From: an uncultured Lachnospiraceae bacterium
GTDB lineage: Bacteria > Bacillota > Clostridia > Lachnospirales > Lachnospiraceae
Assembly: GCA_947382355.1 (NCBI GenBank)
Contig: CANCYR010000003.1
Location: 52,139 to 116,138 of the forward strand
DNA: 64,000 nucleotides
Direction of reading: 5' to 3'
Shown: piece after piece, positions 1 to 64,000 of the stretch
Numbering within the stretch: position 1 is the stretch's first letter
Layout of the letters: the number at the start of each line of letters is the position of its first letter
The notes under the pieces: generated by a model
What the model was told of the DNA's origin: nothing
Databases searched by the model: none
The model's input: the letters and a program-made list of their open reading frames with translations, nothing else
Made by a program: the position numbers and the translations under genes

Positions 1-80
1 GGAGGGGGAATTCCCTCCCGTTGTTCGTGGAAATTATGTTTTATTTGGGGTATGTAAAAAGAGAGAAAGGAGGGTTCCTT

Positions 81-3000
81 ATGAAGAAAAATGTAATAAA
101 GCAATGGTTAAGTATTTTTCTGGCGGCAGCTGTATTGGTGAACGGTTCTGCCTGTGATTTTTCCGGAACGGTAAATGCTACCATGACGGATTATGAAATA
201 GAAGAAGGAATTGATGAAACATCTGTATCGGAGAACAGTTCTATAAATACAGATGAAGCATCTGAAGACAATGTCATAGAGGATGAAGATGTTCTGGAGG
301 AACCGGGACTCATACAGGATTCAGATAAAAGCTCCGGAGTATATTATAATACTGGAAGCAATATGACCGACTTCCGCGATGAAACCATTTATTTTGTTAT
401 GACTACCAGATTTTATGACGGAGACACTTCCAATAATGTACAGTGCTGGGACGGCAAGGATAAAAACGGCGAAAGCGACCCGCCCTGGAGAGGGGATTTT
501 AAGGGGTTGATTGAAAAGCTGGATTATATTAAGGCATTGGGCTTTACTGCAGTCTGGATTACTCCCGTTGTAAAAAATGCCAGCGGATATGATTACCATG
601 GCTATCATGCCATCAACTTTAAAGAAGTGGACCCCAGATACGAATCCGATGACTGCACTTACGAGGATTTGATTGAAGCGGTGCATGAAAGAGGCATGAA
701 AATCATTCAGGACGTAGTATTTCAGCATACCGGCAACTGGGGAGAAGAAAATCTGTATCCTATGTTTACCAAGTCGGAGACCAATCTGGACACGACTGCC
801 TGTATGCAGAGGAATATGAGCATGGCATGGGATCCCAATTATGAAACATTTATGCCGGAGCATGAAAGAGGTGCTAAACAGCTTCGTGACAGGCTGAAGC
901 TGATGAACGCGGATTCGGATGCCGGCACCAAATATGATATGAACGATATTTATCATCATGAAGGCTTTGTAGGAAGCTCTTTTGAGCAGCCAATCGTACA
1001 GTACGGGTCTATCCATTATGCGGACTGTATGGATTTAAATACAGAAAATCCAAAGGTATACCATTATCTGGTAGATGCGTACAGCGATTATATCCGGATG
1101 GGAGTGGATGCTTTTCGTGTGGATACGGTAAAGCATATTTCAAGACTTACATTAAACAAAGCATTTAACCAGCAGTTAAATGATGCTTATAATGAAACCC
1201 ATGGAACAAGCGGCGAAGGAAACTTCTTTATGTTTGGAGAGGTATGTACCAGATGGAGAGGGACATGGAACAGCGGCATTCCCTCTATTTCTACTCCTTT
1301 CTATACATGGAAGGAAACAGAAGACTATGCCTGGGACGACAGTGAAACGGCTGCTGCCAATACAACCAATAATGCTTCTGCAAAGCAGCATTATAATGAC
1401 TATGCAGGAAATACAGACAGCCAGCCTACCAATGACAATGAAAAGCTGCGGGGCAATGAATATCATACTCCGGACCACAGCCAGCATTCGGGCATGAACG
1501 TAATTGACTTTCCTATGCATTGGGCTTTCAAGAGTGCAGGGGAGGCATTTCAGCAGGCATTGGCGGAAGACCCGTATTACAATGATGCCACCTTTAATGT
1601 TACGTATGTGGATTCCCATGACTACGCGCCGGACAATGCGCCGGAAAATGTACGGTATAACGGCTCTACGGAGCAGTGGGCGGAAAATCTTTCCCTGCTT
1701 TTTACCTTCCGTGGAATTCCGTGTATTTATTATGGTTCTGAGGTAGAATTCCAAAAAGGAGAGCTGATTGACCAGGGACCCAACATTCCCCTTGCTGAAT
1801 CCGGCAGGGCATACTTTGGCGATTATATTGAAGGAAGCGTGGATGTAGTAAATTTTGCAAGATACACAAATGCAACAGGAAAAATGGCGGAAACTTTGAA
1901 TCATCCATTATCTCTTCATATCCAAAGGCTGAACAGGCTGCGTGCCTCCGTTCCGGCTTTAAGGAAAGGACAGTATTCCACAGAAGGCTGCAGCGGAAGC
2001 TTTGCATATAAGAGACGTTATACGGATGAAAATACGGATAGCTTTGCACTGATTGCCTTAACCAGCGATGCTACCTTCAGCGGAATTCCTAATGGCACTT
2101 ATGTGGATGCCATTACCGGCGATACAAAGAATGTTACGGGGGGAACCCTCAGCACATCCGGTATTAAGGGACAAGGCGATTTACGGGTTTATGTATTGAA
2201 TACGGACAAAACAAAGGCTCCCGGCATGATTGACGGAAAGAGCGCATATATGTCAGGCGGTACGGATAAGGTTGAACTGATACCGGATGAAGGCGGAAGC
2301 GAATCCATACCGGCAACAGGCATTACCCTTGATAAAAGCTCTGCAAATCTGGACCTTGGAGGGACAGCAGTATTTACAGCAACTATTGCACCTTCCGATG
2401 CTACCAATAAGAGAGTTATCTGGTCTTCTGATAAGGAAACAGTGGCAAAAGTAAACAGCAAAGGAACAGTTACTGCGGTAGGTGAGGGAACTGCAAAGAT
2501 TACGGCGAAAACTTCAAATGGACATTCTGCAACTGCTACGGTAACAGTAACGGCATCTGGAATCAAGGTGACGGGAGTGACGGTAAATCCTCAGTCAGCC
2601 AGCATAAATGAAGGGGAAACACTGCAATTGAGTGCGTCTGTGACCCCATCTAATGCAGATCCCAAATATGCTGCCCTTACATGGCAATCCAGCAATACAA
2701 AAGTAGCAACGGTTGACCAGACGGGACTGGTAACGGCAAAGAAGCAGGGAACTGCCATTATAACAGCGCAGACAGCATATTTTGGCAAGTCCGCAGAGGC
2801 AGTAATCAATGTGGAAGGACCTAAGATTAACTTTTTAGACGGGGATGCAGTTTATTTTGAGAAGCCTTCCGGCTGGGGCTCAGTCAAGGCATATTTCTGG
2901 ACAGATTCACCTAAATGGGATAACGGATGGCCGGGTGAAGAAATGCAGGTTGTAAATGAAAGTGCAGGAATATACGGCATTAAGCTTCCGGCAGGAAAAT

Positions 3001-4946
3001 CTGCAGCGGACTTAAAGGTTATCTTTACCGACGGAGGAAGCCAGACAGATGACTTAAAAATAGTTGTAAACGGCTATTATGATAGTACAGGATATATAAG
3101 GACCCTGGATCCAAATGATAAGGGAGACATACCGAATATTTCGAAAAATATCAGCGTTTCCTTTGCAAATCCGGGAGAAACATATGTTTATGACGGAACG
3201 GAAAAGAAACCGGACGTTATGGTAAAAGCGGACACAACAGTTTTGACAATGGGAAAGGATTATATCGTGCGCTATATGAATAATGTAAGCGCAGGCAGCG
3301 AAAACTCACAGGCATCGGCTCCAACGGTAATTGTTACAGGAATTGGCAGCTATACTGGAAAAATAAACAAAAACCTGACTTTTACAATTGAGCCTAAGAC
3401 GATTGTGGAAAGCAATGTATCCATAGCTGCCGGAGCCCATACTTACACCGGAAAACCCATTACTCCAAATGTATCGGTTATGGCTGGGGGAACTGTTCTG
3501 GTAAAAGATGTAGATTATGAAATTACTTATAGCAATAACATAAACGCAGGAAATGCAGAAGTAGTTGTAAAAGGATTATCCAATTATACCGGAACAGTGC
3601 AAAAGGAATTTACAATAGGAAAGGCAGAAATACCCAAGGGAGCTCCTCAAAGTGAAATGACGGCAGCTGCCGGACTGAAGGTGTCGGACGTGTATCTGGG
3701 AAGTGGCTGGGAATGGTCTGCTTCTGACAGAGATACTCTGATTGAAGAAGGAGAGACGGTTTTAGCAACTGCTGAATACACCGGCACAGACAAGGATAAT
3801 TATCGTATTCTTAACGTACAGGTTTTGCTCAGGGGCATTAACTGTACCCATGAGGATTCTTCCAAACACAAGATAGAGGGAGCCATAGAGGCAACCTGTA
3901 CCACTGACGGCTACAGCGGGGATAAGATCTGCACCAACTGTCAGACAAAGATTGAAGCCGGGAGAATCATACAGGCAACAGGACATATGTGGGAGAGTAC
4001 CCCTCGCATCGATAAAGCGGCTACCTGTACCATGGCTGGAAGCAAATCCGTTCATTGCAGCAAATGTGATGAAACAAAGGATAAGGGCATCGTTCCGGCA
4101 CTGGGGCATACAGGCGGAAGGGCCACCTGCAGCTCACAGGCAAAATGCGTCAGATGTAAGGAACCGTATGGAACATTTGGCAATATTCATACCTGGGATG
4201 GGGGAAAAGTGACAAAGGCTCCGACAGCAGCAGAGGATGGTGTAAGAACCTATACCTGTACGGAATGTAAAATAGAAACGAAGACAGAAGTGATTCCAAA
4301 GCTTGGCGGAGGCAGTGGAACAGGCAGTGGAACAGGCGGAGGCACTGAAACAGGCAGCAGCCTGAAGAAAGGAGATGCCGTAAAGGATACCGCCTCAAAT
4401 GCAACATACAAAGTTACAAGTGCGGATGCTTCCGGGAAAACAGTGGAATATACAGCACCGGTAAAGGCTGCAAAGACCGTGAAAATCCCAAAAGAAATTG
4501 TTATAAAGGGAAATACCTATAAGGTTACATCCATTGCAGGTAATGCATTTAAAAATAACAAGACAATTCAAACTCTAAAAATAGGCGGCAATGTAAAAAC
4601 CATTGGCAAAAGTGCATTTTCCGGATGCAGCAGGCTAAAGAAGGTAACGCTTTCTTCAGGTACTGCAACCATTGGAAATAACGCATTCTATAAATGCACC
4701 AAGCTTACAAGCATTACCATCCCCTCCAAAGTGAGCAAGATAGGAAGCAAAGCATTTTATGGCTGTAAGAAACTAAAGAAAATTACGATAAAGACTTCGA
4801 AGTTAACGAGTAAAAAGGTTGGAAGCAAGGCATTTAAGGGCATTGCAGCAAAAGCTACGATTAAAGTCCCCAAAAAGAAGCTGACAGCTTATAAAAAGCT
4901 TTTAAAGTCAAAAGGGGTTGGAACAAAAGCAAAGATTAAAAAGTAA
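81..4946 (+). CDS. Secreted multidomain GH13 alpha-amylase (1621 aa): signal peptide, acidic linker, GH13 catalytic domain, two Big_2-like Ig domains, CBM25/26-like module, MBG-like repeats, Cys/His repeat units, BspA-type LRR, Lys-rich tail
   Basis: Track ORF 21..4946. I moved the start to ATG 81 (MKKNVIKQWLSIFLAAAVLV..., hydrophobic signal sequence), just downstream of the SD AAAGGAGGG. GH13 conserved regions are present: I DVVFQHTG, II GVDAFRVDTVKHI, III FMFGEVC, IV YVDSHDY. Big_2-like segments are ITLDKSSANLDLGGTAVFTATI... and VTVNPQSASINEGETLQLSASV.... A starch-binding-like segment reads AVYFEKPSGWGSVKAYFWTD..GWPGEEM. The C-terminal module is shared with the next two genes. Confidence 0.88.
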   Translation: MKKNVIKQWLSIFLAAAVLVNGSACDFSGTVNATMTDYEIEEGIDETSVSENSSINTDEASEDNVIEDEDVLEEPGLIQDSDKSSGVYYNTGSNMTDFRDETIYFVMTTRFYDGDTSNNVQCWDGKDKNGESDPPWRGDFKGLIEKLDYIKALGFTAVWITPVVKNASGYDYHGYHAINFKEVDPRYESDDCTYEDLIEAVHERGMKIIQDVVFQHTGNWGEENLYPMFTKSETNLDTTACMQRNMSMAWDPNYETFMPEHERGAKQLRDRLKLMNADSDAGTKYDMNDIYHHEGFVGSSFEQPIVQYGSIHYADCMDLNTENPKVYHYLVDAYSDYIRMGVDAFRVDTVKHISRLTLNKAFNQQLNDAYNETHGTSGEGNFFMFGEVCTRWRGTWNSGIPSISTPFYTWKETEDYAWDDSETAAANTTNNASAKQHYNDYAGNTDSQPTNDNEKLRGNEYHTPDHSQHSGMNVIDFPMHWAFKSAGEAFQQALAEDPYYNDATFNVTYVDSHDYAPDNAPENVRYNGSTEQWAENLSLLFTFRGIPCIYYGSEVEFQKGELIDQGPNIPLAESGRAYFGDYIEGSVDVVNFARYTNATGKMAETLNHPLSLHIQRLNRLRASVPALRKGQYSTEGCSGSFAYKRRYTDENTDSFALIALTSDATFSGIPNGTYVDAITGDTKNVTGGTLSTSGIKGQGDLRVYVLNTDKTKAPGMIDGKSAYMSGGTDKVELIPDEGGSESIPATGITLDKSSANLDLGGTAVFTATIAPSDATNKRVIWSSDKETVAKVNSKGTVTAVGEGTAKITAKTSNGHSATATVTVTASGIKVTGVTVNPQSASINEGETLQLSASVTPSNADPKYAALTWQSSNTKVATVDQTGLVTAKKQGTAIITAQTAYFGKSAEAVINVEGPKINFLDGDAVYFEKPSGWGSVKAYFWTDSPKWDNGWPGEEMQVVNESAGIYGIKLPAGKSAADLKVIFTDGGSQTDDLKIVVNGYYDSTGYIRTLDPNDKGDIPNISKNISVSFANPGETYVYDGTEKKPDVMVKADTTVLTMGKDYIVRYMNNVSAGSENSQASAPTVIVTGIGSYTGKINKNLTFTIEPKTIVESNVSIAAGAHTYTGKPITPNVSVMAGGTVLVKDVDYEITYSNNINAGNAEVVVKGLSNYTGTVQKEFTIGKAEIPKGAPQSEMTAAAGLKVSDVYLGSGWEWSASDRDTLIEEGETVLATAEYTGTDKDNYRILNVQVLLRGINCTHEDSSKHKIEGAIEATCTTDGYSGDKICTNCQTKIEAGRIIQATGHMWESTPRIDKAATCTMAGSKSVHCSKCDETKDKGIVPALGHTGGRATCSSQAKCVRCKEPYGTFGNIHTWDGGKVTKAPTAAEDGVRTYTCTECKIETKTEVIPKLGGGSGTGSGTGGGTETGSSLKKGDAVKDTASNATYKVTSADASGKTVEYTAPVKAAKTVKIPKEIVIKGNTYKVTSIAGNAFKNNKTIQTLKIGGNVKTIGKSAFSGCSRLKKVTLSSGTATIGNNAFYKCTKLTSITIPSKVSKIGSKAFYGCKKLKKITIKTSKLTSKKVGSKAFKGIAAKATIKVPKKKLTAYKKLLKSKGVGTKAKIKK

Positions 4947-4992
4947 AAGGGCCAAATCGTGTAAAAACGATTATAAAATGAAAGGAGAAAGA

Positions 4993-7900
4993 ATGAAGCA
5001 AAGAAAAGCAATGAAGGCAGTATCCCTGTTTATGGCATTTATTCTGGTATTTACTACCAGTGCATGGTCTCAGGCTTTGGAAGCAGAGGCGGTTTTTGCA
5101 GAGCAGGATGCTTTGACAGATAATATGGAAGAAGCCCCGGAGCAATCCGGGGCTGAAGGAGAAGCTGAAGCTGCGGAAGAATCCGCAGATAGTCTGGAGA
5201 CGGAAACAGAAGATGGGCAGGAAGCTTCGCAAGAGCAGATGGAGCCGGATGAATCGGAAGAAAGTGAAGAGCCGGAGGAGGAAGACGAAGACGGGGTAGA
5301 AAATCCGGATGATTTGCTGGAAGAGGATACCATAGATGAGTCGGATATGTCAGGAGAGACCACGATTGTAAAAACAGGTTCTCCGGAGCTTAGGGACAAG
5401 AAATTTTCCTGGGACAATGCAACTGTGTATTTTGTTCTGACAGACCGTTTCCTGAATGGAGATAAATCAAACGACCATTCCTATGGCAGGGGGTTAAAAG
5501 AAAACAGCAGTTCCATGGTGGACGGGCTTGATACCTATACAAATCCGGGAACCTGGCATGGCGGGGATTTAAAAGGTCTGACCCAGAAGGTGGAAGAGGG
5601 ATATTTTGATGACCTTGGTGTAAATGCCATCTGGATTACAGCGCCTTATGAGCAGGTACATGGCTATACATCGGCAAATATACAAAGCAATAATGCAAAT
5701 CAGTATCCGGATCCGGCCAGAGGAGGATTTCCTTATTACTCTTATCATGGATACTGGGCTCTTGATTTTAGCCAGATAGATGCCAATATGGGTTCAGAGG
5801 CAGATTTTAAAAATTTTGTGGACAGCTGTCATGAGCATGGCATAAGAGTAGTTATGGACGTGGTAATGAACCATGTGGGCTATACTACCATGCAGGATGC
5901 CGTCGATTATGGATTTGACGGTACGTTAAAGGGAAATTGGAGAGAATATTACTACGGAAATTCTACCTATCTGATGGGTGGAGACCCGGAATCCTCGAAT
6001 TTCTGGGAGCAGCAGTCAGAGCTTTGGAGGACGAAATGGTGGGGACCCGGCTTTGTGCGGGCATCTTATCCGGGCTATACTGCAGCAGGCGGCGACGATT
6101 ATCATATGAGCTTAAGCGGGCTTCCCGACGTGGTTACAGAATCTTCGGCTTCAGCTGTGCCAACGCCTCCGCTTCTTGTAAATAAGTGGACGCAGGAAGG
6201 AATACTTGCCAAGGAACAGGGGGAACTGGATGCATTTTTCCAGAAAACCGGATATAGTAAACAGCCACGTTATTATATTATTAAATGGCTTACGGACTGG
6301 GTTCGGGAATACGGAGTGGATGGCTTCCGCTGTGATACCGCAAAGCACGTGGATAAAGATGCATGGAAGGATTTAAAGACGGAAGCAAATAAAGCATTGA
6401 AGGAATGGCGGAGCAATAATCCTAATGCGGCAGGCAGCCAGTGGACGGATGATTTCTGGATGACGGGAGAAGCCTGGGGACATGGGCCGGGAAAAAGTGA
6501 GTATTTTACAGAAGGCGGCTTTGATTCCATGATTAATTTCCAGTTCAATAAGTCCGGAGACCCGGCAGGAATGGAAGGAACATACAGTGGTTATGCGGCA
6601 GATATCAATAGTGATCCAGAGTTTAATGTGTTAAGTTATATTTCTTCCCATGATGACAGCGACAGCACAATGGGCGTGTGGAGGGCTACAGATGATAAAA
6701 ATATGGACCTTGGAACCTGTCTGCTGTTATCACCGGGCGGTGTGCAGATTTATTATGGAAATGAAATAAACAGGGGACTTGGATGGGTGGACTTCTTTAC
6801 CGGAAATGATTATCTGGACCAAAGATTTCGTACAGATATGGACTGGAATGGTGTCACCGGAGCAAAGGCTTCTGTATTGAAGCACTGGCAGAAGGTAGGA
6901 CAATTCCGCAGCAACCATCTGTCTGTAGGGGCAGGACAGCACGAAAAATTGTCTGATTCCCCATATACCTTCAGCAGGACGTATCATTTAGAAGAGGATG
7001 ATGAGGACAAGGTAGTAGTCGCACTGCCAAATACAGCAGGAACCTTCAGTGTTCCGATAGGCTCTGTCTTTGAGGAGGGAGAGACCCTTACCGATGCTTA
7101 TTCAGGAAATAAGTATGAGGTGAAGAATGGCAGCGTATCCGTTACCTGCGACAGCAATGGAGTTATTTTGCTGCAGGGCTCCGGCATTGTGAAAGCAAGC
7201 GTTAATGCAAAGACAAAAAATAACCAGACTACTTATTCAAGCGATACTTTTGATATTACATTAAGGGCAAATAAGGCAGCCGATACATATTATTCCATAA
7301 ATGGAGGAACAAAGCAGCCTTATGAAAACGATCAGGTGATTACTATCGGAGGAGATACGGCATATGGTGAGGAAACTACTCTTACACTGACAGGTACTTC
7401 CATGGACGATGGTTCTGCCCTCACGAAGACCATTAAGTATAAAAGAGGTCCGGAACCTCTTATCAGTGATGGAATCTTTTATATCAAGGTGAAGAAAAGT
7501 GATTTTTCAAGTCCGCCCAGTATTTATGTATATACTGAAACTACTCCTGCGCAGGAGCCTGCCGGGAAATGGCCGGGAGCAACGCTGACAGAGGATGAGG
7601 ATTCGGATTACTATTCTTATAAAAATGAAAATATTACTTCAAGTATGCGGGTTATTTTTATACAGGGTTCCTGGAGAAGCACTCCGGAGGGAGCAGACGG
7701 ACTGGCAGCACAGGGTTGTATGCTTTATGACAAGAGCAGCAATACATTGTCAGAACTGCCTTCCGGCGAGCCCGGAAAGGTGACCATTAATTATAAGAAA
7801 GAAAATGGAGAAATCATAAAATCCATTTATAGAGTAGGAGTAGTAGGAAAGCCATATAAAACATATCCGGCTGTAGTCAGCGGATATACTTTAAAGACGA

Positions 7901-9822
7901 CACCTGCCAATGCAACAGGTACATTTGCAGAGAATGTAACCGTAGATTATATTTACAGCACAGGGGATGCTCCTGTAGGCGGTATAAGTATTGCAGCATT
8001 TACGGCAAGTCCTCTTAGCGGCAGCGCATATAAAGGAAGCCTTGTGAATCTTGAAGCGGCTGCAACAGGAGGAACGGGCGCTTTGCAGTATAAGTTTACT
8101 GCACGGCTGGGAAATGGCAGTGAGAGCACCATACAGGATTACAGGACAATCAATAATGTTTCATGGACTCCCCAGACAGCCGGAAGATATACCCTGAAGG
8201 TATACGTGAAGGATTCTGCCAATAAGATTGCGGAGAAAACAATAGCAAATTATGAGGTAAAAGAAAATTCCTCGCCAAATCCGTCGCCAAATCCGTCGGA
8301 TATCCAGATTGCCTTTGCCAATGAGACTTTAAGATATGTTTATAATGGCAGTCAGCAGAGGCCGGGCGTGGTCGTAAGAGAAGGGACAAAGACCTTGACA
8401 GAAGGAATGGACTACAGTCTGTCCTATTATAACTGTATCAATGCTGCTGACAAGGATTCACAAAATGCTCCAACGATTATCGTTTCAGGCAAGGGCGATT
8501 ATACAGGAAAAATTATAAATGTGAAACTGACCTTTACGATAGAGAAGGCGAATATACCAAAAGGCGCTCCAGAGAGTACAATGACGGTAGCAGCCGGTCC
8601 GGTTTCAAACTTAGCGTTGAATGCGGGATGGGAGTGGGCGGATTCTGATAAAAATGTTATCATTCAGGTTGATGAGACCATTTCTGTAATGGCTGTTTAC
8701 AACGGAACAGATAAGGAAAATTATAAGACCACAAGCATGACAGTAAGTCTTACAGGCATTTCCTGTGACCATCCGGTTTCAGAGCGGGAGACCATAGTGG
8801 CAATAGCTCCAACCTGTACCCAGCCGGGTCGTAAGGACGTTGTTTGTAAAAGATGTCATACAACCATGGATGAAGGTGAAGTTTTACGGGCATTAGGTCA
8901 TACAGGCGGAACAGCAACCTGTTCCTCACAGGCAACTTGTGGAAGGTGCGGCGGAAAGTACGGTCCTTTTGATAATACGAAGCATGCAAATATAGTTCTT
9001 CAGAATAAAAAAGCAGCAAATTGCCAGCAGGCAGGATACACGGGAGATGCTGTATGTCAGGATTGCGGCTCCATGATTTCTTCCGGAAAGCCTGTTGCAA
9101 AAACCGGGCATATATGGGATGCCGGGAAAGTGACGAAGGCGCCTACAGAAACAGCAAATGGAGTCAGAACATATACCTGCACTGCATGTAAGACGGCAAC
9201 TAGAACAGAATCAATTCCAAAGATAGCAGGAAACGGATTAAATACAGGGGATTCTGTCATTGATGCTTCTACCAAGACAGTCTATAAAATTACCAAGACA
9301 AGTTCCACAGTGAAGCAGGTAGAGTTTGTATTGTCTTCCGGTTCAGCTAAGAATGTGACTATACCGAATAACGTAGTCCTAAAAGGCACTACCTATCAGG
9401 TAACCTCCATTGCGGACAATGCGTTTAAAAATAATAAGACCATTCAAACTGTGAAAATTGGAAGCAATGTAAAAACAATTGGAGAAAATGCATTTTCCGG
9501 CTGTAGCAGGCTAAAGAAGGTAACCCTTTCCAAGAACACTGTAACAATTGGAAGCAAGGCATTTTATAAATGTACGAAACTTACAAATATAACGATTCCT
9601 TCCAAAGTAAGTAAGATTGGAAGCAAGGCATTTTATGGCTGTAAGAAGTTGAAAAAGATTACAATTAAAACAACCAAGTTGACAAGCAAAAAGGTTGGCA
9701 GTCAGGCATTTAAAGGGATTGTCACAAAAGCATCCATTAAAGTTCCCAAAAAGAAGCTGGCTGCATATAAGAAGCTCTTAAAAGCAAAAGGGGTCAGCTC
9801 CAAAGCGAAAATAAAAAAATAA
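4993..9822 (+). CDS. Secreted multidomain GH13 alpha-amylase, MalS-like catalytic core (1609 aa), with poly-acidic linker, CBM-like module, MucBP-like segment and the shared MBG/Cys-His/LRR/Lys-tail C-terminal module
   Basis: Track ORF 4918..9822. Start placed at ATG 4993, 3 nt after AAAGGAGAAAG, giving the signal peptide MKQRKAMKAVSLFMAFILVFTTSAWS. GH13 regions: I DVVMNHVG, II VDGFRCDTAKHV, III FWMTGEAWGHG, IV YISSHDD. The MucBP-like segment is GKVTINYKKENGEIIKS...GYTLKT...VTVDYIY. Confidence 0.88.
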   Translation: MKQRKAMKAVSLFMAFILVFTTSAWSQALEAEAVFAEQDALTDNMEEAPEQSGAEGEAEAAEESADSLETETEDGQEASQEQMEPDESEESEEPEEEDEDGVENPDDLLEEDTIDESDMSGETTIVKTGSPELRDKKFSWDNATVYFVLTDRFLNGDKSNDHSYGRGLKENSSSMVDGLDTYTNPGTWHGGDLKGLTQKVEEGYFDDLGVNAIWITAPYEQVHGYTSANIQSNNANQYPDPARGGFPYYSYHGYWALDFSQIDANMGSEADFKNFVDSCHEHGIRVVMDVVMNHVGYTTMQDAVDYGFDGTLKGNWREYYYGNSTYLMGGDPESSNFWEQQSELWRTKWWGPGFVRASYPGYTAAGGDDYHMSLSGLPDVVTESSASAVPTPPLLVNKWTQEGILAKEQGELDAFFQKTGYSKQPRYYIIKWLTDWVREYGVDGFRCDTAKHVDKDAWKDLKTEANKALKEWRSNNPNAAGSQWTDDFWMTGEAWGHGPGKSEYFTEGGFDSMINFQFNKSGDPAGMEGTYSGYAADINSDPEFNVLSYISSHDDSDSTMGVWRATDDKNMDLGTCLLLSPGGVQIYYGNEINRGLGWVDFFTGNDYLDQRFRTDMDWNGVTGAKASVLKHWQKVGQFRSNHLSVGAGQHEKLSDSPYTFSRTYHLEEDDEDKVVVALPNTAGTFSVPIGSVFEEGETLTDAYSGNKYEVKNGSVSVTCDSNGVILLQGSGIVKASVNAKTKNNQTTYSSDTFDITLRANKAADTYYSINGGTKQPYENDQVITIGGDTAYGEETTLTLTGTSMDDGSALTKTIKYKRGPEPLISDGIFYIKVKKSDFSSPPSIYVYTETTPAQEPAGKWPGATLTEDEDSDYYSYKNENITSSMRVIFIQGSWRSTPEGADGLAAQGCMLYDKSSNTLSELPSGEPGKVTINYKKENGEIIKSIYRVGVVGKPYKTYPAVVSGYTLKTTPANATGTFAENVTVDYIYSTGDAPVGGISIAAFTASPLSGSAYKGSLVNLEAAATGGTGALQYKFTARLGNGSESTIQDYRTINNVSWTPQTAGRYTLKVYVKDSANKIAEKTIANYEVKENSSPNPSPNPSDIQIAFANETLRYVYNGSQQRPGVVVREGTKTLTEGMDYSLSYYNCINAADKDSQNAPTIIVSGKGDYTGKIINVKLTFTIEKANIPKGAPESTMTVAAGPVSNLALNAGWEWADSDKNVIIQVDETISVMAVYNGTDKENYKTTSMTVSLTGISCDHPVSERETIVAIAPTCTQPGRKDVVCKRCHTTMDEGEVLRALGHTGGTATCSSQATCGRCGGKYGPFDNTKHANIVLQNKKAANCQQAGYTGDAVCQDCGSMISSGKPVAKTGHIWDAGKVTKAPTETANGVRTYTCTACKTATRTESIPKIAGNGLNTGDSVIDASTKTVYKITKTSSTVKQVEFVLSSGSAKNVTIPNNVVLKGTTYQVTSIADNAFKNNKTIQTVKIGSNVKTIGENAFSGCSRLKKVTLSKNTVTIGSKAFYKCTKLTNITIPSKVSKIGSKAFYGCKKLKKITIKTTKLTSKKVGSQAFKGIVTKASIKVPKKKLAAYKKLLKAKGVSSKAKIKK

Positions 9823-9870
9823 CAATGTTTTGGGTAGCAGGACTGAAAAAAGATATAAAGATGTGAGAGG

Positions 9871-9896
9871 TTGCCCATCCGGAAACGGATGGGCAG
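9871..9896 (+). terminator. GNRA-capped stem-loop between amylase 2 and the pullulanase gene (weak terminator or mRNA processing/stability hairpin)
   Basis: TTGCCCATCCG-GAAA-CGGATGGGCAG forms an 11-bp stem with a GAAA tetraloop. No U-tract follows (CATTGG), so termination is probably only partial. Confidence 0.35.
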
Positions 9897-9936
9897 CATT
9901 GGTTATAAGAAGGATTAGAAAAGGAGGAAGGGCAGT

Positions 9937-12900
9937 ATGAAAAAATTCCAGCAAAAAAGCAGATTGCTGAGTATTTTTCTTATTTGTGTTCTGGTAACGG
10001 CTTCTCTCCGCATGTGGCCTGCCATGGAGGTACACGGGGAGAAAGGAGAAGGTACAGTATATGCAAAACGTACCTTTGACAGCAATTACGACACGCAAAA
10101 TGCTTATAACGGCAATGATCTGGGATGTACCTATACGCCGCAAAAGACTACGTTCAAGGTATGGACTCCGGAGGCAAGCTCTGTTGTGCTGTGCAGATAT
10201 GCAAAGGGCAATGGAGGCAGCCCCATAGAGGAAGTGCCCATGACAAAAGGCGACAAAGGTGTGTGGAGCGTTACGATTTCAGGAGATATCGTGAATACAT
10301 ACTATACTTACAAGGTAACTGTCAATGGAAGTACCAAAGAGGCGGTGGACATTTATGCCAAGGCTGCAGGCGTCAATGGAGACCGGGCAATGGTAGTGGA
10401 TTTAGACAGTACGGACCCGGTTAACTGGGATAAGAATTATCAAAGGGAAAAAACACTTCTAAGCGATATCATTGTATGGGAGGTTCATATCAGGGACTTT
10501 TCCATTGATGCCAGCTCGGGCGTGTCTCAGGAAAACCGGGGAAAATATAAGGCGTTTACAGAAGATACTACAGTAAACGGAGAAGGCAGGGTGGCTTCCT
10601 GCGTCAATTACTTAAAGGAGCTTGGGGTGACCCATGTGCAGATTCTTCCCATGTATGACTATGCATCGGTGGAAGAAACGGCGGTTACCACCACTCCCGG
10701 CAGCAATTACAACTGGGGGTATGATCCGAAAAATTACAATGTGCCAGAGGGTTCTTATTCCAGCAATCCTTATGACGGAAACGTGCGTATCACAGAAATG
10801 AAGGAAATGATTCAGGCATTGCATGATGCAGGGATTAAGGTAATCATGGACGTGGTATATAACCATACCTATGATACGGCGGATTCTAATTTCAACAAAA
10901 TCATGCCGGACTATTATTATAAAATCAACAGCGACCTTTCCTATAATAATCAGTCGGGCTGCGGCAATGCCACCAGAAGCAAAAGCGCAATGTACCGGAA
11001 ATTCATGATAGATTCTGTTTCCTATTGGGCGGAGGAATATAATCTGGACGGCTTCCGGTTTGATTTGATGGGAATCCATGATTTGACAACCATGAATCAA
11101 ATCAGGAAAACCTTAGATGACAAATTCGGCAAGGACACCATTGTTCTTTACGGAGAGGGCTGGACAGCCGCAGAGCATGATACTGACAGCGCCTATAAGT
11201 CAAATGAAAGCAAGCTGGATTACGGCATTGGATATTTTAACGACCAGATCAGGGATGCCATCAAGGGCGAGCATAAGTACGATGATAATCATACTATCGG
11301 TCTGGTGCAGGCTAATTATTTTTCCGGCTCATTTATGGAACCGGGTGCAAAATGGCCTAACAATATATTTGGCGGAATCATGGGTTCAGTAGGGTATACC
11401 AGCGGCCAATGGGGCGAGTGGCGGCCTTTCTGGTCCAAATCCTCCAATTGCTCGTTGAGCTATACGTCGGCTCATGATAATCTGACACTGTGGGATAAGC
11501 TGGCAGGTGAAGTGGGCAAGAATTTTAACTCCATGGACGAGCGCATGTTAAAAATGAACAAAATGGCGGGAAGCGTGGTTTTGGTTTCCAAGGGCGGAGT
11601 ATTCATGCAGGCAGGTGAAGAATTTGCAAGGACGAAATATGGCGATGACAACAGCTATAGCTCCCCGGATTCCACAAATAAAATCGACTGGAACAGGGTG
11701 AATACCTATTCCGCCATCCAGAAATATTATCAGGGAATGATAAGCATCCGGAAGGCATTTTCCGGTTTCCGTTCCATACTTACAAGAAGCGGTGATAACT
11801 GGAACCCGGATAATAATAACCTGACATGGATCAGCAAGGAGGAGCTGGGGCTCATTGCATTTTATGAAACCAATAACGTGCCCGGAGAATGGGACCGGAT
11901 AGCGGTGCTGATCAACAATGCAACATCTAATAAGACAGTGAACTTAACCGGTTCCGATAGCTGGGTTATCATAGCGGACGGCAATACGGCTGGACTTGAA
12001 AAGATAAAAGAAACCGGCTCAAATGTGGAAGTACCCGGAAAATCCGTAGTGGTGGCAGTGCCAAAGGGAACCTTTGAGGCCAATAATGTCTCGGCAAATA
12101 AGCCGCCAGTCATTAGTGCTTCTAATTCCTTTGAGGCTGTGGCAGGAGAAAGCCTGTCATTTTCCGTGAAGGTTTCCGACCCAGATGGCGACAAAATAAC
12201 CATAACTGCTGTAGGAGTGCCAAATGGCGCTTCCTTTGATACAGCTTCCGGCACCTTCTTATGGGAAAAGCCTGTTGCAGGAAGCTATACTCTTATTATA
12301 ACAGCAAGCGATGGAAAGGCTGAGACAACTAAAAACATTAACATTACTGTAATGGAGAAAGAGGCTCTGGCAAAGAAAAAGCTGGAAAGCGCCCTTTCAA
12401 AAGCAAGAGAAAAGCTGGCCGCTGCTCAGGGAGCCCCGTCTGATTATGAAGCTGCTGCAGTTTCGGATTTACAGACTGTCATTTCAGAGGCGGAAGGACT
12501 TCTTCAGTCCGCCGGCACGCCGGAAGTATATGAAAGCACAGCAGAGGATCTGGAAGCTGCCATAAAAGCATGTGTATCTTTAAAGGCAAATCCCATTATC
12601 CGTATAAAGGCGGAGGGCTGGCAAAACCCTACTGTATATGTATGGAAGGGAAGCGGAACGAACGAGGTAAAGCTGGCTGGAGCCTGGCCGGGAACCGGAC
12701 TGACGGAAAAAGATGCAGAAGGCTATTATATATTTGAGCTGCCGGAGGGAACTACTGATTATTCCGTGATTGTAAACGACGGTGCAGCAGGCACCGCAAC
12801 ACAGACTGCGGACATTGCCGGCATTGCAGGCAACGTTGATATTACAGTCACTTCCTTTACCGGAAAAACCTGTACATTTGACAGAAAGGACCGTGAAGTG

Positions 12901-15048
12901 GGAACAGGCCCGGTTGAAATAGATAAAACTCTGCTGGCTTCACAAATAGAAAAAGCGGCACAGGTAATGCGGGATAATCCCAACAGTCCGTGGCTGTCGG
13001 AGCTGAATACCTGTCTGACGGAAGCAAAAGCGGTTAATGAAAATTCACAGGCAACTCAGGTGATGATTAACCAGAAAGTAAGAGCATTGAAAAAATCCAT
13101 TCGTGCAGTGGAAGAAAATAGTGAGCCTCCCCAGTCGGATATTAAGATTTCCTTTGCGGATGAGTCCGCAGTATATATTTATGACGGTACTCCAAAGGAA
13201 CCGGATATACTCGTAAAGGATGGAGAAAGGATTTTAACAGAAGGGACGGATTATAAGGTATCGTATCTGAACAACATCAACGCCTGCTCACTGCAGACTT
13301 CTGATGCAAATGCCCCCACAGTTATTGTTGTGGGAATCAACAGTTATGCCGGAAAAATAGAAAAGAATAACAGGCTGGTATTTACGATTGAGCGAAAGAC
13401 CCTTACAGACAGCAATGTATCTATTGCCGGAGCTTATACTTACACCGGAAATCCTGTTATTCCTGACGTAACGGTAACAGATGGAGCGGCAGAGCTTGAA
13501 AACGAAGAAGACTATGAAATGGACTGCAGCAACAATATCAATGCGGGAACAGCTGTTTTGACTATAACCGGAATCGGAAATTATACGGGAACAGTACAAA
13601 AGGAATTTACAATAGAAAAAGCGGCCATACCTGCAGGGGCGCCGGAAGCGGAGATGACAGTGGCTGTGGGACCGTTGAGTAATCTGCGGTTAAGCGGCGG
13701 ATGGGAATGGTCGGAAGCCGATAAGGATAAAGTAATAGAAGATCAGCAGACACTGGATGTAACGGTAGTATATGCAGGAGAAGACAGGGAGAATTATCAG
13801 GTCACAAGCATTGCAGTGAGAATTACCGGCATTGACTGCCAGCATGAAGAAGAATATATACAGATAAAAGATGCGAAAGATGCAACCTGTACGTCAGACG
13901 GGTACAGCGGAGATAAGATTTGTGTCAATTGTAAAACACTGATTGAGCAGGGTGCGCCTGTCATTGCAACGGGACATCAATGGGAAACTGCTCCAAGGAT
14001 CGATAAGGAAGCAACCTGTATAAAAGAAGGAAAACAGTCCATTCATTGCAGTCAATGTGATGAAGTAAAAGAAGAAAAGGTCATTCCCGCAACGGGGCAT
14101 CAGCGAAATACTCCAACAGTGGGGAAAGAACCTACATGTATAGCAGCAGGAGAACAGCTGATTGAGTGCATTCACTGCGGTGAAAAGCTGGATATGGAAA
14201 TCATTCCGGCATTGGGTCATACGGGAGGAACTGCAACCTGCTGTGCACAGGCAGTCTGCACCAGATGCAGCCAGCCATATGGAAGCTATAGCGATATTCA
14301 TAACTGGGATGCCGGAGTCGTAACAAAAACGGCTACAGCAACGGAAGATGGCATCAGGACTTATACTTGTAAAGACTGCCATGAAACAAGAGTAGAAGTG
14401 ATTCCAAAGACCGGAAGCGGCACTGGTCCTGTACATGGCGGTGATGACACACAGGGAGGCGGACTGAAGGCAGGAGATTCAGTAAAGGATTCCGTATCCA
14501 AGGCATCCTATAAGGTTACCAGAGCAGATGCCAATGTAAAAACAGTAGCTTATACAGCTCCTGCTTCCAAATCAAAAACAGTAACCATACCAAATACAAT
14601 TAATGTAAACGGCACAGATTATCAGGTGACCTCCATTGCATCAGGCGCATTTAAAAATAATAAAACCATTACCACGATTAAGCTGGGAAGCAATATAAAA
14701 ACAATTGGCAGCAGCGCATTTTACGGCTGCAGCAGGCTTAAAAAGGTAACGTTGTCAAAGAATCTGACCCAGATAGACAGCAAGGCATTTTACAAATGCA
14801 CAAGCCTCACCGGCATTACCATACCTTCCAAAGTAAGCAAGATAGGAAGTAAGACATTTTACGGCTGCAAAAAGCTGAAAAAGATTACAATCAAAACATC
14901 TAAGCTTACAAGCAAAAAGGTAGGGAGCAAAGCATTCAAAGGCATTGCCTCCAAAGCAACCATTAAGGTTCCAAAGAAAAAGCTTGCTTCTTATAAGAAG
15001 CTTTTGAAAGCAAAAGGAGTGGGGTCCAAGGCTGTTATTAAAAAATAG
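9937..15048 (+). CDS. pulA: Secreted type I pullulanase (GH13, 1703 aa) with N-terminal CBM48/PUD-like domain, Ig-like domain, coiled linker, CBM25/26-like module and the shared MBG/Cys-His/LRR/Lys-tail C-terminal module
   Basis: SD AAAAGGAGGAAG lies upstream of ATG 9937, and the protein starts with a signal peptide (MKKFQQKSRLLSIFLICVLVTASL). The pullulanase signature YNWGYDPKNYNVPEGSYS is present. GH13 regions: I DVVYNHT, II LDGFRFDLMG, III LYGEGW, IV YTSAHDN. Confidence 0.9.
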   Translation: MKKFQQKSRLLSIFLICVLVTASLRMWPAMEVHGEKGEGTVYAKRTFDSNYDTQNAYNGNDLGCTYTPQKTTFKVWTPEASSVVLCRYAKGNGGSPIEEVPMTKGDKGVWSVTISGDIVNTYYTYKVTVNGSTKEAVDIYAKAAGVNGDRAMVVDLDSTDPVNWDKNYQREKTLLSDIIVWEVHIRDFSIDASSGVSQENRGKYKAFTEDTTVNGEGRVASCVNYLKELGVTHVQILPMYDYASVEETAVTTTPGSNYNWGYDPKNYNVPEGSYSSNPYDGNVRITEMKEMIQALHDAGIKVIMDVVYNHTYDTADSNFNKIMPDYYYKINSDLSYNNQSGCGNATRSKSAMYRKFMIDSVSYWAEEYNLDGFRFDLMGIHDLTTMNQIRKTLDDKFGKDTIVLYGEGWTAAEHDTDSAYKSNESKLDYGIGYFNDQIRDAIKGEHKYDDNHTIGLVQANYFSGSFMEPGAKWPNNIFGGIMGSVGYTSGQWGEWRPFWSKSSNCSLSYTSAHDNLTLWDKLAGEVGKNFNSMDERMLKMNKMAGSVVLVSKGGVFMQAGEEFARTKYGDDNSYSSPDSTNKIDWNRVNTYSAIQKYYQGMISIRKAFSGFRSILTRSGDNWNPDNNNLTWISKEELGLIAFYETNNVPGEWDRIAVLINNATSNKTVNLTGSDSWVIIADGNTAGLEKIKETGSNVEVPGKSVVVAVPKGTFEANNVSANKPPVISASNSFEAVAGESLSFSVKVSDPDGDKITITAVGVPNGASFDTASGTFLWEKPVAGSYTLIITASDGKAETTKNINITVMEKEALAKKKLESALSKAREKLAAAQGAPSDYEAAAVSDLQTVISEAEGLLQSAGTPEVYESTAEDLEAAIKACVSLKANPIIRIKAEGWQNPTVYVWKGSGTNEVKLAGAWPGTGLTEKDAEGYYIFELPEGTTDYSVIVNDGAAGTATQTADIAGIAGNVDITVTSFTGKTCTFDRKDREVGTGPVEIDKTLLASQIEKAAQVMRDNPNSPWLSELNTCLTEAKAVNENSQATQVMINQKVRALKKSIRAVEENSEPPQSDIKISFADESAVYIYDGTPKEPDILVKDGERILTEGTDYKVSYLNNINACSLQTSDANAPTVIVVGINSYAGKIEKNNRLVFTIERKTLTDSNVSIAGAYTYTGNPVIPDVTVTDGAAELENEEDYEMDCSNNINAGTAVLTITGIGNYTGTVQKEFTIEKAAIPAGAPEAEMTVAVGPLSNLRLSGGWEWSEADKDKVIEDQQTLDVTVVYAGEDRENYQVTSIAVRITGIDCQHEEEYIQIKDAKDATCTSDGYSGDKICVNCKTLIEQGAPVIATGHQWETAPRIDKEATCIKEGKQSIHCSQCDEVKEEKVIPATGHQRNTPTVGKEPTCIAAGEQLIECIHCGEKLDMEIIPALGHTGGTATCCAQAVCTRCSQPYGSYSDIHNWDAGVVTKTATATEDGIRTYTCKDCHETRVEVIPKTGSGTGPVHGGDDTQGGGLKAGDSVKDSVSKASYKVTRADANVKTVAYTAPASKSKTVTIPNTINVNGTDYQVTSIASGAFKNNKTITTIKLGSNIKTIGSSAFYGCSRLKKVTLSKNLTQIDSKAFYKCTSLTGITIPSKVSKIGSKTFYGCKKLKKITIKTSKLTSKKVGSKAFKGIASKATIKVPKKKLASYKKLLKAKGVGSKAVIKK

Positions 15049-15078
15049 CATGGCAGGTTAAGGCATTAAAACAAATAA

Positions 15079-15126
15079 GGGTCCATGTACTTATGGAAAA
15101 GATAAGTATGTGGGCTCTTTTTTTAG
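15079..15126 (+). terminator. Rho-independent terminator of the GH13 array
   Basis: A long stem with several G-U pairs (GGGTCCATGTACTTAT / ATAAGTATGTGGGCTC) is followed by a T-run (CTTTTTTT). Confidence 0.6.
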
Positions 15127-15202
15127 CTCGATTATGTGTAGCCCAAACCAAAATATGTTATACTTATAAAAATGCATGAAAAGCAAATGGAGGATAATAA
15201 AA

Positions 15203-15754
15203 ATGCGTATAGGAACGGGATATGATGTACACAGGCTGACAGAAGGAAGAAAGCTCATCATAGGCGGAGTGGAAATTCCCTATGAAAAAGGACTTTTGGG
15301 GCATTCTGATGCAGACGTGCTTTTACATGCCGTTATGGATGCTTTACTTGGCGCTGCCGCCCTTGGGGATATCGGAAAGCATTTTCCGGATACAGAGGAA
15401 GCTTATAGGGGAGCAGACAGCTTAAAGCTTTTAGAACAGGTGGGAAAGCTGCTTTCGGAAAATATGTTTTATGTAGAAAATATTGATGCCACCATTATTG
15501 CACAAAAGCCCAAAATGCGCCCCTATATTGAACAAATGCGGGAAAATATTGCAGGCGCCCTGGGAATCCTGATGGAACAGGTGAATGTAAAGGCAACCAC
15601 GGAGGAAGGTCTTGGATTTACCGGAACGGGAGAAGGGATTTCTGCCCAGGCAGTCTGCATGCTCACAAGTCCCATAAACTTAGTGGCAGAGGATGTGACC
15701 AATCAGACAGAAAAGGACTGTGCAGGCTGCAGCGGCTGTCCTCATAGCAGATAG
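15203..15754 (+). CDS. ispF: 2-C-methyl-D-erythritol 2,4-cyclodiphosphate synthase with a short Cys-rich C-terminal extension
   Basis: [63 protein letters not shown] is the canonical IspF N-terminus. Start is ATG 15203 after GGAGGA. Confidence 0.92.
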
Positions 15755-15796
15755 AGAGTATGTTGTATAAAAAGTAGAACAAAAGGTTTTAGATAT

Positions 15797-17029
15797 ATGA
15801 GCAGGGAAACAGAAAGTAATAAGGAAATAAAAGGAAACAGGGAAATGCGAGAGGACGGAAACCGTATATATAATTCCGGTCAGAAGGAATTAAAAGCAGA
15901 GAAAATAAAACCATACAGGCTTGAAAAAATGGAAGTGCTGTCTACAAGAAAACTGTGGGAGGAAGTATTTTTTGAGGACAGCAGAGAATTTGTGGACTAT
16001 TACTACCTTTATAAAGCCCCTGAAAATACGGCGTTTGTACGAAAGGAGCAGGGAGAGATTATTTCCATGCTCCACCTGACCCCCTATCGGATAGTTTTAA
16101 AAGCTCCCGAAAAAAAAGAAAGAAATGTGTCCTATATAGTAGGCGTTGCCACGAAAGAAGCATGGAGGCATAAAGGCTGTATGAGAAGCCTGCTTCGGGA
16201 AGCCTTTTTGGAATTGTATGAGAGGAAAGAACCCTTTACCTTTTTAATGCCGGCAAATCCGGCAATATACAGTCCCTTTTCCTTTGCATATATTTATGAG
16301 AGAAAGGAGTATTTCCTGGATGGCGGAAAGCTGCAGAAAGAAAAGCTGGTATGGTTAGCAGAGGATAGCAGCCGGTGCATTTCTCTTCAGGACAATAGGG
16401 GCAGGACATATACCATGCGGTTGGCAAATGCAAATGATATAAGCAGGCTGTCCGAATTTTCAGAAGCGGTGCAGGAAAGACAGTATGAATTTTATTTAAA
16501 GCATACGGAGCCGTATTTCAGAATGCTTTTAAAGGAGACGGAAAGCCAGAAAGGCGGGATTTTTCTTTTTGAAAGACAGGATAAACTGTTTGGCCTTGCA
16601 GTTTGTGCTTTGGATGGAAAAGAGCCCTTTTTTCAGGAGCTTCTATATGAAGAAGAAGGAAGGGCATTGATGGAAGAGATTTTTCAGGAAAAAGAAAAAA
16701 GAAAGCCCATCATCATGGCGAGAGTCATACACTTAGAGACCATGCTGTCCATGCTGGCAAGCCGGGAAGAAAAAGAACTGGTTCTGGAAATTGAGGATAA
16801 GGATATTCCTGCCAATAAAGGAGCTTTTTTGTGGAAGACGGGCAGGGCTTATAGCAGTGTGAGCAGGATTTCCCTGCAGGAAATGCCGGAAAGAAAAGCA
16901 AGGGTAAAGGCTTCCATTGAAGAGCTTACCAGACAGATATTTACCGGAAAATGTGGAAACCCGGAATTGGAAAAGGCATGGCGGGGAGTGTACATCTGTA
17001 CAAAGGGAAATATAAATGAAATTGTATGA
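15797..17029 (+). CDS. GNAT family N-acetyltransferase, Eis-like architecture (start codon uncertain)
   Basis: The acetyl-CoA-binding-like segment IVGVATKEAWRHKGCMRSLLREAF is present, and the roughly 400-aa length fits Eis-like GNAT plus C-terminal domain proteins. The Lys/Glu-rich N-terminus and weak SD leave the start ambiguous. Confidence 0.6.
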   Translation: MSRETESNKEIKGNREMREDGNRIYNSGQKELKAEKIKPYRLEKMEVLSTRKLWEEVFFEDSREFVDYYYLYKAPENTAFVRKEQGEIISMLHLTPYRIVLKAPEKKERNVSYIVGVATKEAWRHKGCMRSLLREAFLELYERKEPFTFLMPANPAIYSPFSFAYIYERKEYFLDGGKLQKEKLVWLAEDSSRCISLQDNRGRTYTMRLANANDISRLSEFSEAVQERQYEFYLKHTEPYFRMLLKETESQKGGIFLFERQDKLFGLAVCALDGKEPFFQELLYEEEGRALMEEIFQEKEKRKPIIMARVIHLETMLSMLASREEKELVLEIEDKDIPANKGAFLWKTGRAYSSVSRISLQEMPERKARVKASIEELTRQIFTGKCGNPELEKAWRGVYICTKGNINEIV

Positions 17030-17189
17030 TTGCAAGGAGAATATAGCAGTCAGTACCATATAACACTTTGAATATAACAGCTGGGGCTGAACGGTTACAT
17101 CTCCGACAAAAAACAATTTAACCCTATTGACAAAAGGAACGCCTTCCCGTATTCTGAATATAGTATTACAAAGAACAACAATCCCCTAA

Positions 17190-17445
17190 AAAGAAAAGGC
17201 AGTGAGCAGAAAGAGTACATGCTGGAAATATGAAAGAGAGAGATTGCCGCCGGCTGAAAGCAGTCTTCATAAGAACAGGATGGAAGTGCATCTGTGAGCC
17301 GGTTCCGTGAACGGTCAGAGAATATATACTCTGTTCCTGATAGCGGAATCCGTTTTCCGCGTTAAGGATTCAAGGGAAGGAGCAATCCTTTATTAGAGTG
17401 GAACCGCGGAAATTTTCGTCTCTTTTTTAGAGGCGATTTTTTTGT
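17190..17445 (+). promoter_or_regulatory. T-box leader (probable Cys specifier UGC) with terminator, controlling cysE-cysS
   Basis: The conserved T-box sequence TAGAGTGGAACCGCG lies at about 17394-17408. It is followed by the terminator CGTCTCTTTTTTAGAGGCG plus a T-run (17417-17445). The candidate specifier GUGCA has UGC at 17287-17289 followed by A. The genes downstream are cysE and cysS. Confidence 0.8.
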
Positions 17446-17472
17446 TACAGCAATTCGTCAGGAGGCGATTTT

Positions 17473-18165
17473 ATGGGAATGATAAAAAGGATAAAAGAAG
17501 AAATTGCTATTATCAAAGAGCGAGACCCTGCCATTCATTCCTCTATGGAAGTATTTCTATATCCCAGCTTTAAAGTAATGCTTCATTACAGGCTGGCACA
17601 TAAGCTATATGAAAATAAGCATTATTTTTTAGCAAGATGGATTTCCCAGAGAGGTGTCAGGAAAACAGGGATTGAAATTCATCCGGGCGCTAAAATCGGA
17701 AAAGGCTTTTTTATTGACCATGGAAACGGCGTCATCATAGGAGAAACGGCGATTGTAGGAGACAATGTAACCTTGTTTCAGGGCGTCACATTAGGCGGAA
17801 CGGGAAAGGAACAGGGAAAAAGGCATCCCACCATTGGCAATAACGTTATGATCAGCGCCGGCGCCAAGGTGCTTGGCTCCTTTCGGGTAGGAGATAATTC
17901 CAAAATAGGCGCAGGAAGCGTTGTGTTAGAGGAAGTGCCGGAAAATTCAACTGTAGTGGGAGTGCCGGGAAGAGTAGTCAGGCGAAACAATCAATCCCTG
18001 CCAAGGGAGGATTTGGACCAGTTCCTTCCGGACCCGGTGAAAGAGGATATTTCCTCTCTTCAATATGCTAACTCCTGTCTGACCAACCGGATTATTGAAC
18101 TGGAAAGAGAAATTAAGGAACTGAAGAGGACGCAGAAAAAAACAGACGAATCAAACGAGCCATGA
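17473..18165 (+). CDS. cysE: Serine O-acetyltransferase
   Basis: Hexapeptide-repeat core GIEIHPGAKIGKGFFIDHGNGVIIGETAIVGDNVTLFQGVTLGG. SD CAGGAGG upstream. The gene sits next to cysS behind a T-box. Confidence 0.9.
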   Translation: MGMIKRIKEEIAIIKERDPAIHSSMEVFLYPSFKVMLHYRLAHKLYENKHYFLARWISQRGVRKTGIEIHPGAKIGKGFFIDHGNGVIIGETAIVGDNVTLFQGVTLGGTGKEQGKRHPTIGNNVMISAGAKVLGSFRVGDNSKIGAGSVVLEEVPENSTVVGVPGRVVRRNNQSLPREDLDQFLPDPVKEDISSLQYANSCLTNRIIELEREIKELKRTQKKTDESNEP

Positions 18166-18294
18166 GAAAAAAGTATAAAAAAACAGTCATGAAAAGATAA
18201 TGACAGGAAAAAGAAAAACAGACATAAAGAGAAAGCAGCTTCAAATCATAATAAAAATATAAAATAAAAAAGAAAGACAGATGGAGGAAATGAA

Positions 18295-19704
18295 ATGAAA
18301 ATCTACAATACGCTTTCCAAACGCAAGGAAGAATTTGTACCTATAGAAGAAGGAAAGGTGCGGATGTACGTATGCGGTCCCACCGTATACAACCTGATTC
18401 ATATTGGAAACGCAAGGCCCATGATTGTGTTTGACACAGTGCGCCGTTACATGGAGCACAAGGGCTATGAAGTGAATTATGTGTCCAATTTTACAGACGT
18501 GGATGATAAAATCATCAAGGCGGCAATAGAAGAAGGCGTGGATGCTTCCGTGATTTCAAAGCGCTATATTGAGGAATGCAAAAAAGACATGGAGGCATTA
18601 AATGTGAAGCCTGCCACCACCCATCCTCTGGCAACGGAGGAAATTCCGGGGATGCTTGATATGATTGGCACGCTGATAGAAAAGGGGCATGCCTATGCGG
18701 CAGAGGATGGTACTGTATATTTCCGTACAAGAAGCTTTCAGGAGTATGGAAAGCTGTCCCATAAAAATCTGGATGATTTACAGGGAGGAAACCGCTCCCT
18801 GCTGGTGTCCGGTGCAGACCAGAAGGAAGATTCACTGGATTTTGTATTGTGGAAGCCCAAAAAAGAAGGAGAGCCTTACTGGGAGTCCCCATGGTGCAAC
18901 GGACGTCCCGGCTGGCATATTGAATGCTCCGTTATGAGCAAGAAATATTTAGGCGATGAAATTGATATCCATGCAGGCGGCGAGGATCTGGTATTCCCCC
19001 ATCATGAAAATGAAATCGCCCAGTCAGAGGCGGCTAACGGAAAGACCTTTGCAAGATACTGGATGCACAATGCCTTTTTAAATATTGATAATAGGAAAAT
19101 GAGCAAATCCCTTGGAAACTTTTTTACAGTTCGTGATATTTCCCAAAAGTACGATTTGCAGGTGCTTAGGTTCTTTATGCTTTCCGCCCATTACAGGAGC
19201 CAGTTGAACTTTAGCGCTGATTTAATGGAAGCTGCCAAAAACGGCCTTGACAGAATACTGACAAGTGTGGAAAATCTGAAATATTTGCTGGAAAATGCTG
19301 CGGATGGTCAGGTGACTGAAGAGGAAAAGGCACATTTGGCGGAAGCAGAGGCTTTGGAAAAGAAATTTGATGAAGCCATGGATGATGATTTTAATACGGC
19401 GGATGCCATTTCCGCCATCTTTGAACTTGTAAAGCTTGCCAACACAAAGGCATCGCCGGAAAGCTCAAAGGCATTCATACAGGGTCTGCTTGATGAAATC
19501 CGGCTGCTTTCCAATATATGCGGTCTGATTGTGGATAAAAAGGAAGAAATGCTGGATGGGGACATTGAAGCCTTGATAGAAGAAAGACAGGCGGCAAGAA
19601 AAGAAAAGAATTTCCAAAGGGCAGATGAAATCAGGGATTTGCTGCTTGAAAAAGGCATTGTACTTGAAGATACAAGAGAAGGAGTAAAATGGAAGAGAGC
19701 TTAA
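18295..19704 (+). CDS. cysS: Cysteine--tRNA ligase
   Basis: Class I aaRS motifs HIGNARP (HIGH) and KMSKSLGN (KMSKS). The length of 469 aa is typical. Confidence 0.95.
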
Positions 19705-20183
19705 CGATTTTAGAGCAGATTAAAAAGAGCTTTGGCTGCAAAGAGGTGGATGTGAAGACCTATTCCCCTCTTGCCCTTGCTTTTTTAGGGGACTGCGTAT
19801 ATGATTTGATTATCCGTACCATAGTAGTGGAGCAGGGAAACCGTTCGGCAAGTAATTTGCACAAAAGGACAAGCAGCTATGTAAAGGCTTCCACACAGGC
19901 ATATATGATAGAGGCACTGCAGGAGCTGTTGGAAGAGGAAGAAAAGGCGGTTTATAAAAGAGGAAGAAATGCAAAGTCTTATACTACCGCCAAAAATGCC
20001 TCCGTTGCCGATTACAGAAAGGCAACAGGCTTTGAAGCCCTGATTGGTTACTTGTATTTGCAAAACAGGATGGAGCGGATTCTGGAGCTTATAAGGACAG
20101 CCCTGAAGCTATGGAAAGAAAGAGAAGAACAGCAGAATAGTCAGCAGCAGGATGGAAACAAAAGACCGGAAACTAAGCAATAG
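19689..20183 (+). CDS. mrnC: Mini-ribonuclease 3
   Basis: The RNase III-like motif LAFLGDCVYDLIIR is present. The gene overlaps the cysS stop and follows the conserved Firmicutes order cysS-mrnC-rlmB-sigH. Confidence 0.85.
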   Translation: MEESLTILEQIKKSFGCKEVDVKTYSPLALAFLGDCVYDLIIRTIVVEQGNRSASNLHKRTSSYVKASTQAYMIEALQELLEEEEKAVYKRGRNAKSYTTAKNASVADYRKATGFEALIGYLYLQNRMERILELIRTALKLWKEREEQQNSQQQDGNKRPETKQ

Positions 20184-20241
20184 AAACAAAAGGATAAAGA
20201 AATAACAGGAACAGAAAAATAGAAACGGATCAGGAGCGGTT

Positions 20242-20982
20242 ATGGGATACAAGGAATTTACCATTGAAGGAAGAAATGCAGTAATCGAAGCATATCGGGC
20301 AGGAAAGCCCATAGATAAAATTTATATTCAGGACGGCTGTCAGGACGGCCCGATGATGACCATAAAAAGGGAAGCGAAAAAGCATGGAAGTCTTATTAAA
20401 TTTGTGGATAAGGAACGGCTGGACCAGATGTCGGAAACAAAAAAACATCAGGGGGTAATCGCCTATGCTGCTGCCTATGACTATGCTCAGGTAGAGGAAC
20501 TTCTACAGGTGGCAAGGGAAAAAGGAGAACCGCCTTTTTTGTTTTTGCTGGATAATATAGAGGACCCCCGCAATCTTGGCGCCATTATCCGGACGGCAAA
20601 TCTGGCAGGCGCCCATGGAGTGATTATTCCAAAGAACAGAGCAGTGGGTCTGACTGCTACTGTAGCAAGAACCTCTGCAGGAGCATTGAATTATACAAAG
20701 GTAGCCAAGGTTACCAATCTGGGCAAGACCATAGAGGAGCTGAAAAAAGAAGGGATGTGGTTTGTCTGCGGGGACATGGACGGCACCAGCATGTATGATC
20801 TGGACTTAAAGGGTCCTATAGGGCTTGTGATAGGAAGCGAAGGGACAGGCGTCAGCCGTCTGGTAAAGGAAAAGTGCGATTTTGTGGCATCCATTCCCAT
20901 GAAGGGGGATATTGATTCCCTGAATGCTTCTGTGGCGGCAGGAGTGCTTGCATATGAAATCGTGCGTCAGAGGATAAGGTAG
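20242..20982 (+). CDS. rlmB: 23S rRNA (guanosine-2'-O)-methyltransferase, SpoU/TrmH family (RlmB)
   Basis: SpoU motifs LLDNIEDPRNLGAIIRTANLAGAHGVI and GSEGTGVS...IPMKGDIDSLNASVAAGVLAYE. The conserved position also fits. Confidence 0.88.
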   Translation: MGYKEFTIEGRNAVIEAYRAGKPIDKIYIQDGCQDGPMMTIKREAKKHGSLIKFVDKERLDQMSETKKHQGVIAYAAAYDYAQVEELLQVAREKGEPPFLFLLDNIEDPRNLGAIIRTANLAGAHGVIIPKNRAVGLTATVARTSAGALNYTKVAKVTNLGKTIEELKKEGMWFVCGDMDGTSMYDLDLKGPIGLVIGSEGTGVSRLVKEKCDFVASIPMKGDIDSLNASVAAGVLAYEIVRQRIR

Positions 20983-21110
20983 AAAGTTGAAATAGTTGGG
21001 AAACTGGAGCAGGAAACAATAAGATAAGATGCCGGATGAAAGATATATATTATTAATATAAGAAAGAGATAATCTTATGGTTAGTTTACGCTAACCTATC
21101 TGGGAGGAAT

Positions 21111-21743
21111 ATGGAAAGGGATTTCGATAAAGCAACAGATGAAGAATTGATTTTACGGCTTCGGGAAGGCGAAGCTGCCATTACGGATTATATTATGGAG
21201 AAATATAAGAACCTGGTACGGAACAAGGCAAAATCCATGTACATTCTCGGAGCGGACAATGAAGATTTGATTCAGGAAGGAATGATAGGTTTGTTTAAGG
21301 CAATCAGGGATTTTGACAGCGGACGGGATGCCAGCTTTTATACCTTTGCGGATTTATGTATATCCAGACAGATTTATACAGCTGTGAAGGCATCCGGAAG
21401 GCAGAAGCATATGCCATTAAATACTTACATATCTTTATATAGTAATATAACGGAAGCAGAAGGGAATGGAAACGGAAATGAAATGTCTCTGGTGAATGCC
21501 CTGTCTTACAAGGATGAGCAAAATCCGGAGGAGCTTTTAATAGACAGGGAAAATGTGGAAGACATTGAGCGGGCAATCGAGACAGAGCTAAGCCCCTTTG
21601 AAAAGCAGGTGCTGGATTTGTATATAACCGGAATGAGTTATTCCCAGATAGCCAGGGTGCTTGGAAAGGATGATAAATCTACGGATAATGCTCTTCAGAG
21701 GATGAAAGGAAAGCTGCGGAAGGTTTTGGGAAAAGATTGTTGA
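21111..21743 (+). CDS. sigH: RNA polymerase sigma factor SigH (sigma-70 family)
   Basis: Region 2 DLIQEGMIGLFKAIRDFD and region 4 LSPFEKQVLDLYITGMSYSQIA. The gene sits downstream of rlmB, as in Bacillus and Clostridium. Confidence 0.85.
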   Translation: MERDFDKATDEELILRLREGEAAITDYIMEKYKNLVRNKAKSMYILGADNEDLIQEGMIGLFKAIRDFDSGRDASFYTFADLCISRQIYTAVKASGRQKHMPLNTYISLYSNITEAEGNGNGNEMSLVNALSYKDEQNPEELLIDRENVEDIERAIETELSPFEKQVLDLYITGMSYSQIARVLGKDDKSTDNALQRMKGKLRKVLGKDC

Positions 21744-21824
21744 TTTTATGGCAATTTTGGAGGAAATATGATATAATATGTAAAATTTGTGTGTAGGGGA
21801 AAAAACAAAGAAGGAGAATTTTAT

Positions 21825-22130
21825 ATGGACAATCATTTAGAAGTCAAGCTGAAAATTTATAAGGAGCTGAAGGTGGCTTTTCAGACGGTGGAAGAGCAGA
21901 TTAAGGAAGTACAGTTTACCAAAGAAGAGCTGGAAGTAAAAAAGGAACTGTATGAAAAGTGTCTGGAGGAGCATCTTTTGGAGGAGGGGGCAGATATGGT
22001 GAAGGTTCACCTGCAGGAAAATCAGGCTGCTTCAGAAGACTGTGAAAAGAAACTGTCAGAAATGCTTTCCAGAAGAGATGCATATCGCATTGAAATCGAA
22101 GTATACGAACAATTTATGAGGGACGAATAA
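21825..22130 (+). CDS. Hypothetical small coiled-coil protein (101 aa)
   Basis: ATG 21825 lies 6 nt after AAGGAGAA. The sequence is Glu/Lys-rich with heptad-like periodicity. I recognise no family. Confidence 0.5.
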   Translation: MDNHLEVKLKIYKELKVAFQTVEEQIKEVQFTKEELEVKKELYEKCLEEHLLEEGADMVKVHLQENQAASEDCEKKLSEMLSRRDAYRIEIEVYEQFMRDE

Positions 22131-22225
22131 ATTAGTACATGTACATTTTTTAAGAATCTGCACATACTATTCCTGAACCATTGATATGGGGTGCTTTAAA
22201 AGGCGCAAACGGAAAGGAGCAGGCT

Positions 22226-22384
22226 ATGAGCAGAACATGCAATAAAAAAGAGATGGAAAGTATACAGGAAAAGAAGTCCAATGAAACCTTTAACAGCATA
22301 ACCAATAAAGTAAAGGTGGAAAACCAGAACCAGACCCACAATGCCAGAAAAGAAGGAATTGCACCGATTAACCAAAAACGTTAA
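22226..22384 (+). CDS. Hypothetical small basic hydrophilic protein (52 aa)
   Basis: ATG 22226 is preceded by GGAAAGGAGCAGGCT. The track ORF 22181..22384 carries an N-terminal extension with no SD. No family assignment is possible. Confidence 0.4.
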   Translation: MSRTCNKKEMESIQEKKSNETFNSITNKVKVENQNQTHNARKEGIAPINQKR

Positions 22385-22392
22385 AAAGGGAA

Positions 22393-22422
22393 TTGACAAA
22401 GTAATTTCTCATGTGCTACAAT
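22393..22422 (+). promoter_or_regulatory. Sigma-A type promoter for tRNA-Thr
   Basis: TTGACA (22393-22398), an 18-nt spacer ending in TGC, then TACAAT (22417-22422), which makes an extended -10. Confidence 0.55.
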
Positions 22423-22446
22423 AACTTTCGGTGAGCAGTTCACTAA

Positions 22447-22519
22447 GCTGGCGTGGCACAGTCGGTAGCGCGCAACATTGGTAGTGTTGAGGTCACGGGT
22501 TCGATTCCCGTCGCTAGCT
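22447..22519 (+). tRNA. tRNA-Thr (anticodon GGU)
   Basis: Manual cloverleaf. Acceptor stem is GCTGGCG/CGCTAGC with one G-U pair. Anticodon stem is CAACA/TGTTG with loop TTGGTAG. T arm is ACGGG-TTCGATT-CCCGT. CCA is not encoded. Confidence 0.88.
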
Positions 22520-22522
22520 TGT

Positions 22523-22551
22523 AAAAAGCCTTGATTTTTCAAGGCTTTTTT
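22523..22551 (+). terminator. Rho-independent terminator after tRNA-Thr
   Basis: AAAAAGCCTTGA-TTTT-TCAAGGCTTTTTT. Confidence 0.85.
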
Positions 22552-22723
22552 AATTTTTTAATATTTTTACGTGTTTATAGAAGAACCTGAATAAGTGAAT
22601 AGACTTTATACTTTGAACGTGATATACCATCTACAATCACTTAAGTGAACAGTCTTTGGGGTTGTAATGGACATATGGTTTATGAAATTTAAACCAGCAG
22701 GAAAGAAAAGGTAGGAGGCAAGT

Positions 22724-23581
22724 ATGAAAAAACTGTATATAATGATTGTTATGATTATTTCCCTGGGCGTATTGACAGCCTGTACAAGTCCGGCAGCGGA
22801 AAACACCATGACAGTAAAAGAAACAGAAAAGACAGCGGGCACTATGGAAGCAAAAGAACCCGGAGAGCCGGCAGACAGTAGTATCACTGCGCCGGAAGCT
22901 GAAGAACCTCAAAAAAGCGGGGAGGCGGACAGGGAAGCAATGAGGGAGGCATACAGTTGTGTATTAAAAGATCTTTATTATAACCATATGTTTCCCGGAC
23001 AACAGAATTGTGGATATGATGATTTTAACGATATTTCTGAAAATCGTTTTGCAGTATACGATATTGACCGGGATGGTAAAGAGGAACTGATTATTGAGTA
23101 TACTACTACTATAATGGCTGGAATGGTGGAGAAAATATATGATTTTGACAATGCTTCCAATATGGTCAGGGAGGAATTTTCGGAGTTTCCCGCGCTGAGA
23201 TTTTATGACAATGGAGTCGTCTGGGCAGAATGGTCCCATAATCAGGGGGTAGCAGGCGAGTTTTGGCCGTATACCCTGTATCAGTATGACAGTAAAGCCG
23301 ATGCTTATATTGAGGTGGCAATGGTGGACGCATGGGACAGGTCATTAGCAGAACGATATAATGGAAATCTTTTTCCGGTAGAAGCAGATATTGATGGTGA
23401 TGGAATTGTTTATTATATTATGGAACAGGGGGAATATGAACTTAACGAGCCGGTAGATTTGGAACGGTATAATCAGTGGAAAAGCTCTTATGTGGGCGAA
23501 GCAGAGCAACTAGAAATTCCCTTTCAGGAGTTGACAGAAGAAAATATTTCTAAGCTTTCTGTTAATGGAAGCACTGATTAG
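22724..23581 (+). CDS. Hypothetical lipoprotein (285 aa)
   Basis: SD GGTAGGAGG upstream. The signal peptide has a lipobox (MKKLYIMIVMIISLGVLTAC). The mature part contains DIDRDGKEELIIEY and DIDGDGIVYY motifs. Confidence 0.75.
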   Translation: MKKLYIMIVMIISLGVLTACTSPAAENTMTVKETEKTAGTMEAKEPGEPADSSITAPEAEEPQKSGEADREAMREAYSCVLKDLYYNHMFPGQQNCGYDDFNDISENRFAVYDIDRDGKEELIIEYTTTIMAGMVEKIYDFDNASNMVREEFSEFPALRFYDNGVVWAEWSHNQGVAGEFWPYTLYQYDSKADAYIEVAMVDAWDRSLAERYNGNLFPVEADIDGDGIVYYIMEQGEYELNEPVDLERYNQWKSSYVGEAEQLEIPFQELTEENISKLSVNGSTD

Positions 23582-23694
23582 CACTGTGGAGACCGTTTCA
23601 GAAGTGTATAATAAACGTATCTTATAAGCTGCAAGGGATTGGGGTAAAATGAAAAATTATTTATGAGGAATCATATGAGTGCGGAGGAGAAGAC

Positions 23695-25344
23695 ATGAGA
23701 AAAAAGCAATTTATTGGAATTGTATTGGCGGCAGGAATGTTGTTTGCGGCAGGCTGTGGCGGGAAAACAGAAATTGCAGAGCCGGGGCAGAGTGGACAGG
23801 ATGTGTCCGGGACTGAGGAGGGAAACGGAGAAGTAAAGGAAATTGAGGAAGCAGGGGAAAATCATGCAGAAGAGGGAGAAGAAGTTTTTGGACAGTTAGG
23901 AGATGAAAATATATTTTCTAAAGGAAATACATTCACCTGGGAAGAAATTACCATATCAATACCTGATTATTGGGAGGGAAAATACCAGATTGAACAGAAC
24001 GAAAACGGTTTTTCATTGATACAGACTGCTTCTTATGAAAAGCTGGAGGGAATGGGTTTTCTCTTTGGGTTCTATCGGACAGACCGTGTAGTGCTTGAGG
24101 AACCTGCAGCTACCCCTTTAGCTTATACAGATACACAGACTTATTATATGTCAGAGCCTACAGATGTGAACTATTACTTTGAAGATAAGCAGATATCAGA
24201 AGAATATCAAAAAATGTATGAATATATTTGGGCAGTTTCCGGAACATTGGAAATTGATAAGGAAGGAGTGCGGTACAATCCGGATGAATTTATATTGCCT
24301 TTAAGCAGTACCGTTTTGTTAAAAGAAGAGGACAGTTTATTAAACTTCTCGGATAATGATTTGTTTATTGCCAGAAATGAAATATATGCAAGGCATGGAA
24401 GGCAGTTTGATTCCGATTATCTGCAAAAATATTTTGAGTCCTGCAGCTGGTATGAAGGAACCATACCCGCAAAGGAATTTGATGAGTCGGTGCTAAGCCG
24501 GATAGAAAAGGACAACCTGCAGATTATTAAAGAAGCGGAAAAGGCTTATGAAGCGGAGCATCCCTATCCAAAGGAATATGCCATTGGAAGCAGTGTAATA
24601 GAAGATTTGGATAATTTGCATGGAGACGGAAAGCCTGAAGAAATCCAATACTATATTAATGAATCAGAGGAGCAGGGAAAGTACAACAGCTTCCTTACAA
24701 TTAACGGTCAGGAATACTGGCTGGAGGATTACGGTATTCATCTGGAAGAGCCCGTGAGGGATGTATTTTATGTGGTGAATCTCTTTGACGAATGGTCTGG
24801 TGAAGAGCCTGATGAGCTGGCAATTGCCGTTTTGGATAATGGCTCCGCCGAAAATCCGGTTACGCATTTCTTAAGCTATAACGGAAAACTTTCTTACATA
24901 GGAAGCGTTCAGGGATTTCCTTTTAAACAGAAGTCCGGTTTTAATGGTTTTAGTCTCTATGGAAGGATAACGGGGATAGTTCCTCTGGAATTTCCTCATA
25001 CTTGTTATGGCGATGGGCAGTGGAACTATGATTTGGAAAGCGGGAAGCTTGAAAAGCAGGAGTTTGGCTGGTATCGTCTTTTTCCGGAAGCCGCTCATGA
25101 ATTATATGAAGATTTAACGGTTTATACTGATATGGATGCGGCTGGAATGAAAACTGTTATTCCGGCACAGGAGAAGGTATTTTTTATGGAAGTCTGGACG
25201 GAAGATGGTAAAGACGGATGGGTTCTGTTAAAAGGAAAGGATGGAACCAAAGGCTATATCCATATTTTAGATGGTAAAATTGTTGGAGATGAAGACAGAG
25301 GCGAGGCTTCAAAAGAATTGAAAGAAGTATTTTCAGGACTATAA
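23695..25344 (+). CDS. Hypothetical lipoprotein with YARHG domain (549 aa)
   Basis: Lipoprotein signal MRKKQFIGIVLAAGMLFAAGC. The YARHG-domain signature is NEIYARHGRQFDSDYLQKYFESCSWY. SD GCGGAGGAG upstream. Confidence 0.78.
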   Translation: MRKKQFIGIVLAAGMLFAAGCGGKTEIAEPGQSGQDVSGTEEGNGEVKEIEEAGENHAEEGEEVFGQLGDENIFSKGNTFTWEEITISIPDYWEGKYQIEQNENGFSLIQTASYEKLEGMGFLFGFYRTDRVVLEEPAATPLAYTDTQTYYMSEPTDVNYYFEDKQISEEYQKMYEYIWAVSGTLEIDKEGVRYNPDEFILPLSSTVLLKEEDSLLNFSDNDLFIARNEIYARHGRQFDSDYLQKYFESCSWYEGTIPAKEFDESVLSRIEKDNLQIIKEAEKAYEAEHPYPKEYAIGSSVIEDLDNLHGDGKPEEIQYYINESEEQGKYNSFLTINGQEYWLEDYGIHLEEPVRDVFYVVNLFDEWSGEEPDELAIAVLDNGSAENPVTHFLSYNGKLSYIGSVQGFPFKQKSGFNGFSLYGRITGIVPLEFPHTCYGDGQWNYDLESGKLEKQEFGWYRLFPEAAHELYEDLTVYTDMDAAGMKTVIPAQEKVFFMEVWTEDGKDGWVLLKGKDGTKGYIHILDGKIVGDEDRGEASKELKEVFSGL

Positions 25345-25694
25345 TATAAGGATTAGAAGAAAAATACAATACACAATAGGAGGTGTTTTTAACCGGAAGT
25401 CTGTTTTTGGCGGATTACTTTTTGTTTTCTGCACATATACTTGCCATTATAAAAGATGTTTGTGGGAGTTCTATTGAATTTCTCATATCGATTGTGGGAT
25501 TAATTATTTCCATGGTTCTTTCAAGCGTCCTTCAGCAAAAAATAGTGGATTTTGTAAAGGAAATGAATCCGGAAAAGAGGGGCAGGTACTTATCAGGAAG
25601 TAATTTGACAAATTTTTCATGGATACTCTTATAAAACAGGAAGATAAATCCGATATTAAACGTGAGGATAATTCCTTATTACTATTCATACCGT

Positions 25695-25745
25695 AATCCG
25701 CAAACCCAAAATGGTATTTAGGACATTTTTGGATTTGCGGATTGT
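25695..25745 (+). terminator. Stem-loop, probable terminator
   Basis: AATCCGCAAA ... TTTGCGGATT forms a 10-bp stem around a loop of about 29 nt, followed by GTTTGGTTTT. Confidence 0.4.
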
Positions 25746-25811
25746 TTGGTTTTCAGGTATTGAAAATTTAAAAATGGATTATTAATTAATGGTTTTCCTG
25801 AAAAGGAATTT

Positions 25812-26381
25812 ATGATAAACTATATATCATATGAAAACGTTCAGATAAGGGGAATGCAAGTGGAAATAAGAGGACAGGACGGCTGCTATCTTTATATAAC
25901 GGCTCAGGAGGAAAAGCCCATTGAGGAATATGGCAATTGCTTGAAAATGCTGAAAGAAAATTCTGCTAAGCAGGAAGAAAAAATTCTTTCTGTTGCAAGT
26001 GGCATGAAAGTATTGATTGTTGAGGATAATATTGCATGTCAGAAGTTAATTGCAGCATATCTGAAATCATTGGGCATTAAAAGTATTAGCATGAGAACCG
26101 GCGAAGAGGCCATTAAGTATATGAGGTCAGATAATTGCAGCCTTGTCCTGGTGGACCAGATACTGCCGGATATGGATGGAGTGGAAATTGCCAGGGCAAT
26201 CAGACAGAATAGCAATGGGGAAAATCAGCTCCCGCCTGTTGTCATGATGGTTTCCTATGAAGTGCCGAATATGGAAAAGCTGCTGGAGGAAAGTGGGATT
26301 CTGGATTATATGATAAAGCCTATTGACATCAGGCAGTTAAAAAGAATTATACTGACTTATCAAAGAGAAGGAAAGGCATAG
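25812..26381 (+). CDS. Stand-alone response-regulator receiver (REC) protein with a 60-aa N-terminal extension and no output domain
   Basis: REC hallmarks are present: VEDN acidic pair, phospho-acceptor LVLVDQILPDMDG, MMVS, and MIKPI lysine. The stop codon lies 3 nt before the next start. Confidence 0.8.
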   Translation: MINYISYENVQIRGMQVEIRGQDGCYLYITAQEEKPIEEYGNCLKMLKENSAKQEEKILSVASGMKVLIVEDNIACQKLIAAYLKSLGIKSISMRTGEEAIKYMRSDNCSLVLVDQILPDMDGVEIARAIRQNSNGENQLPPVVMMVSYEVPNMEKLLEESGILDYMIKPIDIRQLKRIILTYQREGKA

Positions 26382-26384
26382 AGT

Positions 26385-29162
26385 ATGAAGCAGAAAAGGT
26401 TAGAGGCATTGTTTTACAGCCTGTTTACTATTTGCGCCATAGCGGTACTGGCGGCAGGTTACTTGTATGGACAAAGCCCTGTATATGATGAATTTGTAAC
26501 GGGAGTCACTACTTGGGACGGTTATCCCAAAAAGGCGGACATGCAGATTGTGCAATTATTTTTGCTTGGCATTCCTGCCTGCTTTTTTTTATTTCAGGCG
26601 CTTTTAAAGCGGGAAGAACAATTTTTGGAGGAAAGAAAGCGGACATTGCTTTTTTTAAAAGCCGGATACGTAATTTTCTTATGCAGTATTTTTTCAGGAA
26701 AGGACTTGTGGAAGCAGTGGGGAATATTGTTTTTGCTCTGTCTGGCAGCCTTCTTTATTCTAGGCAGGGAAGTGAAGCAAAAAGAATATATCAATATGCT
26801 GCTTACCGGACTGTTTTCCTATTTAAGCATTACCGGAGCGGTAATGGGAAGCGCCTTTTTCATTTCTTCATATGAAAAGAGATTTTTTCTTCAAAAAGCC
26901 GCATTTGTGCTGCAGGCGGTCTCTCTTACAGTTCCGGTTTTCTATGGTGTTCTTATTCGAAGGAAAAAAGAGGAAGAGGCAAAAAAGCTTTTTGGATATT
27001 CAAAATTATTGATGCCTCTTGCCTTTCTGGGTTTTTTTACTTTCTATTATTCCATGGAAGAAGGGGCAGTGGTACAGCTTTTTTATTCAGGAAGCTGGAA
27101 GGCTGTCTGTCTCCTGCTGGGTTTGGGGATGACCGGTTACGAGGTATACCGGCTTTTTCAGAAAAATTATGATATTTCCTGGTCTACGGTAGTTTCGGCG
27201 GGACTTTTGCGGATTTTTCATATTCCGGACGGCATATTGAATGTGGACTTCTTCCATATGGGAGAAATGACCCTGCCCATGCAGCAATGGGCTTCCTATG
27301 GAAAGGTTCCGTATTGGGATTTGGTTCCTATTCATGGGATGTGTGATTATTTTTATCAAATATGGAACTACCTGTTTTTTGACGGTACGTATTTATCCTT
27401 TAATGGGGCTCTTATAGTAGGAAATATTATATTTGTCATATGCTATGGCATTTTGTTTTATTATACTATAGAAAACAAAAAGGCGGCAGTTTTTCTCATG
27501 TATGGATTTATTCCTTTCTTCGTGGATCTGGCGGGAATGCGTTACCTGTTTGTTTTTGCTTTTTTCTTTCTGATGTTTTCTAAAAAGGCAAGAAAAAGCA
27601 GTCTGGATTATTTGTGGTGGTGGGTTCTCTTGTCAATACTTGCTATCGGATGGAATGCATCTTTAGGGGGAGCGGCAGCTCTTGGCTTTCTGCCTTCTGT
27701 TTTGTACAGGCTTATCAGGGAACTGCCGAAGGAACTGCCTTTTTTCTGGAAGGAAAAGAGAAAGAAGCTGGTTATTTGTTATGGTGTGTTGTTTGTAATC
27801 GGTATCTGTTTCCTGCCAATGTTTTTAAAGATTGTGGCATATCTTCGTGAAAATGCCGGAACCACTCTTTATGTAAATGGAATGGAAATGATTGAAGAGA
27901 TAAGCAATGCTTCTTCCTATTTTATTCCGGGCCTTTTGAATGGGCAGGGAACCTTTTTTCTAAAGGCATTTTGTGTATTGGGAGCCATTGCCCTATGCCT
28001 GTATTATTCGGCTTATATGGAGGGGCTTACTTTGGTTTTAAGTTCTTTTGTGCTTGCTAATTATGCTTATGTGCGTTATGAAGAGGGGCTTAGGGCAAAA
28101 ATACTTGGGATGTTTTTCCTGTTATTGGTTTTATTTATGCTTGTGAGGGAAAAAGCAGAAGGAGAGCTTCGGGGAAGGTCAGAAAGAGCAGTTTATCTGT
28201 TTGTGATGGGGTTTTTAGCAATGGCGGCAAATGATGCCCTGTTTTTAGAAAAGGAAAACGTTCTCCCTACGGAAACAATACCTGCAGCTTTGGAAGCAAG
28301 TATAGGAGGGAAAACGGTAGAAGACCCCATTGTTTACATTTCAGGAGAGCAGACAGGGTTAAAAAGGATAGGAACAGGCTTTGTCAGGGGAAATACATTA
28401 AACAGCTTAAACAACATTGAGACTGTATTGTCCCAGTCACTGGGGGGAGAAAATGCATATCTTGACCTGACTAACGGAATTGCCCAGACGGTTATTTTAG
28501 ACAGAAAGTCGGGAATGTCCTATACCTCAGGTTATAATATCAGCAATGAGCTGATAAATGAACATGCAATTGCAGAGTTAAAGAAAAACCAGCCGGAATT
28601 AATTTTAATTGCTCCTTATATTAAACTGGATGATGTACCGCTAAGCCTGCGTGCCATGAAGCTATATGAATTTGTGTTGGAAGAAGGATATGAACCCTAT
28701 CAGTATGAAAATGTGGTTTATATGATAAAAGGTGAGAATAAGGTGTCAGGAAGCCGCGACGGAAGGGAAGCCTTTGCAGAGCTTATGCATCGGGAATACC
28801 TTGGAAAGCTTCCGGCTGTCTGGGCAGCTTCTGATGGTTTAAAAAAGCTTCAAAGGGCAGAAATATCTTGTACAAAGGTTCAGACGGAAAAGGGATTGAA
28901 AATCACCTTAAATGAAGCTGTAAAGGGAGAACAGGTCTCCTATATAGGAATTTTCATGAAAAAGGACTTAGGAGGAGAGAAGATGGCTCTGGAATTTGGA
29001 GAGCATCGTTTTTCCTTTGATGTTTCAGAAAGCAACTATCTCATCCCGGTGGCTTCCAGCCCGTATTGGAAGTGGCAGGATAAAATACCGGATATAAGGC
29101 TGACGGGAGACATGGAGCTTGAGAAAGAAGATTTAGATATCATATTTTATAAAAATATATAG
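26385..29162 (+). CDS. Large polytopic membrane protein (925 aa): about 600 aa with 15 or more predicted TM helices plus a roughly 300-aa C-terminal soluble domain. Function unknown, possibly a GT-C-like glycosyltransferase or polymerase.
   Basis: Long uninterrupted ORF with many hydrophobic 20-aa segments up to about aa 620, then a hydrophilic tail. It is tightly coupled to the REC gene. No motif I can assign. Confidence 0.7.
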   Translation: MKQKRLEALFYSLFTICAIAVLAAGYLYGQSPVYDEFVTGVTTWDGYPKKADMQIVQLFLLGIPACFFLFQALLKREEQFLEERKRTLLFLKAGYVIFLCSIFSGKDLWKQWGILFLLCLAAFFILGREVKQKEYINMLLTGLFSYLSITGAVMGSAFFISSYEKRFFLQKAAFVLQAVSLTVPVFYGVLIRRKKEEEAKKLFGYSKLLMPLAFLGFFTFYYSMEEGAVVQLFYSGSWKAVCLLLGLGMTGYEVYRLFQKNYDISWSTVVSAGLLRIFHIPDGILNVDFFHMGEMTLPMQQWASYGKVPYWDLVPIHGMCDYFYQIWNYLFFDGTYLSFNGALIVGNIIFVICYGILFYYTIENKKAAVFLMYGFIPFFVDLAGMRYLFVFAFFFLMFSKKARKSSLDYLWWWVLLSILAIGWNASLGGAAALGFLPSVLYRLIRELPKELPFFWKEKRKKLVICYGVLFVIGICFLPMFLKIVAYLRENAGTTLYVNGMEMIEEISNASSYFIPGLLNGQGTFFLKAFCVLGAIALCLYYSAYMEGLTLVLSSFVLANYAYVRYEEGLRAKILGMFFLLLVLFMLVREKAEGELRGRSERAVYLFVMGFLAMAANDALFLEKENVLPTETIPAALEASIGGKTVEDPIVYISGEQTGLKRIGTGFVRGNTLNSLNNIETVLSQSLGGENAYLDLTNGIAQTVILDRKSGMSYTSGYNISNELINEHAIAELKKNQPELILIAPYIKLDDVPLSLRAMKLYEFVLEEGYEPYQYENVVYMIKGENKVSGSRDGREAFAELMHREYLGKLPAVWAASDGLKKLQRAEISCTKVQTEKGLKITLNEAVKGEQVSYIGIFMKKDLGGEKMALEFGEHRFSFDVSESNYLIPVASSPYWKWQDKIPDIRLTGDMELEKEDLDIIFYKNI

Positions 29163-29182
29163 TATTTTATATGTTCTTACAA

Positions 29183-29212
29183 AAAACCCCGGAAAATATT
29201 TTCCGGGGTTTT
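29183..29212. terminator. Bidirectional rho-independent terminator between convergent genes
   Basis: AAAACCCCGGAAAATATTTTCCGGGGTTTT is a perfect hairpin flanked by A-runs and T-runs. Confidence 0.9.
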
Positions 29213-29232
29213 CATTAACAATGGGATATACT

Positions 29233-31887
29233 TTATTGTGGTGGAGGCTGCTGTTGCTGCTGTTGAATTTGTTGCTGCTGTTGCTGTTGTATTGCCTGTT
29301 GCTGGGCCGCCTGTTGTGCTGCCTGCTGCTGAGCCGCCTGCTGTGCTGCAATATTTGCTGCGTTGGCAGGGTCTGCAAAGTATTCCGGCGTATGCTCACA
29401 GTAGGTGATGGAAGAATTTCCATTATCGTCAGGAGGCATGGTCAGCACACCGGGAGTCTGATATGGACAGGTTGGCAATGCAGCCTTTCCGGTAGCGGCG
29501 CATACCTGACCCTGATAGTGTACAGTGCAGGTATCGGTAGGAATAGAGCCTTTTGCAAAGTATTCCGTGGCCCGGGTGCCATCGCAGACCCCTGCAATGG
29601 GAAGCTTACCGGATTTGGAGCATACCGTAGCAGTTACGATGTCTTCCGGCTTTTCAAAGCTTGCATTTGGAAGTCCCTCATGTATTCTGGACATAACACC
29701 CCGCCAAAGGGTCTTTGCAAGATTCTTTTCCTGAGAATTGGATAAATATACATTATTATCAAAGCCTGCCCAGGTAGTAGCTGTATAATAAGGCGTATAG
29801 CCTGCAAACCAGACATCTACATATTTGGAAGAAGTTCCTGTTTTGCCGGCAATGGCCATATTGCCGAAGTTTACGGAAGCGCCGGTTCCCTTTGTCACAA
29901 CATCTGTCATGGCATCTGTCAATAGGTAAGCAGTAGTCTCTTTGATAACCTGATGGCTTTCCGGCTGTGTATGGTCTACGATAACGTTGCCGTCATGGTC
30001 AATTATTTTGGTAAAGAGCGTAGGCTTCAAATAAGTACCGTTATTGGCAATGGCTGCATAGGCAGCATTTAACTCCATGTTTGTCACTCCGTCGGTAAGG
30101 CCTCCAAGAGCAGTGGACTGGTTGATATCAGACAGGATGCCGCTTTCCGTTTCCCTGCTTTCAACTAAGGTGGTAAACCCGAAATTCTTTAAATAGTCAA
30201 AGCCAAGCTGGGGAGTGATCTGGGTCAGTGTTTTAACAGCCACGATATTTAAGGATTGTTCGATTCCGTAGCGGAGGGTACAGAGACCTTTGTAATTATT
30301 TCCGTACCAGTTGGATACAGGCCTTCCATCAGCATAAGTATAAGGTGCATCATTTTGGATACTTGCTAGAGTAAGTCCTGCACTGTCCAAAGCCGGTGCA
30401 TAAACGGCAAGTATTTTAAATGTGGAACCGGGTTGGCGCATAGTGTTGCTGGCACGGTTTAAAGTACGGCTGGCTGTCTTTGCGCCCCGTCCGCCTATCA
30501 TGGCCACTACGTAACCGGTATGCTGGTCCTGCACAGTAATGGAAACCTGAGGCTGAGGGGTTAAAGTAATATTTTCACCATGAACAGTGTCCCCGTTTCC
30601 CATAACAGAAGCCTTGTATTCATCAATGGCTTCATAGGCTGCATCCTGTGATGGGAAAATAAGGTTAAAGTTCGGATTGCTGTTTTTAAAATAGGTCCGG
30701 AGCATTTCTGTGCTGTGGTTTTCCAGCGTCTTGTCTGATTTTTGAATAGTCAGCTCATAATTTAAGTACCATTTTACATCGGAAGGATAGCTTTCTTCGC
30801 TGCTGAACACCTCATCGCATATTTTCTGGATGTCAGGGTCCTGGGTGGTGTAAATGGAAAGTCCTCCGCTGTATAAAAGATTATAAGCCTGTGTTTCGTT
30901 GTAGCCCTTTTCCTCTTTTAAGACTTCAATGACCTGTTCTGTCAGCTCGTCCACAAAGTAGGAATTTACCTTTTGGACGCTGGTCACTTCATTGACAGAA
31001 GCAATCCGATCATATACGTTGTCGGCAAGGGCAGCTGCCTTTTCCTCACTGGTGATATAGCCCTGTTCTTCCATGTCCTTTAATACCTTTTCACGGCGTT
31101 CTTTATTGTATTCCGGATGGGAAATAGGATTGAATTTGGAAGGGTTCTGGGTAATTGCCGCAATGACAGCGCATTCAGACAGATTGAGCTGGGAAACCGG
31201 CTTGTTAAAATAACGCTGGGAAGCAGCCTGTACACCTAAAGTACCCTGTCCAAGATTGATGGTGTTCATATAAAGCTCCAAAATGGTTTCCTTTGCTTCA
31301 CGCTCACCGTATTTTTCCCTGTATTGCTTTTCTAACTCCAAAGCAAGATATTGTTCCTGAATTTTACGTTTGATGCTTTGCATCATGGCTTCATCAACCC
31401 AGTTTTCAAATACATTGTTTTTTAAAAGCTGCTGGGTGATGGTGCTGGCGCCTTCTGACAGGTTTCTTTCTTTTATTGCCTTGAAGCCGGCTCTTGCGAT
31501 TCCCTTAATATCAATTCCGTTATGTTCATAAAATCTCTGATCTTCAATTGCCACAAAAGCATCTGCCAGGTCCTGGGGAATTAAGTCCCTGGATACATAG
31601 CTCCGGTTGGAATTTTCGGAAATCAGCTTGGTAATCTGGTTGCCGTTACAGTCGTAAACGATGGTGGCATATCCGGAAGGGACAACGCTTAGGCTGGAAA
31701 TATCAGGTGCAGAAGCAAGAATTCCCTTGAACATCCCGATGCCCATACATCCGCCGACAACTACAGCGGCAAGAATACATGCCAGAAACGCTTTTAAAAA
31801 TGTTAAAAAAAACATTTTCCAAAATTTTGTTGATTTAGAATTAAGCTTCCGCTGTTTTTTGCGGATGCCCTTTTTACCATAGTTCAT
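29233..31887 (-). CDS. Bifunctional class A penicillin-binding protein (PBP1A-type glycosyltransferase/transpeptidase) with a poly-Gln/Ala C-terminal tail
   Basis: GT51 motifs EDQRFYEHNGID and GASTITQQL. Transpeptidase motifs STFK and KTGT. N-terminal TM anchor. The C-terminus is ...AAQQAAQQQAAQQAAQQQAIQQQQQQQIQQQQQQPPPQ. Confidence 0.92.
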   Translation of the reverse strand: MNYGKKGIRKKQRKLNSKSTKFWKMFFLTFLKAFLACILAAVVVGGCMGIGMFKGILASAPDISSLSVVPSGYATIVYDCNGNQITKLISENSNRSYVSRDLIPQDLADAFVAIEDQRFYEHNGIDIKGIARAGFKAIKERNLSEGASTITQQLLKNNVFENWVDEAMMQSIKRKIQEQYLALELEKQYREKYGEREAKETILELYMNTINLGQGTLGVQAASQRYFNKPVSQLNLSECAVIAAITQNPSKFNPISHPEYNKERREKVLKDMEEQGYITSEEKAAALADNVYDRIASVNEVTSVQKVNSYFVDELTEQVIEVLKEEKGYNETQAYNLLYSGGLSIYTTQDPDIQKICDEVFSSEESYPSDVKWYLNYELTIQKSDKTLENHSTEMLRTYFKNSNPNFNLIFPSQDAAYEAIDEYKASVMGNGDTVHGENITLTPQPQVSITVQDQHTGYVVAMIGGRGAKTASRTLNRASNTMRQPGSTFKILAVYAPALDSAGLTLASIQNDAPYTYADGRPVSNWYGNNYKGLCTLRYGIEQSLNIVAVKTLTQITPQLGFDYLKNFGFTTLVESRETESGILSDINQSTALGGLTDGVTNMELNAAYAAIANNGTYLKPTLFTKIIDHDGNVIVDHTQPESHQVIKETTAYLLTDAMTDVVTKGTGASVNFGNMAIAGKTGTSSKYVDVWFAGYTPYYTATTWAGFDNNVYLSNSQEKNLAKTLWRGVMSRIHEGLPNASFEKPEDIVTATVCSKSGKLPIAGVCDGTRATEYFAKGSIPTDTCTVHYQGQVCAATGKAALPTCPYQTPGVLTMPPDDNGNSSITYCEHTPEYFADPANAANIAAQQAAQQQAAQQAAQQQAIQQQQQQQIQQQQQQPPPQ

Positions 31888-32041
31888 AAAAAGCCTCCAT
31901 TACATACTTGAGGTTATTATACCAAAAAATCCCTTTAAATGAAAGTAATTTATTCCATATTCATAATTCTTAACAATCTTATACACTTTTATTCAGAAAT
32001 ATGATAGAATAAAACGTATGTCTTTTAAAGGTGGTGAAGGT

Positions 32042-32695
32042 ATGCCGGAAGGGTATAAAACAGTATTTTCCCAGGGAACAGGTCAGATTGTTGAAAAGAA
32101 ATCCAGGTTTATTGCAACTATAAGACCTGTTCAGACAAAGGAAGAGGCAGAAGCGTTTTTGGTGGAAATGAAAAAGAAATACTGGGATGCTACTCATAAC
32201 TGTTTTGCCTGTGTCATAGGTGAAAAGGGGGAATATGTCCGCTCCAGCGACGATGGAGAGCCGGGCGGCACCGCAGGCAGGCCCATGCTGGATGTGCTTT
32301 TAAAAGAGGAAATCCGTAACGTGGCCGTAGTAGTAACCAGATATTTCGGGGGCACCCTTTTAGGAAGCGGAGGATTGGTAAGGGCTTATCAGCAGGCAGT
32401 AAAGGAAGGTTTAAAGGAAAGCTTTATAGTGGAAAAAAAAGCAGGAATAAAGTTTCAGGCAGTATGCGGCTATAATGAATTGGGCAAGCTTCAATATGTA
32501 CTTGGGCAAAAGGGATTTTTAGTGCTTGAAACTATATTTGAAGAAAAAGTAACCATGTTTGTGCTGGTGCCGGAAAGCGAAGAAGAAGGCTGTAAGAAAG
32601 CATTGCTGGAAGCGGCAAATGGCAAGGTTGAATTTGTGGAAGGGACATCTGTTTATTATGGTGAGGTCATGGGAAAAGTAAAGGTGTTTCCTTAA
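32042..32695 (+). CDS. yigZ: YigZ/IMPACT family protein (UPF0029)
   Basis: KKSRFIATIRPVQTKEEAEAFL...KKYWDATHNCFA and DDGEPGGTAGRPML are typical of YigZ. Start is ATG 32042 after GGTGGTGAAGG. The ATG at 32018 has no SD. Confidence 0.8.
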   Translation: MPEGYKTVFSQGTGQIVEKKSRFIATIRPVQTKEEAEAFLVEMKKKYWDATHNCFACVIGEKGEYVRSSDDGEPGGTAGRPMLDVLLKEEIRNVAVVVTRYFGGTLLGSGGLVRAYQQAVKEGLKESFIVEKKAGIKFQAVCGYNELGKLQYVLGQKGFLVLETIFEEKVTMFVLVPESEEEGCKKALLEAANGKVEFVEGTSVYYGEVMGKVKVFP

Positions 32696-32760
32696 GGAGC
32701 ATACTGCAGGAAAAAGGTGATGTGCATATGCGGCATCTGTAAGAAAGAGGTGAGTTTTCA

Positions 32761-34110
32761 GTGGAAGAATTAATGAACATGGAAGAAATCAAGGAGCTGA
32801 TGGCAACAAAGCAGTATACAAGACTCAGGCAGGAGCTGGCAGAGTTAAACTATGCGGATGTTGCTGCGGTTTTTGAAGAGCTGCAGGAAGAAGAGAAATT
32901 AAAGGTATTCCGAATTCTTCCAAAAACCATGGCTGCAGATGTGTTTTCCTATCTTCCCATAGAAGACCAGCAGTTTATCATTACCTCATTGTCCGACAGG
33001 GAGGCTACGGGAATCATTGATAATCTTATGGCGGATGATGCTACAGACCTGCTTGAGGAAATGCCGGCCAATATCGTCAAAAAGCTTTTGGCAAATGCCA
33101 GCCGGGAAACAAGGCGGGATATCAATCATCTTCTGAGATACCCGGAGGATTCTGCCGGAAGCATTATGACAGTGGAATTTGTGGATTTAAAAGAAAATCT
33201 TACGGTAGGGCAGGCTATCAACCGGATACGTAAAGTCGGGCTGGATTCGGAGACCATCAACATCTGTTATGTGCTGGATAAAGAAAGAACTCTTGTGGGA
33301 ACGGTAGCCCTGAGATATTTGCTTTTAAGCCCTGCAGATGCCGTTATTGGGGATATCATGCATGAAAATGTAATTTCCCTAAATACTATGATGGATCAGG
33401 AAGAGGTTGCAAGACAGTTCCAGAAATATGACTTTACCGCCATGCCGGTAGTGGACAATGAAAACCGTCTGGTGGGTATTATTACCGTAGATGATGTTGT
33501 GGATATTTTGCAGGAAGAGGCTACGGAGGATATTGAAAAGATGGCGGCTATCGTGCCAAGCGATAAGCCCTATATGAAAACAGGGGCAGTTGAAATCTGG
33601 AAAAAAAGAATGCCATGGCTTCTTGTCCTGATGATTTCCGCCACTTTTACCGGAAGGATTATTTCTGCATATGAGGATGCCCTGAGTGCCTGCCTTGTAC
33701 TGTCAACTTTTTTTCCGATGCTCATGGACACCGGGGGAAATGCAGGGGGACAGGCAAGCGTAACCATTATCCGTGGTCTGTCTTTAAATGAAATTGAATT
33801 CAGTGATATGCCCAAAATCATCTGGAAGGAAATCAGGGTGGCATTGCTATGCGGCGTTACGTTAGCAATTGCTAATTTTGCAAAGCTTATGCTGTTGGAC
33901 AAGGTATCGCTTTTAGTTTCTGCGGTTATCTGCAGTACGCTGGTAGTGGCGGTGCTGATTGCAAAGGTGGTGGGATGTACGTTTCCCATGCTGGCAAAGA
34001 AGGCGGGGTTTGACCCGGCGGTTATGGCAAGTCCGTTTATTACTACGATAGTTGATGCGCTTGTTTTGGTGATTTATTTTAAGTTTGCGGTTTGGATTTT
34101 GCATATATAA
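32761..34110 (+). CDS. mgtE: Magnesium transporter MgtE
   Basis: An MgtE N-domain, tandem CBS domains and a C-terminal TM domain with PMLMDTGGNAGGQAS and ASPFITTIVD motifs. GTG start lies 6 nt after AGAGGTGAG. Confidence 0.92.
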   Translation: MEELMNMEEIKELMATKQYTRLRQELAELNYADVAAVFEELQEEEKLKVFRILPKTMAADVFSYLPIEDQQFIITSLSDREATGIIDNLMADDATDLLEEMPANIVKKLLANASRETRRDINHLLRYPEDSAGSIMTVEFVDLKENLTVGQAINRIRKVGLDSETINICYVLDKERTLVGTVALRYLLLSPADAVIGDIMHENVISLNTMMDQEEVARQFQKYDFTAMPVVDNENRLVGIITVDDVVDILQEEATEDIEKMAAIVPSDKPYMKTGAVEIWKKRMPWLLVLMISATFTGRIISAYEDALSACLVLSTFFPMLMDTGGNAGGQASVTIIRGLSLNEIEFSDMPKIIWKEIRVALLCGVTLAIANFAKLMLLDKVSLLVSAVICSTLVVAVLIAKVVGCTFPMLAKKAGFDPAVMASPFITTIVDALVLVIYFKFAVWILHI

Positions 34111-34133
34111 GGGGGAGGCTTGGAGAAGGGGAC

Positions 34134-34371
34134 GCGTCAGAGGGAGGCGGTATGGCTCTATGGCGGTGCGGTGGTTTGGATGGGGATTTTCCTAAACAGG
34201 CTGGGAAGGGTGTCGGCGCCGGGCGGGTCGGCATGCAGCGCCGTCCGTGGCGCGGCATGCCTAAAATTGCCGTCCATGGCAATTTTACCCTGGGTTGTGG
34301 GCAGCCTGTTAAGGAAAAGCTCCATCCAAACCAATGCACCGCCATAGAGCCATACCGCCTCCCTCTGACGC
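34134..34371. repeat. GC-rich 238-bp palindromic element A (70-nt arms, about 65/70 complementary, 98-bp centre with nested hairpins)
   Basis: The left arm 34134-34203 (GCGTCAGAGGGAGGCGGTATGGCTCTATGGCGGTGC...) is the reverse complement of the right arm 34302-34371. Local GC is far above the surrounding sequence. Confidence 0.9.
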
Positions 34372-34653
34372 TGGTTTTTCTCGGGCGGTATGCTTGGAAA
34401 GGTGGCTGCTATATCAATTTCTTTTTCAGGTAAGGTGTTTTGGGGTATTAGTTGGGGGTTTTTGGAAGTATTGAAAGGTTTTATGTATGTTTTTCAAGGT
34501 TAGGTTATTTATTTTTTTAGAATGGTGTATTTGTTGAAAATGGTTTATTAATTAGCAGCGATTGGGATTTGTTTTCAATTAAGTATATGATTGAATATAT
34601 AATTCCATGTACAGTTGAGTATATAGGAATTGGGCTTGGTAATAGAGGTGGAC

Positions 34654-34902
34654 ATGAAAGAGTATAAGGAAAAAACATGGCAGCATGAGATAACTGGTTT
34701 TGATGGAAATACTATTCTTTTTGGTGTAAATATATTTGACTATGAATGGATAAGAACAGAAGAAAAGATTGATGTTGCAGACCCCTTGTATGGTCAGAAG
34801 TATACATTTCCGGTTTATAAAGTGTTTATCAAAGAAAAAGGACACAAATTTGCTGCCGGTGAATTCAGCAATTCTGTTTTCGGCTTTTACATTCAAAAAT
34901 AA
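34654..34902 (+). CDS. Hypothetical small protein (82 aa)
   Basis: ATG 34654 lies 5 nt after AGAGGTGGA. The protein is MKEYKEKTWQHEITGFDGNTILFGVNIFDYEW.... I recognise no family. Confidence 0.5.
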   Translation: MKEYKEKTWQHEITGFDGNTILFGVNIFDYEWIRTEEKIDVADPLYGQKYTFPVYKVFIKEKGHKFAAGEFSNSVFGFYIQK

Positions 34903-34956
34903 TAAGCAAAGCCTTCTTCAAACTTTTTCACAGCTTAGAGTTCTCCAGTACACAGT

Positions 34957-35133
34957 AGGAGGAGGCGGATAATAGAAAAGTCTTGCAGGCCTTGATGAAG
35001 TCGCCGGTCCTTATGCGCCGTATTTTGGCGCATTAGTACCGCTGCGTCTTCATAGAGCGAAAGCGTGCCGGCAAGACTTTTCTATTATCCGCCTCCTCCT
35101 GCGTCCTGAAATCCAAAAAAGTCCTGAAATCCA
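34957..35133. repeat. Palindromic element B (perfect 30-nt arms, nested hairpins, tandem GTCCTGAAATCCA x2 at the right edge), homologous to elements C and D
   Basis: AGGAGGAGGCGGATAATAGAAAAGTCTTGC at 34957-34986 is the reverse complement of 35071-35100. The inner segment GAGCGAAAGCGTGCCGGCAAGACTTTTCTAT matches, in reverse complement, ATAGAAGTCTTAGTGGCACGCTTTCGCTC of element D. Confidence 0.88.
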
Positions 35134-35147
35134 CAAAATCAAAAAGC

Positions 35148-36977
35148 TTATTTCTTCATCCCCGCTCTTTTCCTCAAAGTAGGATCCAAAATCTTCTTCC
35201 GAATACGCAAATGCTCCGGCGTCACCTCTAAAAGCTCGTCGGTATCAATGAATTCAAGAGCCTGCTCCAGACTCAGGATTCTGGGAGGAGATAAGCGGAG
35301 CGCCTCGTCTGCGCTGGAGGAACGGGTATTGGTAAGCTGTTTCTTCTTGCATACGTTGATTTCAATATCCTCCGCTTTTCCAGTCTGTCCTATTACCATT
35401 CCCGCATATACTTTTTCACCGGCGCCGATAAATAGCGTTCCCCGGTCCTGAGCATTGTATAAGCCGTAGGTAATTGCCTCGCCAGCTTCAAAGGCGATTA
35501 GGGAACCCTGCTTTCTGTATTGAAGGTCGCCTTTATAGGGACCGTAGCCGTCAAAGATTGTATTGATGATTCCATTGCCTTTAGTATCTGTCATAAATTC
35601 CCCGCGGTAACCAATCAGTCCCCGGGAGGGAATGGAAAATTCCAAACGGGTATAGCCGCCGCTTGCAGCAGACATGTTGCGGAGCTCCCCTTTTCTTCCC
35701 GACAGCTTTTCGATGACGCTTCCGGAAAATTCTTCGGGAACGTCAACATAGGCTAACTCCATGGGCTCTGTTTTTTTACCGTTTTCATCTTCCTTATATA
35801 ATACCTCTGCCTTGGAAACTGCGAACTCAAAGCCTTCCCTGCGCATGTTTTCTATCAGAACGGATAAATGCAGCTCCCCTCTGCCGGATACCTTGAAGGC
35901 TTCTGTAGTTTCCGTTTCCTCCACGCGAAGGGAAACGTCCGTATTTAACTCCTTGAATAATCTGTCACGCAGATGGCGGCTTGTTACATATTTTCCCTCC
36001 TGGCCTGCAAGGGGAGAGTCGTTTACACAAAAGGTCATGGCAATGGTGGGCTCGGAAATCTTCTGGAAGGGAATGGGCTCCGGGTTTTCCGGTGAGCAGA
36101 GGGTATCGCCGATATGGATGTCCGCAATTCCTGAAATAGCTACGATGGAGCCGATTCCGGCTTCCGTTACTTCTATTTTATTCAGTCCGTCATACTCATA
36201 AAGCTTGGAAACTTTTACCTTTTTATGCTTTTCAGGGTCGTGGGCATTGACCATGAGCACTTCCTGATTTACCCGAATAGTGCCGTTATCCACTTTGCCC
36301 ACACCGATACGTCCTACATATTCATTATAGTCAATGGTGCTGATAAGCACCTGGGTACCTGCCTCGTCATCGCCCTTGGGAGCGGGAATGTAGTTCAAAA
36401 TAGTTTCAAACAGAGGCATCATATCAGAGCCTTTATCATCCATGTCCAAAGAAGCAAAACCGCCTTTGGCGGAAGCAAATACGAAAGGGCAGTCAAGCTG
36501 GCTTTCATCTGCTTCCAGGTCAATGAGAAGCTCTAATACTTCATCCACCACCTGGGCAGGCCGTGCTTCCGGTCTGTCGATTTTGTTTACGCAGACAATT
36601 ACCGGGAGCTTTAATTCCAAAGCCTTTCTTAATACGAACTTGGTCTGGGGCATGGCGCCCTCAAAGGCATCCACTACAAGGATTACGCCGTTTACCATTT
36701 TTAACACACGTTCTACCTCGCCGCCAAAATCCGCATGGCCGGGAGTATCAATAATATTTATTTTTGTATTTTTATAAGTAACAGCTGTGTTTTTGGAAAG
36801 AATGGTTATCCCTCTTTCCCGTTCAATGTCATTGGAATCCATAACCCTTTCAGCTACTTCCTGATTTTCACGGAAGACTCCGCTTTGCTTTAACAGCTCG
36901 TCCACCAGAGTGGTTTTGCCATGGTCTACATGGGCGATTATGGCAACATTTCTTACATCATCTCTTGTTCTTAACAT
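35148..36977 (-). CDS. typA: Translational GTPase TypA/BipA
   Basis: G-domain motifs AIIAHVDHGKTTL, DTPGHADF and NKID. The length of 609 aa fits. Start is at the ATG preceded by AGGAGAATATT. The track ORF is 7 codons longer. Confidence 0.93.
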   Translation of the reverse strand: MLRTRDDVRNVAIIAHVDHGKTTLVDELLKQSGVFRENQEVAERVMDSNDIERERGITILSKNTAVTYKNTKINIIDTPGHADFGGEVERVLKMVNGVILVVDAFEGAMPQTKFVLRKALELKLPVIVCVNKIDRPEARPAQVVDEVLELLIDLEADESQLDCPFVFASAKGGFASLDMDDKGSDMMPLFETILNYIPAPKGDDEAGTQVLISTIDYNEYVGRIGVGKVDNGTIRVNQEVLMVNAHDPEKHKKVKVSKLYEYDGLNKIEVTEAGIGSIVAISGIADIHIGDTLCSPENPEPIPFQKISEPTIAMTFCVNDSPLAGQEGKYVTSRHLRDRLFKELNTDVSLRVEETETTEAFKVSGRGELHLSVLIENMRREGFEFAVSKAEVLYKEDENGKKTEPMELAYVDVPEEFSGSVIEKLSGRKGELRNMSAASGGYTRLEFSIPSRGLIGYRGEFMTDTKGNGIINTIFDGYGPYKGDLQYRKQGSLIAFEAGEAITYGLYNAQDRGTLFIGAGEKVYAGMVIGQTGKAEDIEINVCKKKQLTNTRSSSADEALRLSPPRILSLEQALEFIDTDELLEVTPEHLRIRKKILDPTLRKRAGMKK

Positions 36978-37317
36978 AATATTCTCCTCATTTATCATCC
37001 AGTTTCGTGGATACTAACAATCAAACTCCTATAGTTTACCACAAATTTGTGAAAATACAACCTGCATTTTGGGATATATCAACCCTTGCACCATAGAGCA
37101 GATTTAATGACAAAATCATGAAAGTTAAAAAAGTATTAAGAATAATAAAAAAAAGTAAAGAAAATATAAAAAAAAGTAAAGAAAATATAAAAAAAACATT
37201 AAATTATCAAATTTGCGAAATTTGTCGATAAAAAAGTGTAATTTATTTTATTGTTTTATTATATAATTGGGATGTATGACAGGAAAAAATTCTTGACAAA
37301 GAAGGGAGAAACAAAAA

Positions 37318-37965
37318 ATGACAGATAAGGTTATTGAAAACAACCAGGTGACTATAATGGGAGAAATTGCAAGTCAGTTTACTTTCAGTCACGAAATTTT
37401 CGGAGAGGGATTCTATATGGTGGATGTGCTGGTGCCAAGGTTAAGCCAGTCAGCAGATTTGATTCCGCTTATGATTTCTGAAAGGCTATTAAATGTAAAG
37501 GAAGATTACAGAGGACAGAATGTATTGGTGGGAGGGCAGTTCCGCTCTTATAACCGCCATGAGGAAAGAAAAAATAAGCTTGTTCTTTCTGTGTTCGTAA
37601 GAGAAATCGAGTTTGTGGATGAAATTGATGAAAATGAAAAAACAAACCAGATTTTTCTGGATGGTTATATTTGTAAGGAAGCAATTTACAGGAAAACGCC
37701 TCTTGGAAGAGAAATTGCAGATTTGCTCTTAGCAGTGAACCGCCCTTATGGAAAAAGCGATTATATCCCCTGTATCAGCTGGGGAAGAAATGCAAGGTAT
37801 GCCAGCAATTTTGAAGTAGGCGCAAGGTGCAGAATCTGGGGAAGAATACAGAGCAGGGAATATATGAAGAAAATTTCGGAAGACCAGGTAGAAAAGCGTG
37901 TGGCATATGAAGTCTCCGTCAGCAAGCTGGAGCTGTCAGATGAAGAGGGTGCTCAAGCCGATTGA
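37318..37965 (+). CDS. Putative single-stranded DNA-binding-like protein with two tandem OB-fold-like halves (215 aa)
   Basis: Two internally similar halves: ...VTIMGEIAS...GQFRSYN... and ...IFLDGYICKE...RIWGRIQSREY.... The tail is acidic (SDEEGAQAD), as in SSB tips. SD GGGAGAAAC upstream. Confidence 0.45.
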   Translation: MTDKVIENNQVTIMGEIASQFTFSHEIFGEGFYMVDVLVPRLSQSADLIPLMISERLLNVKEDYRGQNVLVGGQFRSYNRHEERKNKLVLSVFVREIEFVDEIDENEKTNQIFLDGYICKEAIYRKTPLGREIADLLLAVNRPYGKSDYIPCISWGRNARYASNFEVGARCRIWGRIQSREYMKKISEDQVEKRVAYEVSVSKLELSDEEGAQAD

Positions 37966-38054
37966 TTAAGGAAATATTGCAAAATTTGCAAAAAACATAT
38001 TTTTGTGATATGATACGTCTCATGTTTTTATTTTGAATAATTATGAGGTGATAT

Positions 38055-38546
38055 ATGAATCAGGGCATGATACATATTTATAGCGGAGACGGTCATGGAA
38101 AAACTCCGGCAGCCTGGGGGGAGGCGCTGCAGGCTGCAAGTGAAGGAAAAGAAGTAGTGATTATTCAGTTTTTGAAATGCCGGGGGCTGGAAGATTCGGA
38201 ATTTTTAAAGCGATTAGAGCCTGAAATCAAATTTTTCCGGTTTGAAAAGTCTCAGGCGGACTTTAAGAGCCTTTCAAAAGATGGGAAGGCAGAAGAAATC
38301 ATGAACATGAAAAACGGGCTGAACTTCGGAAAAAAGGTTCTGGCAACAGGAGGCTGTGATTTGCTGATTCTGGACGAAGTGCTTGGGCTTATTGATGTTG
38401 GCATCATAACGGTGGAGGATTTAAAGACATTGATAGAAGCAAAGCAGGAGGAGACTACCTTAATTATGACAGGCATACAGTTAAGCGATGAAGTATGCGC
38501 ACTGGCAGACGAGGTATCCAAAATTGAGCGGATCAGCATGAAATAG
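38055..38546 (+). CDS. Cob(I)alamin adenosyltransferase-like protein (CobA/CobO/BtuR family)
   Basis: IHIYSGDGHGKTPAAWGEALQAASEGKEVVIIQFLK ... DLLILDEVLGLIDVGII matches the CobO P-loop/Walker B layout. Confidence 0.65.
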   Translation: MNQGMIHIYSGDGHGKTPAAWGEALQAASEGKEVVIIQFLKCRGLEDSEFLKRLEPEIKFFRFEKSQADFKSLSKDGKAEEIMNMKNGLNFGKKVLATGGCDLLILDEVLGLIDVGIITVEDLKTLIEAKQEETTLIMTGIQLSDEVCALADEVSKIERISMK

Positions 38547-38633
38547 GTTGACAGTCAGAGGGATTGGTGCTATGCTTTTGATAATTTCAAAAGTTGGCAC
38601 CAATTTTTGAAAGCAGAATAAGATAAACTATAG

Positions 38634-38839
38634 ATAGAGGTCGCATTTTTTATCAGTACCTTTTCGGATGTGTCAGGCACAGGAGAAGAAAAGCGAAAGG
38701 AAAAAGTGCCGAAAGGATATGTGTCCTGAAACAGATACCCTTGGGCATGCAGTGAAGAACTGTATGACTGTCATCAGCAAAGATGGGGAGCTATCGGATA
38801 TATATGGAAAGTATACCGGCTCTGTAGGCCGGTTTTTTA
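38634..38839 (+). promoter_or_regulatory. Lysine riboswitch (L-box) with intrinsic terminator, upstream of dapA-dapB
   Basis: L-box conserved blocks appear in order: AGAGGTCGC, GTGCCGAAAGG, ACTGTCA, TGGGGAGCTATCG. The terminator follows: ACCGGC-TCTGTAG-GCCGGT plus TTTTTT (38814-38839). Confidence 0.8.
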
Positions 38840-38905
38840 TTCCCGCCAGCAACGAGCCAAGTGATTGCGCGCAGGCATTTGGCGGCTGCCAAAGGGAATC
38901 TGACT
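38837..38905 (+). repeat. Leader repeat F, copy 1 (about 69 bp) between the lysine-riboswitch terminator and the dapA RBS
   Basis: TTATTCCCGCCAGCAACGAGCCAAGTGATTGCGCGCAGGCATTTGGCGGCTGCC... matches 51851-51919 at roughly 85 % of positions. Confidence 0.85.
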
Positions 38906-38944
38906 TCCAGATTAAGTCCAGTAAAGTTCCAGAAGGAGGAAGCT

Positions 38945-39832
38945 ATGTCGATTTTTACAGGTGCAGGCGTTGCCATCGTGACGCCGTTTAAACCAAACGG
39001 AGAGGTGAATTATGAAGCCTTTGCAGACCAGATTGAATTGCAGATAAAAGGAGGGACCGATGCCATTATCGTATGCGGCACTACCGGAGAAGCATCCACG
39101 CTGACCCACGAGGAGCATTTGGATGTGATCGAATATTGTGTGAAGCAGGTAAACGGCAGGATACCGGTGATTGCCGGAACCGGCTCCAACTGTACGGAAA
39201 CAGCCGTTTACTTATCAAAAGAAGCGGAAAAAAGAGGAGCAGATGGTTTGCTGTTAGTAACTCCTTATTATAATAAATGTACCCAGAAAGGGTTAAAGGA
39301 GCATTATACCATTATTGCAGAGGCTGTAAAGATTCCTATCATTTTATATAATATTCCGGGAAGAACGGGCGGAGTACTCATTCAGCCGGAAACGGTGGTA
39401 GAGCTTTGCAGGAATGTGCCCAATATTGTAGGCGTAAAGGATGCTACAGGTAATCTTGTGGGGGTGGCAAGGCTTATGGCTCTGGCAGAGGGAAGCGTGG
39501 ATTTATATTCCGGCAATGATGAACTGATTGTACCGATTTTGTCATTGGGAGGAAAAGGAGTCATTTCCGTTTTGTCCAATATAGCTCCGGCACAGACCCA
39601 TGATATATGTGAGAAGTTTTTTGCAGGGGATGTGGAAGGAAGCCGTAAGATACAGTTGGATGCCATGCCGGTTATTGACGGATTATTCTGCGAGGTAAAT
39701 CCCATTCCGGTAAAGAAGGCAATGAACTTAATGGGATTAAATGCAGGTCCTATGAGACGTCCTCTTACAGAAATGGAAGAACCAAATGCCAAAAAGCTGG
39801 AAGCAGCCATGAAGGACTTTGGAATTTTATAA
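38945..39832 (+). CDS. dapA: 4-hydroxy-tetrahydrodipicolinate synthase
   Basis: MSIFTGAGVAIVTPFKPNGEVNYEAF...GTTGEASTLTHEEH... Start is ATG 38945 after AGAAGGAGGAAGCT. The track ORF is extended upstream across the repeat. Confidence 0.93.
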   Translation: MSIFTGAGVAIVTPFKPNGEVNYEAFADQIELQIKGGTDAIIVCGTTGEASTLTHEEHLDVIEYCVKQVNGRIPVIAGTGSNCTETAVYLSKEAEKRGADGLLLVTPYYNKCTQKGLKEHYTIIAEAVKIPIILYNIPGRTGGVLIQPETVVELCRNVPNIVGVKDATGNLVGVARLMALAEGSVDLYSGNDELIVPILSLGGKGVISVLSNIAPAQTHDICEKFFAGDVEGSRKIQLDAMPVIDGLFCEVNPIPVKKAMNLMGLNAGPMRRPLTEMEEPNAKKLEAAMKDFGIL

Positions 39833-40020
39833 AAAACCTGAAGTGTGCCTTGTTGTTTTTTCGAAAATGGCAGGGCACATTCTGCTATCAGGCGGCAGAT
39901 ATTACATAGTATCAAAATTGGATTGATAGAAAGAAACAGAACGGGCAATGATAAAAAGAAAGGAAAATTCCCGATTAGAAGCAGGGAAAAGATAAGAAAA
40001 GACAAGGAGCGGCAGATAAG

Positions 40021-40785
40021 ATGACGAAAGTGATAATGCACGGCTGCAATGGAAGAATGGGACAGGTTATTTCCAGTCTGATTGCAGCAGATGAAGAAAT
40101 AGAAGTAGTTGCGGGAGTGGATGTTTCCAATCATATAAACAATCCATACCCGGTCTTTAATAATATTGCAGAATGTGATATAAAAGCAGATGCAGTGATT
40201 GACTTTGCATCGGCAAAGGCAGTGGACGGCCTGCTGGAATATTGCATAAAGGAAAAGCTTCCCTGTGTCCTTTGCACTACCGGACTTTCCGAAGAGCAGT
40301 TAAAAAGGGTGGAAGAAGCCTCCAAAAAGGTGGCAGTCTTAAAATCCGCCAATATGTCGTTAGGCATAAATCTGTTATTGAAAATGCTGAAGGAAGCGGC
40401 CCATGTGCTTTCAGGAGCAGGCTATGACATTGAAATCGTGGAAAAACACCATAATCAGAAGCTGGACGCCCCAAGCGGCACGGCGCTTGCTCTGGCAGAC
40501 TCCATCAATGAAGAGCTGAATGGAGAATATGAATATGTATACGACAGAAGTCAGGTAAGGCAGAAGAGAGGGAAAAAGGAAATCGGGATATCGGCAGTGC
40601 GGGGAGGCACCATCGTAGGGGACCATGACGTTCTGTTTGCAGGAACGGATGAAGTAATCACCTTTTCCCATACTGCTTATTCCAGAAGTGTATTTGGCAA
40701 AGGAGCAATACAGGCTGCCAAATTTTTAAAAGGAAAAGAAGCGGGCATGTATGACATGAGCCATGTCATTGAAGCCGGCTCATAA
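40021..40785 (+). CDS. dapB: 4-hydroxy-tetrahydrodipicolinate reductase
   Basis: The N-terminal Rossmann segment is HGCNGRMGQ. The motif EIVEKHHNQKLDAPSGTA is typical of DapB. The gene follows dapA. Confidence 0.92.
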   Translation: MTKVIMHGCNGRMGQVISSLIAADEEIEVVAGVDVSNHINNPYPVFNNIAECDIKADAVIDFASAKAVDGLLEYCIKEKLPCVLCTTGLSEEQLKRVEEASKKVAVLKSANMSLGINLLLKMLKEAAHVLSGAGYDIEIVEKHHNQKLDAPSGTALALADSINEELNGEYEYVYDRSQVRQKRGKKEIGISAVRGGTIVGDHDVLFAGTDEVITFSHTAYSRSVFGKGAIQAAKFLKGKEAGMYDMSHVIEAGS

Positions 40786-40814
40786 ACAGGCAAGGAAGGC
40801 ATAAGCAAATAAAA

Positions 40815-42773
40815 ATGGAAAATATAGAACTGATGTATTTAAAAAGTCTGGCAAAGCATTATCCTACCATAGCGGCTGCCAGCACGGAAATTATCAATCT
40901 GCAGTCAATTTTGAACCTGCCAAAGGGCACGGAGCATTTCCTTACGGATATCCACGGGGAGTTTGAGCAGTTCAACCATGTACTGAAGAACGGCTCCGGT
41001 TCTGTAAGAAGAAAAATTGACGAAGAATTTGGAAACACCTTAAGCAACCGGGATAAAAAAAGTCTGGCCACCCTCATATATTATCCGGAGGAAAAGCTGG
41101 AAATCGTTATGCGGGAAGAGGAAAACATTGAAGACTGGTATAAGATTACCCTGCACCGCCTTGTTCAGATTACGAAACGGGTATCTTCCAAATATACCCG
41201 TTCCAAGGTAAGGAAGGCTCTGCCTAAGGATTTTGCATATATCATTGAAGAGTTGATTACGGAAAAAGCAGAGATTCAGGACAAGGAAGCATATTATAAC
41301 GAGATTGTTCATACTATTATACGAATCGGAAGGGCGCCGGAATTTATCGTTGCCCTGAGCAATCTGATACAAAGGCTGGTTATTGACCATTTGCATATAG
41401 TGGGGGATATATATGACAGGGGGCCCGGACCCCATGTGATTATGGATACTTTGCGTCATTATCATTCTGTAGACGTGCAGTGGGGCAATCATGACATCGT
41501 GTGGATGGGAGCGGCCAGCGGCCAGCTTGCCTGTATTGCCAATGTAATCCGTATGTCGGCAAGATACGGGAATCTGGATACTCTGGAAGAAGGATACGGA
41601 ATTAATCTGATTCCCCTTGTAACTTTTGCCATGGAAAGGTATCAAAACGTAAACTGCGATGCTTTTTCCATTAAATACAATACGGATTACAATACCAAGG
41701 ATTTAAGTCTGGATATGAAAATGCATAAGGCTATTGCCATCATACAGTTTAAGCTGGAAGGCCAGATAATTAAAAGAAATCCGGGCTTTGGTATGGAAGA
41801 CAGGCTGTTGCTTGATAAAATTGACTATAAGAAAAAGACGGTGCTTGTATATGGTAAGGAGTATTCCATGAAGGATTTGGATTTTCCTACTGTAGACCCT
41901 GCAAATCCTTATAAGCTGACCCATGAAGAAGAAGAGGTCATGGAGCGGTTAAGGCAGGCTTTTGTCCGGTGTGACAAGCTGCAAAAGGATGTGCGATTTC
42001 TTTTTTCCAAGGGCGGTTTATATAAAATCTATAACTCCAACCTGCTTTACCATGGCTGTGTGCCCATGGATGAAGAGGGGAATTTCCAGAAGGTGACTAT
42101 TTTTGGAAAGGAATACGTGGGCAGAGCCTTATATGATGTGTTGGACAATTATGCAAGAAAGGGCTACTATGCTACCAGAAGTTCCGGCGACAAGCTAAAG
42201 GGAGAGGATATTCTCTGGTATATCTGGACAGGTCCTAATTCACCTGTTTTCGGGAAAGATAAAATGGCTACCTTTGAGCGGTATTTTATTGAAGATAAGG
42301 AAACTCATGTGGAAAAAAAGAACAGCTATTACCAGTTTCTGGATGATGAAGAGGTATTGTGCAGGATTTTGAGGGAATTCGGACTGGATGAAAAAAAATC
42401 CCACATCGTCAACGGTCATGTTCCCGTGGAATTAAAGAAAGGAGAATCCCCTATACGGTGCGATGGAAAGCTCCTTATTATAGATGGAGGATTTTCTAAG
42501 GCATATCAGGGTAAGACGGGTATTGCGGGCTATACACTGGTTGCAAATTCTTATGGAATGCGTCTGGTGTCCCATGAACCTTTTGAATCCACGGATGCTG
42601 CAATCCGTAATGAATCGGATATTTTTTCAGATTCTATTATTGTGGAAACTTCCTTTCGGAGACAAAGCGTAGCTGATACGGATATCGGTGCAGAGCTTCG
42701 GGAGAGCATTTCACAATTGGAAGAACTGTTACAGGCATACAGGGATGGAGTCATTGTGGAAAAAGATGTTTAA
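40815..42773 (+). CDS. fbp: Fructose-1,6-bisphosphatase, class 3
   Basis: At about 650 aa it fits the Firmicutes-type FBPase. Metallophosphatase motifs are HIVGDIYDRGP and GNHD, and the N-terminus YLKSLAKHYPTIAAASTEIINL is typical. Confidence 0.9.
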   Translation: MENIELMYLKSLAKHYPTIAAASTEIINLQSILNLPKGTEHFLTDIHGEFEQFNHVLKNGSGSVRRKIDEEFGNTLSNRDKKSLATLIYYPEEKLEIVMREEENIEDWYKITLHRLVQITKRVSSKYTRSKVRKALPKDFAYIIEELITEKAEIQDKEAYYNEIVHTIIRIGRAPEFIVALSNLIQRLVIDHLHIVGDIYDRGPGPHVIMDTLRHYHSVDVQWGNHDIVWMGAASGQLACIANVIRMSARYGNLDTLEEGYGINLIPLVTFAMERYQNVNCDAFSIKYNTDYNTKDLSLDMKMHKAIAIIQFKLEGQIIKRNPGFGMEDRLLLDKIDYKKKTVLVYGKEYSMKDLDFPTVDPANPYKLTHEEEEVMERLRQAFVRCDKLQKDVRFLFSKGGLYKIYNSNLLYHGCVPMDEEGNFQKVTIFGKEYVGRALYDVLDNYARKGYYATRSSGDKLKGEDILWYIWTGPNSPVFGKDKMATFERYFIEDKETHVEKKNSYYQFLDDEEVLCRILREFGLDEKKSHIVNGHVPVELKKGESPIRCDGKLLIIDGGFSKAYQGKTGIAGYTLVANSYGMRLVSHEPFESTDAAIRNESDIFSDSIIVETSFRRQSVADTDIGAELRESISQLEELLQAYRDGVIVEKDV

Positions 42774-42781
42774 ATAATAAA

Positions 42782-42812
42782 AAGAGGGCGGCCTGTACAA
42801 AGCTGCCCTCTC
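42782..42812 (-). terminator. Terminator hairpin between convergent fbp and the N/T-rich lipoprotein gene
   Basis: GAGGGCGGC-N9-GCTGCCCTC. The U-tract is present only in the minus-strand reading (TTTTTATTATTT). Confidence 0.7.
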
Positions 42813-42837
42813 ATGCTAAATACCATATATATCTTCA

Positions 42838-43302
42838 TTACTGTACGATGTCCCTGGTAACATCGCTGATGCCGTCAGCTACGTCATCCACTGCATTCCC
42901 TACAGCATTTCCGGCATCGTCTACAGCATTTGCCGCACCATCTACTATGCTGCCGTTATTGTCTGTTGTGTTCGTGTTATTATCAGTTGCGGCATTGTTG
43001 TTGTCTGCAGTGTTATTGGTGCTGTTATTTGTGTTGTTATTATTTGTTGTATCCGCTCCGTTTGCAGCGCTGTTGCCGTTAGTATCGGTTGTAGCAGTAC
43101 CCTGATTGGAAGTATTGTTATTTGTCATGTTGTCGTTTGTCTGGTTGTTTGTGGTTCCGTTGTCTGCAGTGTCGTTATTTGCGTTGTTTGTATCATTTGT
43201 AGTATTATTTCCGGTATCATTTTTCTTGTCATTGCCGCAGGCTGTGAAAGCAAGCATGGAAACCATGCAGACACATAAAAATATAAGTTTGCTTTTTTTC
43301 AT
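42838..43302 (-). CDS. Low-complexity Asn/Thr/Asp-rich lipoprotein (154 aa)
   Basis: Start at MKKSKLIFLCVCMVSMLAFTAC (lipobox) after AAAGGAGAATTTATT. The mature protein is about 70 % N/T/D/A/G. Confidence 0.7.
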   Translation of the reverse strand: MKKSKLIFLCVCMVSMLAFTACGNDKKNDTGNNTTNDTNNANNDTADNGTTNNQTNDNMTNNNTSNQGTATTDTNGNSAANGADTTNNNNTNNSTNNTADNNNAATDNNTNTTDNNGSIVDGAANAVDDAGNAVGNAVDDVADGISDVTRDIVQ

Positions 43303-43451
43303 AATAAATTCTCCTTTTTTATTTCTGTTTTTTATAACGATATAGGCTGTAAAAGCTTGCAACCTATGTATATTATGGCTTTTTTCTGAAAAATATATAC
43401 GATTCATTTTTGAAATTTTTAACTTTAATAATATAGTAACAGGAGGTTCTT

Positions 43452-44243
43452 ATGGAATTTCGGCCGTGTATAGACATACATAATGGAAAAGTAAAACAAA
43501 TTATCGGGGGCTCTCTTTTAGATGAATCGGATTTTGCAAAAGAAAATTTTGTATCCGGTTTTGCTAGCGCCTTTTATGCAAAGCTTTATGAAAAAAAAGG
43601 AATCCGGGGAGGACACGTGATTTTGTTAAACGGCAAAGACAGTCCCTATTATGAAAGCACAAGAGAACAGGCGTTAAGGGCATTGAGCAGCTATCCAATG
43701 GGACTTCAGGCAGGAGGGGGCATTACGCCGGAAAATGCCATGGAGTTTATCCATGCGGGCGCTTCCCATGTAATTGTTACATCTTATGTGTTTCGGGATG
43801 GAAAGGTGGATATAGGGCACCTGAAAAAAATAAGGGATATTGTTTCGCCAGAGCGCCTTGTAATTGATTTAAGCTGTCGGAAAAAGGACGGGAGCTATTT
43901 TATTGTAACAGACAGATGGCAGAAGTTCACCCAAATGGTTTTGTCGGAAGAAACGCTGGATTTCTTTTCGGAATATTGCGATGAATTTCTGGTGCATGCG
44001 GTGGATGTGGAGGGAAAAGCAGAGGGGATTGAAGAAGAAGTGGCAGGCATGTTGGGGGACTGGGGGAAGAAGACCGTTACTTATGCAGGAGGTATCCATA
44101 GCTTTCAGGATTTGGAGCTGCTTGACAAGCTTGGAAAGGGTAAGGTCAATGCTACTATTGGAAGCGCTTTGGATTTATTCGGCGGAAATATGAAGCTGGA
44201 AGAGGTACTTTCCTTTATGGAGGGCAGTAGGAGAGTTTTATAA
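43452..44243 (+). CDS. hisA: HisA/His6-type ProFAR isomerase-like (beta/alpha)8 barrel protein
   Basis: MEFRPCIDIHNGKVKQIIGGSL..., ...FLVHAVDVEGK... and ...TYAGGI... match the His6/HisA-type family. No other his genes lie in the window. Confidence 0.65.
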   Translation: MEFRPCIDIHNGKVKQIIGGSLLDESDFAKENFVSGFASAFYAKLYEKKGIRGGHVILLNGKDSPYYESTREQALRALSSYPMGLQAGGGITPENAMEFIHAGASHVIVTSYVFRDGKVDIGHLKKIRDIVSPERLVIDLSCRKKDGSYFIVTDRWQKFTQMVLSEETLDFFSEYCDEFLVHAVDVEGKAEGIEEEVAGMLGDWGKKTVTYAGGIHSFQDLELLDKLGKGKVNATIGSALDLFGGNMKLEEVLSFMEGSRRVL

Positions 44244-44250
44244 TCGTTAT

Positions 44251-44474
44251 GTAGCAGTTCAGCCCTCAGCTTTCCCACACAGGAGCCGGAACCAGATGCA
44301 GGCAGAAAATGTTTCTACGTCGCCACGCTCTCGCTCTGATAAAAACGCAGCAGTGCTAAGCTCGAAAATACCTCGCTAAGCGCTGGCGTTTTTATAAGGG
44401 CTCCTATAGAAATCATTTTCTGCCTGCATCCGGTTCCGGCTCCTGTGTGGGAAAGCTGAGGGTTGAACTATTAC
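44251..44474. mobile_element. MITE-like palindromic element C (224 bp, 61-nt terminal inverted repeats 57/61 complementary) flanked by the 8-bp direct repeat ATCGTTAT
   Basis: TIRs are 44251-44311 (GTAGCAGTTCAGCCCTCAGCTTTCCCACACAGGAGCCGG...) and 44414-44474. Direct repeats ATCGTTAT lie at 44243-44250 and 44475-44482. The 65-nt core 44331-44395 is identical to 45020-45084. Confidence 0.85.
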
Positions 44475-44486
44475 ATCGTTATAAAG

Positions 44487-44517
44487 AAAAAACCGGTCAA
44501 AATGACCGGTTTTCTTT
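44487..44517. terminator. Bidirectional rho-independent terminator (csp / hisA-like)
   Basis: AAAAAACCGGTCA-AAA-TGACCGGTTTTCTTTT. Confidence 0.85.
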
Positions 44518-44637
44518 TAATCCGTTAAAACAATATTGCTTATTCAAAACTAAATTCAAAATCTACTTTAAAATTTATATTTCAAAAAGGCACATCGAAA
44601 AACTGATTAATGCTTGTAAGGAACTGGGAAACGTTTC

Positions 44638-44838
44638 TTATAACTTTGTAACGTTTACTGCCTGAGGACCTTTTTCACCGTTTACTACTTCATACTCAAC
44701 AGCAGCGCCTTCTTCTAAAGATTTGAAACCTTCCATGTTAAGTCCTGAATAGTGAACGAATACGTCATTACCCTGCTCGTCAGAGATAAATCCGTAACCT
44801 TTTTGGTTGTTAAACCATTTTACTGTACCTTTGTTCAT
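44638..44838 (-). CDS. Cold-shock protein (CspA family, 66 aa)
   Basis: [31 protein letters not shown] carries the RNP1/RNP2 motifs. SD GGAGGTACTAAA upstream. The track ORF 44638..45198 is an artefactual upstream extension through repeat D. Confidence 0.95.
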
Positions 44839-44942
44839 TTTAGTACCTCCAAAAAATAATATCTTGTTGACTTGCAACAAAGCTAGAATATCATAGAAAC
44901 AATGAAAAGTAAAGAAAAATTTTTTGAAAAGTGGATTTGCGG

Positions 44943-45171
44943 GTAACAGTTCAGCCTGCAAATTTGGGGTTTGAGGACGCAGGAGGGACAAGGTAGATAG
45001 AAGTCTTAGTGGCACGCTTTCGCTCTGATAAAAACGCAGCAGTGCTAAGCTCGAAAATACCTCGCTAAGCGCTGGCGTTTTTATCAGAGCGGGAGCGTGC
45101 CCACGAAGACTATTATATGTTCTGCCAGTTTCTACGTCCTCAAATCCAAAACCCCCAGGTTGAACTGTTAC
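44943..45171. mobile_element. MITE-like palindromic element D (229 bp), same family as C
   Basis: Termini are GTAACAGTTCAGCCTG (44943-) and CAGGTTGAACTGTTAC (-45171). The element has a long imperfect palindrome and a central 65-nt core (45020-45084) identical to element C. Confidence 0.85.
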
Positions 45172-45300
45172 GATTCGGAAGAGGGGAAACCTTGACAAAT
45201 GAGGCTGGTTATTGGTTAATATATAAAGTGGGTTTTATGTATTTATGGTGTGGCTGCAACAGGTATTGGAATATGTGTTAAAGGATTTGAGGTATTATTT

Positions 45301-45822
45301 ATGTATGGAGAAGAAAGAAGAAAACAGATATTAAATAGACTGAAAGCCGGGAAAGAGCCTATATCCGGCACGGAACTGGCAAGGGAATTTGAAGTGAGCA
45401 GACAGGTAATCGTTCAGGATATTGCGTTGCTTAGGGCTTTTCATAAGAATATACTGGCAACAAACAAAGGCTATGTTTATTTTTGTGAACAGGAAGAAGA
45501 GAGTAAATGCAAGAGAACCATAAAGGTAAAACACAGGGATTCCGATATTCTGGAGGAGTTTTATACAATCGCAGACTGTGGCGGAAAGGTATTGGATGTG
45601 GTAGTGGAGCATGAAATATACGGGCAGATTACGGTTGATTTAATTATCGGCAGCAGGCAGGATGCGGACAATTTTGTAAATAAATGTAAAAACAGTACAA
45701 GCAAAACCTTGAATGTGCTGACGGACGGGATTCATTATCATACAGTAGAGGCTGGCAGTGAGGATATACTCAATCAGATAGAAAAAAAGCTTTTAGAGAA
45801 AGGCTACTTGATAAAAGAATAG
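45301..45822 (+). CDS. niaR: Niacin-responsive transcriptional repressor NiaR (YrxA/NadR, HTH_11 + 3H domain)
   Basis: SGTELAREFEVSRQVIVQDIALLRA..., ...GYVY... and ...LTDGIHYHTVEA... align with my memory of B. subtilis YrxA across the whole length. Confidence 0.88.
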   Translation: MYGEERRKQILNRLKAGKEPISGTELAREFEVSRQVIVQDIALLRAFHKNILATNKGYVYFCEQEEESKCKRTIKVKHRDSDILEEFYTIADCGGKVLDVVVEHEIYGQITVDLIIGSRQDADNFVNKCKNSTSKTLNVLTDGIHYHTVEAGSEDILNQIEKKLLEKGYLIKE

Positions 45823-45979
45823 AAATATGTTATTCTTGCACTTGGCTGACAAGACAACTGACAAGACAGCAGACTGGATATTTGAAGGTGAAAGATGAAA
45901 CAGCTGGAAGAACTCACGAAGCTATATGCCTGATGTCAGATGAAATCATAATTTAACTGGTCAGAAAAGAGGAGAACAT

Positions 45980-47041
45980 ATGAAAACAGTAAAAAAGGTT
46001 TTAAACGAGATTTTTATTGAAGGGCTAAGCGGAATGGCAACCGGGCTTTTTGCCACTTTGATTATTGGAACGATTATTCAGCAGGTGGGAAATCTGATTC
46101 CCGGCATAATAGGAGAGTATCTTTTTGTGATGGGAAAGATTGCTGCCAGCGTAACAGGAGTGGGAATTGGCGTAGGAACCGCAATGCGGTTAAAGTCCAG
46201 CCCTCTTGTGATTGCTTCGGCAGCTACATGCGGTATGATGGGCGCATTTGCCAGCAAGCTTTTGGCAGGCACGGTTTTAGTAGAAGGAACCATTATATAT
46301 GCCGGGCCGGGAGAACCGCTGGGCGCCTTTATTGCAGCCCTTGCATGTATTTACATAGGAAAGGTCGTATCCGGAAATAAAGTGGATATATTGATAACTC
46401 CTTTCGTCTGCATTGTAACCGGCTCTGCAGTAGGACTTATCTTAGGGCCTCCTATTTCCAGATTTATGGCATTTTTAGGCGCTGTTGTAAATGCCGGAAC
46501 GGTGCAGGCTCCGTTTTTGATGGGAATCATCGTTTCTGTATTAATGGGAATTATTTTAACGCTGCCAATCAGCTCGGCAGCATTGGGCATTATTCTGGAC
46601 CTTTCAGGTCTGGCGGCAGGAGCTGCTACGGTAGGCTGCTGTGCCAATATGATAGGCTTTGCAGTTGCCAGCTTCCGTGAAAATAAGATGAACGGCCTTT
46701 TGGCCCAGGGACTTGGTACCAGCATGCTGCAGATTGGAAATATTGTGAAAAAGCCGGTTATCTGGTTGCCTGCCATTATTTCCAGCGCTATTTTAGGGCC
46801 AGTCTCTACGCTGTTGTTCCACATGGAAAACAATGCAACCGGTTCCGGTATGGGAACGGCAGGGCTGGTAGGACAAATTACTACTTTTCAGACTATGGCA
46901 GCAAATGAAGGGGCAGCAGTGGTGCTTGTGAAAATTATTGTGCTTCATTTTATTCTTCCCGCAGCATTATCTCTTGGCATTTCAGAATTTATGAGGAAAA
47001 AAGGATGGATAAAGGAAGGGGATATGAAGCTGAATGTTTAA
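45980..47041 (+). CDS. PTS_EIIC_2 / PfoR-like polytopic membrane protein (353 aa). Candidate NiaR-regulated transporter.
   Basis: A Gly/Ala-rich protein with about 10 TM helices. Its N-terminus MKTVKKVLNEIFIEGLSGMATGLFATLIIGTIIQ resembles COG3641-type proteins. It lies directly downstream of niaR. SD AAAGAGGAG upstream. Confidence 0.6.
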   Translation: MKTVKKVLNEIFIEGLSGMATGLFATLIIGTIIQQVGNLIPGIIGEYLFVMGKIAASVTGVGIGVGTAMRLKSSPLVIASAATCGMMGAFASKLLAGTVLVEGTIIYAGPGEPLGAFIAALACIYIGKVVSGNKVDILITPFVCIVTGSAVGLILGPPISRFMAFLGAVVNAGTVQAPFLMGIIVSVLMGIILTLPISSAALGIILDLSGLAAGAATVGCCANMIGFAVASFRENKMNGLLAQGLGTSMLQIGNIVKKPVIWLPAIISSAILGPVSTLLFHMENNATGSGMGTAGLVGQITTFQTMAANEGAAVVLVKIIVLHFILPAALSLGISEFMRKKGWIKEGDMKLNV

Positions 47042-47118
47042 ATGTAAATGTATAGAAGCTGTATTTTAGACTATAGAGAAAAAGCGGATATACAGATATA
47101 GAAAATATATAAATATAG

Positions 47119-47158
47119 AAATGATGACCACAGGCTTGGCTGGTGGTCATCATTTCTT
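47119..47158. terminator. Bidirectional terminator
   Basis: AAATGATGACCAC-N11-GTGGTCATCATTT forms a 13-bp stem. Confidence 0.8.
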
Positions 47159-47441
47159 ATTTCATTCGGTTAAACACAAGCTCGTAGCCATCGCTGCCAT
47201 AATTTAAGGAACGGTTCACACGGCTGATAGTGGCGGTGGAAGCTCCGGTTTTTTCCGCGATTTCCAGATAAGTCTTCTGCTGTCTGAGCATAGCTGCCAC
47301 TTCAAAGCGCTGGGACAGGGAAAGAAGCTCGTTCACTGTGCATAAATCCTCAAAGAAAGCATAGCATTCTTCCCGGTTTTCCAAAGTCAGAACCGCATCA
47401 AAAAGTTGATTTACCGCATCGGTTTTTAATTTTTTATTCAT
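47157..47441 (-). CDS. YerC/YecD family TrpR-related protein
   Basis: LFDAVLTLENREECYAFFEDLCTVNELLSLSQRFEVAAMLRQQKTYLEIAEKTGASTATISRVNRSLNYG matches the B. subtilis YerC pattern. Start follows GGAGGTATCT. Confidence 0.85.
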   Translation of the reverse strand: MNKKLKTDAVNQLFDAVLTLENREECYAFFEDLCTVNELLSLSQRFEVAAMLRQQKTYLEIAEKTGASTATISRVNRSLNYGSDGYELVFNRMK

Positions 47442-47577
47442 AGATACCTCCGGATGAAACAGACGGAAACCGCTCATATAGTTAAAGGACGCCGTCAAAT
47501 ACTTTTATACAATAAAGTTTTACAGTGATAACTTATTGAATTGTAACATGAAAGAAATCTATCGTCAACTGTTACAA

Positions 47578-48285
47578 TTATTTTAATGCCTGTTTGAATT
47601 TTTCTACAGAGCTGTTTACAATAAGCTCTTCCGGGAATCCGGTTTCCAGTATCAAAGGTCCGGAATAGCAGCAGTTACCTATATTGGTATCTGTGTGGGC
47701 ATCGGAATTTAAAATAATGGGAACCTGATGTTTTTCGCAGGAGGCCAACATGATTTTGTAATTTTCTCTGGCATTTGGACGAAAGCTTCCGGGTGCCAGA
47801 GAAGAGTTGTTCACCTCTAACAGTGTCTTCGTATCCCTGGCTGCTCTTGCAATTTCCTCATAATCCACAGGAAACCGCCCATCGTCCAGATGACCGATAA
47901 TATGGATGTGGGGATTTTTCATAACATTTAAAACTGCCCTGGTGGTATCCGATTTATCCATAAAAGGAATGCAGGGAGGGTGCAGGCTTGCAACTGCAAT
48001 ATCCATAGTGGACAACAGCTCCTGCTTCATGTCCACGCTGCCGTCTGCATCTAAAATATTCAGTTCCACTCCAAATAAAAGAGGAAGGGCATAGCCATTC
48101 CTGTCTAAAGCTTTCAGATTCTGAAAGTAGTATTCGTGACAAGTGCCGGGCATGCTGGGGGCATGTTCCGTAATGCCCAGCAGCCTAAGCCCTTTCTCCT
48201 TAGCGGCGGCAGCCATTTCAACTATAGTGTTATAAGCATGACCGCTGGCTATGGTGTGGGTGTGCATATCCAGTACGTACTTCAT
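47578..48285 (-). CDS. PHP-domain phosphatase (YcdX-like)
   Basis: MKYVLDMHTHTIASGHAY... and ITEHAP give the PHP histidine/aspartate motifs. Start follows GGAGATTACT. Confidence 0.8.
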   Translation of the reverse strand: MKYVLDMHTHTIASGHAYNTIVEMAAAAKEKGLRLLGITEHAPSMPGTCHEYYFQNLKALDRNGYALPLLFGVELNILDADGSVDMKQELLSTMDIAVASLHPPCIPFMDKSDTTRAVLNVMKNPHIHIIGHLDDGRFPVDYEEIARAARDTKTLLEVNNSSLAPGSFRPNARENYKIMLASCEKHQVPIILNSDAHTDTNIGNCCYSGPLILETGFPEELIVNSSVEKFKQALK

Positions 48286-48304
48286 AGTAATCTCCAATCA
48301 AAAA

Positions 48305-48388
48305 ACGGAGGACAAGGGATTCGAACCCTCGGTGCCAGGGGCACACAGCTTTTCGAGAGCTGCACCTTAAACCACTCGGACAATCCTC
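48305..48388 (-). tRNA. tRNA-Ser (anticodon CGA)
   Basis: The reverse complement reads GGAGGATTGTCCGAGTGGTTTAAGG...CAGCT-CTCGAAA-AGCTG. It has a long variable arm (GTGCC-CCT-GGCAC) and a T arm (GAGGG-TTCGAAT-CCCTT). CCA is not encoded. Confidence 0.85.
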
Positions 48389-48510
48389 CGGATTTCTAAG
48401 CGGAATAGAAAAGAATATTCCACTAAAACAGTATAACAAATTGTGGGGGAAATGCAAGGAAAAAAATTGGGGGGCTATTTTCACATAGGCACATGGGAAA
48501 ACTTTGTATG

Positions 48511-48539
48511 TTTACAAATAGTTTTAAATACCGTATAAT
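48511..48539 (+). promoter_or_regulatory. Sigma-A type promoter
   Basis: TTTACA, a 17-nt spacer, then TATAAT, about 20 nt upstream of the DUF1836 gene SD. Confidence 0.55.
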
Positions 48540-48560
48540 CTAGTGAAGAGGTGAAAACAG

Positions 48561-49211
48561 ATGAAAATAGTAACAGAAGATTTATTGAACAGCATACTTG
48601 ACAGTCTGGAACAGATTGACTATGTAAAGACAGAGGACATTCCCAACATAGATTTATATATGGATCAGGTCACCACATTCATGGATACGAAGATGAAAGA
48701 CACGGCAAGGCATCCGGAGGAGGATAAAATCCTGACGAAAACCATGATTAATAATTATGCGAAAAATAATTTACTGCCGCCTCCCGTAAAAAAGAAATAT
48801 ACAAAGGAACATATGCTTCTGCTTATTTTTATATACTATTTTAAAGGAATCTTATCCATAGGTGATATCAGTAAGCTGTTGGAGCCTTTAACGGAACGGT
48901 TTTTCTATGAAAAGGAAGGCTTTGGCTTAGAGGACATCTATAATGAGGTCTTCAGCCTGGAAAGAGCAGAAATAGAACGGATGAAAAAAGATGTTTCTGA
49001 AAAGTTTGGTAAGGCGGAAGAGACTTTTTCAGAGGCGCCTGAGGAAAGCAGGGAATTTCTGCGCCAGTTTGCTTTTATCTGTATGCTGAGCTTTGATGTA
49101 TATGTAAAAAAGCAGATGATTGAGAAAATGATTGATAATATGGAAAAGCCTAAGGGTGAAGGACAGCCGGCAGGAAAGAAGGAGCCAAAGGAAAAGAATA
49201 AAGAAAAATAG
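48561..49211 (+). CDS. DUF1836 domain-containing protein
   Basis: IDLYMDQVTTFMD and LTKTMINNYAKNNLLPPPVKKKYTKEHMLLLIFIYYFK are characteristic of DUF1836 as I remember it. Confidence 0.7.
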   Translation: MKIVTEDLLNSILDSLEQIDYVKTEDIPNIDLYMDQVTTFMDTKMKDTARHPEEDKILTKTMINNYAKNNLLPPPVKKKYTKEHMLLLIFIYYFKGILSIGDISKLLEPLTERFFYEKEGFGLEDIYNEVFSLERAEIERMKKDVSEKFGKAEETFSEAPEESREFLRQFAFICMLSFDVYVKKQMIEKMIDNMEKPKGEGQPAGKKEPKEKNKEK

Positions 49212-49227
49212 AAAGTGATTAGTGAAT

Positions 49228-51414
49228 ATGCCAGATGGAATTACTATTGTATTAGACCCGGGACATGGCGGAGACAATCTGGGTCTTGATTATAATGGGC
49301 ACATAGAAAAGGAAATGAACCTGATTGTTGCCAATGCCATGCGGGAAGAGCTTTTAAAATATGACAATGTAAACGTATACCTGACAAACGAAGATGCAAG
49401 GGGCATGTCCTTAAAGGAGCGTGCCGCTTATGGAAAGGAAGCAGGGGCTGATGTACTCATCAGCCTTCATTTTAATATGTCTGAAGAGCACACGAACTTT
49501 GGCTCTGAAGTATGGATTCCTTCCAAGGGGCTTGCTTACCGCCAGATGCGTTCCCTGGGAGATATATTTTTGGAAGAATTTGAAGGAATAGGTCTTCATA
49601 CACGGGGAGTAAAGACAAGACTGAATGACCGGGGCACAGATTATTATGGAATTATAAGAGAATCGGAGGAACTTGGGATTCCTGCTGTGATAGTGGAACA
49701 TTGTTATGCGGATTATAAGACGGATATCCCTTACATAGAAACTAAAGAAGACTTACAGAGATTCGGACAGTTGGACGCAAGAGCAGTGGCAAAGTATTAT
49801 GGGCTTACGTCAGAAGCTCTGGGAGTGGATTACAGCTCTTATGTAAAAAATGGCTATTATATACCGGAGGAGCCTATAGGAAGCGATGCCACAGGTCCGG
49901 TGGATGCAAGGATAGCCATGATTTCCTCTACAGAGACTTATACGGGTGAAAAAGGAGAAGAGCAGGAAGTAACTGCAGGTTTCTTACTTTCTGCCAGAGA
50001 AGAGGAAAGTAAAATTGCATATTATTCTTACAGCTTAGACGGAGGAGAGACTTACTCGGAGCTGCTGCCCTGGCAGGGAAGTGACAGCAGCATGATAATA
50101 AGCATAAAAGGAATCAGACAGGGAGACCGGCTGGTCGCCAAGATATATAATGGACATACGGTGGGAAGCGAAACGAATCTGTTAAAATTCGGAGAGCCGG
50201 TATTGGAAGAGGAAACAGGAGAAGAGGAGGCCGGGGAGGAAGCTTTGCCGGAAGAAAATCAGCAGGGGGAAGAACATTCTTTTGCAGATTTTTTTTGGAG
50301 GAGTGATGAAGCTGCCCTTTCTGAATATAGAAAGAATATGTCCATTTTCCTTGTGATGGCACTTATTATCGCTTTTTTACTGGGAGTTACGTTGCATGTT
50401 CGGGGGAAGAGAGAAAAGATAAAAGCGGCGCTTGCCGTTTATATGGTAACAATCCTTTTGCTTTTCGGGGCTGTTAATGGCATTCACGTGCTTGTGCAGA
50501 ATCAGGCAAAGGACAGGGTGGAAACAATTGCGGGAACAGGACAGGAGGAAACTGCTTTAGAAGAGCCGGGAAAAGAAGAGCAGGAACCGGTTTCATTGGA
50601 AAGCTTTTTGAAAGAAGACGATAAAATGTCCCAGGAAGAGGCAAATGTATTGCTGGAGCAGAAAAAGCAGACCGAAATCGTATATGATATAGCAGAAGGT
50701 TACCTTCGGGTGGAAACGCTGGAAAACGTGCCGAGAAACCAGTATGATTTCAGCTTTCTTACGGAAGAAAACGGCTATAAGGCATACAGGGACGATAAGG
50801 GGAATGTTGCAATCCGGGGAATTGATGTGTCTAAGTTTCAGGGAAACGTTGACTGGCAGGCAGTAAAGGAAAGCGGAATGGAATTTGCCATGATACGGCT
50901 TGGAATCAGAGGCTATGAATCCGGGGAAATGGTAATGGATGAAAGGTTTTATGATAATCTGCAAAATGCACAGGCAGCAGGCTTAAAAACAGGAGTGTAC
51001 TTTTTCTCATCGGCAGTTACGCAGGAGGAAGCGGTGGAAGAGGCGGAATTTGTACTAAAGGCATTAGAGGGACGAAGCATTGATATGCCGATAGTATTTG
51101 ATACAGAACCCATTTATTATGCAGATGCCAGAACGGACGATTTGACTCCTGTTGAGCTGACCGATATTACCATAGCATTTTGTGAGAGGATTAAACAGTC
51201 CGGCTATACTCCGATGATTTATGCCAATGCCAAAAGGCTTACCACGGTGCTGCGTCTGGAAAAGCTGTCCGGCTATGAGCTCTGGTATGCGGATTATCAG
51301 GAAAAGCCATTGTATCCTTATGAATATAAAATGTGGCAGTATACGGAAAAGGGTTCAGTGCCCGGTGTTTCAGGAAATGTGGATATCAATCTGTATTTTC
51401 AGATAAACGGATAG
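49228..51414 (+). CDS. Bifunctional peptidoglycan hydrolase: N-terminal Amidase_3 (N-acetylmuramoyl-L-alanine amidase), central two-TM hairpin, C-terminal GH25 muramidase
   Basis: Amidase_3 motifs IVLDPGHGGDNLG, ISLHFN and VEHCY. GH25 motifs RGIDVSKFQGNVDWQAVKESGMEFAMIRLG and DINLY. TM helices are MSIFLVMALIIAFLLGVTLHV and LAVYMVTILLLFGAVNGIHVLV. Start is ATG 49228 or GTG 49222. Confidence 0.85.
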   Translation: MPDGITIVLDPGHGGDNLGLDYNGHIEKEMNLIVANAMREELLKYDNVNVYLTNEDARGMSLKERAAYGKEAGADVLISLHFNMSEEHTNFGSEVWIPSKGLAYRQMRSLGDIFLEEFEGIGLHTRGVKTRLNDRGTDYYGIIRESEELGIPAVIVEHCYADYKTDIPYIETKEDLQRFGQLDARAVAKYYGLTSEALGVDYSSYVKNGYYIPEEPIGSDATGPVDARIAMISSTETYTGEKGEEQEVTAGFLLSAREEESKIAYYSYSLDGGETYSELLPWQGSDSSMIISIKGIRQGDRLVAKIYNGHTVGSETNLLKFGEPVLEEETGEEEAGEEALPEENQQGEEHSFADFFWRSDEAALSEYRKNMSIFLVMALIIAFLLGVTLHVRGKREKIKAALAVYMVTILLLFGAVNGIHVLVQNQAKDRVETIAGTGQEETALEEPGKEEQEPVSLESFLKEDDKMSQEEANVLLEQKKQTEIVYDIAEGYLRVETLENVPRNQYDFSFLTEENGYKAYRDDKGNVAIRGIDVSKFQGNVDWQAVKESGMEFAMIRLGIRGYESGEMVMDERFYDNLQNAQAAGLKTGVYFFSSAVTQEEAVEEAEFVLKALEGRSIDMPIVFDTEPIYYADARTDDLTPVELTDITIAFCERIKQSGYTPMIYANAKRLTTVLRLEKLSGYELWYADYQEKPLYPYEYKMWQYTEKGSVPGVSGNVDINLYFQING

Positions 51415-51421
51415 AGAGCAG

Positions 51422-51450
51422 TTTACAAAGCTAAAAAGTTATGTTATACT
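51422..51450 (+). promoter_or_regulatory. Sigma-A type promoter of rpsO
   Basis: TTTACA (51422-27), a 17-nt spacer ending in TG-T, then TATACT (51445-50). Confidence 0.55.
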
Positions 51451-51540
51451 TGCTAAGTATGAATTCAGCCACTGACTCAGAATCGGGAAGCTCCACCCCA
51501 TTCTTGGCAGAAGGCGGTTAAAAGAAAAGGAGAAAAGAAA

Positions 51541-51807
51541 ATGATTTCGAAAGAAAAGAAAACAGCTATTATCAATGAGTACGCAAGGGCAGAGGGCGAT
51601 ACCGGTTCACCGGAAGTACAAATCGCAGTTTTGACAGCAAGGATTAATGAACTTACAGAGCACTTAAAGGTTAATCAAAAGGATCATCATTCCAGAAGAG
51701 GTCTTCTTAAAATGGTAGGTAAGAGAAGAGGTTTGCTTGACTACTTAAAGAAAACTGATATTGAAAGATACCGCTCATTGATTGAAAGACTTGGAATCAG
51801 AAAATAA
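51541..51807 (+). CDS. rpsO: 30S ribosomal protein S15
   Basis: [51 protein letters not shown] is canonical S15. Confidence 0.97.
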
Positions 51808-51828
51808 TTTGGTGCAACGATGTAAATG

Positions 51829-51855
51829 AGGCGGATAGAAATATCCGCCTTTATT
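51829..51855 (+). terminator. rpsO terminator/attenuator
   Basis: AGGCGGATA-GAAA-TATCCGCCT followed by TTTATT. Confidence 0.75.
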
Positions 51856-51919
51856 CCCGCGAGCAACGAGCCAAGTGATTGCGTGCAAGCATTTGGCCAC
51901 TGCCGCGAGGTCTTTGACT
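51851..51919 (+). repeat. Leader repeat F, copy 2, between the rpsO terminator and pnp
   Basis: TTATTCCCGCGAGCAACGAGCCAAGTGATTGCGTGCAAGCATTTGGCCACTGCC... matches 38837-38905. Confidence 0.85.
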
Positions 51920-52087
51920 TATAAAATCAGGAAGAAGATGAAAGCCGAGACCACTGAAAGATGTATGGACAGAATATGTTTCATGCCTGTTTCAGTAGTT
52001 TCGGAAGCTTCTGCCTGACGGCAAAGCAAAAAGATTTTGCCAGCCATTAATACGGGCATGGCCCGCAAGCAGAAAAGGAGAAGAAAC

Positions 52088-54172
52088 ATGTACAAAAATT
52101 TCAGTATGGAATTAGCCGGCCGGACTTTATCAGTAGATATCGGAAGAGTTTGTGCACAGGCAAACGGCGCGGCGCTGATTAAATATGGCGACACTACCGT
52201 ATTATCTACCGCAACCGCATCAGACAAGCCGAGGGAAGGAATTGATTTCTTTCCGCTCAGCGTGGAATATGAAGAAAAGCTTTATTCAGTGGGAAAAATA
52301 CCGGGAGGATTCAATAAAAGGGAAGGAAAGGCATCGGAAAATGCCATTCTTACCAGCCGTGTCATTGACAGGCCCATGCGTCCTTTATTCCCCAAGGATT
52401 ACAGAAATGATGTTACTTTAAATAATATGGTTATGTCCGTAGACCCGGAATGCCGGCCGGAGCTTACTGCCATGATTGGCGCGGCACTGGTTACAAGTAT
52501 TTCGGATATTCCCTTTGACGGTCCCTGCGCTACTACTCAGATTGGCATGGTGGATGGACAGTTCGTGGTAAATCCAAGTCAGGAGCAATGGAAGAACGGA
52601 GATTTGAATCTGACTGTGGCATCTACTGCACAGAAGGTAATCATGATAGAGGCAGGCGCCAATGAGATACCGGAAGACAAAATGATTGAAGCTATTTATA
52701 TGGCTCATGAAATCAATCAGACGATTATTGCCTTTATGAATCAAATCGTGGCAGAAGTGGGAAAAGAAAAGCATTCTTATACAAGCTGTGCAGTTCCTGA
52801 GGAAATGTTTGCAGCCATGAAAGAAATCGTTACTCCCGAGGAAATGGAAGCAGCAGTATTTACCGATGAGAAACAGGTTCGGGAAGAAAACATCAAAAAT
52901 ATCAGCGCAAAGCTGGAAGAGGCATTTGCAGAAAAAGAAGAATGGCTTGAAATCTTAGGAGAAGCCCTGTATCAATATCAGAAAAAGACAGTCCGTAAAA
53001 TGATTCTGAAAGACCATAAACGTCCGGACGGCCGTGAGATTACCCAAATCAGGCCCCTTGCGGCAGAAGTGGACCTTATTCCGAGAGTACATGGTTCTGC
53101 CATGTTTACCCGTGGACAAACCCAGATATGTACCATTACTACGCTGGCGCCCCTTTCTGAACAACAGAGAATAGACGGACTGGATGTTAACGAAACAAAC
53201 AAACGATACATGCACCATTACAATTTCCCGTCCTACTCTGTAGGAGAGACCAAACCAAGCAGAGGACCGGGAAGAAGGGAAATCGGCCATGGCGCTTTGG
53301 CAGAAAAGGCTTTGGTTCCTGTACTGCCTACGGAAGCAGAATTCCCTTATGCAATCCGTACTGTGTCAGAAACCTTTGAATCAAACGGTTCTACCTCTCA
53401 GGCATCTATTTGTGCGTCCACCATGTCCCTTATGGCAGCAGGTGTTCCCATTAAGAAGCAGGTGGCAGGCATCTCCTGCGGTCTTGTAACAGGTGATTCC
53501 GATGATGATTATATCGTTCTTACGGATATTCAGGGACTTGAGGACTTCTTTGGCGATATGGACTTTAAGGTGGCAGGTACTCATGACGGTATAACCGCTA
53601 TCCAGATGGATATTAAGATTCATGGACTGACAAGACCTATCGTAGAGGAAGCAATCAGAAGAACAAAAGAAGCAAGGGAATATATTTTAAATGAAATTAT
53701 GACTCCTGCCATTGCAGAACCAAGAAAAGAAGTGGGTCCATATGCGCCTAAGATTATTCAGATTCAGATTGATCCTGAGAAGATTGGCGATGTAGTAGGA
53801 CAAAGAGGAAAGACAATCAATACAATCATTGACCGTACAGGAGTTAAGATTGATATTACAGACGACGGCGCAGTTTCCATTTGCGGAACAGACAGCGGCA
53901 TGATGCAAAAAGCACTTGAGATGGTAAAGATCATTACAACGGATTTTGAAGAGGGACAAGTATTCAAAGGAAAAGTAGTGAGCATAAAGGAATTCGGAGC
54001 ATTTCTTGAATTTGCACCGGGTAAGGAAGGAATGGTTCATATTTCCAAGATTTCCAAGGAAAGAATCAACCGGGTGGAGGATGTACTCACTTTGGGAGAT
54101 GAAGTGAAGGTAGTATGCCTTGGAAAAGATAAGATGGGCAGAATCAGCTTTTCCATGAAGGATGTACAATAA
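52088..54172 (+). CDS. pnp: Polyribonucleotide nucleotidyltransferase (PNPase)
   Basis: Two RNase PH domains are present (e.g. REIGHGALAEKAL), and FGDMDFKVAGT is a PNPase hallmark. KH and S1 domains follow (VFKGKVVSIKEFGAFLEF). Start is ATG 52088 after AAAAGGAGAAG. Confidence 0.96.
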   Translation: MYKNFSMELAGRTLSVDIGRVCAQANGAALIKYGDTTVLSTATASDKPREGIDFFPLSVEYEEKLYSVGKIPGGFNKREGKASENAILTSRVIDRPMRPLFPKDYRNDVTLNNMVMSVDPECRPELTAMIGAALVTSISDIPFDGPCATTQIGMVDGQFVVNPSQEQWKNGDLNLTVASTAQKVIMIEAGANEIPEDKMIEAIYMAHEINQTIIAFMNQIVAEVGKEKHSYTSCAVPEEMFAAMKEIVTPEEMEAAVFTDEKQVREENIKNISAKLEEAFAEKEEWLEILGEALYQYQKKTVRKMILKDHKRPDGREITQIRPLAAEVDLIPRVHGSAMFTRGQTQICTITTLAPLSEQQRIDGLDVNETNKRYMHHYNFPSYSVGETKPSRGPGRREIGHGALAEKALVPVLPTEAEFPYAIRTVSETFESNGSTSQASICASTMSLMAAGVPIKKQVAGISCGLVTGDSDDDYIVLTDIQGLEDFFGDMDFKVAGTHDGITAIQMDIKIHGLTRPIVEEAIRRTKEAREYILNEIMTPAIAEPRKEVGPYAPKIIQIQIDPEKIGDVVGQRGKTINTIIDRTGVKIDITDDGAVSICGTDSGMMQKALEMVKIITTDFEEGQVFKGKVVSIKEFGAFLEFAPGKEGMVHISKISKERINRVEDVLTLGDEVKVVCLGKDKMGRISFSMKDVQ

Positions 54173-54197
54173 ATAGTCGGATTTTGATGAAATACGG

Positions 54198-54227
54198 GAA
54201 AAGGGCAGGTATGCCCTTTTCTTTTTG
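54198..54227 (+). terminator. pnp terminator
   Basis: GAAAAGGGCA-GGTA-TGCCCTTTTC followed by TTTTT. Confidence 0.85.
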
Positions 54228-54305
54228 GGTTTTAAATGGTAAAATATAACTGTGTATGTGTAAGGAGAAGTCATAATACTTTGTGATAAAGAAAAGGAGA
54301 AGCAT

Positions 54306-54881
54306 ATGGGTTTTTTTGGAAATTTGTTTGGGGGACATAAAAAGGAAATTGCAAGACTATATACGGAATTTGGCGAAGAAAAGGCAAGGCTTTCCATGGA
54401 ACATGAAAAGGAAATCGCCAGGTTAAAGGATGATCATGAACAGGAACTGATCAAGATGAAGACCCTGTACCATGAACAGTTAGAAGAAGTACAGCAGGCA
54501 TTCCGCAAAAAGACTGCATCCCTGAAGTCGGAGTATGAACAATATAAAGAAGAGTACGATCCTTCCGGTATGAGAGAAAGCCATGAAGCAGAACTGGAGA
54601 AAATGAAAAGTCTTTATAGTGAACAGTTAGAAGAGGTGGCAAAGGCATTCCGGGATAAGAATGACAGCATCAAGGAAGAACTGACGGCAAAAGAGAAGGA
54701 CAGGATTGAAAAGCTAAATGAAAGTCATGAAGCAGAACTGGATAAAATGAGAAAGCTTTATGATGAGCAGCTTCAAGAGGTGGCAGCAGCATTCCGGGAT
54801 AAGAACGGAAAGCTTCAGGCACAGTTAGACAAGCTTAGGAATCAGATAAGCAGTCTTTTGGCGGTGGAAGAGGATACATAA
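54306..54881 (+). CDS. Hypothetical coiled-coil protein with three tandem ~35-aa repeats (191 aa)
   Basis: SD AAAAGGAGAAGC upstream. The unit HE.EL.KM..LY.EQL.EV..AFR.K occurs three times. The stop codon abuts the next ATG (TAAATG). Confidence 0.65.
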   Translation: MGFFGNLFGGHKKEIARLYTEFGEEKARLSMEHEKEIARLKDDHEQELIKMKTLYHEQLEEVQQAFRKKTASLKSEYEQYKEEYDPSGMRESHEAELEKMKSLYSEQLEEVAKAFRDKNDSIKEELTAKEKDRIEKLNESHEAELDKMRKLYDEQLQEVAAAFRDKNGKLQAQLDKLRNQISSLLAVEEDT

Positions 54882-55610
54882 ATGATAAAAATTGCTTTAT
54901 GTGATGATGAAAAGAATATAGTATCTTATTTGGAGAAGCTGATAGAAGAACGGTATGGTGAGAGCTTTTCTGTTATCACTGCTGATAATACGGAGAATTT
55001 TATTGTCCGGTGGAAAGAATCACATGGTAATATGGTGGATATCCTTATTACAGATATTCAGTTTGAAACGGCGGATGGACAACAGAGCGGAATTATGGCG
55101 GCAAAAAAGCTACAGGAAGAGTTTCCCAAAACCCAGGTTATATTCATGACGGGACATTTGGAGTATGCTACGGAAATCTTTGAGGCAAGCCCCGCCTACT
55201 TTCTGTTAAAGCCTATAGAAAAGGAACATTTATATAAGGCTATTGATAAGTCCATAGTAAAATTGCAGAGCGAAAGAAAAAAATCCGTACAGATCGAACT
55301 GAAGGGAACTATAGAAAAAATACTGGTAAATGAGATTTTATATATAGAAAATAAAGGCAGGAATCTTCTTGTACATATGAAGGAAACGGATAAAAGCTTC
55401 CATATGAAAATTGGAAAGATGGAAGCAAGGCTGCCATCTTATTTTCTAAGGTCCCATCAAAGTTATCTGGTTAACATGGATTATATAAGAGAATTTAACA
55501 GAAAAGAGTTGATTTTGCAAAATAACGTCAAAATCCCAATCAGCAGAACGAAATATCCGGTGGCAAAAGAAAAAATACTGTTTCATTTTAACGAGCAATC
55601 AGAAAGCTGA
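54882..55610 (+). CDS. LytR/AlgR-family response regulator (REC + LytTR DNA-binding domain), no cognate kinase in the window
   Basis: REC motifs: CDDE, ILITDIQ, FMTGH, LLKPI. LytTR segment: ILYIENKGRNLLVHMKETDKSFHMKIGKMEARLPSYFLRSHQSYLVNMDYI. Confidence 0.88.
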   Translation: MIKIALCDDEKNIVSYLEKLIEERYGESFSVITADNTENFIVRWKESHGNMVDILITDIQFETADGQQSGIMAAKKLQEEFPKTQVIFMTGHLEYATEIFEASPAYFLLKPIEKEHLYKAIDKSIVKLQSERKKSVQIELKGTIEKILVNEILYIENKGRNLLVHMKETDKSFHMKIGKMEARLPSYFLRSHQSYLVNMDYIREFNRKELILQNNVKIPISRTKYPVAKEKILFHFNEQSES

Positions 55611-55657
55611 CAACTTAAGGATAAAATAAGATAATATAATATAATGGAAATTCAGCA

Positions 55658-55695
55658 GGACGGAGCATATTGAATCATTCTATATGCTTCGTCCT
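55658..55695. terminator. Bidirectional terminator hairpin
   Basis: GGACGGAGCATAT-N12-ATATGCTTCGTCC forms a 13-bp stem with one G-U pair. Confidence 0.7.
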
Positions 55696-55707
55696 ATTTA
55701 GAAAGTC

Positions 55708-56082
55708 TTAACTAAGCATTCCGCCTAACATCCCGCTGCCTACGCATAAAAAAAGCGTAGACAGGAAATTTCCCGAGAAATCATTGATTCCATGATTGAT
55801 TATCAGGGAAATCAAAGTAAGAATCAAAAAATATCCTGCACCCAAAAACAGCCCCCACAGGTATTTTTTTGTCCCTGTCTTTTTTCCGGCAAGAAAGCCT
55901 GTAAGAAAGGTCGCTGCTACGTAAATAACAACAATCCCTATGTTAATAATTGTTTCACTTAAACGGAACTTATATAAAAGCATGGATAAGATTAACAAAA
56001 AAACTGCAGTTATAATATAGGAGAAAGCCAGCAATTTTAACAGAAACAGTACATCGACCCTTTTTTTTATGCTTTGTTCCAT
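55708..56082 (-). CDS. Small 4-TM membrane protein (124 aa), unknown function
   Basis: SD GGAGGTATCT upstream. Four hydrophobic helices. It may belong to the TIGR04086-like family, but I cannot verify that. Confidence 0.6.
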   Translation of the reverse strand: MEQSIKKRVDVLFLLKLLAFSYIITAVFLLILSMLLYKFRLSETIINIGIVVIYVAATFLTGFLAGKKTGTKKYLWGLFLGAGYFLILTLISLIINHGINDFSGNFLSTLFLCVGSGMLGGMLS

Positions 56083-56184
56083 AGATACCTCCTTGTAATT
56101 TTTATCATTTTATATTACTATTTATATTAGTGTAAGTTTGAAATTAGACTTGCAAATATGAACATATAAAGGAGTGGTTATACT

Positions 56185-57513
56185 TTGGATACCTCTGGTG
56201 TCATACAACTTGTTATTTTAGCAGTGCTTATTTTGCTGTCTTCTTTTTTCTCATCAGCAGAAAATTCATTGACGACAGTAAACAGGATTCGGATTAAAAC
56301 ATTGGTGGATGATGGCAATCGTTCGGCTATGATTTTGGAGAAAGTTCTGGAAAGACCGGCCAAGATGCTAAGCGCTATATTGATTGGCAACAATGTGGTG
56401 AATATTTCAGCAACATCCCTTGCAACGGCTCTGACCATACGGCTTTTGGGGGAAACCTGGGTAGGACTTGCTACCGGAGCTTTGACAATCATTGTTTTGC
56501 TTTTTGGTGAGATTATCCCGAAAACATGGGCAATTAATAATGCAGAAAAAATAGCTCTTGTTTACTGCTATCCGATTTATGGACTTATGTGGGTGCTGAC
56601 TCCGGTTATTTTTCTGGTAGATAAACTGGTAAATGCCTTTTTATGGCTGTTTCATGTGGACCCCAATAAGAAATCCTCTTACATGACAGAAAGTGAACTG
56701 AAGACTTACGTGGATGTCAGTCATGAGGATGGAGTCATCGAATCGGAAGAAAGAGAAATGATTCTGAATGTATTCGATTTTGGAGATTCCTGTGCAAAGG
56801 ATATTATGATTCCACGTATCGATATGACTATGATAGATGTAGAAGCCTCTTACAGAGAGCTTCAAAATGTATTTAAGGAAAGCATGTACTCCCGCATTCC
56901 CGTTTATGAAAATGACACGGATAACATTATCGGTATTGTTACCTTAAAGGATTTCTTTCTGGCTGCAAAGAAAACGGATTTTTCCATAAGGGATATTTTA
57001 AGAGAAACCTATTATACCTATGAATACAAGAAAACAAACGATTTGTTAATGGAAATGAGGGAAGGAGCCATTAATATTGCCATTGTGTTAGATGAGTATG
57101 GCGCTTCTGTAGGCTTGATTACCATGGAAGACCTTTTGGAAGAAATCGTAGGCGAAATCCGGGATGAATATGATGAAGAGGAAAAAGAGCTGATTAAGGA
57201 GCTTGAGCCCCATAAATATCTGGTGGAAGGTTCCATGAAGCTGGATGATATCAATGATGCCCTGCTTACCACTCTGGATTCGGAAAATTACGATTCTATC
57301 GGCGGTATTTTAATTGAAACATTAGACAGACTTCCGAATAATGGGGAAGAAATAAAGCTTCCTGACGGAACAAAGCTGGCTGCAACAATAGTAAATAAAA
57401 ACCGGATTGAAAAGGTGACTTTAACCCTTCCTGAACCGGAGAAGGAAAAAGAAGCCTCTGACAAGGCAGCCGCTTTGGCGGGGAAAAGTGCGGAAGCTTC
57501 TGAGGAAGCATAA
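56185..57513 (+). CDS. CNNM/TlyC-family hemolysin-like transporter (DUF21 TM domain + CBS pair + CorC_HlyC)
   Basis: TTG start 6 nt after AAAGGAGTGG. DUF21 N-terminus (LSSFFSSAENSL), CBS pair (IMIPRIDM..., IGIVTLKDF) and CorC_HlyC tail (GGILIETLDRLPNNGEEI). Confidence 0.88.
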   Translation: MDTSGVIQLVILAVLILLSSFFSSAENSLTTVNRIRIKTLVDDGNRSAMILEKVLERPAKMLSAILIGNNVVNISATSLATALTIRLLGETWVGLATGALTIIVLLFGEIIPKTWAINNAEKIALVYCYPIYGLMWVLTPVIFLVDKLVNAFLWLFHVDPNKKSSYMTESELKTYVDVSHEDGVIESEEREMILNVFDFGDSCAKDIMIPRIDMTMIDVEASYRELQNVFKESMYSRIPVYENDTDNIIGIVTLKDFFLAAKKTDFSIRDILRETYYTYEYKKTNDLLMEMREGAINIAIVLDEYGASVGLITMEDLLEEIVGEIRDEYDEEEKELIKELEPHKYLVEGSMKLDDINDALLTTLDSENYDSIGGILIETLDRLPNNGEEIKLPDGTKLAATIVNKNRIEKVTLTLPEPEKEKEASDKAAALAGKSAEASEEA

Positions 57514-57550
57514 AAGGAAATCAGAAGGTCAAAAAGTTTTGCAAAAAACC

Positions 57551-57579
57551 TTTAAAACCGTAAAAAAGTATGTTATAAT
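57551..57579 (+). promoter_or_regulatory. Sigma-A type promoter of the SCIFF operon
   Basis: TTTAAA, a 17-nt spacer, then TG-T-TATAAT (extended -10, 57571-57579). Confidence 0.5.
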
Positions 57580-57652
57580 GTGGAATGCAATTGTCAAAAA
57601 GACATAAAAGCAGGAATATTTGAAAACTTTATACATAGAAGGAGGCCTGATT

Positions 57653-57796
57653 ATGAAACACATTAAAACATTAAGCACAAGGGATTTTAAGGAATCCATG
57701 AAAAAAGGCGGCTGCGGAGAATGCCAGACATCCTGCCAGTCAGCCTGCAAGACATCCTGTACCGTAGGCAATCAGAGTTGCGAAAAAGTAAAATAG
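57653..57796 (+). CDS. scfA: SCIFF (six-cysteines-in-forty-five) ranthipeptide precursor, 47 aa. Absent from the ORF track because it is shorter than 60 aa.
   Basis: My own translation is MKHIKTLSTRDFKESMKKGGCGECQTSCQSACKTSCTVGNQSCEKVK. SD GGAGG lies 7 nt upstream. The peptide has the hallmark GGCGECQTSCQSACKTSC block with 6 Cys and sits directly upstream of a radical-SAM/SPASM enzyme. Confidence 0.9.
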   Translation: MKHIKTLSTRDFKESMKKGGCGECQTSCQSACKTSCTVGNQSCEKVK

Positions 57797-57807
57797 TGAT
57801 GTTTCTT

Positions 57808-57836
57808 AAGCAGCGATACTTATCGCTGCTTATTAT
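57808..57836 (+). terminator. Intercistronic hairpin (attenuator) between scfA and scfB
   Basis: AAGCAGCGA-TACTTA-TCGCTGCTT forms a 9-bp stem followed by ATTAT. Confidence 0.5.
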
Positions 57837-57841
57837 ACGTT

Positions 57842-59269
57842 ATGTGGGAAGAAAGGAATGGATTCGTGGTACATTGTTATGAAAACAACGGCTTTTACAT
57901 TGCACTTGACGTAAACAGCGGCGCCGTGCATGTAGTGGACAGGGTTGTGTATGAGATAATACCACTTCTGGAACAGGATGTAAAAGCAGGGAAAACGAAG
58001 GATGAATTATTTGGGATTTTAAAGGAGCAGGGGGCTCTTGCAGCCGGCGCTGCAGAGGCAGAAGGGATAACGGAAGAGGAAACGAAGGAAGCAATCGGGG
58101 AAATCCTTGCCCTGTATGAAAGCGGGATGCTATATACAGAAGATATTTATAAATCGTATATAGGTGATTTTAAGAAACGGGAAACCGTTGTAAAGGCGCT
58201 TTGCCTGCATATTGCCCATGACTGCAATCTTGCCTGTAGGTATTGTTTTGCAGAAGAAGGGGAATACCATGGAAGACGGGCGCTTATGAGCTTTGAAGTA
58301 GGAAAAAAGGCATTGGATTTTCTGGTGGCTAATTCCGGAAACCGGGTGAATCTGGAGGTGGACTTCTTTGGAGGGGAGCCTCTTATGAACTGGCAGGTAG
58401 TAAAGGACCTGGTTGCCTATGGCAGAAGCTTAGAGGAGCCCAATCATAAAAAGTTCCGATTTACACTTACTACAAACGGTGTCCTGCTGGATGATGAGGT
58501 ATTAGAATTTGCCAATAAAGAAATGGCAAATATTGTCCTGAGCATTGACGGGCGGAAGGAAATCCATGACTATATGCGCCCCTTTCGGGGAGGGCAGGGC
58601 AGCTATGACCGTATTGTCCCCAAGTTTCAAAAGGTAGCGGAAAGCAGGAACCAGATGAACTATTATGTGAGGGGGACCTTTACCCGTCACAATCTGGACT
58701 TTTCAAAGGATGTGCTCCATCTGGCGGATTTAGGATTTAAACAGATTTCCGTGGAGCCGGTAGTGGCGGAGGAAACAGAAGAATATGCCATCCAAAAAGA
58801 GGACATCCCCCTTATATTAGAAGAATATGACAAGCTTGCCCGTGCCTTGTTAGAAAGAAAGAAAGCGGGAAAGGGAGTGAACTTTTTCCACTTCATGATT
58901 GATTTGGAAGGCGGTCCCTGTGTGGCAAAAAGGCTTTCCGGCTGCGGCTCCGGAACAGAATATCTGGCAGTGACTCCCTGGGGGGATTTTTATCCCTGCC
59001 ACCAGTTCGTGGGGAAGGAGCAGTTCCTTATGGGAAATGTGGAGGAGGGAATTACCAATACTGCCATTCGGGATGAATTTAAAGGCTGTAATGTGTATGC
59101 AAAGGAAAAATGTAAGGACTGTTTTGCCAGATTTTACTGCAGCGGCGGCTGTGCGGCAAATTCCTACAATTTCCATGGCAATATAAATGATGCTTATGAC
59201 ATAGGTTGTGAGCTTCAAAGAAAGCGCATTGAATGTGCAATAATGATAAAAGCGGCTTTGGCTGAGTGA
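57842..59269 (+). CDS. scfB: SCIFF radical SAM maturase (thioether-forming, SPASM domain)
   Basis: Radical-SAM cluster CNLACRYC. The C-terminal SPASM Cys motifs are CGSG...PC... and CKDCFARFYCSGGC. At 475 aa, it lies immediately downstream of SCIFF. Confidence 0.9.
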   Translation: MWEERNGFVVHCYENNGFYIALDVNSGAVHVVDRVVYEIIPLLEQDVKAGKTKDELFGILKEQGALAAGAAEAEGITEEETKEAIGEILALYESGMLYTEDIYKSYIGDFKKRETVVKALCLHIAHDCNLACRYCFAEEGEYHGRRALMSFEVGKKALDFLVANSGNRVNLEVDFFGGEPLMNWQVVKDLVAYGRSLEEPNHKKFRFTLTTNGVLLDDEVLEFANKEMANIVLSIDGRKEIHDYMRPFRGGQGSYDRIVPKFQKVAESRNQMNYYVRGTFTRHNLDFSKDVLHLADLGFKQISVEPVVAEETEEYAIQKEDIPLILEEYDKLARALLERKKAGKGVNFFHFMIDLEGGPCVAKRLSGCGSGTEYLAVTPWGDFYPCHQFVGKEQFLMGNVEEGITNTAIRDEFKGCNVYAKEKCKDCFARFYCSGGCAANSYNFHGNINDAYDIGCELQRKRIECAIMIKAALAE

Positions 59270-59285
59270 GAGGAGAAGTTTTAAC

Positions 59286-61562
59286 ATGAAGAAAAGTAGA
59301 GCAGCATTGGTACTGGTTGCAACAATACTTGTTATGGGACTTTTAGCATATACTTCCATCATTGGATTTGGTCCCACGAAAACAGGTTCTGCCGCAAATA
59401 TCAAGCAGGGGCTTGATTTGGCAGGCGGTGTCAGTATCACATATGAGGTAGTCGGTGAAGGGGACGTAGATGAAGAGGATATGAAGGATACCCTTTATAA
59501 GCTTCAAAAGCGTGTGGAAAAGTACAGCACTGAGGCACAGGTATATCAGGAAGGAAGTAAGCGTATCAACATTGAAATTCCCGGCGTATCGGATGCCAAT
59601 GCGATTTTAGAAGAATTGGGACAGCCCGGTTCCCTGTACTTCATTGCCCAGACCGGAAGTGATGGAAGCAATAACTATGGCTATGGCATAGATGAAAACG
59701 GCACTGTGTTGACAGATGAGGACGGCGCTCCGGTTTATGTTTTGAATAAGAGCATTGCTGAAATAGAAGCGGACGGCGGCATCGTACTGACCGGAACGGA
59801 TGTAAAAAATGCCGAGGCCGGCCAGATTGCCGATGAAATGAAAAATAATGAAATTGCAGTACAGCTTACACTCACAGGCGAAGGAACAAAGAAATTTGCA
59901 GATGCTACCACAAAGGCATATCAGAGTGGAGAAAGCATTGGTATTTACTATGACGGCGCCTTTGTCAGCGTTCCGAATGTAAATACTCCTATTCCAAACG
60001 GCGAGGCAAGCATTACCGGTATGAAGGATTTTGAGGAAGCGGAAAGACTGGCTTCCACCATCCGTATCGGCGGTTTGAAGTTAGAGCTTAAGGAGCTTCG
60101 TTCCAACGTGGTAGGCGCACAGTTAGGGGAAGAAGCCCTTAAGACAAGTCTTCTTGCAGGAGTTGTTGGACTTGTAATCGTTATGGTTTTCATGACGGTG
60201 GTTTACCTGCTTCCGGGCTTTGTATCTGCCATTGCACTTTTAATATATACAGGAATGACTCTGGTAGCATTAAATGCGTTTGATATTACTTTAACCCTTC
60301 CGGGTATTGCAGGTATTATCTTATCCATTGGTATGGCAGTGGATGCCAACGTTATTATCTTTGCCCGTGTCAAGGAAGAGTTAGGAACCGGCAAGACCGT
60401 AAACTCTGCCATTAAGATTGGTTTCCAGAAGGCATTTTCCGCTATTGTAGACGGAAATATCACCACTCTGATTGCGGCGCTGGTGCTTGGAGTCAAAGGC
60501 TCCGGTACAGTAAAGGGATTTGCCCAGACTTTGGGACTTGGTATTGTATTATCCATGTTTACCGCTCTGGTAGTAACAAGACTGCTTATCAATGCCCTTT
60601 ATGCTCTTGGGCTTAAAAGTGAAAAGCTTTATGGAAGCATTAAAGAAAGAAAATCCATTGACTTCCTTTCCAAAAAGGCAGTTTTTATAGGCATATCCCT
60701 TGTTGTGATTGTTATTGGCCTTGTATTTATGGGTATTAATAAAGTAAATACGGGAGATATGCTTAATTACAGTCTGGAGTTTAAGGGCGGTACATCAACC
60801 AATGTTACCTTTAACGAGGATTTATCCATTGCAGATATTGATTCTAAGGTAGTGCCGGTAGTAGAAGGGATTACCGGGGACGGAAATGTGCAGACCCAGA
60901 AAGTAACAGGCACAAATGAAGTAATTATTAAGACAAGAACATTATCCCGAGAGGAGAGGGAAGCATTTAATCAGGCAATGGTAGATAATTTTGCCGTGGA
61001 AGCTGAAAAGATTACTGCCGAAACCATCAGTGCGGCAGTCAGCGATGAAATGAAGATGGATGCCATAGTGGCAGTTATTATTGCCACCATCTGTATGCTG
61101 ATTTATATATGGTTCCGTTTCAGCGACATTCGTTTTGCAGCCAGTGCGGTACTGGCATTGTGCCATGACGTATTAGTGGTACTGGCATTTTATGCGGTTG
61201 CAAAGATTTCCGTGGGAAATACCTTTATCGCATGTATGCTCACCATTGTAGGTTACTCCATCAACGCCACCATTGTTATCTTTGACAGAATCAGAGAGCA
61301 TCTGGCAGGCGGCAAAGGAAAAGGAGATTTAAAGGAAGTGGTAAACGGCAGCATTACCCAGACATTGACAAGAAGTATTTATACTTCCCTTACCACATTC
61401 GTTATGGTTGCAGCTCTGTATGTATTTGGCGTGACCAGCATCCGTGAATTTGCCCTTCCGCTTATGGCAGGTATTATCTGCGGTGCATATTCTTCTGTGT
61501 GCATTACAGGCGCCCTTTGGTATATTATGAAGACGAAGTTTGTAAAGTCAGGTAAGAAATAA
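59286..61562 (+). CDS. secDF: Protein translocase subunit SecDF (fused)
   Basis: 758 aa. SecD segments are GLDLAGGVSITYEV and LGEEALKTSLLAGVVGL. SecF segments are GGTSTNVTF and RSIYTSLTTF. The protein has 12 TM helices. Confidence 0.92.
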   Translation: MKKSRAALVLVATILVMGLLAYTSIIGFGPTKTGSAANIKQGLDLAGGVSITYEVVGEGDVDEEDMKDTLYKLQKRVEKYSTEAQVYQEGSKRINIEIPGVSDANAILEELGQPGSLYFIAQTGSDGSNNYGYGIDENGTVLTDEDGAPVYVLNKSIAEIEADGGIVLTGTDVKNAEAGQIADEMKNNEIAVQLTLTGEGTKKFADATTKAYQSGESIGIYYDGAFVSVPNVNTPIPNGEASITGMKDFEEAERLASTIRIGGLKLELKELRSNVVGAQLGEEALKTSLLAGVVGLVIVMVFMTVVYLLPGFVSAIALLIYTGMTLVALNAFDITLTLPGIAGIILSIGMAVDANVIIFARVKEELGTGKTVNSAIKIGFQKAFSAIVDGNITTLIAALVLGVKGSGTVKGFAQTLGLGIVLSMFTALVVTRLLINALYALGLKSEKLYGSIKERKSIDFLSKKAVFIGISLVVIVIGLVFMGINKVNTGDMLNYSLEFKGGTSTNVTFNEDLSIADIDSKVVPVVEGITGDGNVQTQKVTGTNEVIIKTRTLSREEREAFNQAMVDNFAVEAEKITAETISAAVSDEMKMDAIVAVIIATICMLIYIWFRFSDIRFAASAVLALCHDVLVVLAFYAVAKISVGNTFIACMLTIVGYSINATIVIFDRIREHLAGGKGKGDLKEVVNGSITQTLTRSIYTSLTTFVMVAALYVFGVTSIREFALPLMAGIICGAYSSVCITGALWYIMKTKFVKSGKK

Positions 61563-61629
61563 GAAACCGATAAAGAATAAAAAAGAAAAGGCATTATGCT
61601 GATGCTGCAGGATGCCTCAGGTTATGGAC

Positions 61630-61668
61630 AAAATGGCTTTGGGATTTGTATCCCGGAGCCATTTTTTA
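61630..61668 (+). terminator. secDF rho-independent terminator
   Basis: AAAATGGCTTTGGGAT-TTGT-ATCCCGGAGCCATTTT forms a 16-bp stem with two G-U pairs, followed by TT. Confidence 0.85.
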
Positions 61669-61922
61669 TCAGACCAATTGCGCCCGAAAGAGAAATCTGT
61701 AATACTTTCCACACTTCATTATTCGGGTGTACCCATCCCAAAAGCAGACCGGATGATTATATAAGAAAAGATATTTCAGGAACTTTCTTAAGGTTAACCT
61801 GCAGTTAAAAAATTTCGCGGGAAGTTAACAACCCGTCAATTGTCCGAACCCACATCTGGTGGTATTATCAAGACAACAAGAGCTTTTGTATGATTGAAAC
61901 GTAAAATAAAGGAGTGGATAAT

Positions 61923-62990
61923 ATGCCAATGCATTTGGTGATTCAGAAAAAAAGAAAAGAGCTGGGACTTACTCAGGAACAGGTGGCTGACTACCTGAAC
62001 GTGTCCATACCGGCTGTCAGCAAATGGGAGAACGGCTCTACAAGCCCGGATATTTCCTTATTGCCGCCGTTAGCCCGTTTGCTGAAAATTGATTTAAATA
62101 CATTGCTTTGCTTTCAGGAAGATTTGACCCGGCAGGAAATAAGCTGTTTTTGCCGGGAAATTACAACGCTTGTCCGGGAAAAAGGAATTGCGGAAGGATT
62201 TAAAAGTGCAAAAGAAAAAATTCATGAATATCCTTATAATGAAACCTTGCTTCATTGCCTTACCTTTCATCTTGACGGTCTGCTTGTCATGTCTGCTTTA
62301 TCCCATGAGGAAATGACTCAGTATGAGGAAATTCTTGTAAAATGGTATGGACAGCTTGCCGAAAGCACTGACAGCAGGATTAGCAACAGCGCAAACTATA
62401 TGATGGTAAGCAGGGCAATTCGTAAAGGCGATTATGATAAGGCACAGGAAATTCTGGATTTGATGCCGGACAAAGAAGATATGATAAGCAGCATAGCAGA
62501 TAAAAGAATACTGCAGGTGAACATCCATATGTACCGGGGCAGGACGGAAGAAGCAGCCAAAGACCTGCAGAATCTACTGCTTATGGAGCTTAATAAGGTG
62601 CAGATGCTGCTTTACAAAATGGTGGATGTGGAATTAGCGGCTGATAACATACAGGCCGCAAAAGGCATTGCGGACAAGGCTGCAAAAATGCCGGAGCTTT
62701 TCGACCTATGGGAATATAATTCATATGTAGCCCCCCTGCAAATTGCCGGCGCAGAGGAAAATACAGACGAATGCCTCCGCATTTTGGAACAAATGCTGGA
62801 AACAATGCTTACACCATGGGATATGGGCAGTTCACTGCTGTTTTACCGTATTGCAAAGAATTCCGACCCAAAACAAATGTTATCCGCAATTCTGTCCGAA
62901 ATGGAAAGAGACTCCGCATATGACTTTCTAAAAGGCTCCGCTAAATTCAAAGAGCTGATTTATAAGTACAAATCATTCATAGAAAAATAA
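61923..62990 (+). CDS. XRE-family HTH transcriptional regulator with a ~290-aa helical (TPR-like) C-terminal domain
   Basis: HTH_3 segment KKRKELGLTQEQVADYLNVSIPAVSKWENGSTSPDISLLPPLARLLKIDLNTLL. Start is ATG 61923, 8 nt after GGAG. Confidence 0.8.
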   Translation: MPMHLVIQKKRKELGLTQEQVADYLNVSIPAVSKWENGSTSPDISLLPPLARLLKIDLNTLLCFQEDLTRQEISCFCREITTLVREKGIAEGFKSAKEKIHEYPYNETLLHCLTFHLDGLLVMSALSHEEMTQYEEILVKWYGQLAESTDSRISNSANYMMVSRAIRKGDYDKAQEILDLMPDKEDMISSIADKRILQVNIHMYRGRTEEAAKDLQNLLLMELNKVQMLLYKMVDVELAADNIQAAKGIADKAAKMPELFDLWEYNSYVAPLQIAGAEENTDECLRILEQMLETMLTPWDMGSSLLFYRIAKNSDPKQMLSAILSEMERDSAYDFLKGSAKFKELIYKYKSFIEK

Positions 62991-63106
62991 AAGTCTGTTC
63001 TGCCAATTCTCTTTAACCCTATATGAAAAAATTCCCTAAAATCTTATGTCTTTTTTAAGATTTCCCACACCCATTGAAAAATTTGCTGGAATTTGTCAAA
63101 ATAAAT

Positions 63107-63172
63107 GTAGCAATTCAGCCCTCAGATTCCCGTTCCGTTGTCTGTCTGGAAAGCTGAGGGCTGAATTGTTAA
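63107..63172. repeat. Minimal palindromic element E (66 bp) carrying only the terminal inverted repeats of the C/D family
   Basis: GTAGCAATTCAGCCCTCAG ... CTGAGGGCTGAATTGTTAA. The termini match GTAGCAGTTCAGCCCTCAG of element C. Confidence 0.8.
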
Positions 63173-63220
63173 AAAAAATTCGCAGGAATTAAAATACCGG
63201 ATCAGGGATGAAAAAACCAT

Positions 63221-64000
63221 ATGGAACAGCAGAACATTCAAAGAAAAAGAAGGCCGCTGACAGCAGAAGAACGGCGGCAGCGGGAAATCCGAAGAAGAAA
63301 ACGCAGAAGAAAGGTATATCTGGCAAGAACCATAGCAGCCCTTACTGCTCTTTTTCTGGTTTTTATTATTTCATTTGGCATAAAGCAGCTGGCAGGTTTC
63401 ATAAAAAGCAAATGGGCAGTAAAGGAAACTATCGGCATTTCCAAAGAAATGGAGGAGCCGGTAAATTCAGTATCCAAAAAGAAAGTGGCAAGGCCGGAAT
63501 TTGAAGTGGACCTGCTTACCGTCAATGAATATTCCAGACCGGGCTATCTGCTGCCTGAGGTGAAAAATATTTTCGTCCATTATACGGCAAATAAAGGCAC
63601 AAGCGCAGCCAATAACAAAAGCTATTTTGAAAATTTGAAGGATACCCATGAAACTTCAGCCAGCGCACATTTTATTATCGGTTATGAGGGGGAAGCGATT
63701 CAGTGCATTCCTTTATCGGAAATAGACTATGCAGTTAAGCGGCGCAACTATGACTCCGTATCTATTGAGTGCTGTTATGTGGATGAAAACGGAAAATTTA
63801 CTGAGGCTACTTATAATAAGCTGGTGGAAATGCTGGCATGGCTGGTAACCAATTTTGATTTAAGACCGGCAGATATTTTACGCCATTATGATGAGGGCGG
63901 CAAATTATGTCCCAAATATTATGTGGAGAATGAAAACGAGTGGAACGGGCTCATAGAGGATGTGGCGGCATATATAGAAAAATTTGGAGTTTTGGAGGAA
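63221..64000 (+). CDS. N-acetylmuramoyl-L-alanine amidase (Amidase_2/PGRP type) with Arg-rich N-terminus and a single TM anchor. Runs off the 3' end of the window.
   Basis: My own translation from ATG 63221 is MEQQNIQRKRRPLTAEERRQREIRRRKRRRKVYLARTIAALTALFLVFIISFG...EVDLLTVNEYSRPGYLLPEVKNIFVHYTANKGTSAANNKSYFEN...SAHFIIGYEGEAIQCIPLSEIDYAV...SIECCY...ILRHYDEGGKLCPKYY. The frame stays open to position 64000. It is not in the ORF track, which lists an out-of-frame ORF at 63208..63504 instead. Confidence 0.8.
   Translation, partial: MEQQNIQRKRRPLTAEERRQREIRRRKRRRKVYLARTIAALTALFLVFIISFGIKQLAGFIKSKWAVKETIGISKEMEEPVNSVSKKKVARPEFEVDLLTVNEYSRPGYLLPEVKNIFVHYTANKGTSAANNKSYFENLKDTHETSASAHFIIGYEGEAIQCIPLSEIDYAVKRRNYDSVSIECCYVDENGKFTEATYNKLVEMLAWLVTNFDLRPADILRHYDEGGKLCPKYYVENENEWNGLIEDVAAYIEKFGVLEE

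Follow-up and report, generated by a model that had tools for sequence, protein, structure and literature searches.

A polycationic C-terminal leucine-rich repeat module shared by tandem starch-degrading enzymes of a gut Lachnospiraceae bacterium: a possible device for cell-surface retention

Results and Discussion

Tandem genes for very large GH13 enzymes

The locus analysed here, from an uncultured gut Lachnospiraceae bacterium, contains a tandem array of very large GH13 enzymes with several CBMs and Sec-type secretion, three of which lie in the window (the whole stretch of 64,000 nucleotides that was analysed) and one just upstream of it. These three ORFs are all on one strand, the forward strand, on which every other feature given below with coordinates is also located. 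A1, a secreted GH13 alpha-amylase of 1621 aa, is encoded at 81..4946; A2, a secreted MalS-like GH13 alpha-amylase, at 4978..9822 (1614 aa) or, from the ATG at 4993, with 1609 aa; and P3, a secreted type I pullulanase of 1703 aa, at 9937..15048. A first-pass annotation of this DNA had described three giant secreted GH13 enzymes in tandem, separated by 46 and 114 nt, and this was borne out, with these gap lengths when the A2 start at 4993 is used. Between A2 and P3 there is a terminator-like hairpin with a 12-bp stem and a weak T tract (9870..9897), and a strong terminator-like hairpin followed by a T run is found 3' of P3 (15077..15119). Both are consensus matches only, and the second probably marks the end of transcription of the cluster.

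A1 is composed of a signal peptide, the GH13 catalytic domain, two Big_2 domains, a CBM26 and the C-terminal cassette, with Pfam matches to Alpha-amylase (E 3e-37), Big_2 (E 2e-28), CBM26 (E 1e-16) and LRR_5 (E 8e-27), and its nearest solved relatives are Anoxybacillus/Geobacillus-type amylases (4e2o, 5a2b). A lipoprotein signal in A1 (LVNGSAC) was ruled out, since its Cys is replaced by Tyr in two orthologues. In A2, an acidic N-terminal region is followed by GH13, CBM26, MucBP, a Y_Y_Y/PKD-like domain and the cassette, and in P3 the order is CBM48, GH13, the pulA all-beta domain, Big_9, a helical spacer, CBM26 and the cassette. The Pfam model for GH13 (PF00128, cut-off 22 bits) was matched with 129 bits by A1, 111 by A2 and 39 by P3, and that for CBM26 (PF16738, cut-off 28.1) with 61, 39 and 48 bits, respectively. 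P3 is a type I pullulanase according to the NCBIfam model TIGR02104, which it matches with 622 bits (cut-off 504.5) over positions 3-603 of 605. The best NCBIfam score of A2 against the MalS-type PRK09505.2-5 was 464 bits, under the equivalog cut-off of 790; judged by these scores, A2 is homologous to MalS, yet no MalS equivalog. The motifs AFRVDTVKH and FMFGEVC in A1 and FWMTGEAWGHG in A2, which the first-pass annotation had quoted, are present in the translations, together with DVVFQH, GVDAFRVDTVKH and FGEV in A1 and GFRCDTAKH in A2. According to Pfam and NCBIfam, the three enzymes are two unrelated amylases and a type I pullulanase, in agreement with its two different amylase lineages, and each carries a CBM26; its remark that the catalytic halves are little alike is reflected in pairwise identities of only 23-30% over the GH13 regions.

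The fourth enzyme, A0, is a GH13 amylase with CBM26 and CBM74, encoded just upstream of A1 and outside the window. Its residues 814-1334 match the CBM74 of Sas6 (7uwv/7uwu; E 2e-55, 191 bits), and its catalytic domain has its best similarity to Amy16 (9qf9, 336 bits). MucBP domains are found in A0 and A2. As read from the domain content, the set of A0, A1, A2 and P3 combines alpha-1,4 endo-cleavage from three GH13 lineages with alpha-1,6 debranching, and granule binding is supplied by CBM26, CBM48 and CBM74. We also noted that A0 can be described as a GH13_28-like amylase. The closest genome is that of the mouse-gut Lachnospiraceae MAG MGBC129207, with 91% identity in the terminal module and 89-97% in the regions orthologous to A1 and A2.

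A common C-terminal cassette

A0, A1, A2 and P3 all end in the same ordered cassette, in which Ig-like repeats are followed by a GWEW beta domain, by 4-5 Cys/His mini-domains and, after a disordered linker, by an LRR_5 domain. The cassettes of A1, A2 and P3 align end to end with 61-62% identity, and with 81-86% across the last 110 aa. A common cassette on these three enzymes had been proposed before, with starts at 3150, 8299 and 13138 that match those from the alignment (3141/3147, 8290/8299 and 13126/13138), and its 4-5 Cys/His units, Gly/Ser linker and BspA-type LRR were all found again.

In A1 the cassette begins with two beta-rich repeats (3147..3620) that show the motif Y.YDG...NN.NAG...G.GNYTG...FTI and are modelled by AlphaFold as strands with a pLDDT of ~80-90; according to the cassette alignment, A2 has one of these repeats (8299..8541) and P3 has two (13138..13614). 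The label 'MBG-like' that they had been given received no backing from HMMs, as the sole match of the cassette pieces to an MBG-type Pfam model at E ≤ 10 was MBG_3 (PF18887; E=3.5, 8 bits), and the resemblance consists of the motif and the beta-rich secondary structure in the AlphaFold model only. The GWEW domain follows at 3621..3839 in A1 (IPKGAP...GWEW...Y.G.D..NY; pLDDT 86-96) and, by alignment, at 8542..8760 in A2 and 13615..13833 in P3; no Pfam family was found for it in the cassette pieces at E ≤ 10.

Cys/His mini-domains come next, four in A1 (3840..4301; C-x8-10-CxxC-x12-14-GH), four in A2 (8761..9222, from the cassette alignment) and five in P3 (13834..14409; AlphaFold mean pLDDT 88.7). 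Each unit is predicted as ~40 aa with three short strands (pLDDT ~90) and holds three Cys and a His, except for one unit type that has CxxC and His only. Similarity to zinc ribbons was sub-threshold in Pfam (E 0.08-1.7, with Zn_ribbon_11 at E 0.084 and DZR at E 0.47), and a Foldseek comparison of the model with the PDB gave nothing significant, the best E being 0.025 with a TM <0.15, while RPA12 zinc-ribbon chains appeared at E 0.2. The repeat is a common building block of surface proteins. Its structure is predicted with confidence, there is neither a Pfam family above threshold nor a solved relative for it, and we found no name for it in the literature searched. It is followed by a Gly/Ser/Thr linker in A1 (4302..4373), predicted to be disordered (pLDDT <50 at cassette residues 390-406), and, by alignment, by a short linker in A2 (9223..9249) and a Gly/Ser/Thr linker in P3 (14410..14475).

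The terminal module of A1 is a polycationic LRR_5 of 190 aa (4374..4943; LRR_5 E 2.5e-28), and Pfam, charge counts and the alignment place its counterparts at 9250..9819 in A2 and 14476..15045 in P3. In Pfam, LRR_5 (PF13306, cut-off 27.7) was significant in all three enzymes, with E ~1e-27 and 94-96 bits. For the A1 module AlphaFold predicts a beta-hairpin N-cap, about five repeats, a Lys-rich C-cap helix (cassette residues 578-590) and a last strand (598-600), all with a pLDDT of 95-98; what had been called a poly-Lys tail is in this model that very helix and strand capping the LRR, and there is no loose tail. Foldseek matched the A1 module with a probability of 1.00 to TpLRR (6mlx), BACCAP_00569 (4oju), BACOVA_04585 (4fs7) and FAEPRAA2165_01021, a 'cell surface protein' (4gt6). 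In the case of 6mlx the E was 9e-8 and the target-normalised TM 0.65, and 4fs7 was found at E 2.5e-38 in a sequence search. PcpA (4cp6) is a further solved relative, and the NCBIfam model NF047961 (adhesin_HupY) was matched at E 1e-9 to 1e-10. The module shares family PF13306 and fold with these TpLRR/BspA-type proteins and differs from them in being one short, strictly C-terminal unit of extreme positive charge appended to enzymes. The known solved examples of LRR_5 form arrays that stand alone or lie N-terminally, and most of them either have no known function or are described as adhesins. In A1, 45 K/R stand against 5 D/E (net +40, pI 10.4) and in A2 42 against 5, and the last 110 aa of the four enzymes contain 31-32 K/R and 0-1 D/E (32 and 0 in A2).

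Conservation of the terminal module

In each enzyme, conservation is highest in the last 110 aa. Their identity of 81-86% between paralogues compares with 26-73% for the other parts of the cassette, and in more distant orthologues they are 83-90% identical versus 51-82% in the enzyme part. Between the paralogous modules dN/dS is 0.045-0.09, with dN of 0.09-0.18 and pS of 0.60-0.78, which is near saturation. The modules cluster by orthologue and not by genome, and concerted evolution is thus absent. Recent gene conversion as the source of the cassette similarity was rejected because of a DNA identity of 71-80%, the saturated synonymous sites and the grouping by orthologue; on these comparisons the similarity is due neither to chance nor to recent conversion. 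The terminal module is more strongly constrained than the catalytic parts, which is expected for a targeting module, and in this respect the earlier proposal of such a module was supported.

Distribution and cargo

A census of the module was taken from the top 80 matches of a scan whose pattern was derived from the module, and it is informative about what the module is attached to, not about the number of secreted proteins without it. It yielded 74 loci from 58 genome assemblies, which are almost exclusively MAGs of Lachnospiraceae or of other Clostridia. Counting with a HMMER profile of the last 120 aa was discarded, since its 465,026 matches at E ≤ 1e-3 were swamped by generic giant LRR_5 arrays. 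At each of the 74 census loci the ORF ends with the module, no more than 0-24 aa being left beyond the match, and carriers range in length from 221 to 2778 aa. Occurrence on cytoplasmic proteins was checked, and the carriers were found instead to bear a hydrophobic, signal-peptide-like N-terminal segment (55 of the 62 full-length ones). The net charge of the census modules has a median of +37 (range +26 to +45; pI 10.3) versus -53 for the rest of the carriers (pI 4.7), which is acidic in 66 of 71. As cargo we found GH2, GH13, GH26, CBM25/26, CAP, Amidase_6, choice-of-anchor I, lectin-like and Flg_new domains and LRR arrays. From this range we infer that the module is not starch-specific and that many secreted enzymes and adhesin-like proteins of the Lachnospiraceae have it in common as their C-terminus. 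The word 'dedicated' in the earlier proposal did not stand, given the many non-starch cargoes in 58 assemblies.

The Cys/His repeats were also examined in 71 other proteins. At the end of these, 13 have a sortase-type motif plus TM, 10 have a C-terminal TM, three have SLH domains and five have the basic LRR, the remaining 40 being fragments or unclassified. In other proteins the Cys/His stalk thus directly precedes sortase signals, C-terminal membrane anchors or SLH domains.

These data bear on three readings other than retention on the producing cell. In one of them, which we consider unlikely, the terminal LRR_5 would act as an adhesin for a target outside the producer (mucus or matrix of the host, other bacteria, food particles) and tether enzyme and cell to a niche, as has been proposed for BspA, PcpA and HupY/LrrG. 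BspA-, PcpA- and HupY/LrrG-type relatives are described as adhesins, the relatives in sequence and fold are surface LRR proteins (adhesin_HupY, PcpA 4cp6, 4gt6), and A0 and A2 carry MucBP domains. However, an adhesive tip would be expected distal to the cell, and the LRR is instead C-terminal behind stalk and linker, where anchors sit; an LRR on a foreign surface would leave the enzymes without means of staying with the cell, and its presence at the end of GH2, GH26 and amidase proteins as well points to a housekeeping role. A C-terminal tag read by a dedicated export or processing system and perhaps later removed, as in the T9SS of Bacteroidota, would be in line with a module that is strictly C-terminal on proteins with signal peptides, whatever their cargo, and with the predicted flexible linker ahead of it. 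We regard it as very unlikely, since the carriers already have Sec-type N-termini, the IPKTG ahead of the linker is not conserved (IPKLG in A1, IPKIA in A2) and a 190-aa polycationic solenoid is a costly tag; moreover, we know of no export system of the T9SS-CTD kind in Firmicutes. Finally, the cassette might have no role in localisation and be inherited baggage or a solubility or stability element on freely released enzymes, as multi-domain Ig-like tails are frequent on secreted enzymes. A dN/dS of 0.05-0.09 in the module, its conservation above the catalytic parts, the strict positional rule across 74 loci and the conserved charge signature make this hardly credible.

Searches for anchors and scaffolds

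The lack of LPXTG, SLH, dockerin/cohesin and choline-binding repeats noted in the first-pass annotation held up in an HMM search for a missed wall-anchor signal. In A1, A2 and P3 there was no match to sortase-signal, SLH, dockerin, cohesin, LysM, CW_binding_1 or CW_binding_2 models of Pfam and NCBIfam at E ≤ 0.01, and SLH, CW_binding_1, CW_binding_2 and LysM were missing from the cassette pieces even at E ≤ 10 in Pfam. No hydrophobic segment was detected in the last 250 aa, where the maximal Kyte-Doolittle hydropathy over 17 aa was 0.55-0.57, and the C-terminal ends show no LPXTG-type signal composed of motif, hydrophobic segment and basic tail. The sequence IPKTG was dismissed as a cryptic sortase site, since A0 and P3 alone have it, the linker and a 190-aa domain come after it and neither a TM nor a basic tail accompanies it; the residues at this position form the end of the last Cys/His unit.

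Dockerin_1 was not matched by A0, A1, A2 or P3. The window and the 10 kb upstream of it yielded neither a cohesin or dockerin nor a candidate scaffold, and no cohesin-bearing scaffoldin was seen in the ~74 kb examined of the 133-kb contig. These results weigh on the possibility, unlikely in our opinion, that the basic LRR docks each enzyme to an acidic scaffold or receptor protein, which would give an amylosome-like complex other than cohesin-dockerin. LRR domains classically bind proteins, their solenoids being well-known modules for this, and the four co-located enzymes carry nearly identical copies of the module, on which strong purifying selection acts. In addition, A0 is an Amy16 relative with a CBM74, and the proximity of Amy16 and Amy4 via cohesin-dockerin is needed for resistant-starch synergy in Ruminococcus bromii (PMC12663171). 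However, besides the missing partner, the module is found on many unrelated cargoes in 58 genomes, and its uniform, extreme positive charge is equally compatible with a protein and with a polyanion. The pairing of cohesins with dockerins is largely species-specific, and the module would be unlike them, as it is conserved across genera and clusters by orthologue rather than by genome. Since no scaffold or receptor was found, an amylosome-like assembly is no more than a hypothesis, and plain co-display on the cell surface accounts for the data equally well.

The R. bromii amylosome, in which dockerins are used by the starch enzymes (PMC4611034), comprises the dockerin-bearing GH13 enzymes Amy4/9/10/12/16, the CBM26-CBM74 protein Sas6 and the sortase-anchored scaffoldin Sca2. 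The locus resembles it in having several large secreted GH13 amylases or pullulanases with CBM26, CBM48 and MucBP and one C-terminal non-catalytic module common to the enzymes, and also in A0, whose catalytic domain is nearest to Amy16 and whose CBM74 resembles that of Sas6. The goal is likely to be the same, namely a co-localised attack on starch granules (PMC12663171, PMC4611034). In contrast to the amylosome, no dockerin or cohesin was found in A0-P3, the common module is a polycationic LRR_5 preceded by a Cys/His stalk, the genes lie in tandem and the host belongs to the Lachnospiraceae, not to the Ruminococcaceae.

A possible module for surface retention

Who gains from the sugars that large polysaccharide-degrading enzymes release is decided by the way in which gut Firmicutes retain these enzymes on the cell. 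Of the devices for this, three have been well described, namely anchoring by sortase, wall-binding repeats (SLH or others) and complexes of cohesin and dockerin. We give about even chances to the reading that the terminal LRR_5 is a general module for non-covalent retention on the cell surface, placed behind a spacer stalk, by which the starch enzymes are co-displayed. The MBG-like repeats, the GWEW domain and the Cys/His mini-domains would form a semi-rigid stalk, followed by the disordered Gly/Ser linker and by the last 190 aa, folded as a compact BspA-type LRR_5 of ~+38 net charge that would serve for retention. Its most likely ligand would be either an anionic polymer of the envelope, namely teichoic acid or secondary wall polysaccharide, or some other component of the surface that is conserved, and the stalk would hold the acidic catalytic and CBM part off the wall, so that the whole starch-degrading set may be displayed together on the cell.

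Surface retention is suggested by the strict C-terminal position in 74 loci with signal-peptide-like N-termini in 55/62, the dichotomy between a basic module and an acidic rest of the protein, the constraint on the module (dN/dS 0.045-0.09), the generic cargo and the lack of canonical anchors in A1, A2 and P3. By analogy, it is also consistent with the LRR holding the position that sortase, TM or SLH anchors have in other Cys/His proteins, and in the predicted structure with a disordered linker that leads to a well-packed LRR solenoid with a Lys-rich capping helix. We know of no LRR_5 domain for which binding to a wall polymer is seen in an experiment or a structure.

Modules such as SLH, CWB2, choline-binding, LysM and the GW modules of InlB/Ami are often basic and have been proposed or shown to bind anionic wall polymers. 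Like them, the LRR_5 module is C-terminal, modular and attached to many unrelated secreted proteins of a single lineage, whereas its fold, an LRR solenoid, is entirely different. Among starch degraders, the group of E. rectale/Roseburia Amy13K and RINU_03380 shares with the locus a Lachnospiraceae host and giant multi-CBM GH13 enzymes with an N-terminal signal peptide and carries a C-terminal device for cell attachment, of which the LRR_5 of A0-P3 would be the putative counterpart (PMC5320581, PMC8288039). The big amylases of Roseburia and E. rectale have C-terminal sortase signals (PMC5320581), whereas A1, A2 and P3 are without an LPXTG-type motif, hydrophobic segment and basic stop-transfer tail; attachment of A0-P3, if any, would be non-covalent via a folded domain and not by sortase anchoring.

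With somewhat less than even confidence, we propose that the polycationic C-terminal LRR_5 represents an unrecognised class of Gram-positive envelope anchor, equivalent in Lachnospiraceae to LPXTG, SLH, CWB2 or dockerin and with the Cys/His array as its stalk. Lachnospiraceae may use it to display a complete set of resistant-starch enzymes, including CBM74, and would then have their own way of degrading granular starch, independent of the R. bromii amylosome. No description of a basic C-terminal LRR_5 as an anchor was found in the literature searched. Lachnospiraceae are a major group among butyrate producers. If the proposal is true, a fourth, lineage-wide device would change the reading of their secretomes, and hundreds of 'leucine-rich repeat protein' annotations would become predicted surface-displayed enzymes and adhesins. 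With its GH13_28-like CBM74 amylase, two further amylases and a pullulanase, the locus suggests resistant-starch machinery beyond R. bromii and Bifidobacterium. In ruminococcal cellulosomes, which are extracellular polysaccharide-degrading systems of gut Clostridia, LRR_5-dockerin proteins occur (PMC7480376); in these proteins it is the dockerin that does the targeting, with the LRR as its cargo, whereas in A0-P3 the LRR is in the targeting position and the enzyme forms the cargo.

Tandem GH13 enzymes and their cluster

Three GH13 enzymes lie in tandem on the forward strand of the window. A1 (81-4946) is an alpha-amylase (Pfam Alpha-amylase, E 3e-37) with two Big_2 domains and a CBM26; A2 (4978 or 4993-9822) is a MalS-like amylase carrying CBM26, MucBP and a Y_Y_Y/PKD-like domain (Pfam, NCBIfam); and P3 (9937-15048) is a type I pullulanase with CBM48, Big_9 and CBM26 (Pfam, NCBIfam). 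In NCBIfam, A2 scored at most 464 bits against the PRK09505 models, under the equivalog cut-off of 790, and P3 reached 622 bits against TIGR02104, above the cut-off of 504.5, which makes it a bona fide type I pullulanase. The public gene call starts A2 at ATG 4993, and with this start the intergenic gaps of 46 and 114 nt reported in the first-pass annotation are correct. The catalytic motifs cited there were found in the translated ORFs, and the catalytic halves are, as it held, distantly related (A1 vs A2, 30% over 198 aa; A1 vs P3, 28% over 119 aa). All three N-termini are basic and then hydrophobic (17-aa hydropathy 1.8-2.3), and the same scan detected no second hydrophobic segment beyond the N-terminus in A1, A2 or P3. 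Hairpins lie downstream of A2 (9870-9897) and of P3 (15077-15119, next to a T run); the 46-nt gap between A1 and A2 has none.

A fourth GH13 gene, A0 (1861 aa, L002:4315-9900), lies directly upstream of the window, to which an exact sequence match assigns the same metagenome contig (ENA ERZ12802909 NODE_93, 132.7 kb), the one contig of this genome that the analysis covered. Its 3' end is about 100 nt from A1. Within the A0-A1 intergenic space, window positions 1-18 form a perfect GC-rich inverted repeat, GGAGGGGGAATTCCCTCC. The catalytic domain of A0 is nearest to R. bromii Amy16 (9qf9, 336 bits), which has been placed in GH13_28 (PMC12663171), and to the B. subtilis amylase (1bag/1ua7). Its gene call carries Pfam matches to CBM26, MucBP and LRR_5, its residues 814-1334 align with the Sas6 CBM74 (7uwu, E 2e-55), and it ends in the same C-terminal cassette as the other three. 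The four proteins are secreted multi-CBM amylases plus a pullulanase with a common conserved C-terminal cassette; as enzymes, all are unexceptional representatives of known families.

The order A0-A1-A2-P3 is kept in the mouse MAG MGBC129207 (L003) and in L006, and related MAGs hold partial clusters (A1-A2-P3 in L004, A0-A1-P3 in L005). The cluster is flanked by core housekeeping genes (argS upstream; ispF, cysS, PBP, secDF and others downstream), and no starch-use transporter or regulator was found among them. One review tabulates CBM74 for degraders of resistant starch, namely R. bromii and Bifidobacterium (B. adolescentis, B. choerinum), with empty entries for E. rectale, Roseburia and Butyrivibrio, which are Lachnospiraceae (PMC8288039). 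A tandem four-gene set with CBM74 is unusual in a Lachnospiraceae.

Architecture of the cassette

That the three enzymes in the window end in one ordered cassette was confirmed by end-to-end alignment, with 61-62% identity. It consists of one or two beta-rich repeats (Y.YDG...NYTG...FTI), a 73-aa GWEW domain, four or five Cys/His units, a Gly/Ser/Thr linker and a 190-aa LRR_5 domain. The repeats had been called MBG-like; their motif is present, but HMM backing is absent (Pfam MBG_3, E=3.5), and no Pfam family was recognised in the MBG-like, GWEW or Cys/His pieces. An AlphaFold2 model built on a 21-sequence alignment (mean pLDDT 85) shows the first parts as beta-rich domains, predicts a disordered linker (pLDDT <50 at cassette residues 390-406) and gives the LRR very high confidence (pLDDT 95-98). 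In the model, the Lys-rich end, KKKLTAYKKLLKS, forms a helix and then the last strand, so that the supposed poly-Lys tail does not hang free but is the solenoid's C-cap.

Charge and constraint of the terminal LRR module

In each enzyme, the final 190 aa contain 42-45 K/R versus 4-5 D/E (pI 10.4), and the final 110 aa 31-32 K/R and 0-1 D/E, while the remainder of each protein has a pI of 4.7-4.95. Between paralogues, identity reaches 81-86% over these 110 aa, compared with 26-73% in the remaining cassette parts; between orthologues from more distant genomes, the same 110 aa are 83-90% identical and the enzyme parts 51-82%. At the DNA level the module is only 71-80% identical, with synonymous sites close to saturation (pS 0.60-0.78) and a dN/dS of 0.045-0.09; modules cluster by orthologue, not by genome. 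The saturated synonymous sites and the orthologue-wise grouping rule out gene conversion as the source of this likeness and therefore indicate purifying selection on old duplicates.

Carriers of the module in other genomes

Using the module alignment as query against one genome per GTDB species, we obtained at least 468 relatives and examined the best 80 matches. The best 74 loci fall in 58 assemblies, almost all of them gut MAGs (mouse, vole, ruminant, human) of Lachnospiraceae or other Clostridia. In all 74, the ORF ends 0-24 aa past the module match. Carrier length varies from 221 to 2778 aa; of the 62 full-length carriers, 55 have a signal-peptide-like start. The median net charge of the module is +37 (range +26 to +45); that of the carrier remainder is -53, and 66 of 71 remainders are acidic.

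The N-terminal cargo of 44 carriers comprises GH2 (4), GH13 (4), GH26, CBM25/26, CAP, Amidase_6, choice-of-anchor I, lectin-like, Flg_new and Big_2 domains and LRR_5 arrays, and a protein database search gave the same mixed picture. Contrary to what the first-pass annotation had proposed, the cassette end is thus not dedicated to starch enzymes; its LRR is a polycationic and strongly constrained module that sits strictly at the C-terminus of diverse secreted proteins. Four MAGs titled 'Bacteroides sp.' or 'Bacteroidales bacterium' (NALB_78xx; L029, L033, L060, L069) bear this Lachnospiraceae-type module on several contigs, and probably either their names or the bins are mistaken.

The Cys/His array

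The Cys/His units (3840-4301 in A1, 8761-9222 in A2, 13834-14409 in P3; relatives P0133-P0203) are about 40 aa long, with the consensus ATCTxxGxxxxxCxxCGxxxxxxxIPATGH, and a second type reads HxWDxGxVTKxPTxxxxGxxTYTCxxC. Pfam zinc-ribbon models matched them weakly (E 0.08-1.7). Modelled separately, the P3 region shows three short strands per unit (AlphaFold, pLDDT 88.7) and had no significant fold neighbour in the PDB. A search with the Cys/His region returned 71 proteins, most without any Pfam annotation: 13 end in a sortase-type motif, TM segment and basic tail, 10 in a C-terminal TM, 3 in SLH domains and 5 in the basic LRR, and 40 are fragments or otherwise unclassified. The repeat is widespread in Firmicutes surface proteins, and it is unusual in being unannotated, with no Pfam family above threshold. 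From these C-termini, the array thus typically borders the envelope anchor, and the basic LRR stands where that anchor would be. In P0134 and P0098, one of them a CHAP-domain protein, Cys/His arrays are followed by a second type of basic ending, a Lys-rich fn3-like C-terminal domain (...KKIKKLKSKKKYYIRIRTYK...KTVKTK), and basic C-terminal domains behind this putative stalk may be a broader theme.

In P3 (14401-14415), and at the equivalent site of A0, the sequence IPKTG marks the exact junction of the last Cys/His unit with the linker. Despite its resemblance to a sortase motif it was rejected as one, since A1 has IPKLG and A2 has IPKIA at this site and there is no TM segment behind it; probably it is just the unit-end motif IPATGH minus its His.

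Possible role of the module

Canonical anchors are absent from the enzymes, as first noted. We give an even chance to the module being a device that would retain proteins non-covalently on the cell surface, with the Ig-like and Cys/His parts serving as spacer; most simply, the LRR would bind an anionic polymer of the wall or some other conserved component of the envelope. Surface retention agrees with the known relatives, in which Roseburia and E. rectale equip large amylases with C-terminal sortase signals (PMC5320581) and R. bromii enzymes carry dockerins, their scaffoldin being anchored by sortase (PMC4611034). A0, A1, A2 and P3 would likewise be surface-displayed multi-modular amylases, but where the Roseburia and E. 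rectale proteins have a sortase signal, a basic LRR forms the C-terminus here. In R. bromii, synergy on resistant starch requires proximity of Amy4 and Amy16 (PMC12663171). Among the alternative roles of the module, a dockerin-like function and adhesion are about equally improbable, and a sorting tag or no role at all is less likely still. An LRR_5 domain in a targeting position is unusual, a basic C-terminal LRR as anchor was found in no NCBIfam or Pfam model nor in the literature searched, and there is a realistic chance that the module is a new class of anchor.

Other features of the window

A 730-aa protein (49222-51414, +) combines an N-terminal Amidase_3 with a C-terminal GH25 muramidase domain. 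The intervening part contains an acidic region as well as a stretch that looks hydrophobic on visual inspection (...IFLVMALIIAFLLGVTL...), and the protein showed no recognised wall-binding repeat. Its GTG start may be wrong, because the exact sequence is absent from the protein collection. For two ORFs, 26385-29162 (+, 925 aa) and 22724-23581 (+, 285 aa), Pfam gave nothing at E<=0.001; both adjoin a YARHG-domain protein (23695-25344).

Three RNA elements were detected. A T-box leader (17193-17426, +, 114.6 bits) precedes a hexapeptide-repeat transferase gene (17473-18165) and cysS (18295-19704). A TwoAYGGAY motif (34171-34334, -, 95.6 bits, gathering score 43), which Rfam classes as a cis-regulatory element without a stated function, lies between mgtE and bipA, and a lysine riboswitch (38627-38801, +, 113.5 bits) precedes the ORF at 38861-39832.

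Follow-up and report, generated by a model that had tools for sequence, protein, structure and literature searches.

The three GH13 genes at this locus of an uncultured Lachnospiraceae bacterium raise the question of what a cysteine- and histidine-rich repeat does in the extracellular part of starch-degrading enzymes. The original prediction was that a unit of about 30 aa, with three Cys and a terminal His, recurs in all three proteins as self-contained, possibly metal-binding beads. The genes of interest in the window (the whole stretch of DNA analysed, 64,000 nucleotides) are as follows.

81..4946, + strand: amylase 1 gene, from the open reading frame and Pfam matches (called gene, 1621 aa); GH13, two Big_2, CBM26, unassigned repeats, Cys/His array, LRR_5 and Lys-rich tail
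4527..4877, + strand: LRR_5 (BspA-type) module of amylase 1, then the Lys-rich C-terminal tail (PF13306, E = 8e-27 / 3e-28)
4993..9822, + strand: amylase 2 gene, from the open reading frame and Pfam matches; GH13, CBM26, MucBP, Y_Y_Y, array and LRR_5
9937..15048, + strand: type I pullulanase gene (TIGR02104, E = 8e-187); CBM48, GH13, Big_9, CBM26, array and LRR_5

Cys/His arrays of the GH13 enzymes

The repeat was indeed found in all three of the window GH13 genes, far above chance, and also in a fourth paralog just upstream. Each has an array of four to five units, located after the non-catalytic repeats and before the LRR_5 tail, and the LRR_5/Lys-rich cassette, presumed to retain the enzymes at the cell surface, is common to all of the GH13 paralogs. 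The name "MBG-like" that had been given to the repeats upstream of the array was not upheld, the sole match being to MBG_3 below threshold (E = 5.4). The precomputed matches PF26182 and PF26918 were set aside as families for the repeat because they are Ig_NUP210_5th and Ig_Eae and fall on the Big_2 region. The stretch 3843-4305 (+ strand), inside the amylase 1 reading frame, translates as CTHEDSS...EVIPKL, and the units were mapped as follows.

3843..3983, + strand: amylase 1 unit 1 (long type A), with a leading C-x-H (C1281, H1283, P0002 numbering)
3984..4106, + strand: amylase 1 unit 2 (long type A)
4107..4187, + strand: amylase 1 unit 3 (short type B: H-TGG-x-ATC-x5-C-x2-C-x10-H)
4188..4307, + strand: amylase 1 unit 4 (terminal type C: HxWDxG..., with Ala in place of the first Cys)
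8764..9228, + strand: amylase 2 array; U1 (A) 8764-8898, U2 (B) 8899-8982, U3 (A) 8983-9108, U4 (C) 9109-9228
13837..14415, + strand: pullulanase array; U1 13837-13974, U2 13975-14097 and U3 14098-14217 (all type A), U4 (B) 14218-14298, U5 (C) 14299-14415

This mapping bore out the unit coordinates and counts first given, the "permuted order" in amylase 2 and the "one extra unit" in the pullulanase, the type order being A,A,B,C (amylase 1), A,B,A,C (amylase 2) and A,A,A,B,C (pullulanase). There are three types of unit: a long one of about 40-47 aa, a short one of 27-28 aa, and a terminal one that lacks the first Cys (hereafter C1). The proposed length of about 30 aa therefore suits the short type and not the long units. 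Similarly, three Cys and one His are right for each predicted site but not for the terminal unit, and the His is not terminal, because the better register was H-x11-15-C-x5-10-C-x2-C, in which the His stands N-terminal to the Cys residues. A lone C-x-H precedes every window array and belongs to the Cys/His system. The Cys totals per array are 12, 12 and 16 for amylase 1, amylase 2 and the pullulanase, respectively. Pullulanase U4 contains a CC pair, of which one Cys has no assigned role.

Equivalent units of different paralogs were 56-68% identical as protein, and the range among all units was 18-68%; the nearest relative of the extra pullulanase unit was its own neighbour U2, at 48% identity. 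Unit order and these identities across paralogs support the duplication and shuffling of single units that had been suggested. No DNA tandem repeat was found in the arrays using TRF, and there was no recent duplication.

A widespread family that includes IgA protease repeats

A unit HMM was built, as had been proposed, and was run against the six-frame open reading frames of the genome, where it recovered single units at E = 1e-12 to 1e-18 and also matched other exported proteins. The family is large: 2,579 proteins in a public protein collection matched at E<=1e-3, and the profile matched 72,480 representative clusters (50% identity), with E<=1e-30 for 18,913. The copy number per protein ranges from 2 to probably >100. 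The longest proteins reach 7,583 aa with >40 matched three-unit stretches, and such proteins probably carry >100 units. It had been thought unusual to find such a repeat in a secreted domain of a strict anaerobe; to the contrary, 64 of the 151 genera sampled in the same bacterial family (42%) have the module. The novelty of the repeat with respect to Pfam was sustained, because neither a Pfam nor an NCBIfam model covers the units in scans of the array and the whole proteins. The repeat is also absent from the fibrillar-adhesin surveys PMC8286594 and PMC9210967.

Over 3,748 units, the His was conserved at 100%, C1 at 97%, the Gly at 97%, and the second and third Cys (C2 and C3, of the CxxC) at 100 and 98%, and in a separate count the N-side His was present at 262 of 266 CxxC sites. 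The residue after C3 was G in 46%, D in 19% and N in 15% of the units. Surface positions between the ligands were poorly conserved. The module accompanies unrelated heads, namely transglutaminase, M64 protease, Flg_new adhesin-like repeats and T9SS proteins, and the array always separates the head domains from an anchor in the wall or membrane. This anchor is LRR_5 here and, in relatives, SLH, CW_binding_2, or a C-terminal TM helix or sortase signal (PMC12237041).

Several known classes of Cys/His site were compared with the units. The rubredoxin-like site of the original prediction is ruled out by the motif conservation and the predicted fold, there being one CxxC knuckle per unit. Zinc ribbons, such as those of the TFIIS C-terminal domain, Rpb9/RPA12 and ribosomal L32/L37a, have two CxxC knuckles in the same domain and a Cys4 site. 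The single CxxC per unit excludes a classical zinc ribbon as well, and even the best Pfam scores were far below the cut-offs (DZR, 13.7 bits against 27.3; Zn_ribbon_11, 13.0 against 24). In contrast to ribbon and rubredoxin knuckles, a unit here has one knuckle, one isolated Cys and one isolated His, and its neighbour is predicted to complete the site. A C2H2 zinc finger (beta-beta-alpha, C-x2-4-C...H-x3-5-H) was rejected because DSSP assigned no helix in the units; PRDM9 and Aart gave weak, composition-like profile matches, with no stretch passing alone. The c-type heme motif CxxCH was likewise rejected, because it occurs in the window only in amylase 2 U1 and pullulanase U5, and a His after C3 is not conserved.

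The arrays are new members of a repeat family that was recently described (IgAse, 2025) and is still unnamed. A profile made from only the window sequences (10 long units) matched PDB entry 9qa6_A, the T. ramosa IgA protease, with E = 2e-14 and 56.5 bits, and the broader profile A1 did so with E = 3e-8. The three matched stretches (chain 852-881, 939-978 and 1107-1137) fall in ZBD1 and ZBD2 after a numbering offset of about 29, which was estimated from the construct length. The protease was reached by profiles only, a single-sequence PDB search with a 154-aa piece giving no match. A Foldseek search of PDB with a three-unit model also gave no match at E<=1e-3, which indicates that no solved structure contains the module.

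The matched segments of the Thomasclavelia ramosa M64 IgA protease (IgAse/ThomasA) have been named ZBD1/ZBD2, CTD2/CTD4 or beta3/4/6 (PMC12237041, PMC12415215, PMC12402451). They have predicted Zn sites and were predicted to be zinc-bridged beta-sheet rods forming a "periscope" stalk (PMC12237041, PMC12415215), the sites being located at subdomain interfaces (PMC12237041), and SAXS of CTD2 showed an extended rod (PMC12415215). Therefore, the earlier statement that the repeat has no characterised function no longer stands, the 2025 description of these related domains as a zinc-binding, periscope-type stalk coming from prediction and SAXS only. ZBD1 is about 110 Å long for three subdomains. Catalysis in vitro did not require the ZBDs, a result that agrees with a stalk role without proving it.

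The window arrays resemble the IgAse ZBDs in the AF2-predicted three-stranded up-and-down sheets placed end to end, in the predicted Cys/His ligand sets at unit junctions, in the order of a long, a short and a C1-less terminal unit (as at the ends of the window arrays), and in the location of the module just before a C-terminal surface anchor. Unit 3 of amylase 1 is equivalent in array position to subdomain II of ZBD1 (PMC12237041). There are also differences: the predicted IgAse sites are mostly 2His+2Cys, whereas those predicted in the window are all Cys3His; IgAse has 3+2 subdomains split by a beta-barrel, whereas the window has four to five uninterrupted units; the head is a metalloprotease in IgAse and a GH13 amylase or pullulanase in the window; and a sortase signal is the anchor in IgAse, as opposed to LRR_5 with a Lys-rich tail in the window.

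Predicted fold and the assignment of ligands to neighbouring units

In AF2 models evaluated with DSSP, there were three strands per long unit and no helix, such that the array is predicted to be a chain of three-stranded antiparallel sheets. The pLDDT was 91.6 for the whole amylase 1 array and 92.7 for pullulanase U1-U3 (pTM 0.65), and the pTM of elongated multi-unit models was 0.59-0.65. Within amylase 1, the pLDDT was 82-97 for unit 1, 97-98 for unit 2 (strands at model residues 64-67, 75-81 and 87-93) and 92-96 for unit 3, and unit 4 had strands at model residues 131-134, 142-148 and 155-160. In these models C1 is located in the link from beta1 to beta2, strand beta2 ends with C2, and C3 is in the beta2-beta3 turn; therefore, the predicted sheet of a unit has C1 at one end and the CxxC at the other.

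The ends of arrays were evaluated using a definition of 110 Cys-free residues, a looser criterion of a gap of >62 aa having given weak contrasts. It was found that C1 was kept in 8% of true last units (n = 48) compared to 97% of middle units (n = 4,347), and that a Cys or His was present at position -2 of the His in 44% of true first units (n = 81) compared to 2% of middle units. The Fisher p values of 1e-59 for last units and 2e-36 for first units are inflated, because units are not independent. When positions -2, -3 and -4 were combined, about 58% of true first units had a Cys or His; the rule is thus not absolute, and the C1 that the terminal unit loses is not always replaced. In 38 of 63 cases (60%), an internal unit without C1 was followed by an extra Cys or His no more than 3 residues from the boundary His, as opposed to 61 of 3,638 (2%) when C1 was present. 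The window arrays contain no internal C1-less unit and obey both end rules exactly: all three, and the upstream paralog, have a C-x-H start and a C1-less final unit.

The end effects, the cross-boundary compensation and the predicted strand topology support the location of the ligands at the interface of two subdomains. Each metal site would thus be shared between adjoining units, and the sequence evidence for this sharing is new here. An assignment in which the N-side His joins the C1, C2 and C3 of its own unit was dropped after the topology and end-effect analysis.

The same results bear on the "beads" of the original prediction, taken here as a model in which every unit would be a CCCH zinc knuckle with its own metal, strung independently on flexible links. 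The stoichiometry of three Cys and one His per unit is correct for such knuckles, and there are weak Pfam matches to zinc ribbons (DZR, E = 0.07; Zn_ribbon_11, E = 0.08). However, C1 and the CxxC are at opposite ends of the predicted sheet, loss of C1 is specific to terminal units and an extra Cys or His to array starts, and the absence of C1 from unit i is compensated at the i/i+1 boundary, all of which point to each site being made from two adjoining units. In addition, the pTM of the elongated models argues for a fixed geometry between units, and published work locates the sites where subdomains meet (PMC12237041). We consider self-contained knuckles to be quite unlikely.

An arrangement without metal, in which disulfides within or between units stiffen a secreted linker, is less likely still. 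It would agree with the even Cys total of each array and with the disulfide bonding of extracellular Cys-rich repeats in many organisms, but each unit has three Cys and an invariant His, and a His may replace a missing Cys, a swap that fits a metal ligand and not a disulfide. Furthermore, the organism is a gut Lachnospiraceae anaerobe, and searches of its 99.8%-complete genome for homologs of DSBA (DsbA/BdbD), Thioredoxin_4 and VKOR found none, whereas control genomes gave matches. Among the 24 Cys of IgAse, no disulfide was seen in experimental or predicted structures (PMC12237041). The metal-binding part of the original prediction thus fits the conservation, the odd number of Cys per unit, the ligand replacement and the absence of Dsb/VKOR homologs, even as the self-contained bead does not.

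CDGSH [2Fe-2S] proteins likewise use three Cys and one His as ligands. This likeness, together with an anoxic, sulfide-rich habitat and the fact that the present sequence and model data do not fix the identity of the metal, would allow another cofactor (Fe, a mitoNEET-type [2Fe-2S] cluster, or Ni/Co) and an array responsive to redox or oxygen. To our knowledge there is no extracytoplasmic pathway of Fe-S assembly in Firmicutes, which weighs against such a cofactor. The CDGSH motif is absent, only 2 of the 13 units contain CxxCH (heme c), at a position that is not conserved, and the ligands would come, close together, from two small sheets, as in structural Zn sites. Relatives, moreover, swap Cys3His and Cys2His2 freely, as is typical of Zn sites (PMC12237041). 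We regard a cofactor other than Zn as the least probable of the readings considered.

A proposed zinc-stapled stalk

The interpretation we favour, and consider probable, is that the units are three-stranded sheets joined by shared Zn(II) sites into a stiff stalk that projects the enzymes. Each unit would be a small three-stranded antiparallel beta-sheet, and units arranged head to tail would be linked by tetrahedral metal sites common to neighbours, the metal most likely being structural Zn(II). A site would consist of C1 of unit i (beta1-beta2 turn), the boundary His and the C-x2-C knuckle of unit i+1 (beta2-beta3 turn). At the array start, the missing upstream Cys would be replaced by one located two residues ahead of the first His (G-I-x-C-x-H), and at the array end the final unit, having no partner, would have lost C1. 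Metal binding, the identity of the metal and the rigidity of the stalk are to this extent what we infer. For amylase 1, the predicted sites (P0002 numbering) are as follows.

Site 1: C1281/H1283/C1310/C1313
Site 2: C1299/H1328/C1352/C1355
Site 3: C1342/H1369/C1382/C1385
Site 4: C1376/H1396/C1419/C1422

These would be four complete Cys3His sites using all 12 Cys. The first ligand set is ambiguous, because a second His of U1, H1289, was aligned by MAFFT to the invariant His column. Amylase 2 would have four sites and the pullulanase five, with 17 predicted over the four enzymes. The stapled chain would be a stiff rod, of about 13-18 nm by analogy with IgAse ZBD1, lying between the catalytic/CBM head and the LRR_5/Lys-rich cassette and projecting the amylases and pullulanase from the cell surface. 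This stalk function is suggested by the position of the array and by analogy.

Stalk domains such as SasG/Aap G5-E and Rib likewise consist of beta-sheet modules that have a single layer and no large hydrophobic core and that form a rod beside a wall anchor (as predicted for the window), and the copy number in the window similarly varies between paralogs (four versus five). Zn in Aap drives dimerisation via His/Asp surface sites, whereas the predicted Cys/His staples here would be intramolecular. Periscope proteins in the strict sense have near-identical DNA repeats whose number varies between strains. The arrays do not belong to the periscope proteins sensu Whelan et al. 2021, given the TRF result and the protein identities of the units noted above, but their function may be periscope-like, and IgAse CTD2/CTD4 have been compared to periscope stalks in a PNAS paper (PMC12415215). 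A tetrahedral Cys/His site built from two elements, as predicted here, is also found in zinc hooks and clasps (Rad50 hook, CD4/Lck clasp), a class of interfacial Zn site cited for IgAse (PMC12237041); these join two chains, whereas the predicted extracellular sites would join successive repeats of one chain.

The array might instead be a module that binds starch or another glycan, host mucus or a surface protein, and not merely a passive spacer. It keeps company with CBM26, MucBP and LRR in enzymes that dock on insoluble substrate, and the PNAS authors leave room for additional functions (PMC12415215). Set against this are the unrelated heads that carry the same module, the range of copy number and the poor conservation of surface positions between the ligands, which together are characteristic of a stalk domain and not of a site that binds a specific partner. 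A binding role therefore seems unlikely.

A stalk held by shared zinc sites would name the residues of each site and account for both the lone C-x-H and the C1-less last unit. The array further tells how the catalytic head is placed with respect to the wall, and it suggests that this bacterium may rely on a supply of zinc to degrade starch. An extension of this interpretation, which we likewise think unlikely, is that the staples are gated by the environment, the rod and the amylolytic display holding only when zinc is available and oxygen absent. If so, zinc sequestration by calprotectin, or mucosal oxygen and oxidants, would unstaple the stalks, and the family of about 70,000 clusters would be a large unrecognised extracellular pool of zinc on gut Firmicutes and a redox- and zinc-responsive layer on these bacteria.

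Cys is usually scarce in the exported proteins of Gram-positive bacteria. A family that depends on extracellular Cys3His sites would be an exception, sensible only in anoxic habitats. Among the building blocks of Firmicute surface proteins that lack annotation, the module is one of the commonest.

The amylolytic gene cluster and its Cys/His arrays

Translation of window positions 3843-4305 (+ strand) yielded an open frame without stops, CTHEDSSKHKIEGAIEATCTTDGYSGDKICTNC...TYTCTECKIETKTEVIPKL, inside the first of three large ORFs arranged head-to-tail.

GH13 genes of the locus
81-4946, + strand: amylase 1 (GH13, two Big_2, CBM26)
4993-9822, + strand: amylase 2 (GH13, CBM26, MucBP)
9937-15048, + strand: type I pullulanase (CBM48, GH13, CBM26; TIGR02104, E=8e-187)
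genome contig C3:46431-52115, immediately upstream of the window: fourth GH13 paralog, ~1,861 aa (Alpha-amylase, CBM26, MucBP, LRR_5)

Because the upstream GH13 paralog (which ends in the same Lys-rich tail) also contains a Cys/His array, the locus is a four-gene amylolytic cluster rather than a three-gene one. Judged by sequence, the N-termini of all the paralogs resemble signal peptides, and an LRR_5 domain (BspA type) with a Lys-rich tail forms the C-terminus of amylase 1, amylase 2 and the pullulanase. In the window, each array is preceded by catalytic, CBM and Ig-like modules and then a block of unassigned ~75-aa repeats, and is followed by a Gly/Ser/Thr linker, the LRR_5 domain and the Lys-rich tail.

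The ~75-aa repeats (3120-3842 in amylase 1, with counterparts in amylase 2 and the pullulanase) follow the pattern FAN...Y.YDG..K.P.V.V......L..G.DY.V.Y.NN.NAG...V.V.G.GNYTG.....F.I and had no Pfam match over threshold; the name 'MBG-like' was unconfirmed, the best MBG_3 score being a sub-threshold E=5.4. The C-terminal cassettes (~4527-4943, ~9400-9819 and ~14630-15045) are nearly identical in all paralogs, with the tail pattern ...ITIPSKVSKIGSKAFYGCKKLKKITIKT...KVPKKKL..YKK.LK.KG...K.KIKK and no LPXTG motif, and the same cassette terminates unrelated exported proteins encoded at C4:55635-58400, C26:1458-4115 and C26:4085-6634 of the genome. The cassette has the look of a common surface-retention module, possibly gene-converted. 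Perfect 12-bp tandem repeats (2.2-2.3 copies), at which linker length might vary, were found at 4310-4337, coding the GSGT linker straight after the amylase 1 array, and at 8272-8298, coding the PNPS linker of amylase 2.

Unit types and homology to an IgA protease

Translation, Cys positions and alignment of the units bore out the repeat array of the original prediction, including its coordinates and unit counts. In each protein, all Cys between residues ~1280 and ~1490 lie in a single array, and alignment resolved three unit types. The register was moved to place the His on the N-terminal side, and the long units are 40-47 aa (27-28 aa for the short type), so that the register and the ~30-aa length first proposed needed adjusting.

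Unit types
Type A (long), 40-47 aa: H-x11-15-[AP]TC-x3-G-x5-6-C-x2-C-x10-13-GH
Type B (short), 27-28 aa: H-TGG-x-ATC-x5-C-x2-C-x10-11-H
Type C (terminal), 39-40 aa, always last, without the first Cys: H-x-WD-x-G-x-VTK-x-[AP]T-[AE]-..G-x-RTYTC-x2-C..

Amylase 1 has its units arranged as A,A,B,C and the pullulanase as A,A,A,B,C, while amylase 2 and the upstream paralog share the arrangement A,B,A,C; G-I-x-C-x-H stands ahead of every array. Between paralogs, equivalent units share 56-68% identity, and the nearest relative of the extra pullulanase unit, U3 (units being numbered in succession), is the neighbouring U2 (48% identity). No tandem repeat was left at the DNA level in the arrays, and therefore the unit duplications and rearrangement are old. 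The short unit U4 of the pullulanase has a Cys-Cys doublet at the position of its first Cys (Cys1435-Cys1436; window 14239-14244), and one of the two is surplus to the four-ligand model described below. In U1 of amylase 1 and its orthologs, a second His (His1289, in SSKH; window 3861-3869) lies six residues past the C-x-H; this second His is absent from amylase 2 and the pullulanase.

Pfam-A and NCBIfam contained no model over the Cys/His units, and a single-sequence search of PDB sequences gave no match. The precomputed assignments PF26182 and PF26918 were rejected as the family of the repeat, both being Ig-like families placed on the Big_2 region. Profile A1, built from three units, matched PDB chain 9qa6_A, 'IgA protease', at E=3e-8, and profile A3, built from the window's ten long units only, matched it over three stretches at E=2e-14. 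This entry is the Thomasclavelia ramosa M64 IgA protease (PMC12237041), and the A3 stretches correspond to subdomains I and III of its predicted zinc-binding stalk domain ZBD1 (CTD2) and subdomain III of ZBD2 (CTD4), given a numbering offset of ~29 residues estimated from construct length. In AlphaFold3 models the two ZBDs are chained three-stranded up-and-down sheets, not needed for catalysis (PMC12237041); CTD2 is a fully extended rod by SAXS (PMC12415215), and the same regions have been named beta-sheet domains beta3, 4 and 6 (PMC12402451). A Foldseek search of the PDB with our three-unit model gave no match at E<=1e-3; therefore, the module is without experimental coordinates. The GH13 arrays are thus of a kind described in 2025, with predicted metal sites, and still unnamed, and the earlier statement that the repeat had no characterised function was not supported.

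Predicted metal sites between adjacent units

We gathered ~6,000 units from 162 proteins with the unit HMM. Conservation was 100% for the His, 97% for C1 (the first Cys), 97% for the Gly, 100% and 98% for C2 and C3 (the two Cys of C-x2-C), and 86% for the C-side His. A true array end was defined by ~110 Cys-free residues past it.

Ligand retention by position in the array
True first units (n=81): C1 kept in 94%; Cys/His at -2 of the own His in 44% (plus 10% at -3)
Middle units (n=4,347): 97%; 2%
True last units (n=48): 8%; 2%

Fisher p values were 1e-59 for C1 in last units and 2e-36 for the -2 ligand in first units, both inflated because the units are related. Among 63 internal C1-less units with another long unit directly after, the boundary His had an extra His/Cys no more than three residues away in 38 (60%; e.g. 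...IPALGHDHT... and ...QTCDHDY...), as did 61 of 3,638 C1-bearing units (1.7%). A ligand that is lost where no downstream partner exists, supplied where the upstream partner is missing, and exchangeable for a His beside the boundary His acts like the fourth member of a metal site made by two units and not like a disulfide partner.

The window's arrays follow both end rules. Four quartets were predicted in amylase 2 and five in the pullulanase, with every Cys placed except one of the CC pair; those of amylase 1 are listed here, the His of the first site being ambiguous between H1283 and His1289.

Predicted ligand quartets of amylase 1
1: C1281/H1283/C1310/C1313
2: C1299/H1328/C1352/C1355
3: C1342/H1369/C1382/C1385
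4: C1376/H1396/C1419/C1422

AF2 models were obtained for pullulanase U1-U3 (52 three-unit homologous pieces; pLDDT 92.7, pTM 0.65) and the whole amylase 1 array (36 pieces; pLDDT 91.6, pTM 0.59), with each of the four amylase 1 units above pLDDT 90. The long unit was modelled as three strands, with C1 in the beta1-beta2 connection, C2 as the last residue of beta2, C3 in the beta2-beta3 turn, and the flanking His a few residues ahead of beta1 and past beta3. Since an up-and-down sheet has one of these turns at each end, C1 could not, on topological grounds, join the CxxC of the same unit in one site. By this argument, C1 would be near the C-terminal GH, where the following unit starts, beside that unit's CxxC turn. 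Each predicted site would thus be built between adjacent units, as in a chain link. The 'beads' first proposed are likely to be right as to a Cys3His metal site, but topology, end effects and compensation place it between units rather than within one.

Disulfide stapling of the array Cys is unlikely, because no DSBA, Thioredoxin_4 (BdbD-like) or VKOR homolog was found in the 99.8%-complete genome (the same searches matched in control genomes), and because the units have an odd number of Cys and an invariant His, with Cys in some of them exchanged for His. Classical zinc ribbon, rubredoxin knuckle, C2H2 finger and heme CxxCH were each ruled out by one defining feature that the units lack. For Cys3His and Cys2His2 structural sites, Zn would be the natural candidate, and Fe or Fe-S may take its place at the Cys3His sites.

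Spread of the family and a probable stalk role

A search of all six-frame ORFs of the genome with an HMM built from the long units of the window recovered every window unit (E=1e-12 to 1e-18) and found arrays in a Big_2-tailed protein (contig C11) and in three more LRR_5-tailed proteins (one on C4, two on C26). The repeat is therefore neither due to chance nor private to the window's genes. The adjacent C26 proteins (C26:1458-4115 and C26:4085-6634) have a different short subdomain, H.W...W..D...HWH.C....C......YG.H, followed directly by a single C1-less terminal unit, a combination that resembles subdomains II and III of ZBD1; this subdomain suggests that the family holds more unit types than the window's three.

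The amylase 1 array had 2,579 matches (E<=1e-3) among proteins of comparable length in a collection of 5.8 billion, with heads and anchors unrelated to the window's: transglutaminase and Big_2 (Anaerostipes hadrus), Flg_new and CW_binding_2, SLH, MBG_2 and a T9SS sorting domain, or a C-terminal TM helix. Among 1.84 billion representatives, profile A1 matched 72,480 clusters at E<=1e-3 (where weak matches may take in eukaryotic C2H2 arrays, whose scores are marginal), 47,091 at E<=1e-10 and 18,913 at E<=1e-30; the largest proteins reached 7,583 aa, with more than 40 three-unit stretches. In whole genomes, the repeat occurred in 64 of 151 sampled genera of Lachnospiraceae, contrary to the expectation that it is unusual in a strict anaerobe, and in only 7 of 301 genomes of an even phylum-wide sample. 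The assignment of the bacterium to Lachnospiraceae agrees with the source names of the orthologs.

The array adjoins SLH, CW_binding_2, TM or sortase anchors in relatives (our comparison and PMC12237041), its copy number ranges from 2 to >100 with unrelated head domains, and positions between the ligands are variable, which together form the pattern expected of a stalk or spacer. The array may also have a binding role. Three IgA protease subdomains are reported to measure ~110 A; on that scale an array of four to five units would be ~13-18 nm long, which would suffice to pass through a Gram-positive wall or capsule layer. The results directly link the GH13 arrays to the IgA protease ZBDs, give the size and spread of the repeat family, and provide quantitative sequence evidence that favors a shared-site ('chain-link') architecture.

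Follow-up and report, generated by a model that had tools for sequence, protein, structure and literature searches.

MITEs, i.e. non-autonomous DNA transposons, have been described in several bacteria, for example as the Correia elements in Neisseria, as RUP in Streptococcus pneumoniae and as MITEAba12 in Acinetobacter. In the majority of these families, conservation is highest at the ends, whereas the middle drifts. Insertion sequences (IS) of the IS66 family, as compiled in ISfinder, have ends starting with GTAA and produce an 8-bp target duplication. To this family belongs the ISBst12 group, with ISDge4 of Deinococcus geothermalis as a single-ORF member, which possesses the terminal inverted repeats GTGACTACTCAGCA and GTAACTGCTCAGCA and an 8-bp direct repeat CCTCGATG (PMC12898284). 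Transposition activity of the ISBst12 group was reported only in 2026 (PMC12898284). The repeat family analysed here is a new representative of a known type, namely of MITEs; a full-text search of the literature for its terminus found no paper.

The window, i.e. the whole stretch of 64,000 nucleotides that was analysed, corresponds to C3:52139-116138 of the genome of an uncultured gut Lachnospiraceae bacterium referred to as G000, a 3.45-Mb assembly of 107 contigs. A hisA-like gene of the His_biosynth family (43452-44243, + strand; ORF of 263 amino acids; PF00977, E 3.9e-26) ends there with the TAA stop codon at positions 44241-44243. For the region behind this gene, the initial annotation had proposed a 224-bp element (element C, 44251-44474) with inverted arms of about 61 nt and with ATCGTTAT on both sides, and direct reading of the sequence confirmed the element as well as its flanks. 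The left copy of the target-site duplication (44243-44250) indeed has the final base of the stop codon as its first position, and the right copy occupies positions 44475-44482.

Element C is a complete copy, which begins with the 14-nt terminus GTAGCAGTTCAGCC (44251-44264, + strand; family consensus GTAACAGTTCAGCC), presumably the end that is recognised by the transposase. This terminus is part of the left arm (44251-44311, + strand, 61 nt), which differs between copies and is complementary to the right arm of the same length (44414-44474, - strand), ending in GGTTGAACTATTAC. Enclosed by the arms is a conserved, slightly asymmetric centre of approximately 102 nt (44312-44413, + strand), which contains two GCTAAGC motifs 20 nt apart and reads A-run, hairpin and T-run in either direction. 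An inverted-repeat search delimited the arms at 44249-44314 and 44411-44476 (66 nt, 92% complementary); this span includes two flank bases that pair by chance and agrees with the 57 complementary positions out of 61 counted before. As a single strand, element C was predicted to fold into one hairpin (-151.6 kcal/mol; z = -18.2 in comparison to shuffled sequences), and the opposite strand is predicted to fold equally well. Within the centre, a simple consensus-based scan predicted a terminator-like mini-hairpin in the sense direction of hisA (CGCTAAGCGCTGGCG plus TTTTTATAAG, 44374-44398, + strand; hairpin at 44374-44388). The whole element is placed between the stop codon of the hisA-like gene and a native intrinsic terminator (44489-44523), which is common to this gene and the convergent cold-shock protein gene cspA (44638-44841, - strand; PF00313, E 1.1e-29) and which is kept at the empty sites of relatives.

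The terminus of element C had been reported to recur in two further elements, D and E, and this holds true, with six matches in the window versus 0.18 expected. Element D (44943-45171, 229 bp), located in the divergent spacer between cspA and a niaR-like gene, is a sibling copy that belongs to another arm subfamily and has the same centre, of which 41 nt are identical in elements C and D; its duplication has decayed. Element E (63107-63172) is a hairpin derivative of 66 bp, in which both termini were kept and the centre was lost. In addition, a solo terminus GTAACCGTTCAGCC (17085-17098, - strand), situated upstream of a T-box leader, is what remains of a decayed copy. Remnants of this solo-terminus type were also seen at sites where another genome, G004, still holds a full copy.

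Throughout G000, about 90 copies were counted. The conserved centre occurs 87 times in the 3.45 Mb, 49 copies are complete (217-230 bp, mode 224), and 27 short hairpins (31-163 bp) have both termini and no centre. The consensus terminus GTAACAGTTCAGCC is present in 109 exact copies, and with up to two mismatches in 312 copies, in comparison to approximately 22 expected by chance. The copies also left their mark on the assembly: 37 of the 214 contig ends in G000 are located inside copies, and the family accounts in this way for a sixth of the contig breaks of this MAG. A large number of contigs end precisely 55 nt inside a copy, a pattern that marks the interruption of a k = 55 graph by a repeat. 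Among the assembled copies, identity to the nearest neighbour reaches up to 98.7%, and the most similar copies are probably those that broke the assembly.

Target duplications were counted for the 48 complete copies having both flanks. For this, the 8 nt outside each end were compared, and the next 8 nt outward of the same 48 copies served as control. The flanks matched at all eight positions in 14 copies, at seven positions in 12 and at six positions in 3, while each of these classes was empty in the control, where no match exceeded 5/8. A match of at least 7/8 was thus found for 26 of the 48 copies versus 0 of 48 in the shifted control, and the 8-bp duplication first noticed at element C is also present on other members of the family. 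The flanks of the remaining 19 copies match at no more than five positions and show no clear duplication.

Empty sites, which had been anticipated for related strains, were found in three genomes of the same genus (G003, G001 and G007). Their spacer between hisA and cspA is devoid of the element, and the gene end runs directly into the conserved terminator AAAAAACCGGTCA..TGACCGGTTTT. In the closest species, G004, the element is present at this site with ATCGTTAT on both sides and with its centre inverted in comparison to G000. When the flanks of twenty G004 copies were mapped onto G000, a full copy was present in both genomes at seven of the twenty sites, and several more sites end at contig breaks of G000. 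Two of the twenty sites filled in G004 are empty in G000 and have a single target there (for example, gagg-tagaaaaa-[element]-tgaaaaaa-agagg in G004 versus gaggaagaaaaaagagg in G000). At other sites filled in G004, all that is left in G000 is a hairpin of 64 bp, the 14-nt terminus by itself or the terminus together with 20 nt. From the duplications and from the filled, empty and remnant sites it follows that the family inserts, varies from species to species and is degraded in situ through internal deletions.

The distribution of the family is narrow. The whole element was found in seven of the eight genomes of the genus, G000 among them, and in 0 of 23 further genera belonging to the family and order. 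A 26-nt piece of the centre was searched in the genomes of 185,579 species; the matches listed comprise a handful of Lachnospiraceae-type MAGs (MGBC129207, Mgla bins, NALB bins labelled Robinsoniella and an MGBC bin labelled Eisenbergiella) and one contig binned as Muribaculum.

In the alignment of the 49 complete copies the 14-nt ends are conserved, and coding capacity is absent. A peptide encoded in the centre was considered and rejected, because the short frames of 16 and 33 codons are disrupted in many of the 49 copies. Like bacterial MITEs, the element is small and non-coding, has terminal inverted repeats and a duplication of fixed length, occurs in many intergenic copies with presence/absence differences, and possesses no transposase gene. 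Element C is a MITE; every defining feature was found, the partner in relatives only.

The initial annotation had recommended looking for such a partner, i.e. for an autonomous, transposase-encoding element that ends in the same way, and the search yielded single-ORF IS66-family elements of relatives ending in GTAACAGTTCAGCC. In G007, which belongs to the same genus, a 1683-bp contig (L017) encodes a frameshifted IS66-family transposase (PF03050 and DUF6444), the stop codon of which is located 31 nt from an exact GTAACAGTTCAGCC; it is the one copy of the partner transposase found within the genus. In G149, a 1729-bp contig (L020) corresponds to one IS with an intact transposase of 487 amino acids (PF03050, 73.5 bits versus a cut-off of 23.1) and terminates with this 14-mer (...GGCTGAACTGTTAC); its left end reads GTAATTTAGCAG and is unlike the MITE terminus. 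An internally deleted IS of 626 bp in G109 (L028) is bounded on either side by the 21-nt repeat GTAACAGTTCAGCCTTCTAGC and flanked by a perfect duplication of 8 bp, CATGCGTT. G341, a member of another family of the order, contains a 1684-bp IS (L138) with 17-nt repeats GTAACAGTTCAGACGCC and no matching flanks, and the 'GAC' variant of these ends was also found in one MITE subfamily. Finally, an IS of 1815 bp in G073 (L036) shows GTAACT(A/G)TTCAGAACCCC ends and a transposase that is 28% identical. The partner transposase matches the NCBIfam model NF033517 ('IS66 family transposase') over its full length with 149.5 bits, which is below the cut-off of 180 bits. Between the Lachnospiraceae transposases and annotated IS66-family proteins, here plasmid relatives from Bacillus, Geobacillus, Deinococcus and cyanobacteria, the identity amounts to no more than 28-30%.

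The single-ORF ISs of the relatives (1.7-1.8 kb) have exactly the terminus of the element. Ends beginning with GTAAC.G.TCAGC are common to the element and to the ISBst12 group as represented by ISDge4, where GTAACTGCTCAGCA and GTAACAGTTCAGCC are identical at 11 of 14 positions and the duplication also comprises 8 bp. The element itself reads GTAGC/GTAAC... and has the 8-bp duplication of IS66-type ends, and in the 1729-bp IS a DDE_Tnp_IS66-domain transposase (487 amino acids) adjoins the same terminal repeat. On the level of the sequence, the element therefore has the features of an ISBst12-group derivative. Unlike the ISs of this group, it lacks a transposase gene and contains nothing IS-like inside its ends of 14-15 nt, and both of its ends resemble one end of the IS. 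Since the similarity between MITE and IS is confined to these outer 14-15 nt, the interior of the MITE is not derived from the IS.

In G000, no match to the partner transposase was obtained by tblastn, and the assembly is devoid of long, complete elements that end in this way. The ISBst12-type partner was likewise not found in the other copy-rich genomes, G002, G003 and G004. Its absence from G000 is weak evidence, because the smallest contig of this assembly has 2.9 kb, and collapsed IS contigs of 1.7 kb, the approximate size of the contigs carrying the partner ISs in G007 and G149, fall below this size. The missing partner nevertheless leaves a small probability that the MITE is moved by another enzyme, which could be encoded by a canonical three-ORF IS66 or be a transposase not yet seen. 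The canonical IS66 (C56:17863-20587), located outside the contig of the window, is the sole DDE_Tnp_IS66 match in G000 and the only IS66-family element assembled there; it likewise begins with GTAA and generates a duplication of 8 bp (TTTTTTTC). Its ends, GTAAGCGCTTAATA, differ, and only GTAA is common to them and the element, whereas the ISBst12-type ISs match the terminal 14-17 bases of the element fully. As the partner, this IS66 was rejected for its different ends.

Further candidates were discarded as well. In G000, termini form five widely spaced pairs (0.8-5.2 kb), which according to the translations enclose ordinary genes and lack matching flanks. The genes inside these pairs, for example for ABC transporter ATPases, were recognised by their translations rather than by Pfam. 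A segment of 1843 bp between perfect termini in G003 (G003:C9:256295-258137) turned out to be a MITE copy, the centre of which was hit by an IS4-family IS (PF01609; own repeats AATGCCATTAAGTTAAG; 10-bp duplication GCACTTACGC).

It is therefore highly probable that element C is a copy of a MITE family of one Lachnospiraceae genus, presumably moved in trans by an IS66-family transposase of the ISBst12 group. Duplications throughout the family, empty sites, the copy number and the same-ended ISs in relatives all support the MITE interpretation given in the initial annotation. A DDE transposase of the ISBst12 group, supplied in trans, would bind the GTAACAGTTCAGCC ends and insert the element by means of cuts that are staggered by 8 bp. 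Element C would have landed after G003, G001 and G007 had split off and before the split of G000 and G004, and would not have disrupted the hisA-like reading frame. As the assembly lacks a partner IS, element C is now probably stranded. The transposition of the ISBst12 group is barely characterised, and the approximately 90 natural substrates show which 14 nt are kept and that 8 bp are duplicated.

In its internal organisation, the family is unlike most MITEs. The middle of approximately 100 nt is almost invariant, whereas 45-50 nt of each arm diverge to about 60% identity; the diverged arms nevertheless stay complementary within a copy. Almost the whole element corresponds to one hairpin. Pairwise identity in the 49-copy alignment amounts to 0.86-0.89 for the termini, 0.60-0.63 for the arms and 0.92 for the centre, in which nearly every column is conserved to 95-100%. 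A centre with 92% pairwise identity beside arms with 60-63% is not predicted by a plain MITE model and counts against it. The near-invariant centre of about 100 nt, the strongly covarying arms and the occurrence of the same centre with a second type of terminus are unusual features.

The arms of a copy form Watson-Crick pairs at 92% of the positions. In the RNAalifold consensus, both sides were changed in 47 of 78 pairs, and 96.7% of the cells are paired. The mismatches between the arms are distributed symmetrically over the strands (63 G.T versus 64 A.C). A transcript would tolerate G.U only, and yet G.T and A.C are equally frequent; the complementarity of the arms is thus kept at the level of DNA and not of RNA. 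Gene conversion, most likely through repair of heteroduplexes that accompanies recombination between the arms, may copy changes from one arm to the other and would keep the arms complementary in this way.

At the site between hisA and cspA, the centre of approximately 100 nt in G004 is the reverse complement of that in G000 (94% vs 66% identity). GTAGCAG is located at the left and GTAATAG at the right in both genomes, i.e. the variants of the arms keep their sides. A second site with a flipped centre is C47:2-225, so that two of the seven orthologous sites of G000 and G004 are affected in all. Homologous recombination between the arms of 61 nt probably flips the centre. At these seven sites, the mean identity is 95.9% for the centre, 95.0% for the flanks and 92.8% for the arms. 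Selection at the host level on the centre of each copy was rejected, as in this small sample of seven sites the centre is no better kept than the flanks. Weak as a conclusion from seven sites has to be, the individual inserted centres do not look protected by the host. Judged from these comparisons, it is more likely that the invariance of the centre among paralogues reflects a need of the lineage for spreading, or exchange between copies. The near-invariant centre might accordingly be a cis requirement of the lineages that spread or a homogenised module, and would not be kept by the host site by site.

Like invertons, the family shows a segment between inverted repeats that occurs in both orientations at one chromosomal site. 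A recombinase might accordingly flip the centre between the arms and thereby switch a promoter or terminator beside hisA or cspA, and the fixed arms around a centre that is inverted here and at one more of the seven shared sites would fit such a switch. It is nevertheless very improbable. Unlike in invertons, the flip was seen between species, and neither a promoter nor a dedicated recombinase was found; a simple scan detected no sigma-70-like promoter site within element C. Furthermore, the succession of A-run, hairpin and T-run is nearly symmetric, and either orientation reads alike. Most of the approximately 90 copies are without a plausible target gene, and no significant bias was seen in how the centre is oriented towards the upstream gene (20 co-oriented versus 11). 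The arms of 61 nt are long enough for general homologous recombination.

That the element is a host-kept, structured non-coding RNA gene or a cis-regulatory RNA, flanked by a repeat only by coincidence, is extremely improbable, since, in spite of the very stable predicted fold and the massive covariation of the arms, the duplications and empty sites show mobility, the mismatches have no strand bias, both strands fold equally well, orthologous centres are kept no better than their flanks, and no known RNA family of Rfam 15 matched the element at gathering scores or even at E <= 1; an RNA gene was rejected on account of the strand symmetry together with the Rfam search.

For this MITE family, the second terminus type deserves attention. 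The same centre is also carried by ends reading CACGGAAATCAATTTTCAGAC, which are accompanied by 9-bp duplications (matches of 9/9, 8/9 and 8/9 in three of the four copies in G000), and copies with these ends occur in G000, G002, G003 and others. It is conceivable, albeit rather doubtful, that the centre is a selected, self-contained functional cassette and not filler, likeliest a two-way terminator or a protein-binding site. At least two unrelated transposase systems would have acquired it, one with GTAACAGTTCAGCC ends and 8-bp duplications, the other with CACGGAAATCAATTTTCAGAC ends and 9-bp duplications; it would require long complementary arms of whatever sequence and flip between them. If true, the centre would be a regulatory module that is mobile as well as invertible and prefers to settle directly behind stop codons. 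From the contrast of the invariant centre with the covarying arms, and from the second type of ends, a cis requirement for transposition or a terminator that is portable might come to light.

The genomic setting was taken from a crude ORF map (85% coding) and not from a gene caller. On this map, 46 of the 49 complete copies are intergenic. Where a copy is located between genes of the same direction, it lies nearer to the upstream stop than to the next start in 24 of 31 cases (p approximately 0.002, two-sided binomial); 20 of these 31 copies are within 26 nt of the upstream stop, and five overlap it. Stop-proximal copies being common, the position of element C, which follows the stop codon at a distance of 0 nt and directly precedes the native terminator, is typical of the family. 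Insertions thus survived mostly in the first 25 nt or so behind a stop codon, which points either to a preference of the enzyme for this position or to the purging of insertions closer to promoters.

The intergenic hairpins that stem from the family could pass for RNA genes or operators, and the family also creates spurious ORFs. The remaining 3 of the 49 complete copies coincide in part with frames passing through the element; among these is a clearly spurious frame of 186 amino acids, which extends over cspA and element D (44638-45198).

Beside the main MITE family, a second MITE type of approximately 236 bp was detected, which shares the conserved centre with that family and resembles it in the arms. 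It occurs in four copies in the genome under study (G000 C44:23002-23237, C44:25952-26186, C49:16793-17028 and C52:4438-4673, all outside the window) and is also present in G002 and G003, two other genomes of the genus, and in further MAGs. Its ends are CACGGAAATCAATTTTCAGAC, and three of the four G000 copies are flanked by 9-bp duplications (9/9, 8/9 and 8/9). These ends and duplications imply that the second type is moved by a transposase different from that of the main family. No autonomous partner of this type was found.

The sole IS66-family element in the G000 assembly is a complete canonical IS66 outside the window (C56:17863-20587), which has three ORFs (135, 122 and 570 aa), terminates in GTAAGCGCTTAATA and is flanked by an 8-bp duplication (TTTTTTTC). 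One locus in G003 (L018, C9:256295-258137) only resembles an autonomous element bounded by the MITE termini. It is a MITE copy whose centre is interrupted by an IS4-family IS of approximately 1.6 kb, encoding a DDE_Tnp_1 transposase of 438 aa and possessing its own repeats (AATGCCATTAAGTTAAG) and 10-bp duplication (GCACTTACGC).

The copy at G000 C5:30649-30868 shares its insertion site and duplication (GATAAGGC) with a copy in the closest genome, G004 (L050:701-924); the identity between both is only 75-77% in the arms and 88-93% in the flanks. Recombination with another copy may have overwritten one of them, or the site may have been hit twice. In L077 (CAMWWJ010000017.1, SRR14411331_bin.4), the ends of the MITE copy are doubled (GTAACAGTTCAGCCGTAACCGTTCAG ... 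CTGAACGGTTACGGCTGAACGGTTAC), as would be expected from the insertion of one copy at the extreme tip of another. At a contig end outside the window (G000 C64:1-135), a MITE arm is followed by long G-runs (GGGGGGGG...TTTGTGGGG...), which look like a poly-G sequencing artefact joined to the repeat during assembly.

Within the window, a GC-rich palindrome of 238 bp (34134-34371) was rejected as a member of the MITE family, because its ends (GACGCGTCAGAGGGAGG...) differ. On its minus strand, positions 34171-34334 match the TwoAYGGAY RNA of Rfam (RF01731, 95.6 bits). The 186-aa ORF at 44638-45198 (minus strand) is an artefact, namely the 67-aa cold-shock gene (44638-44841) extended upstream through the MITE copy designated element D.
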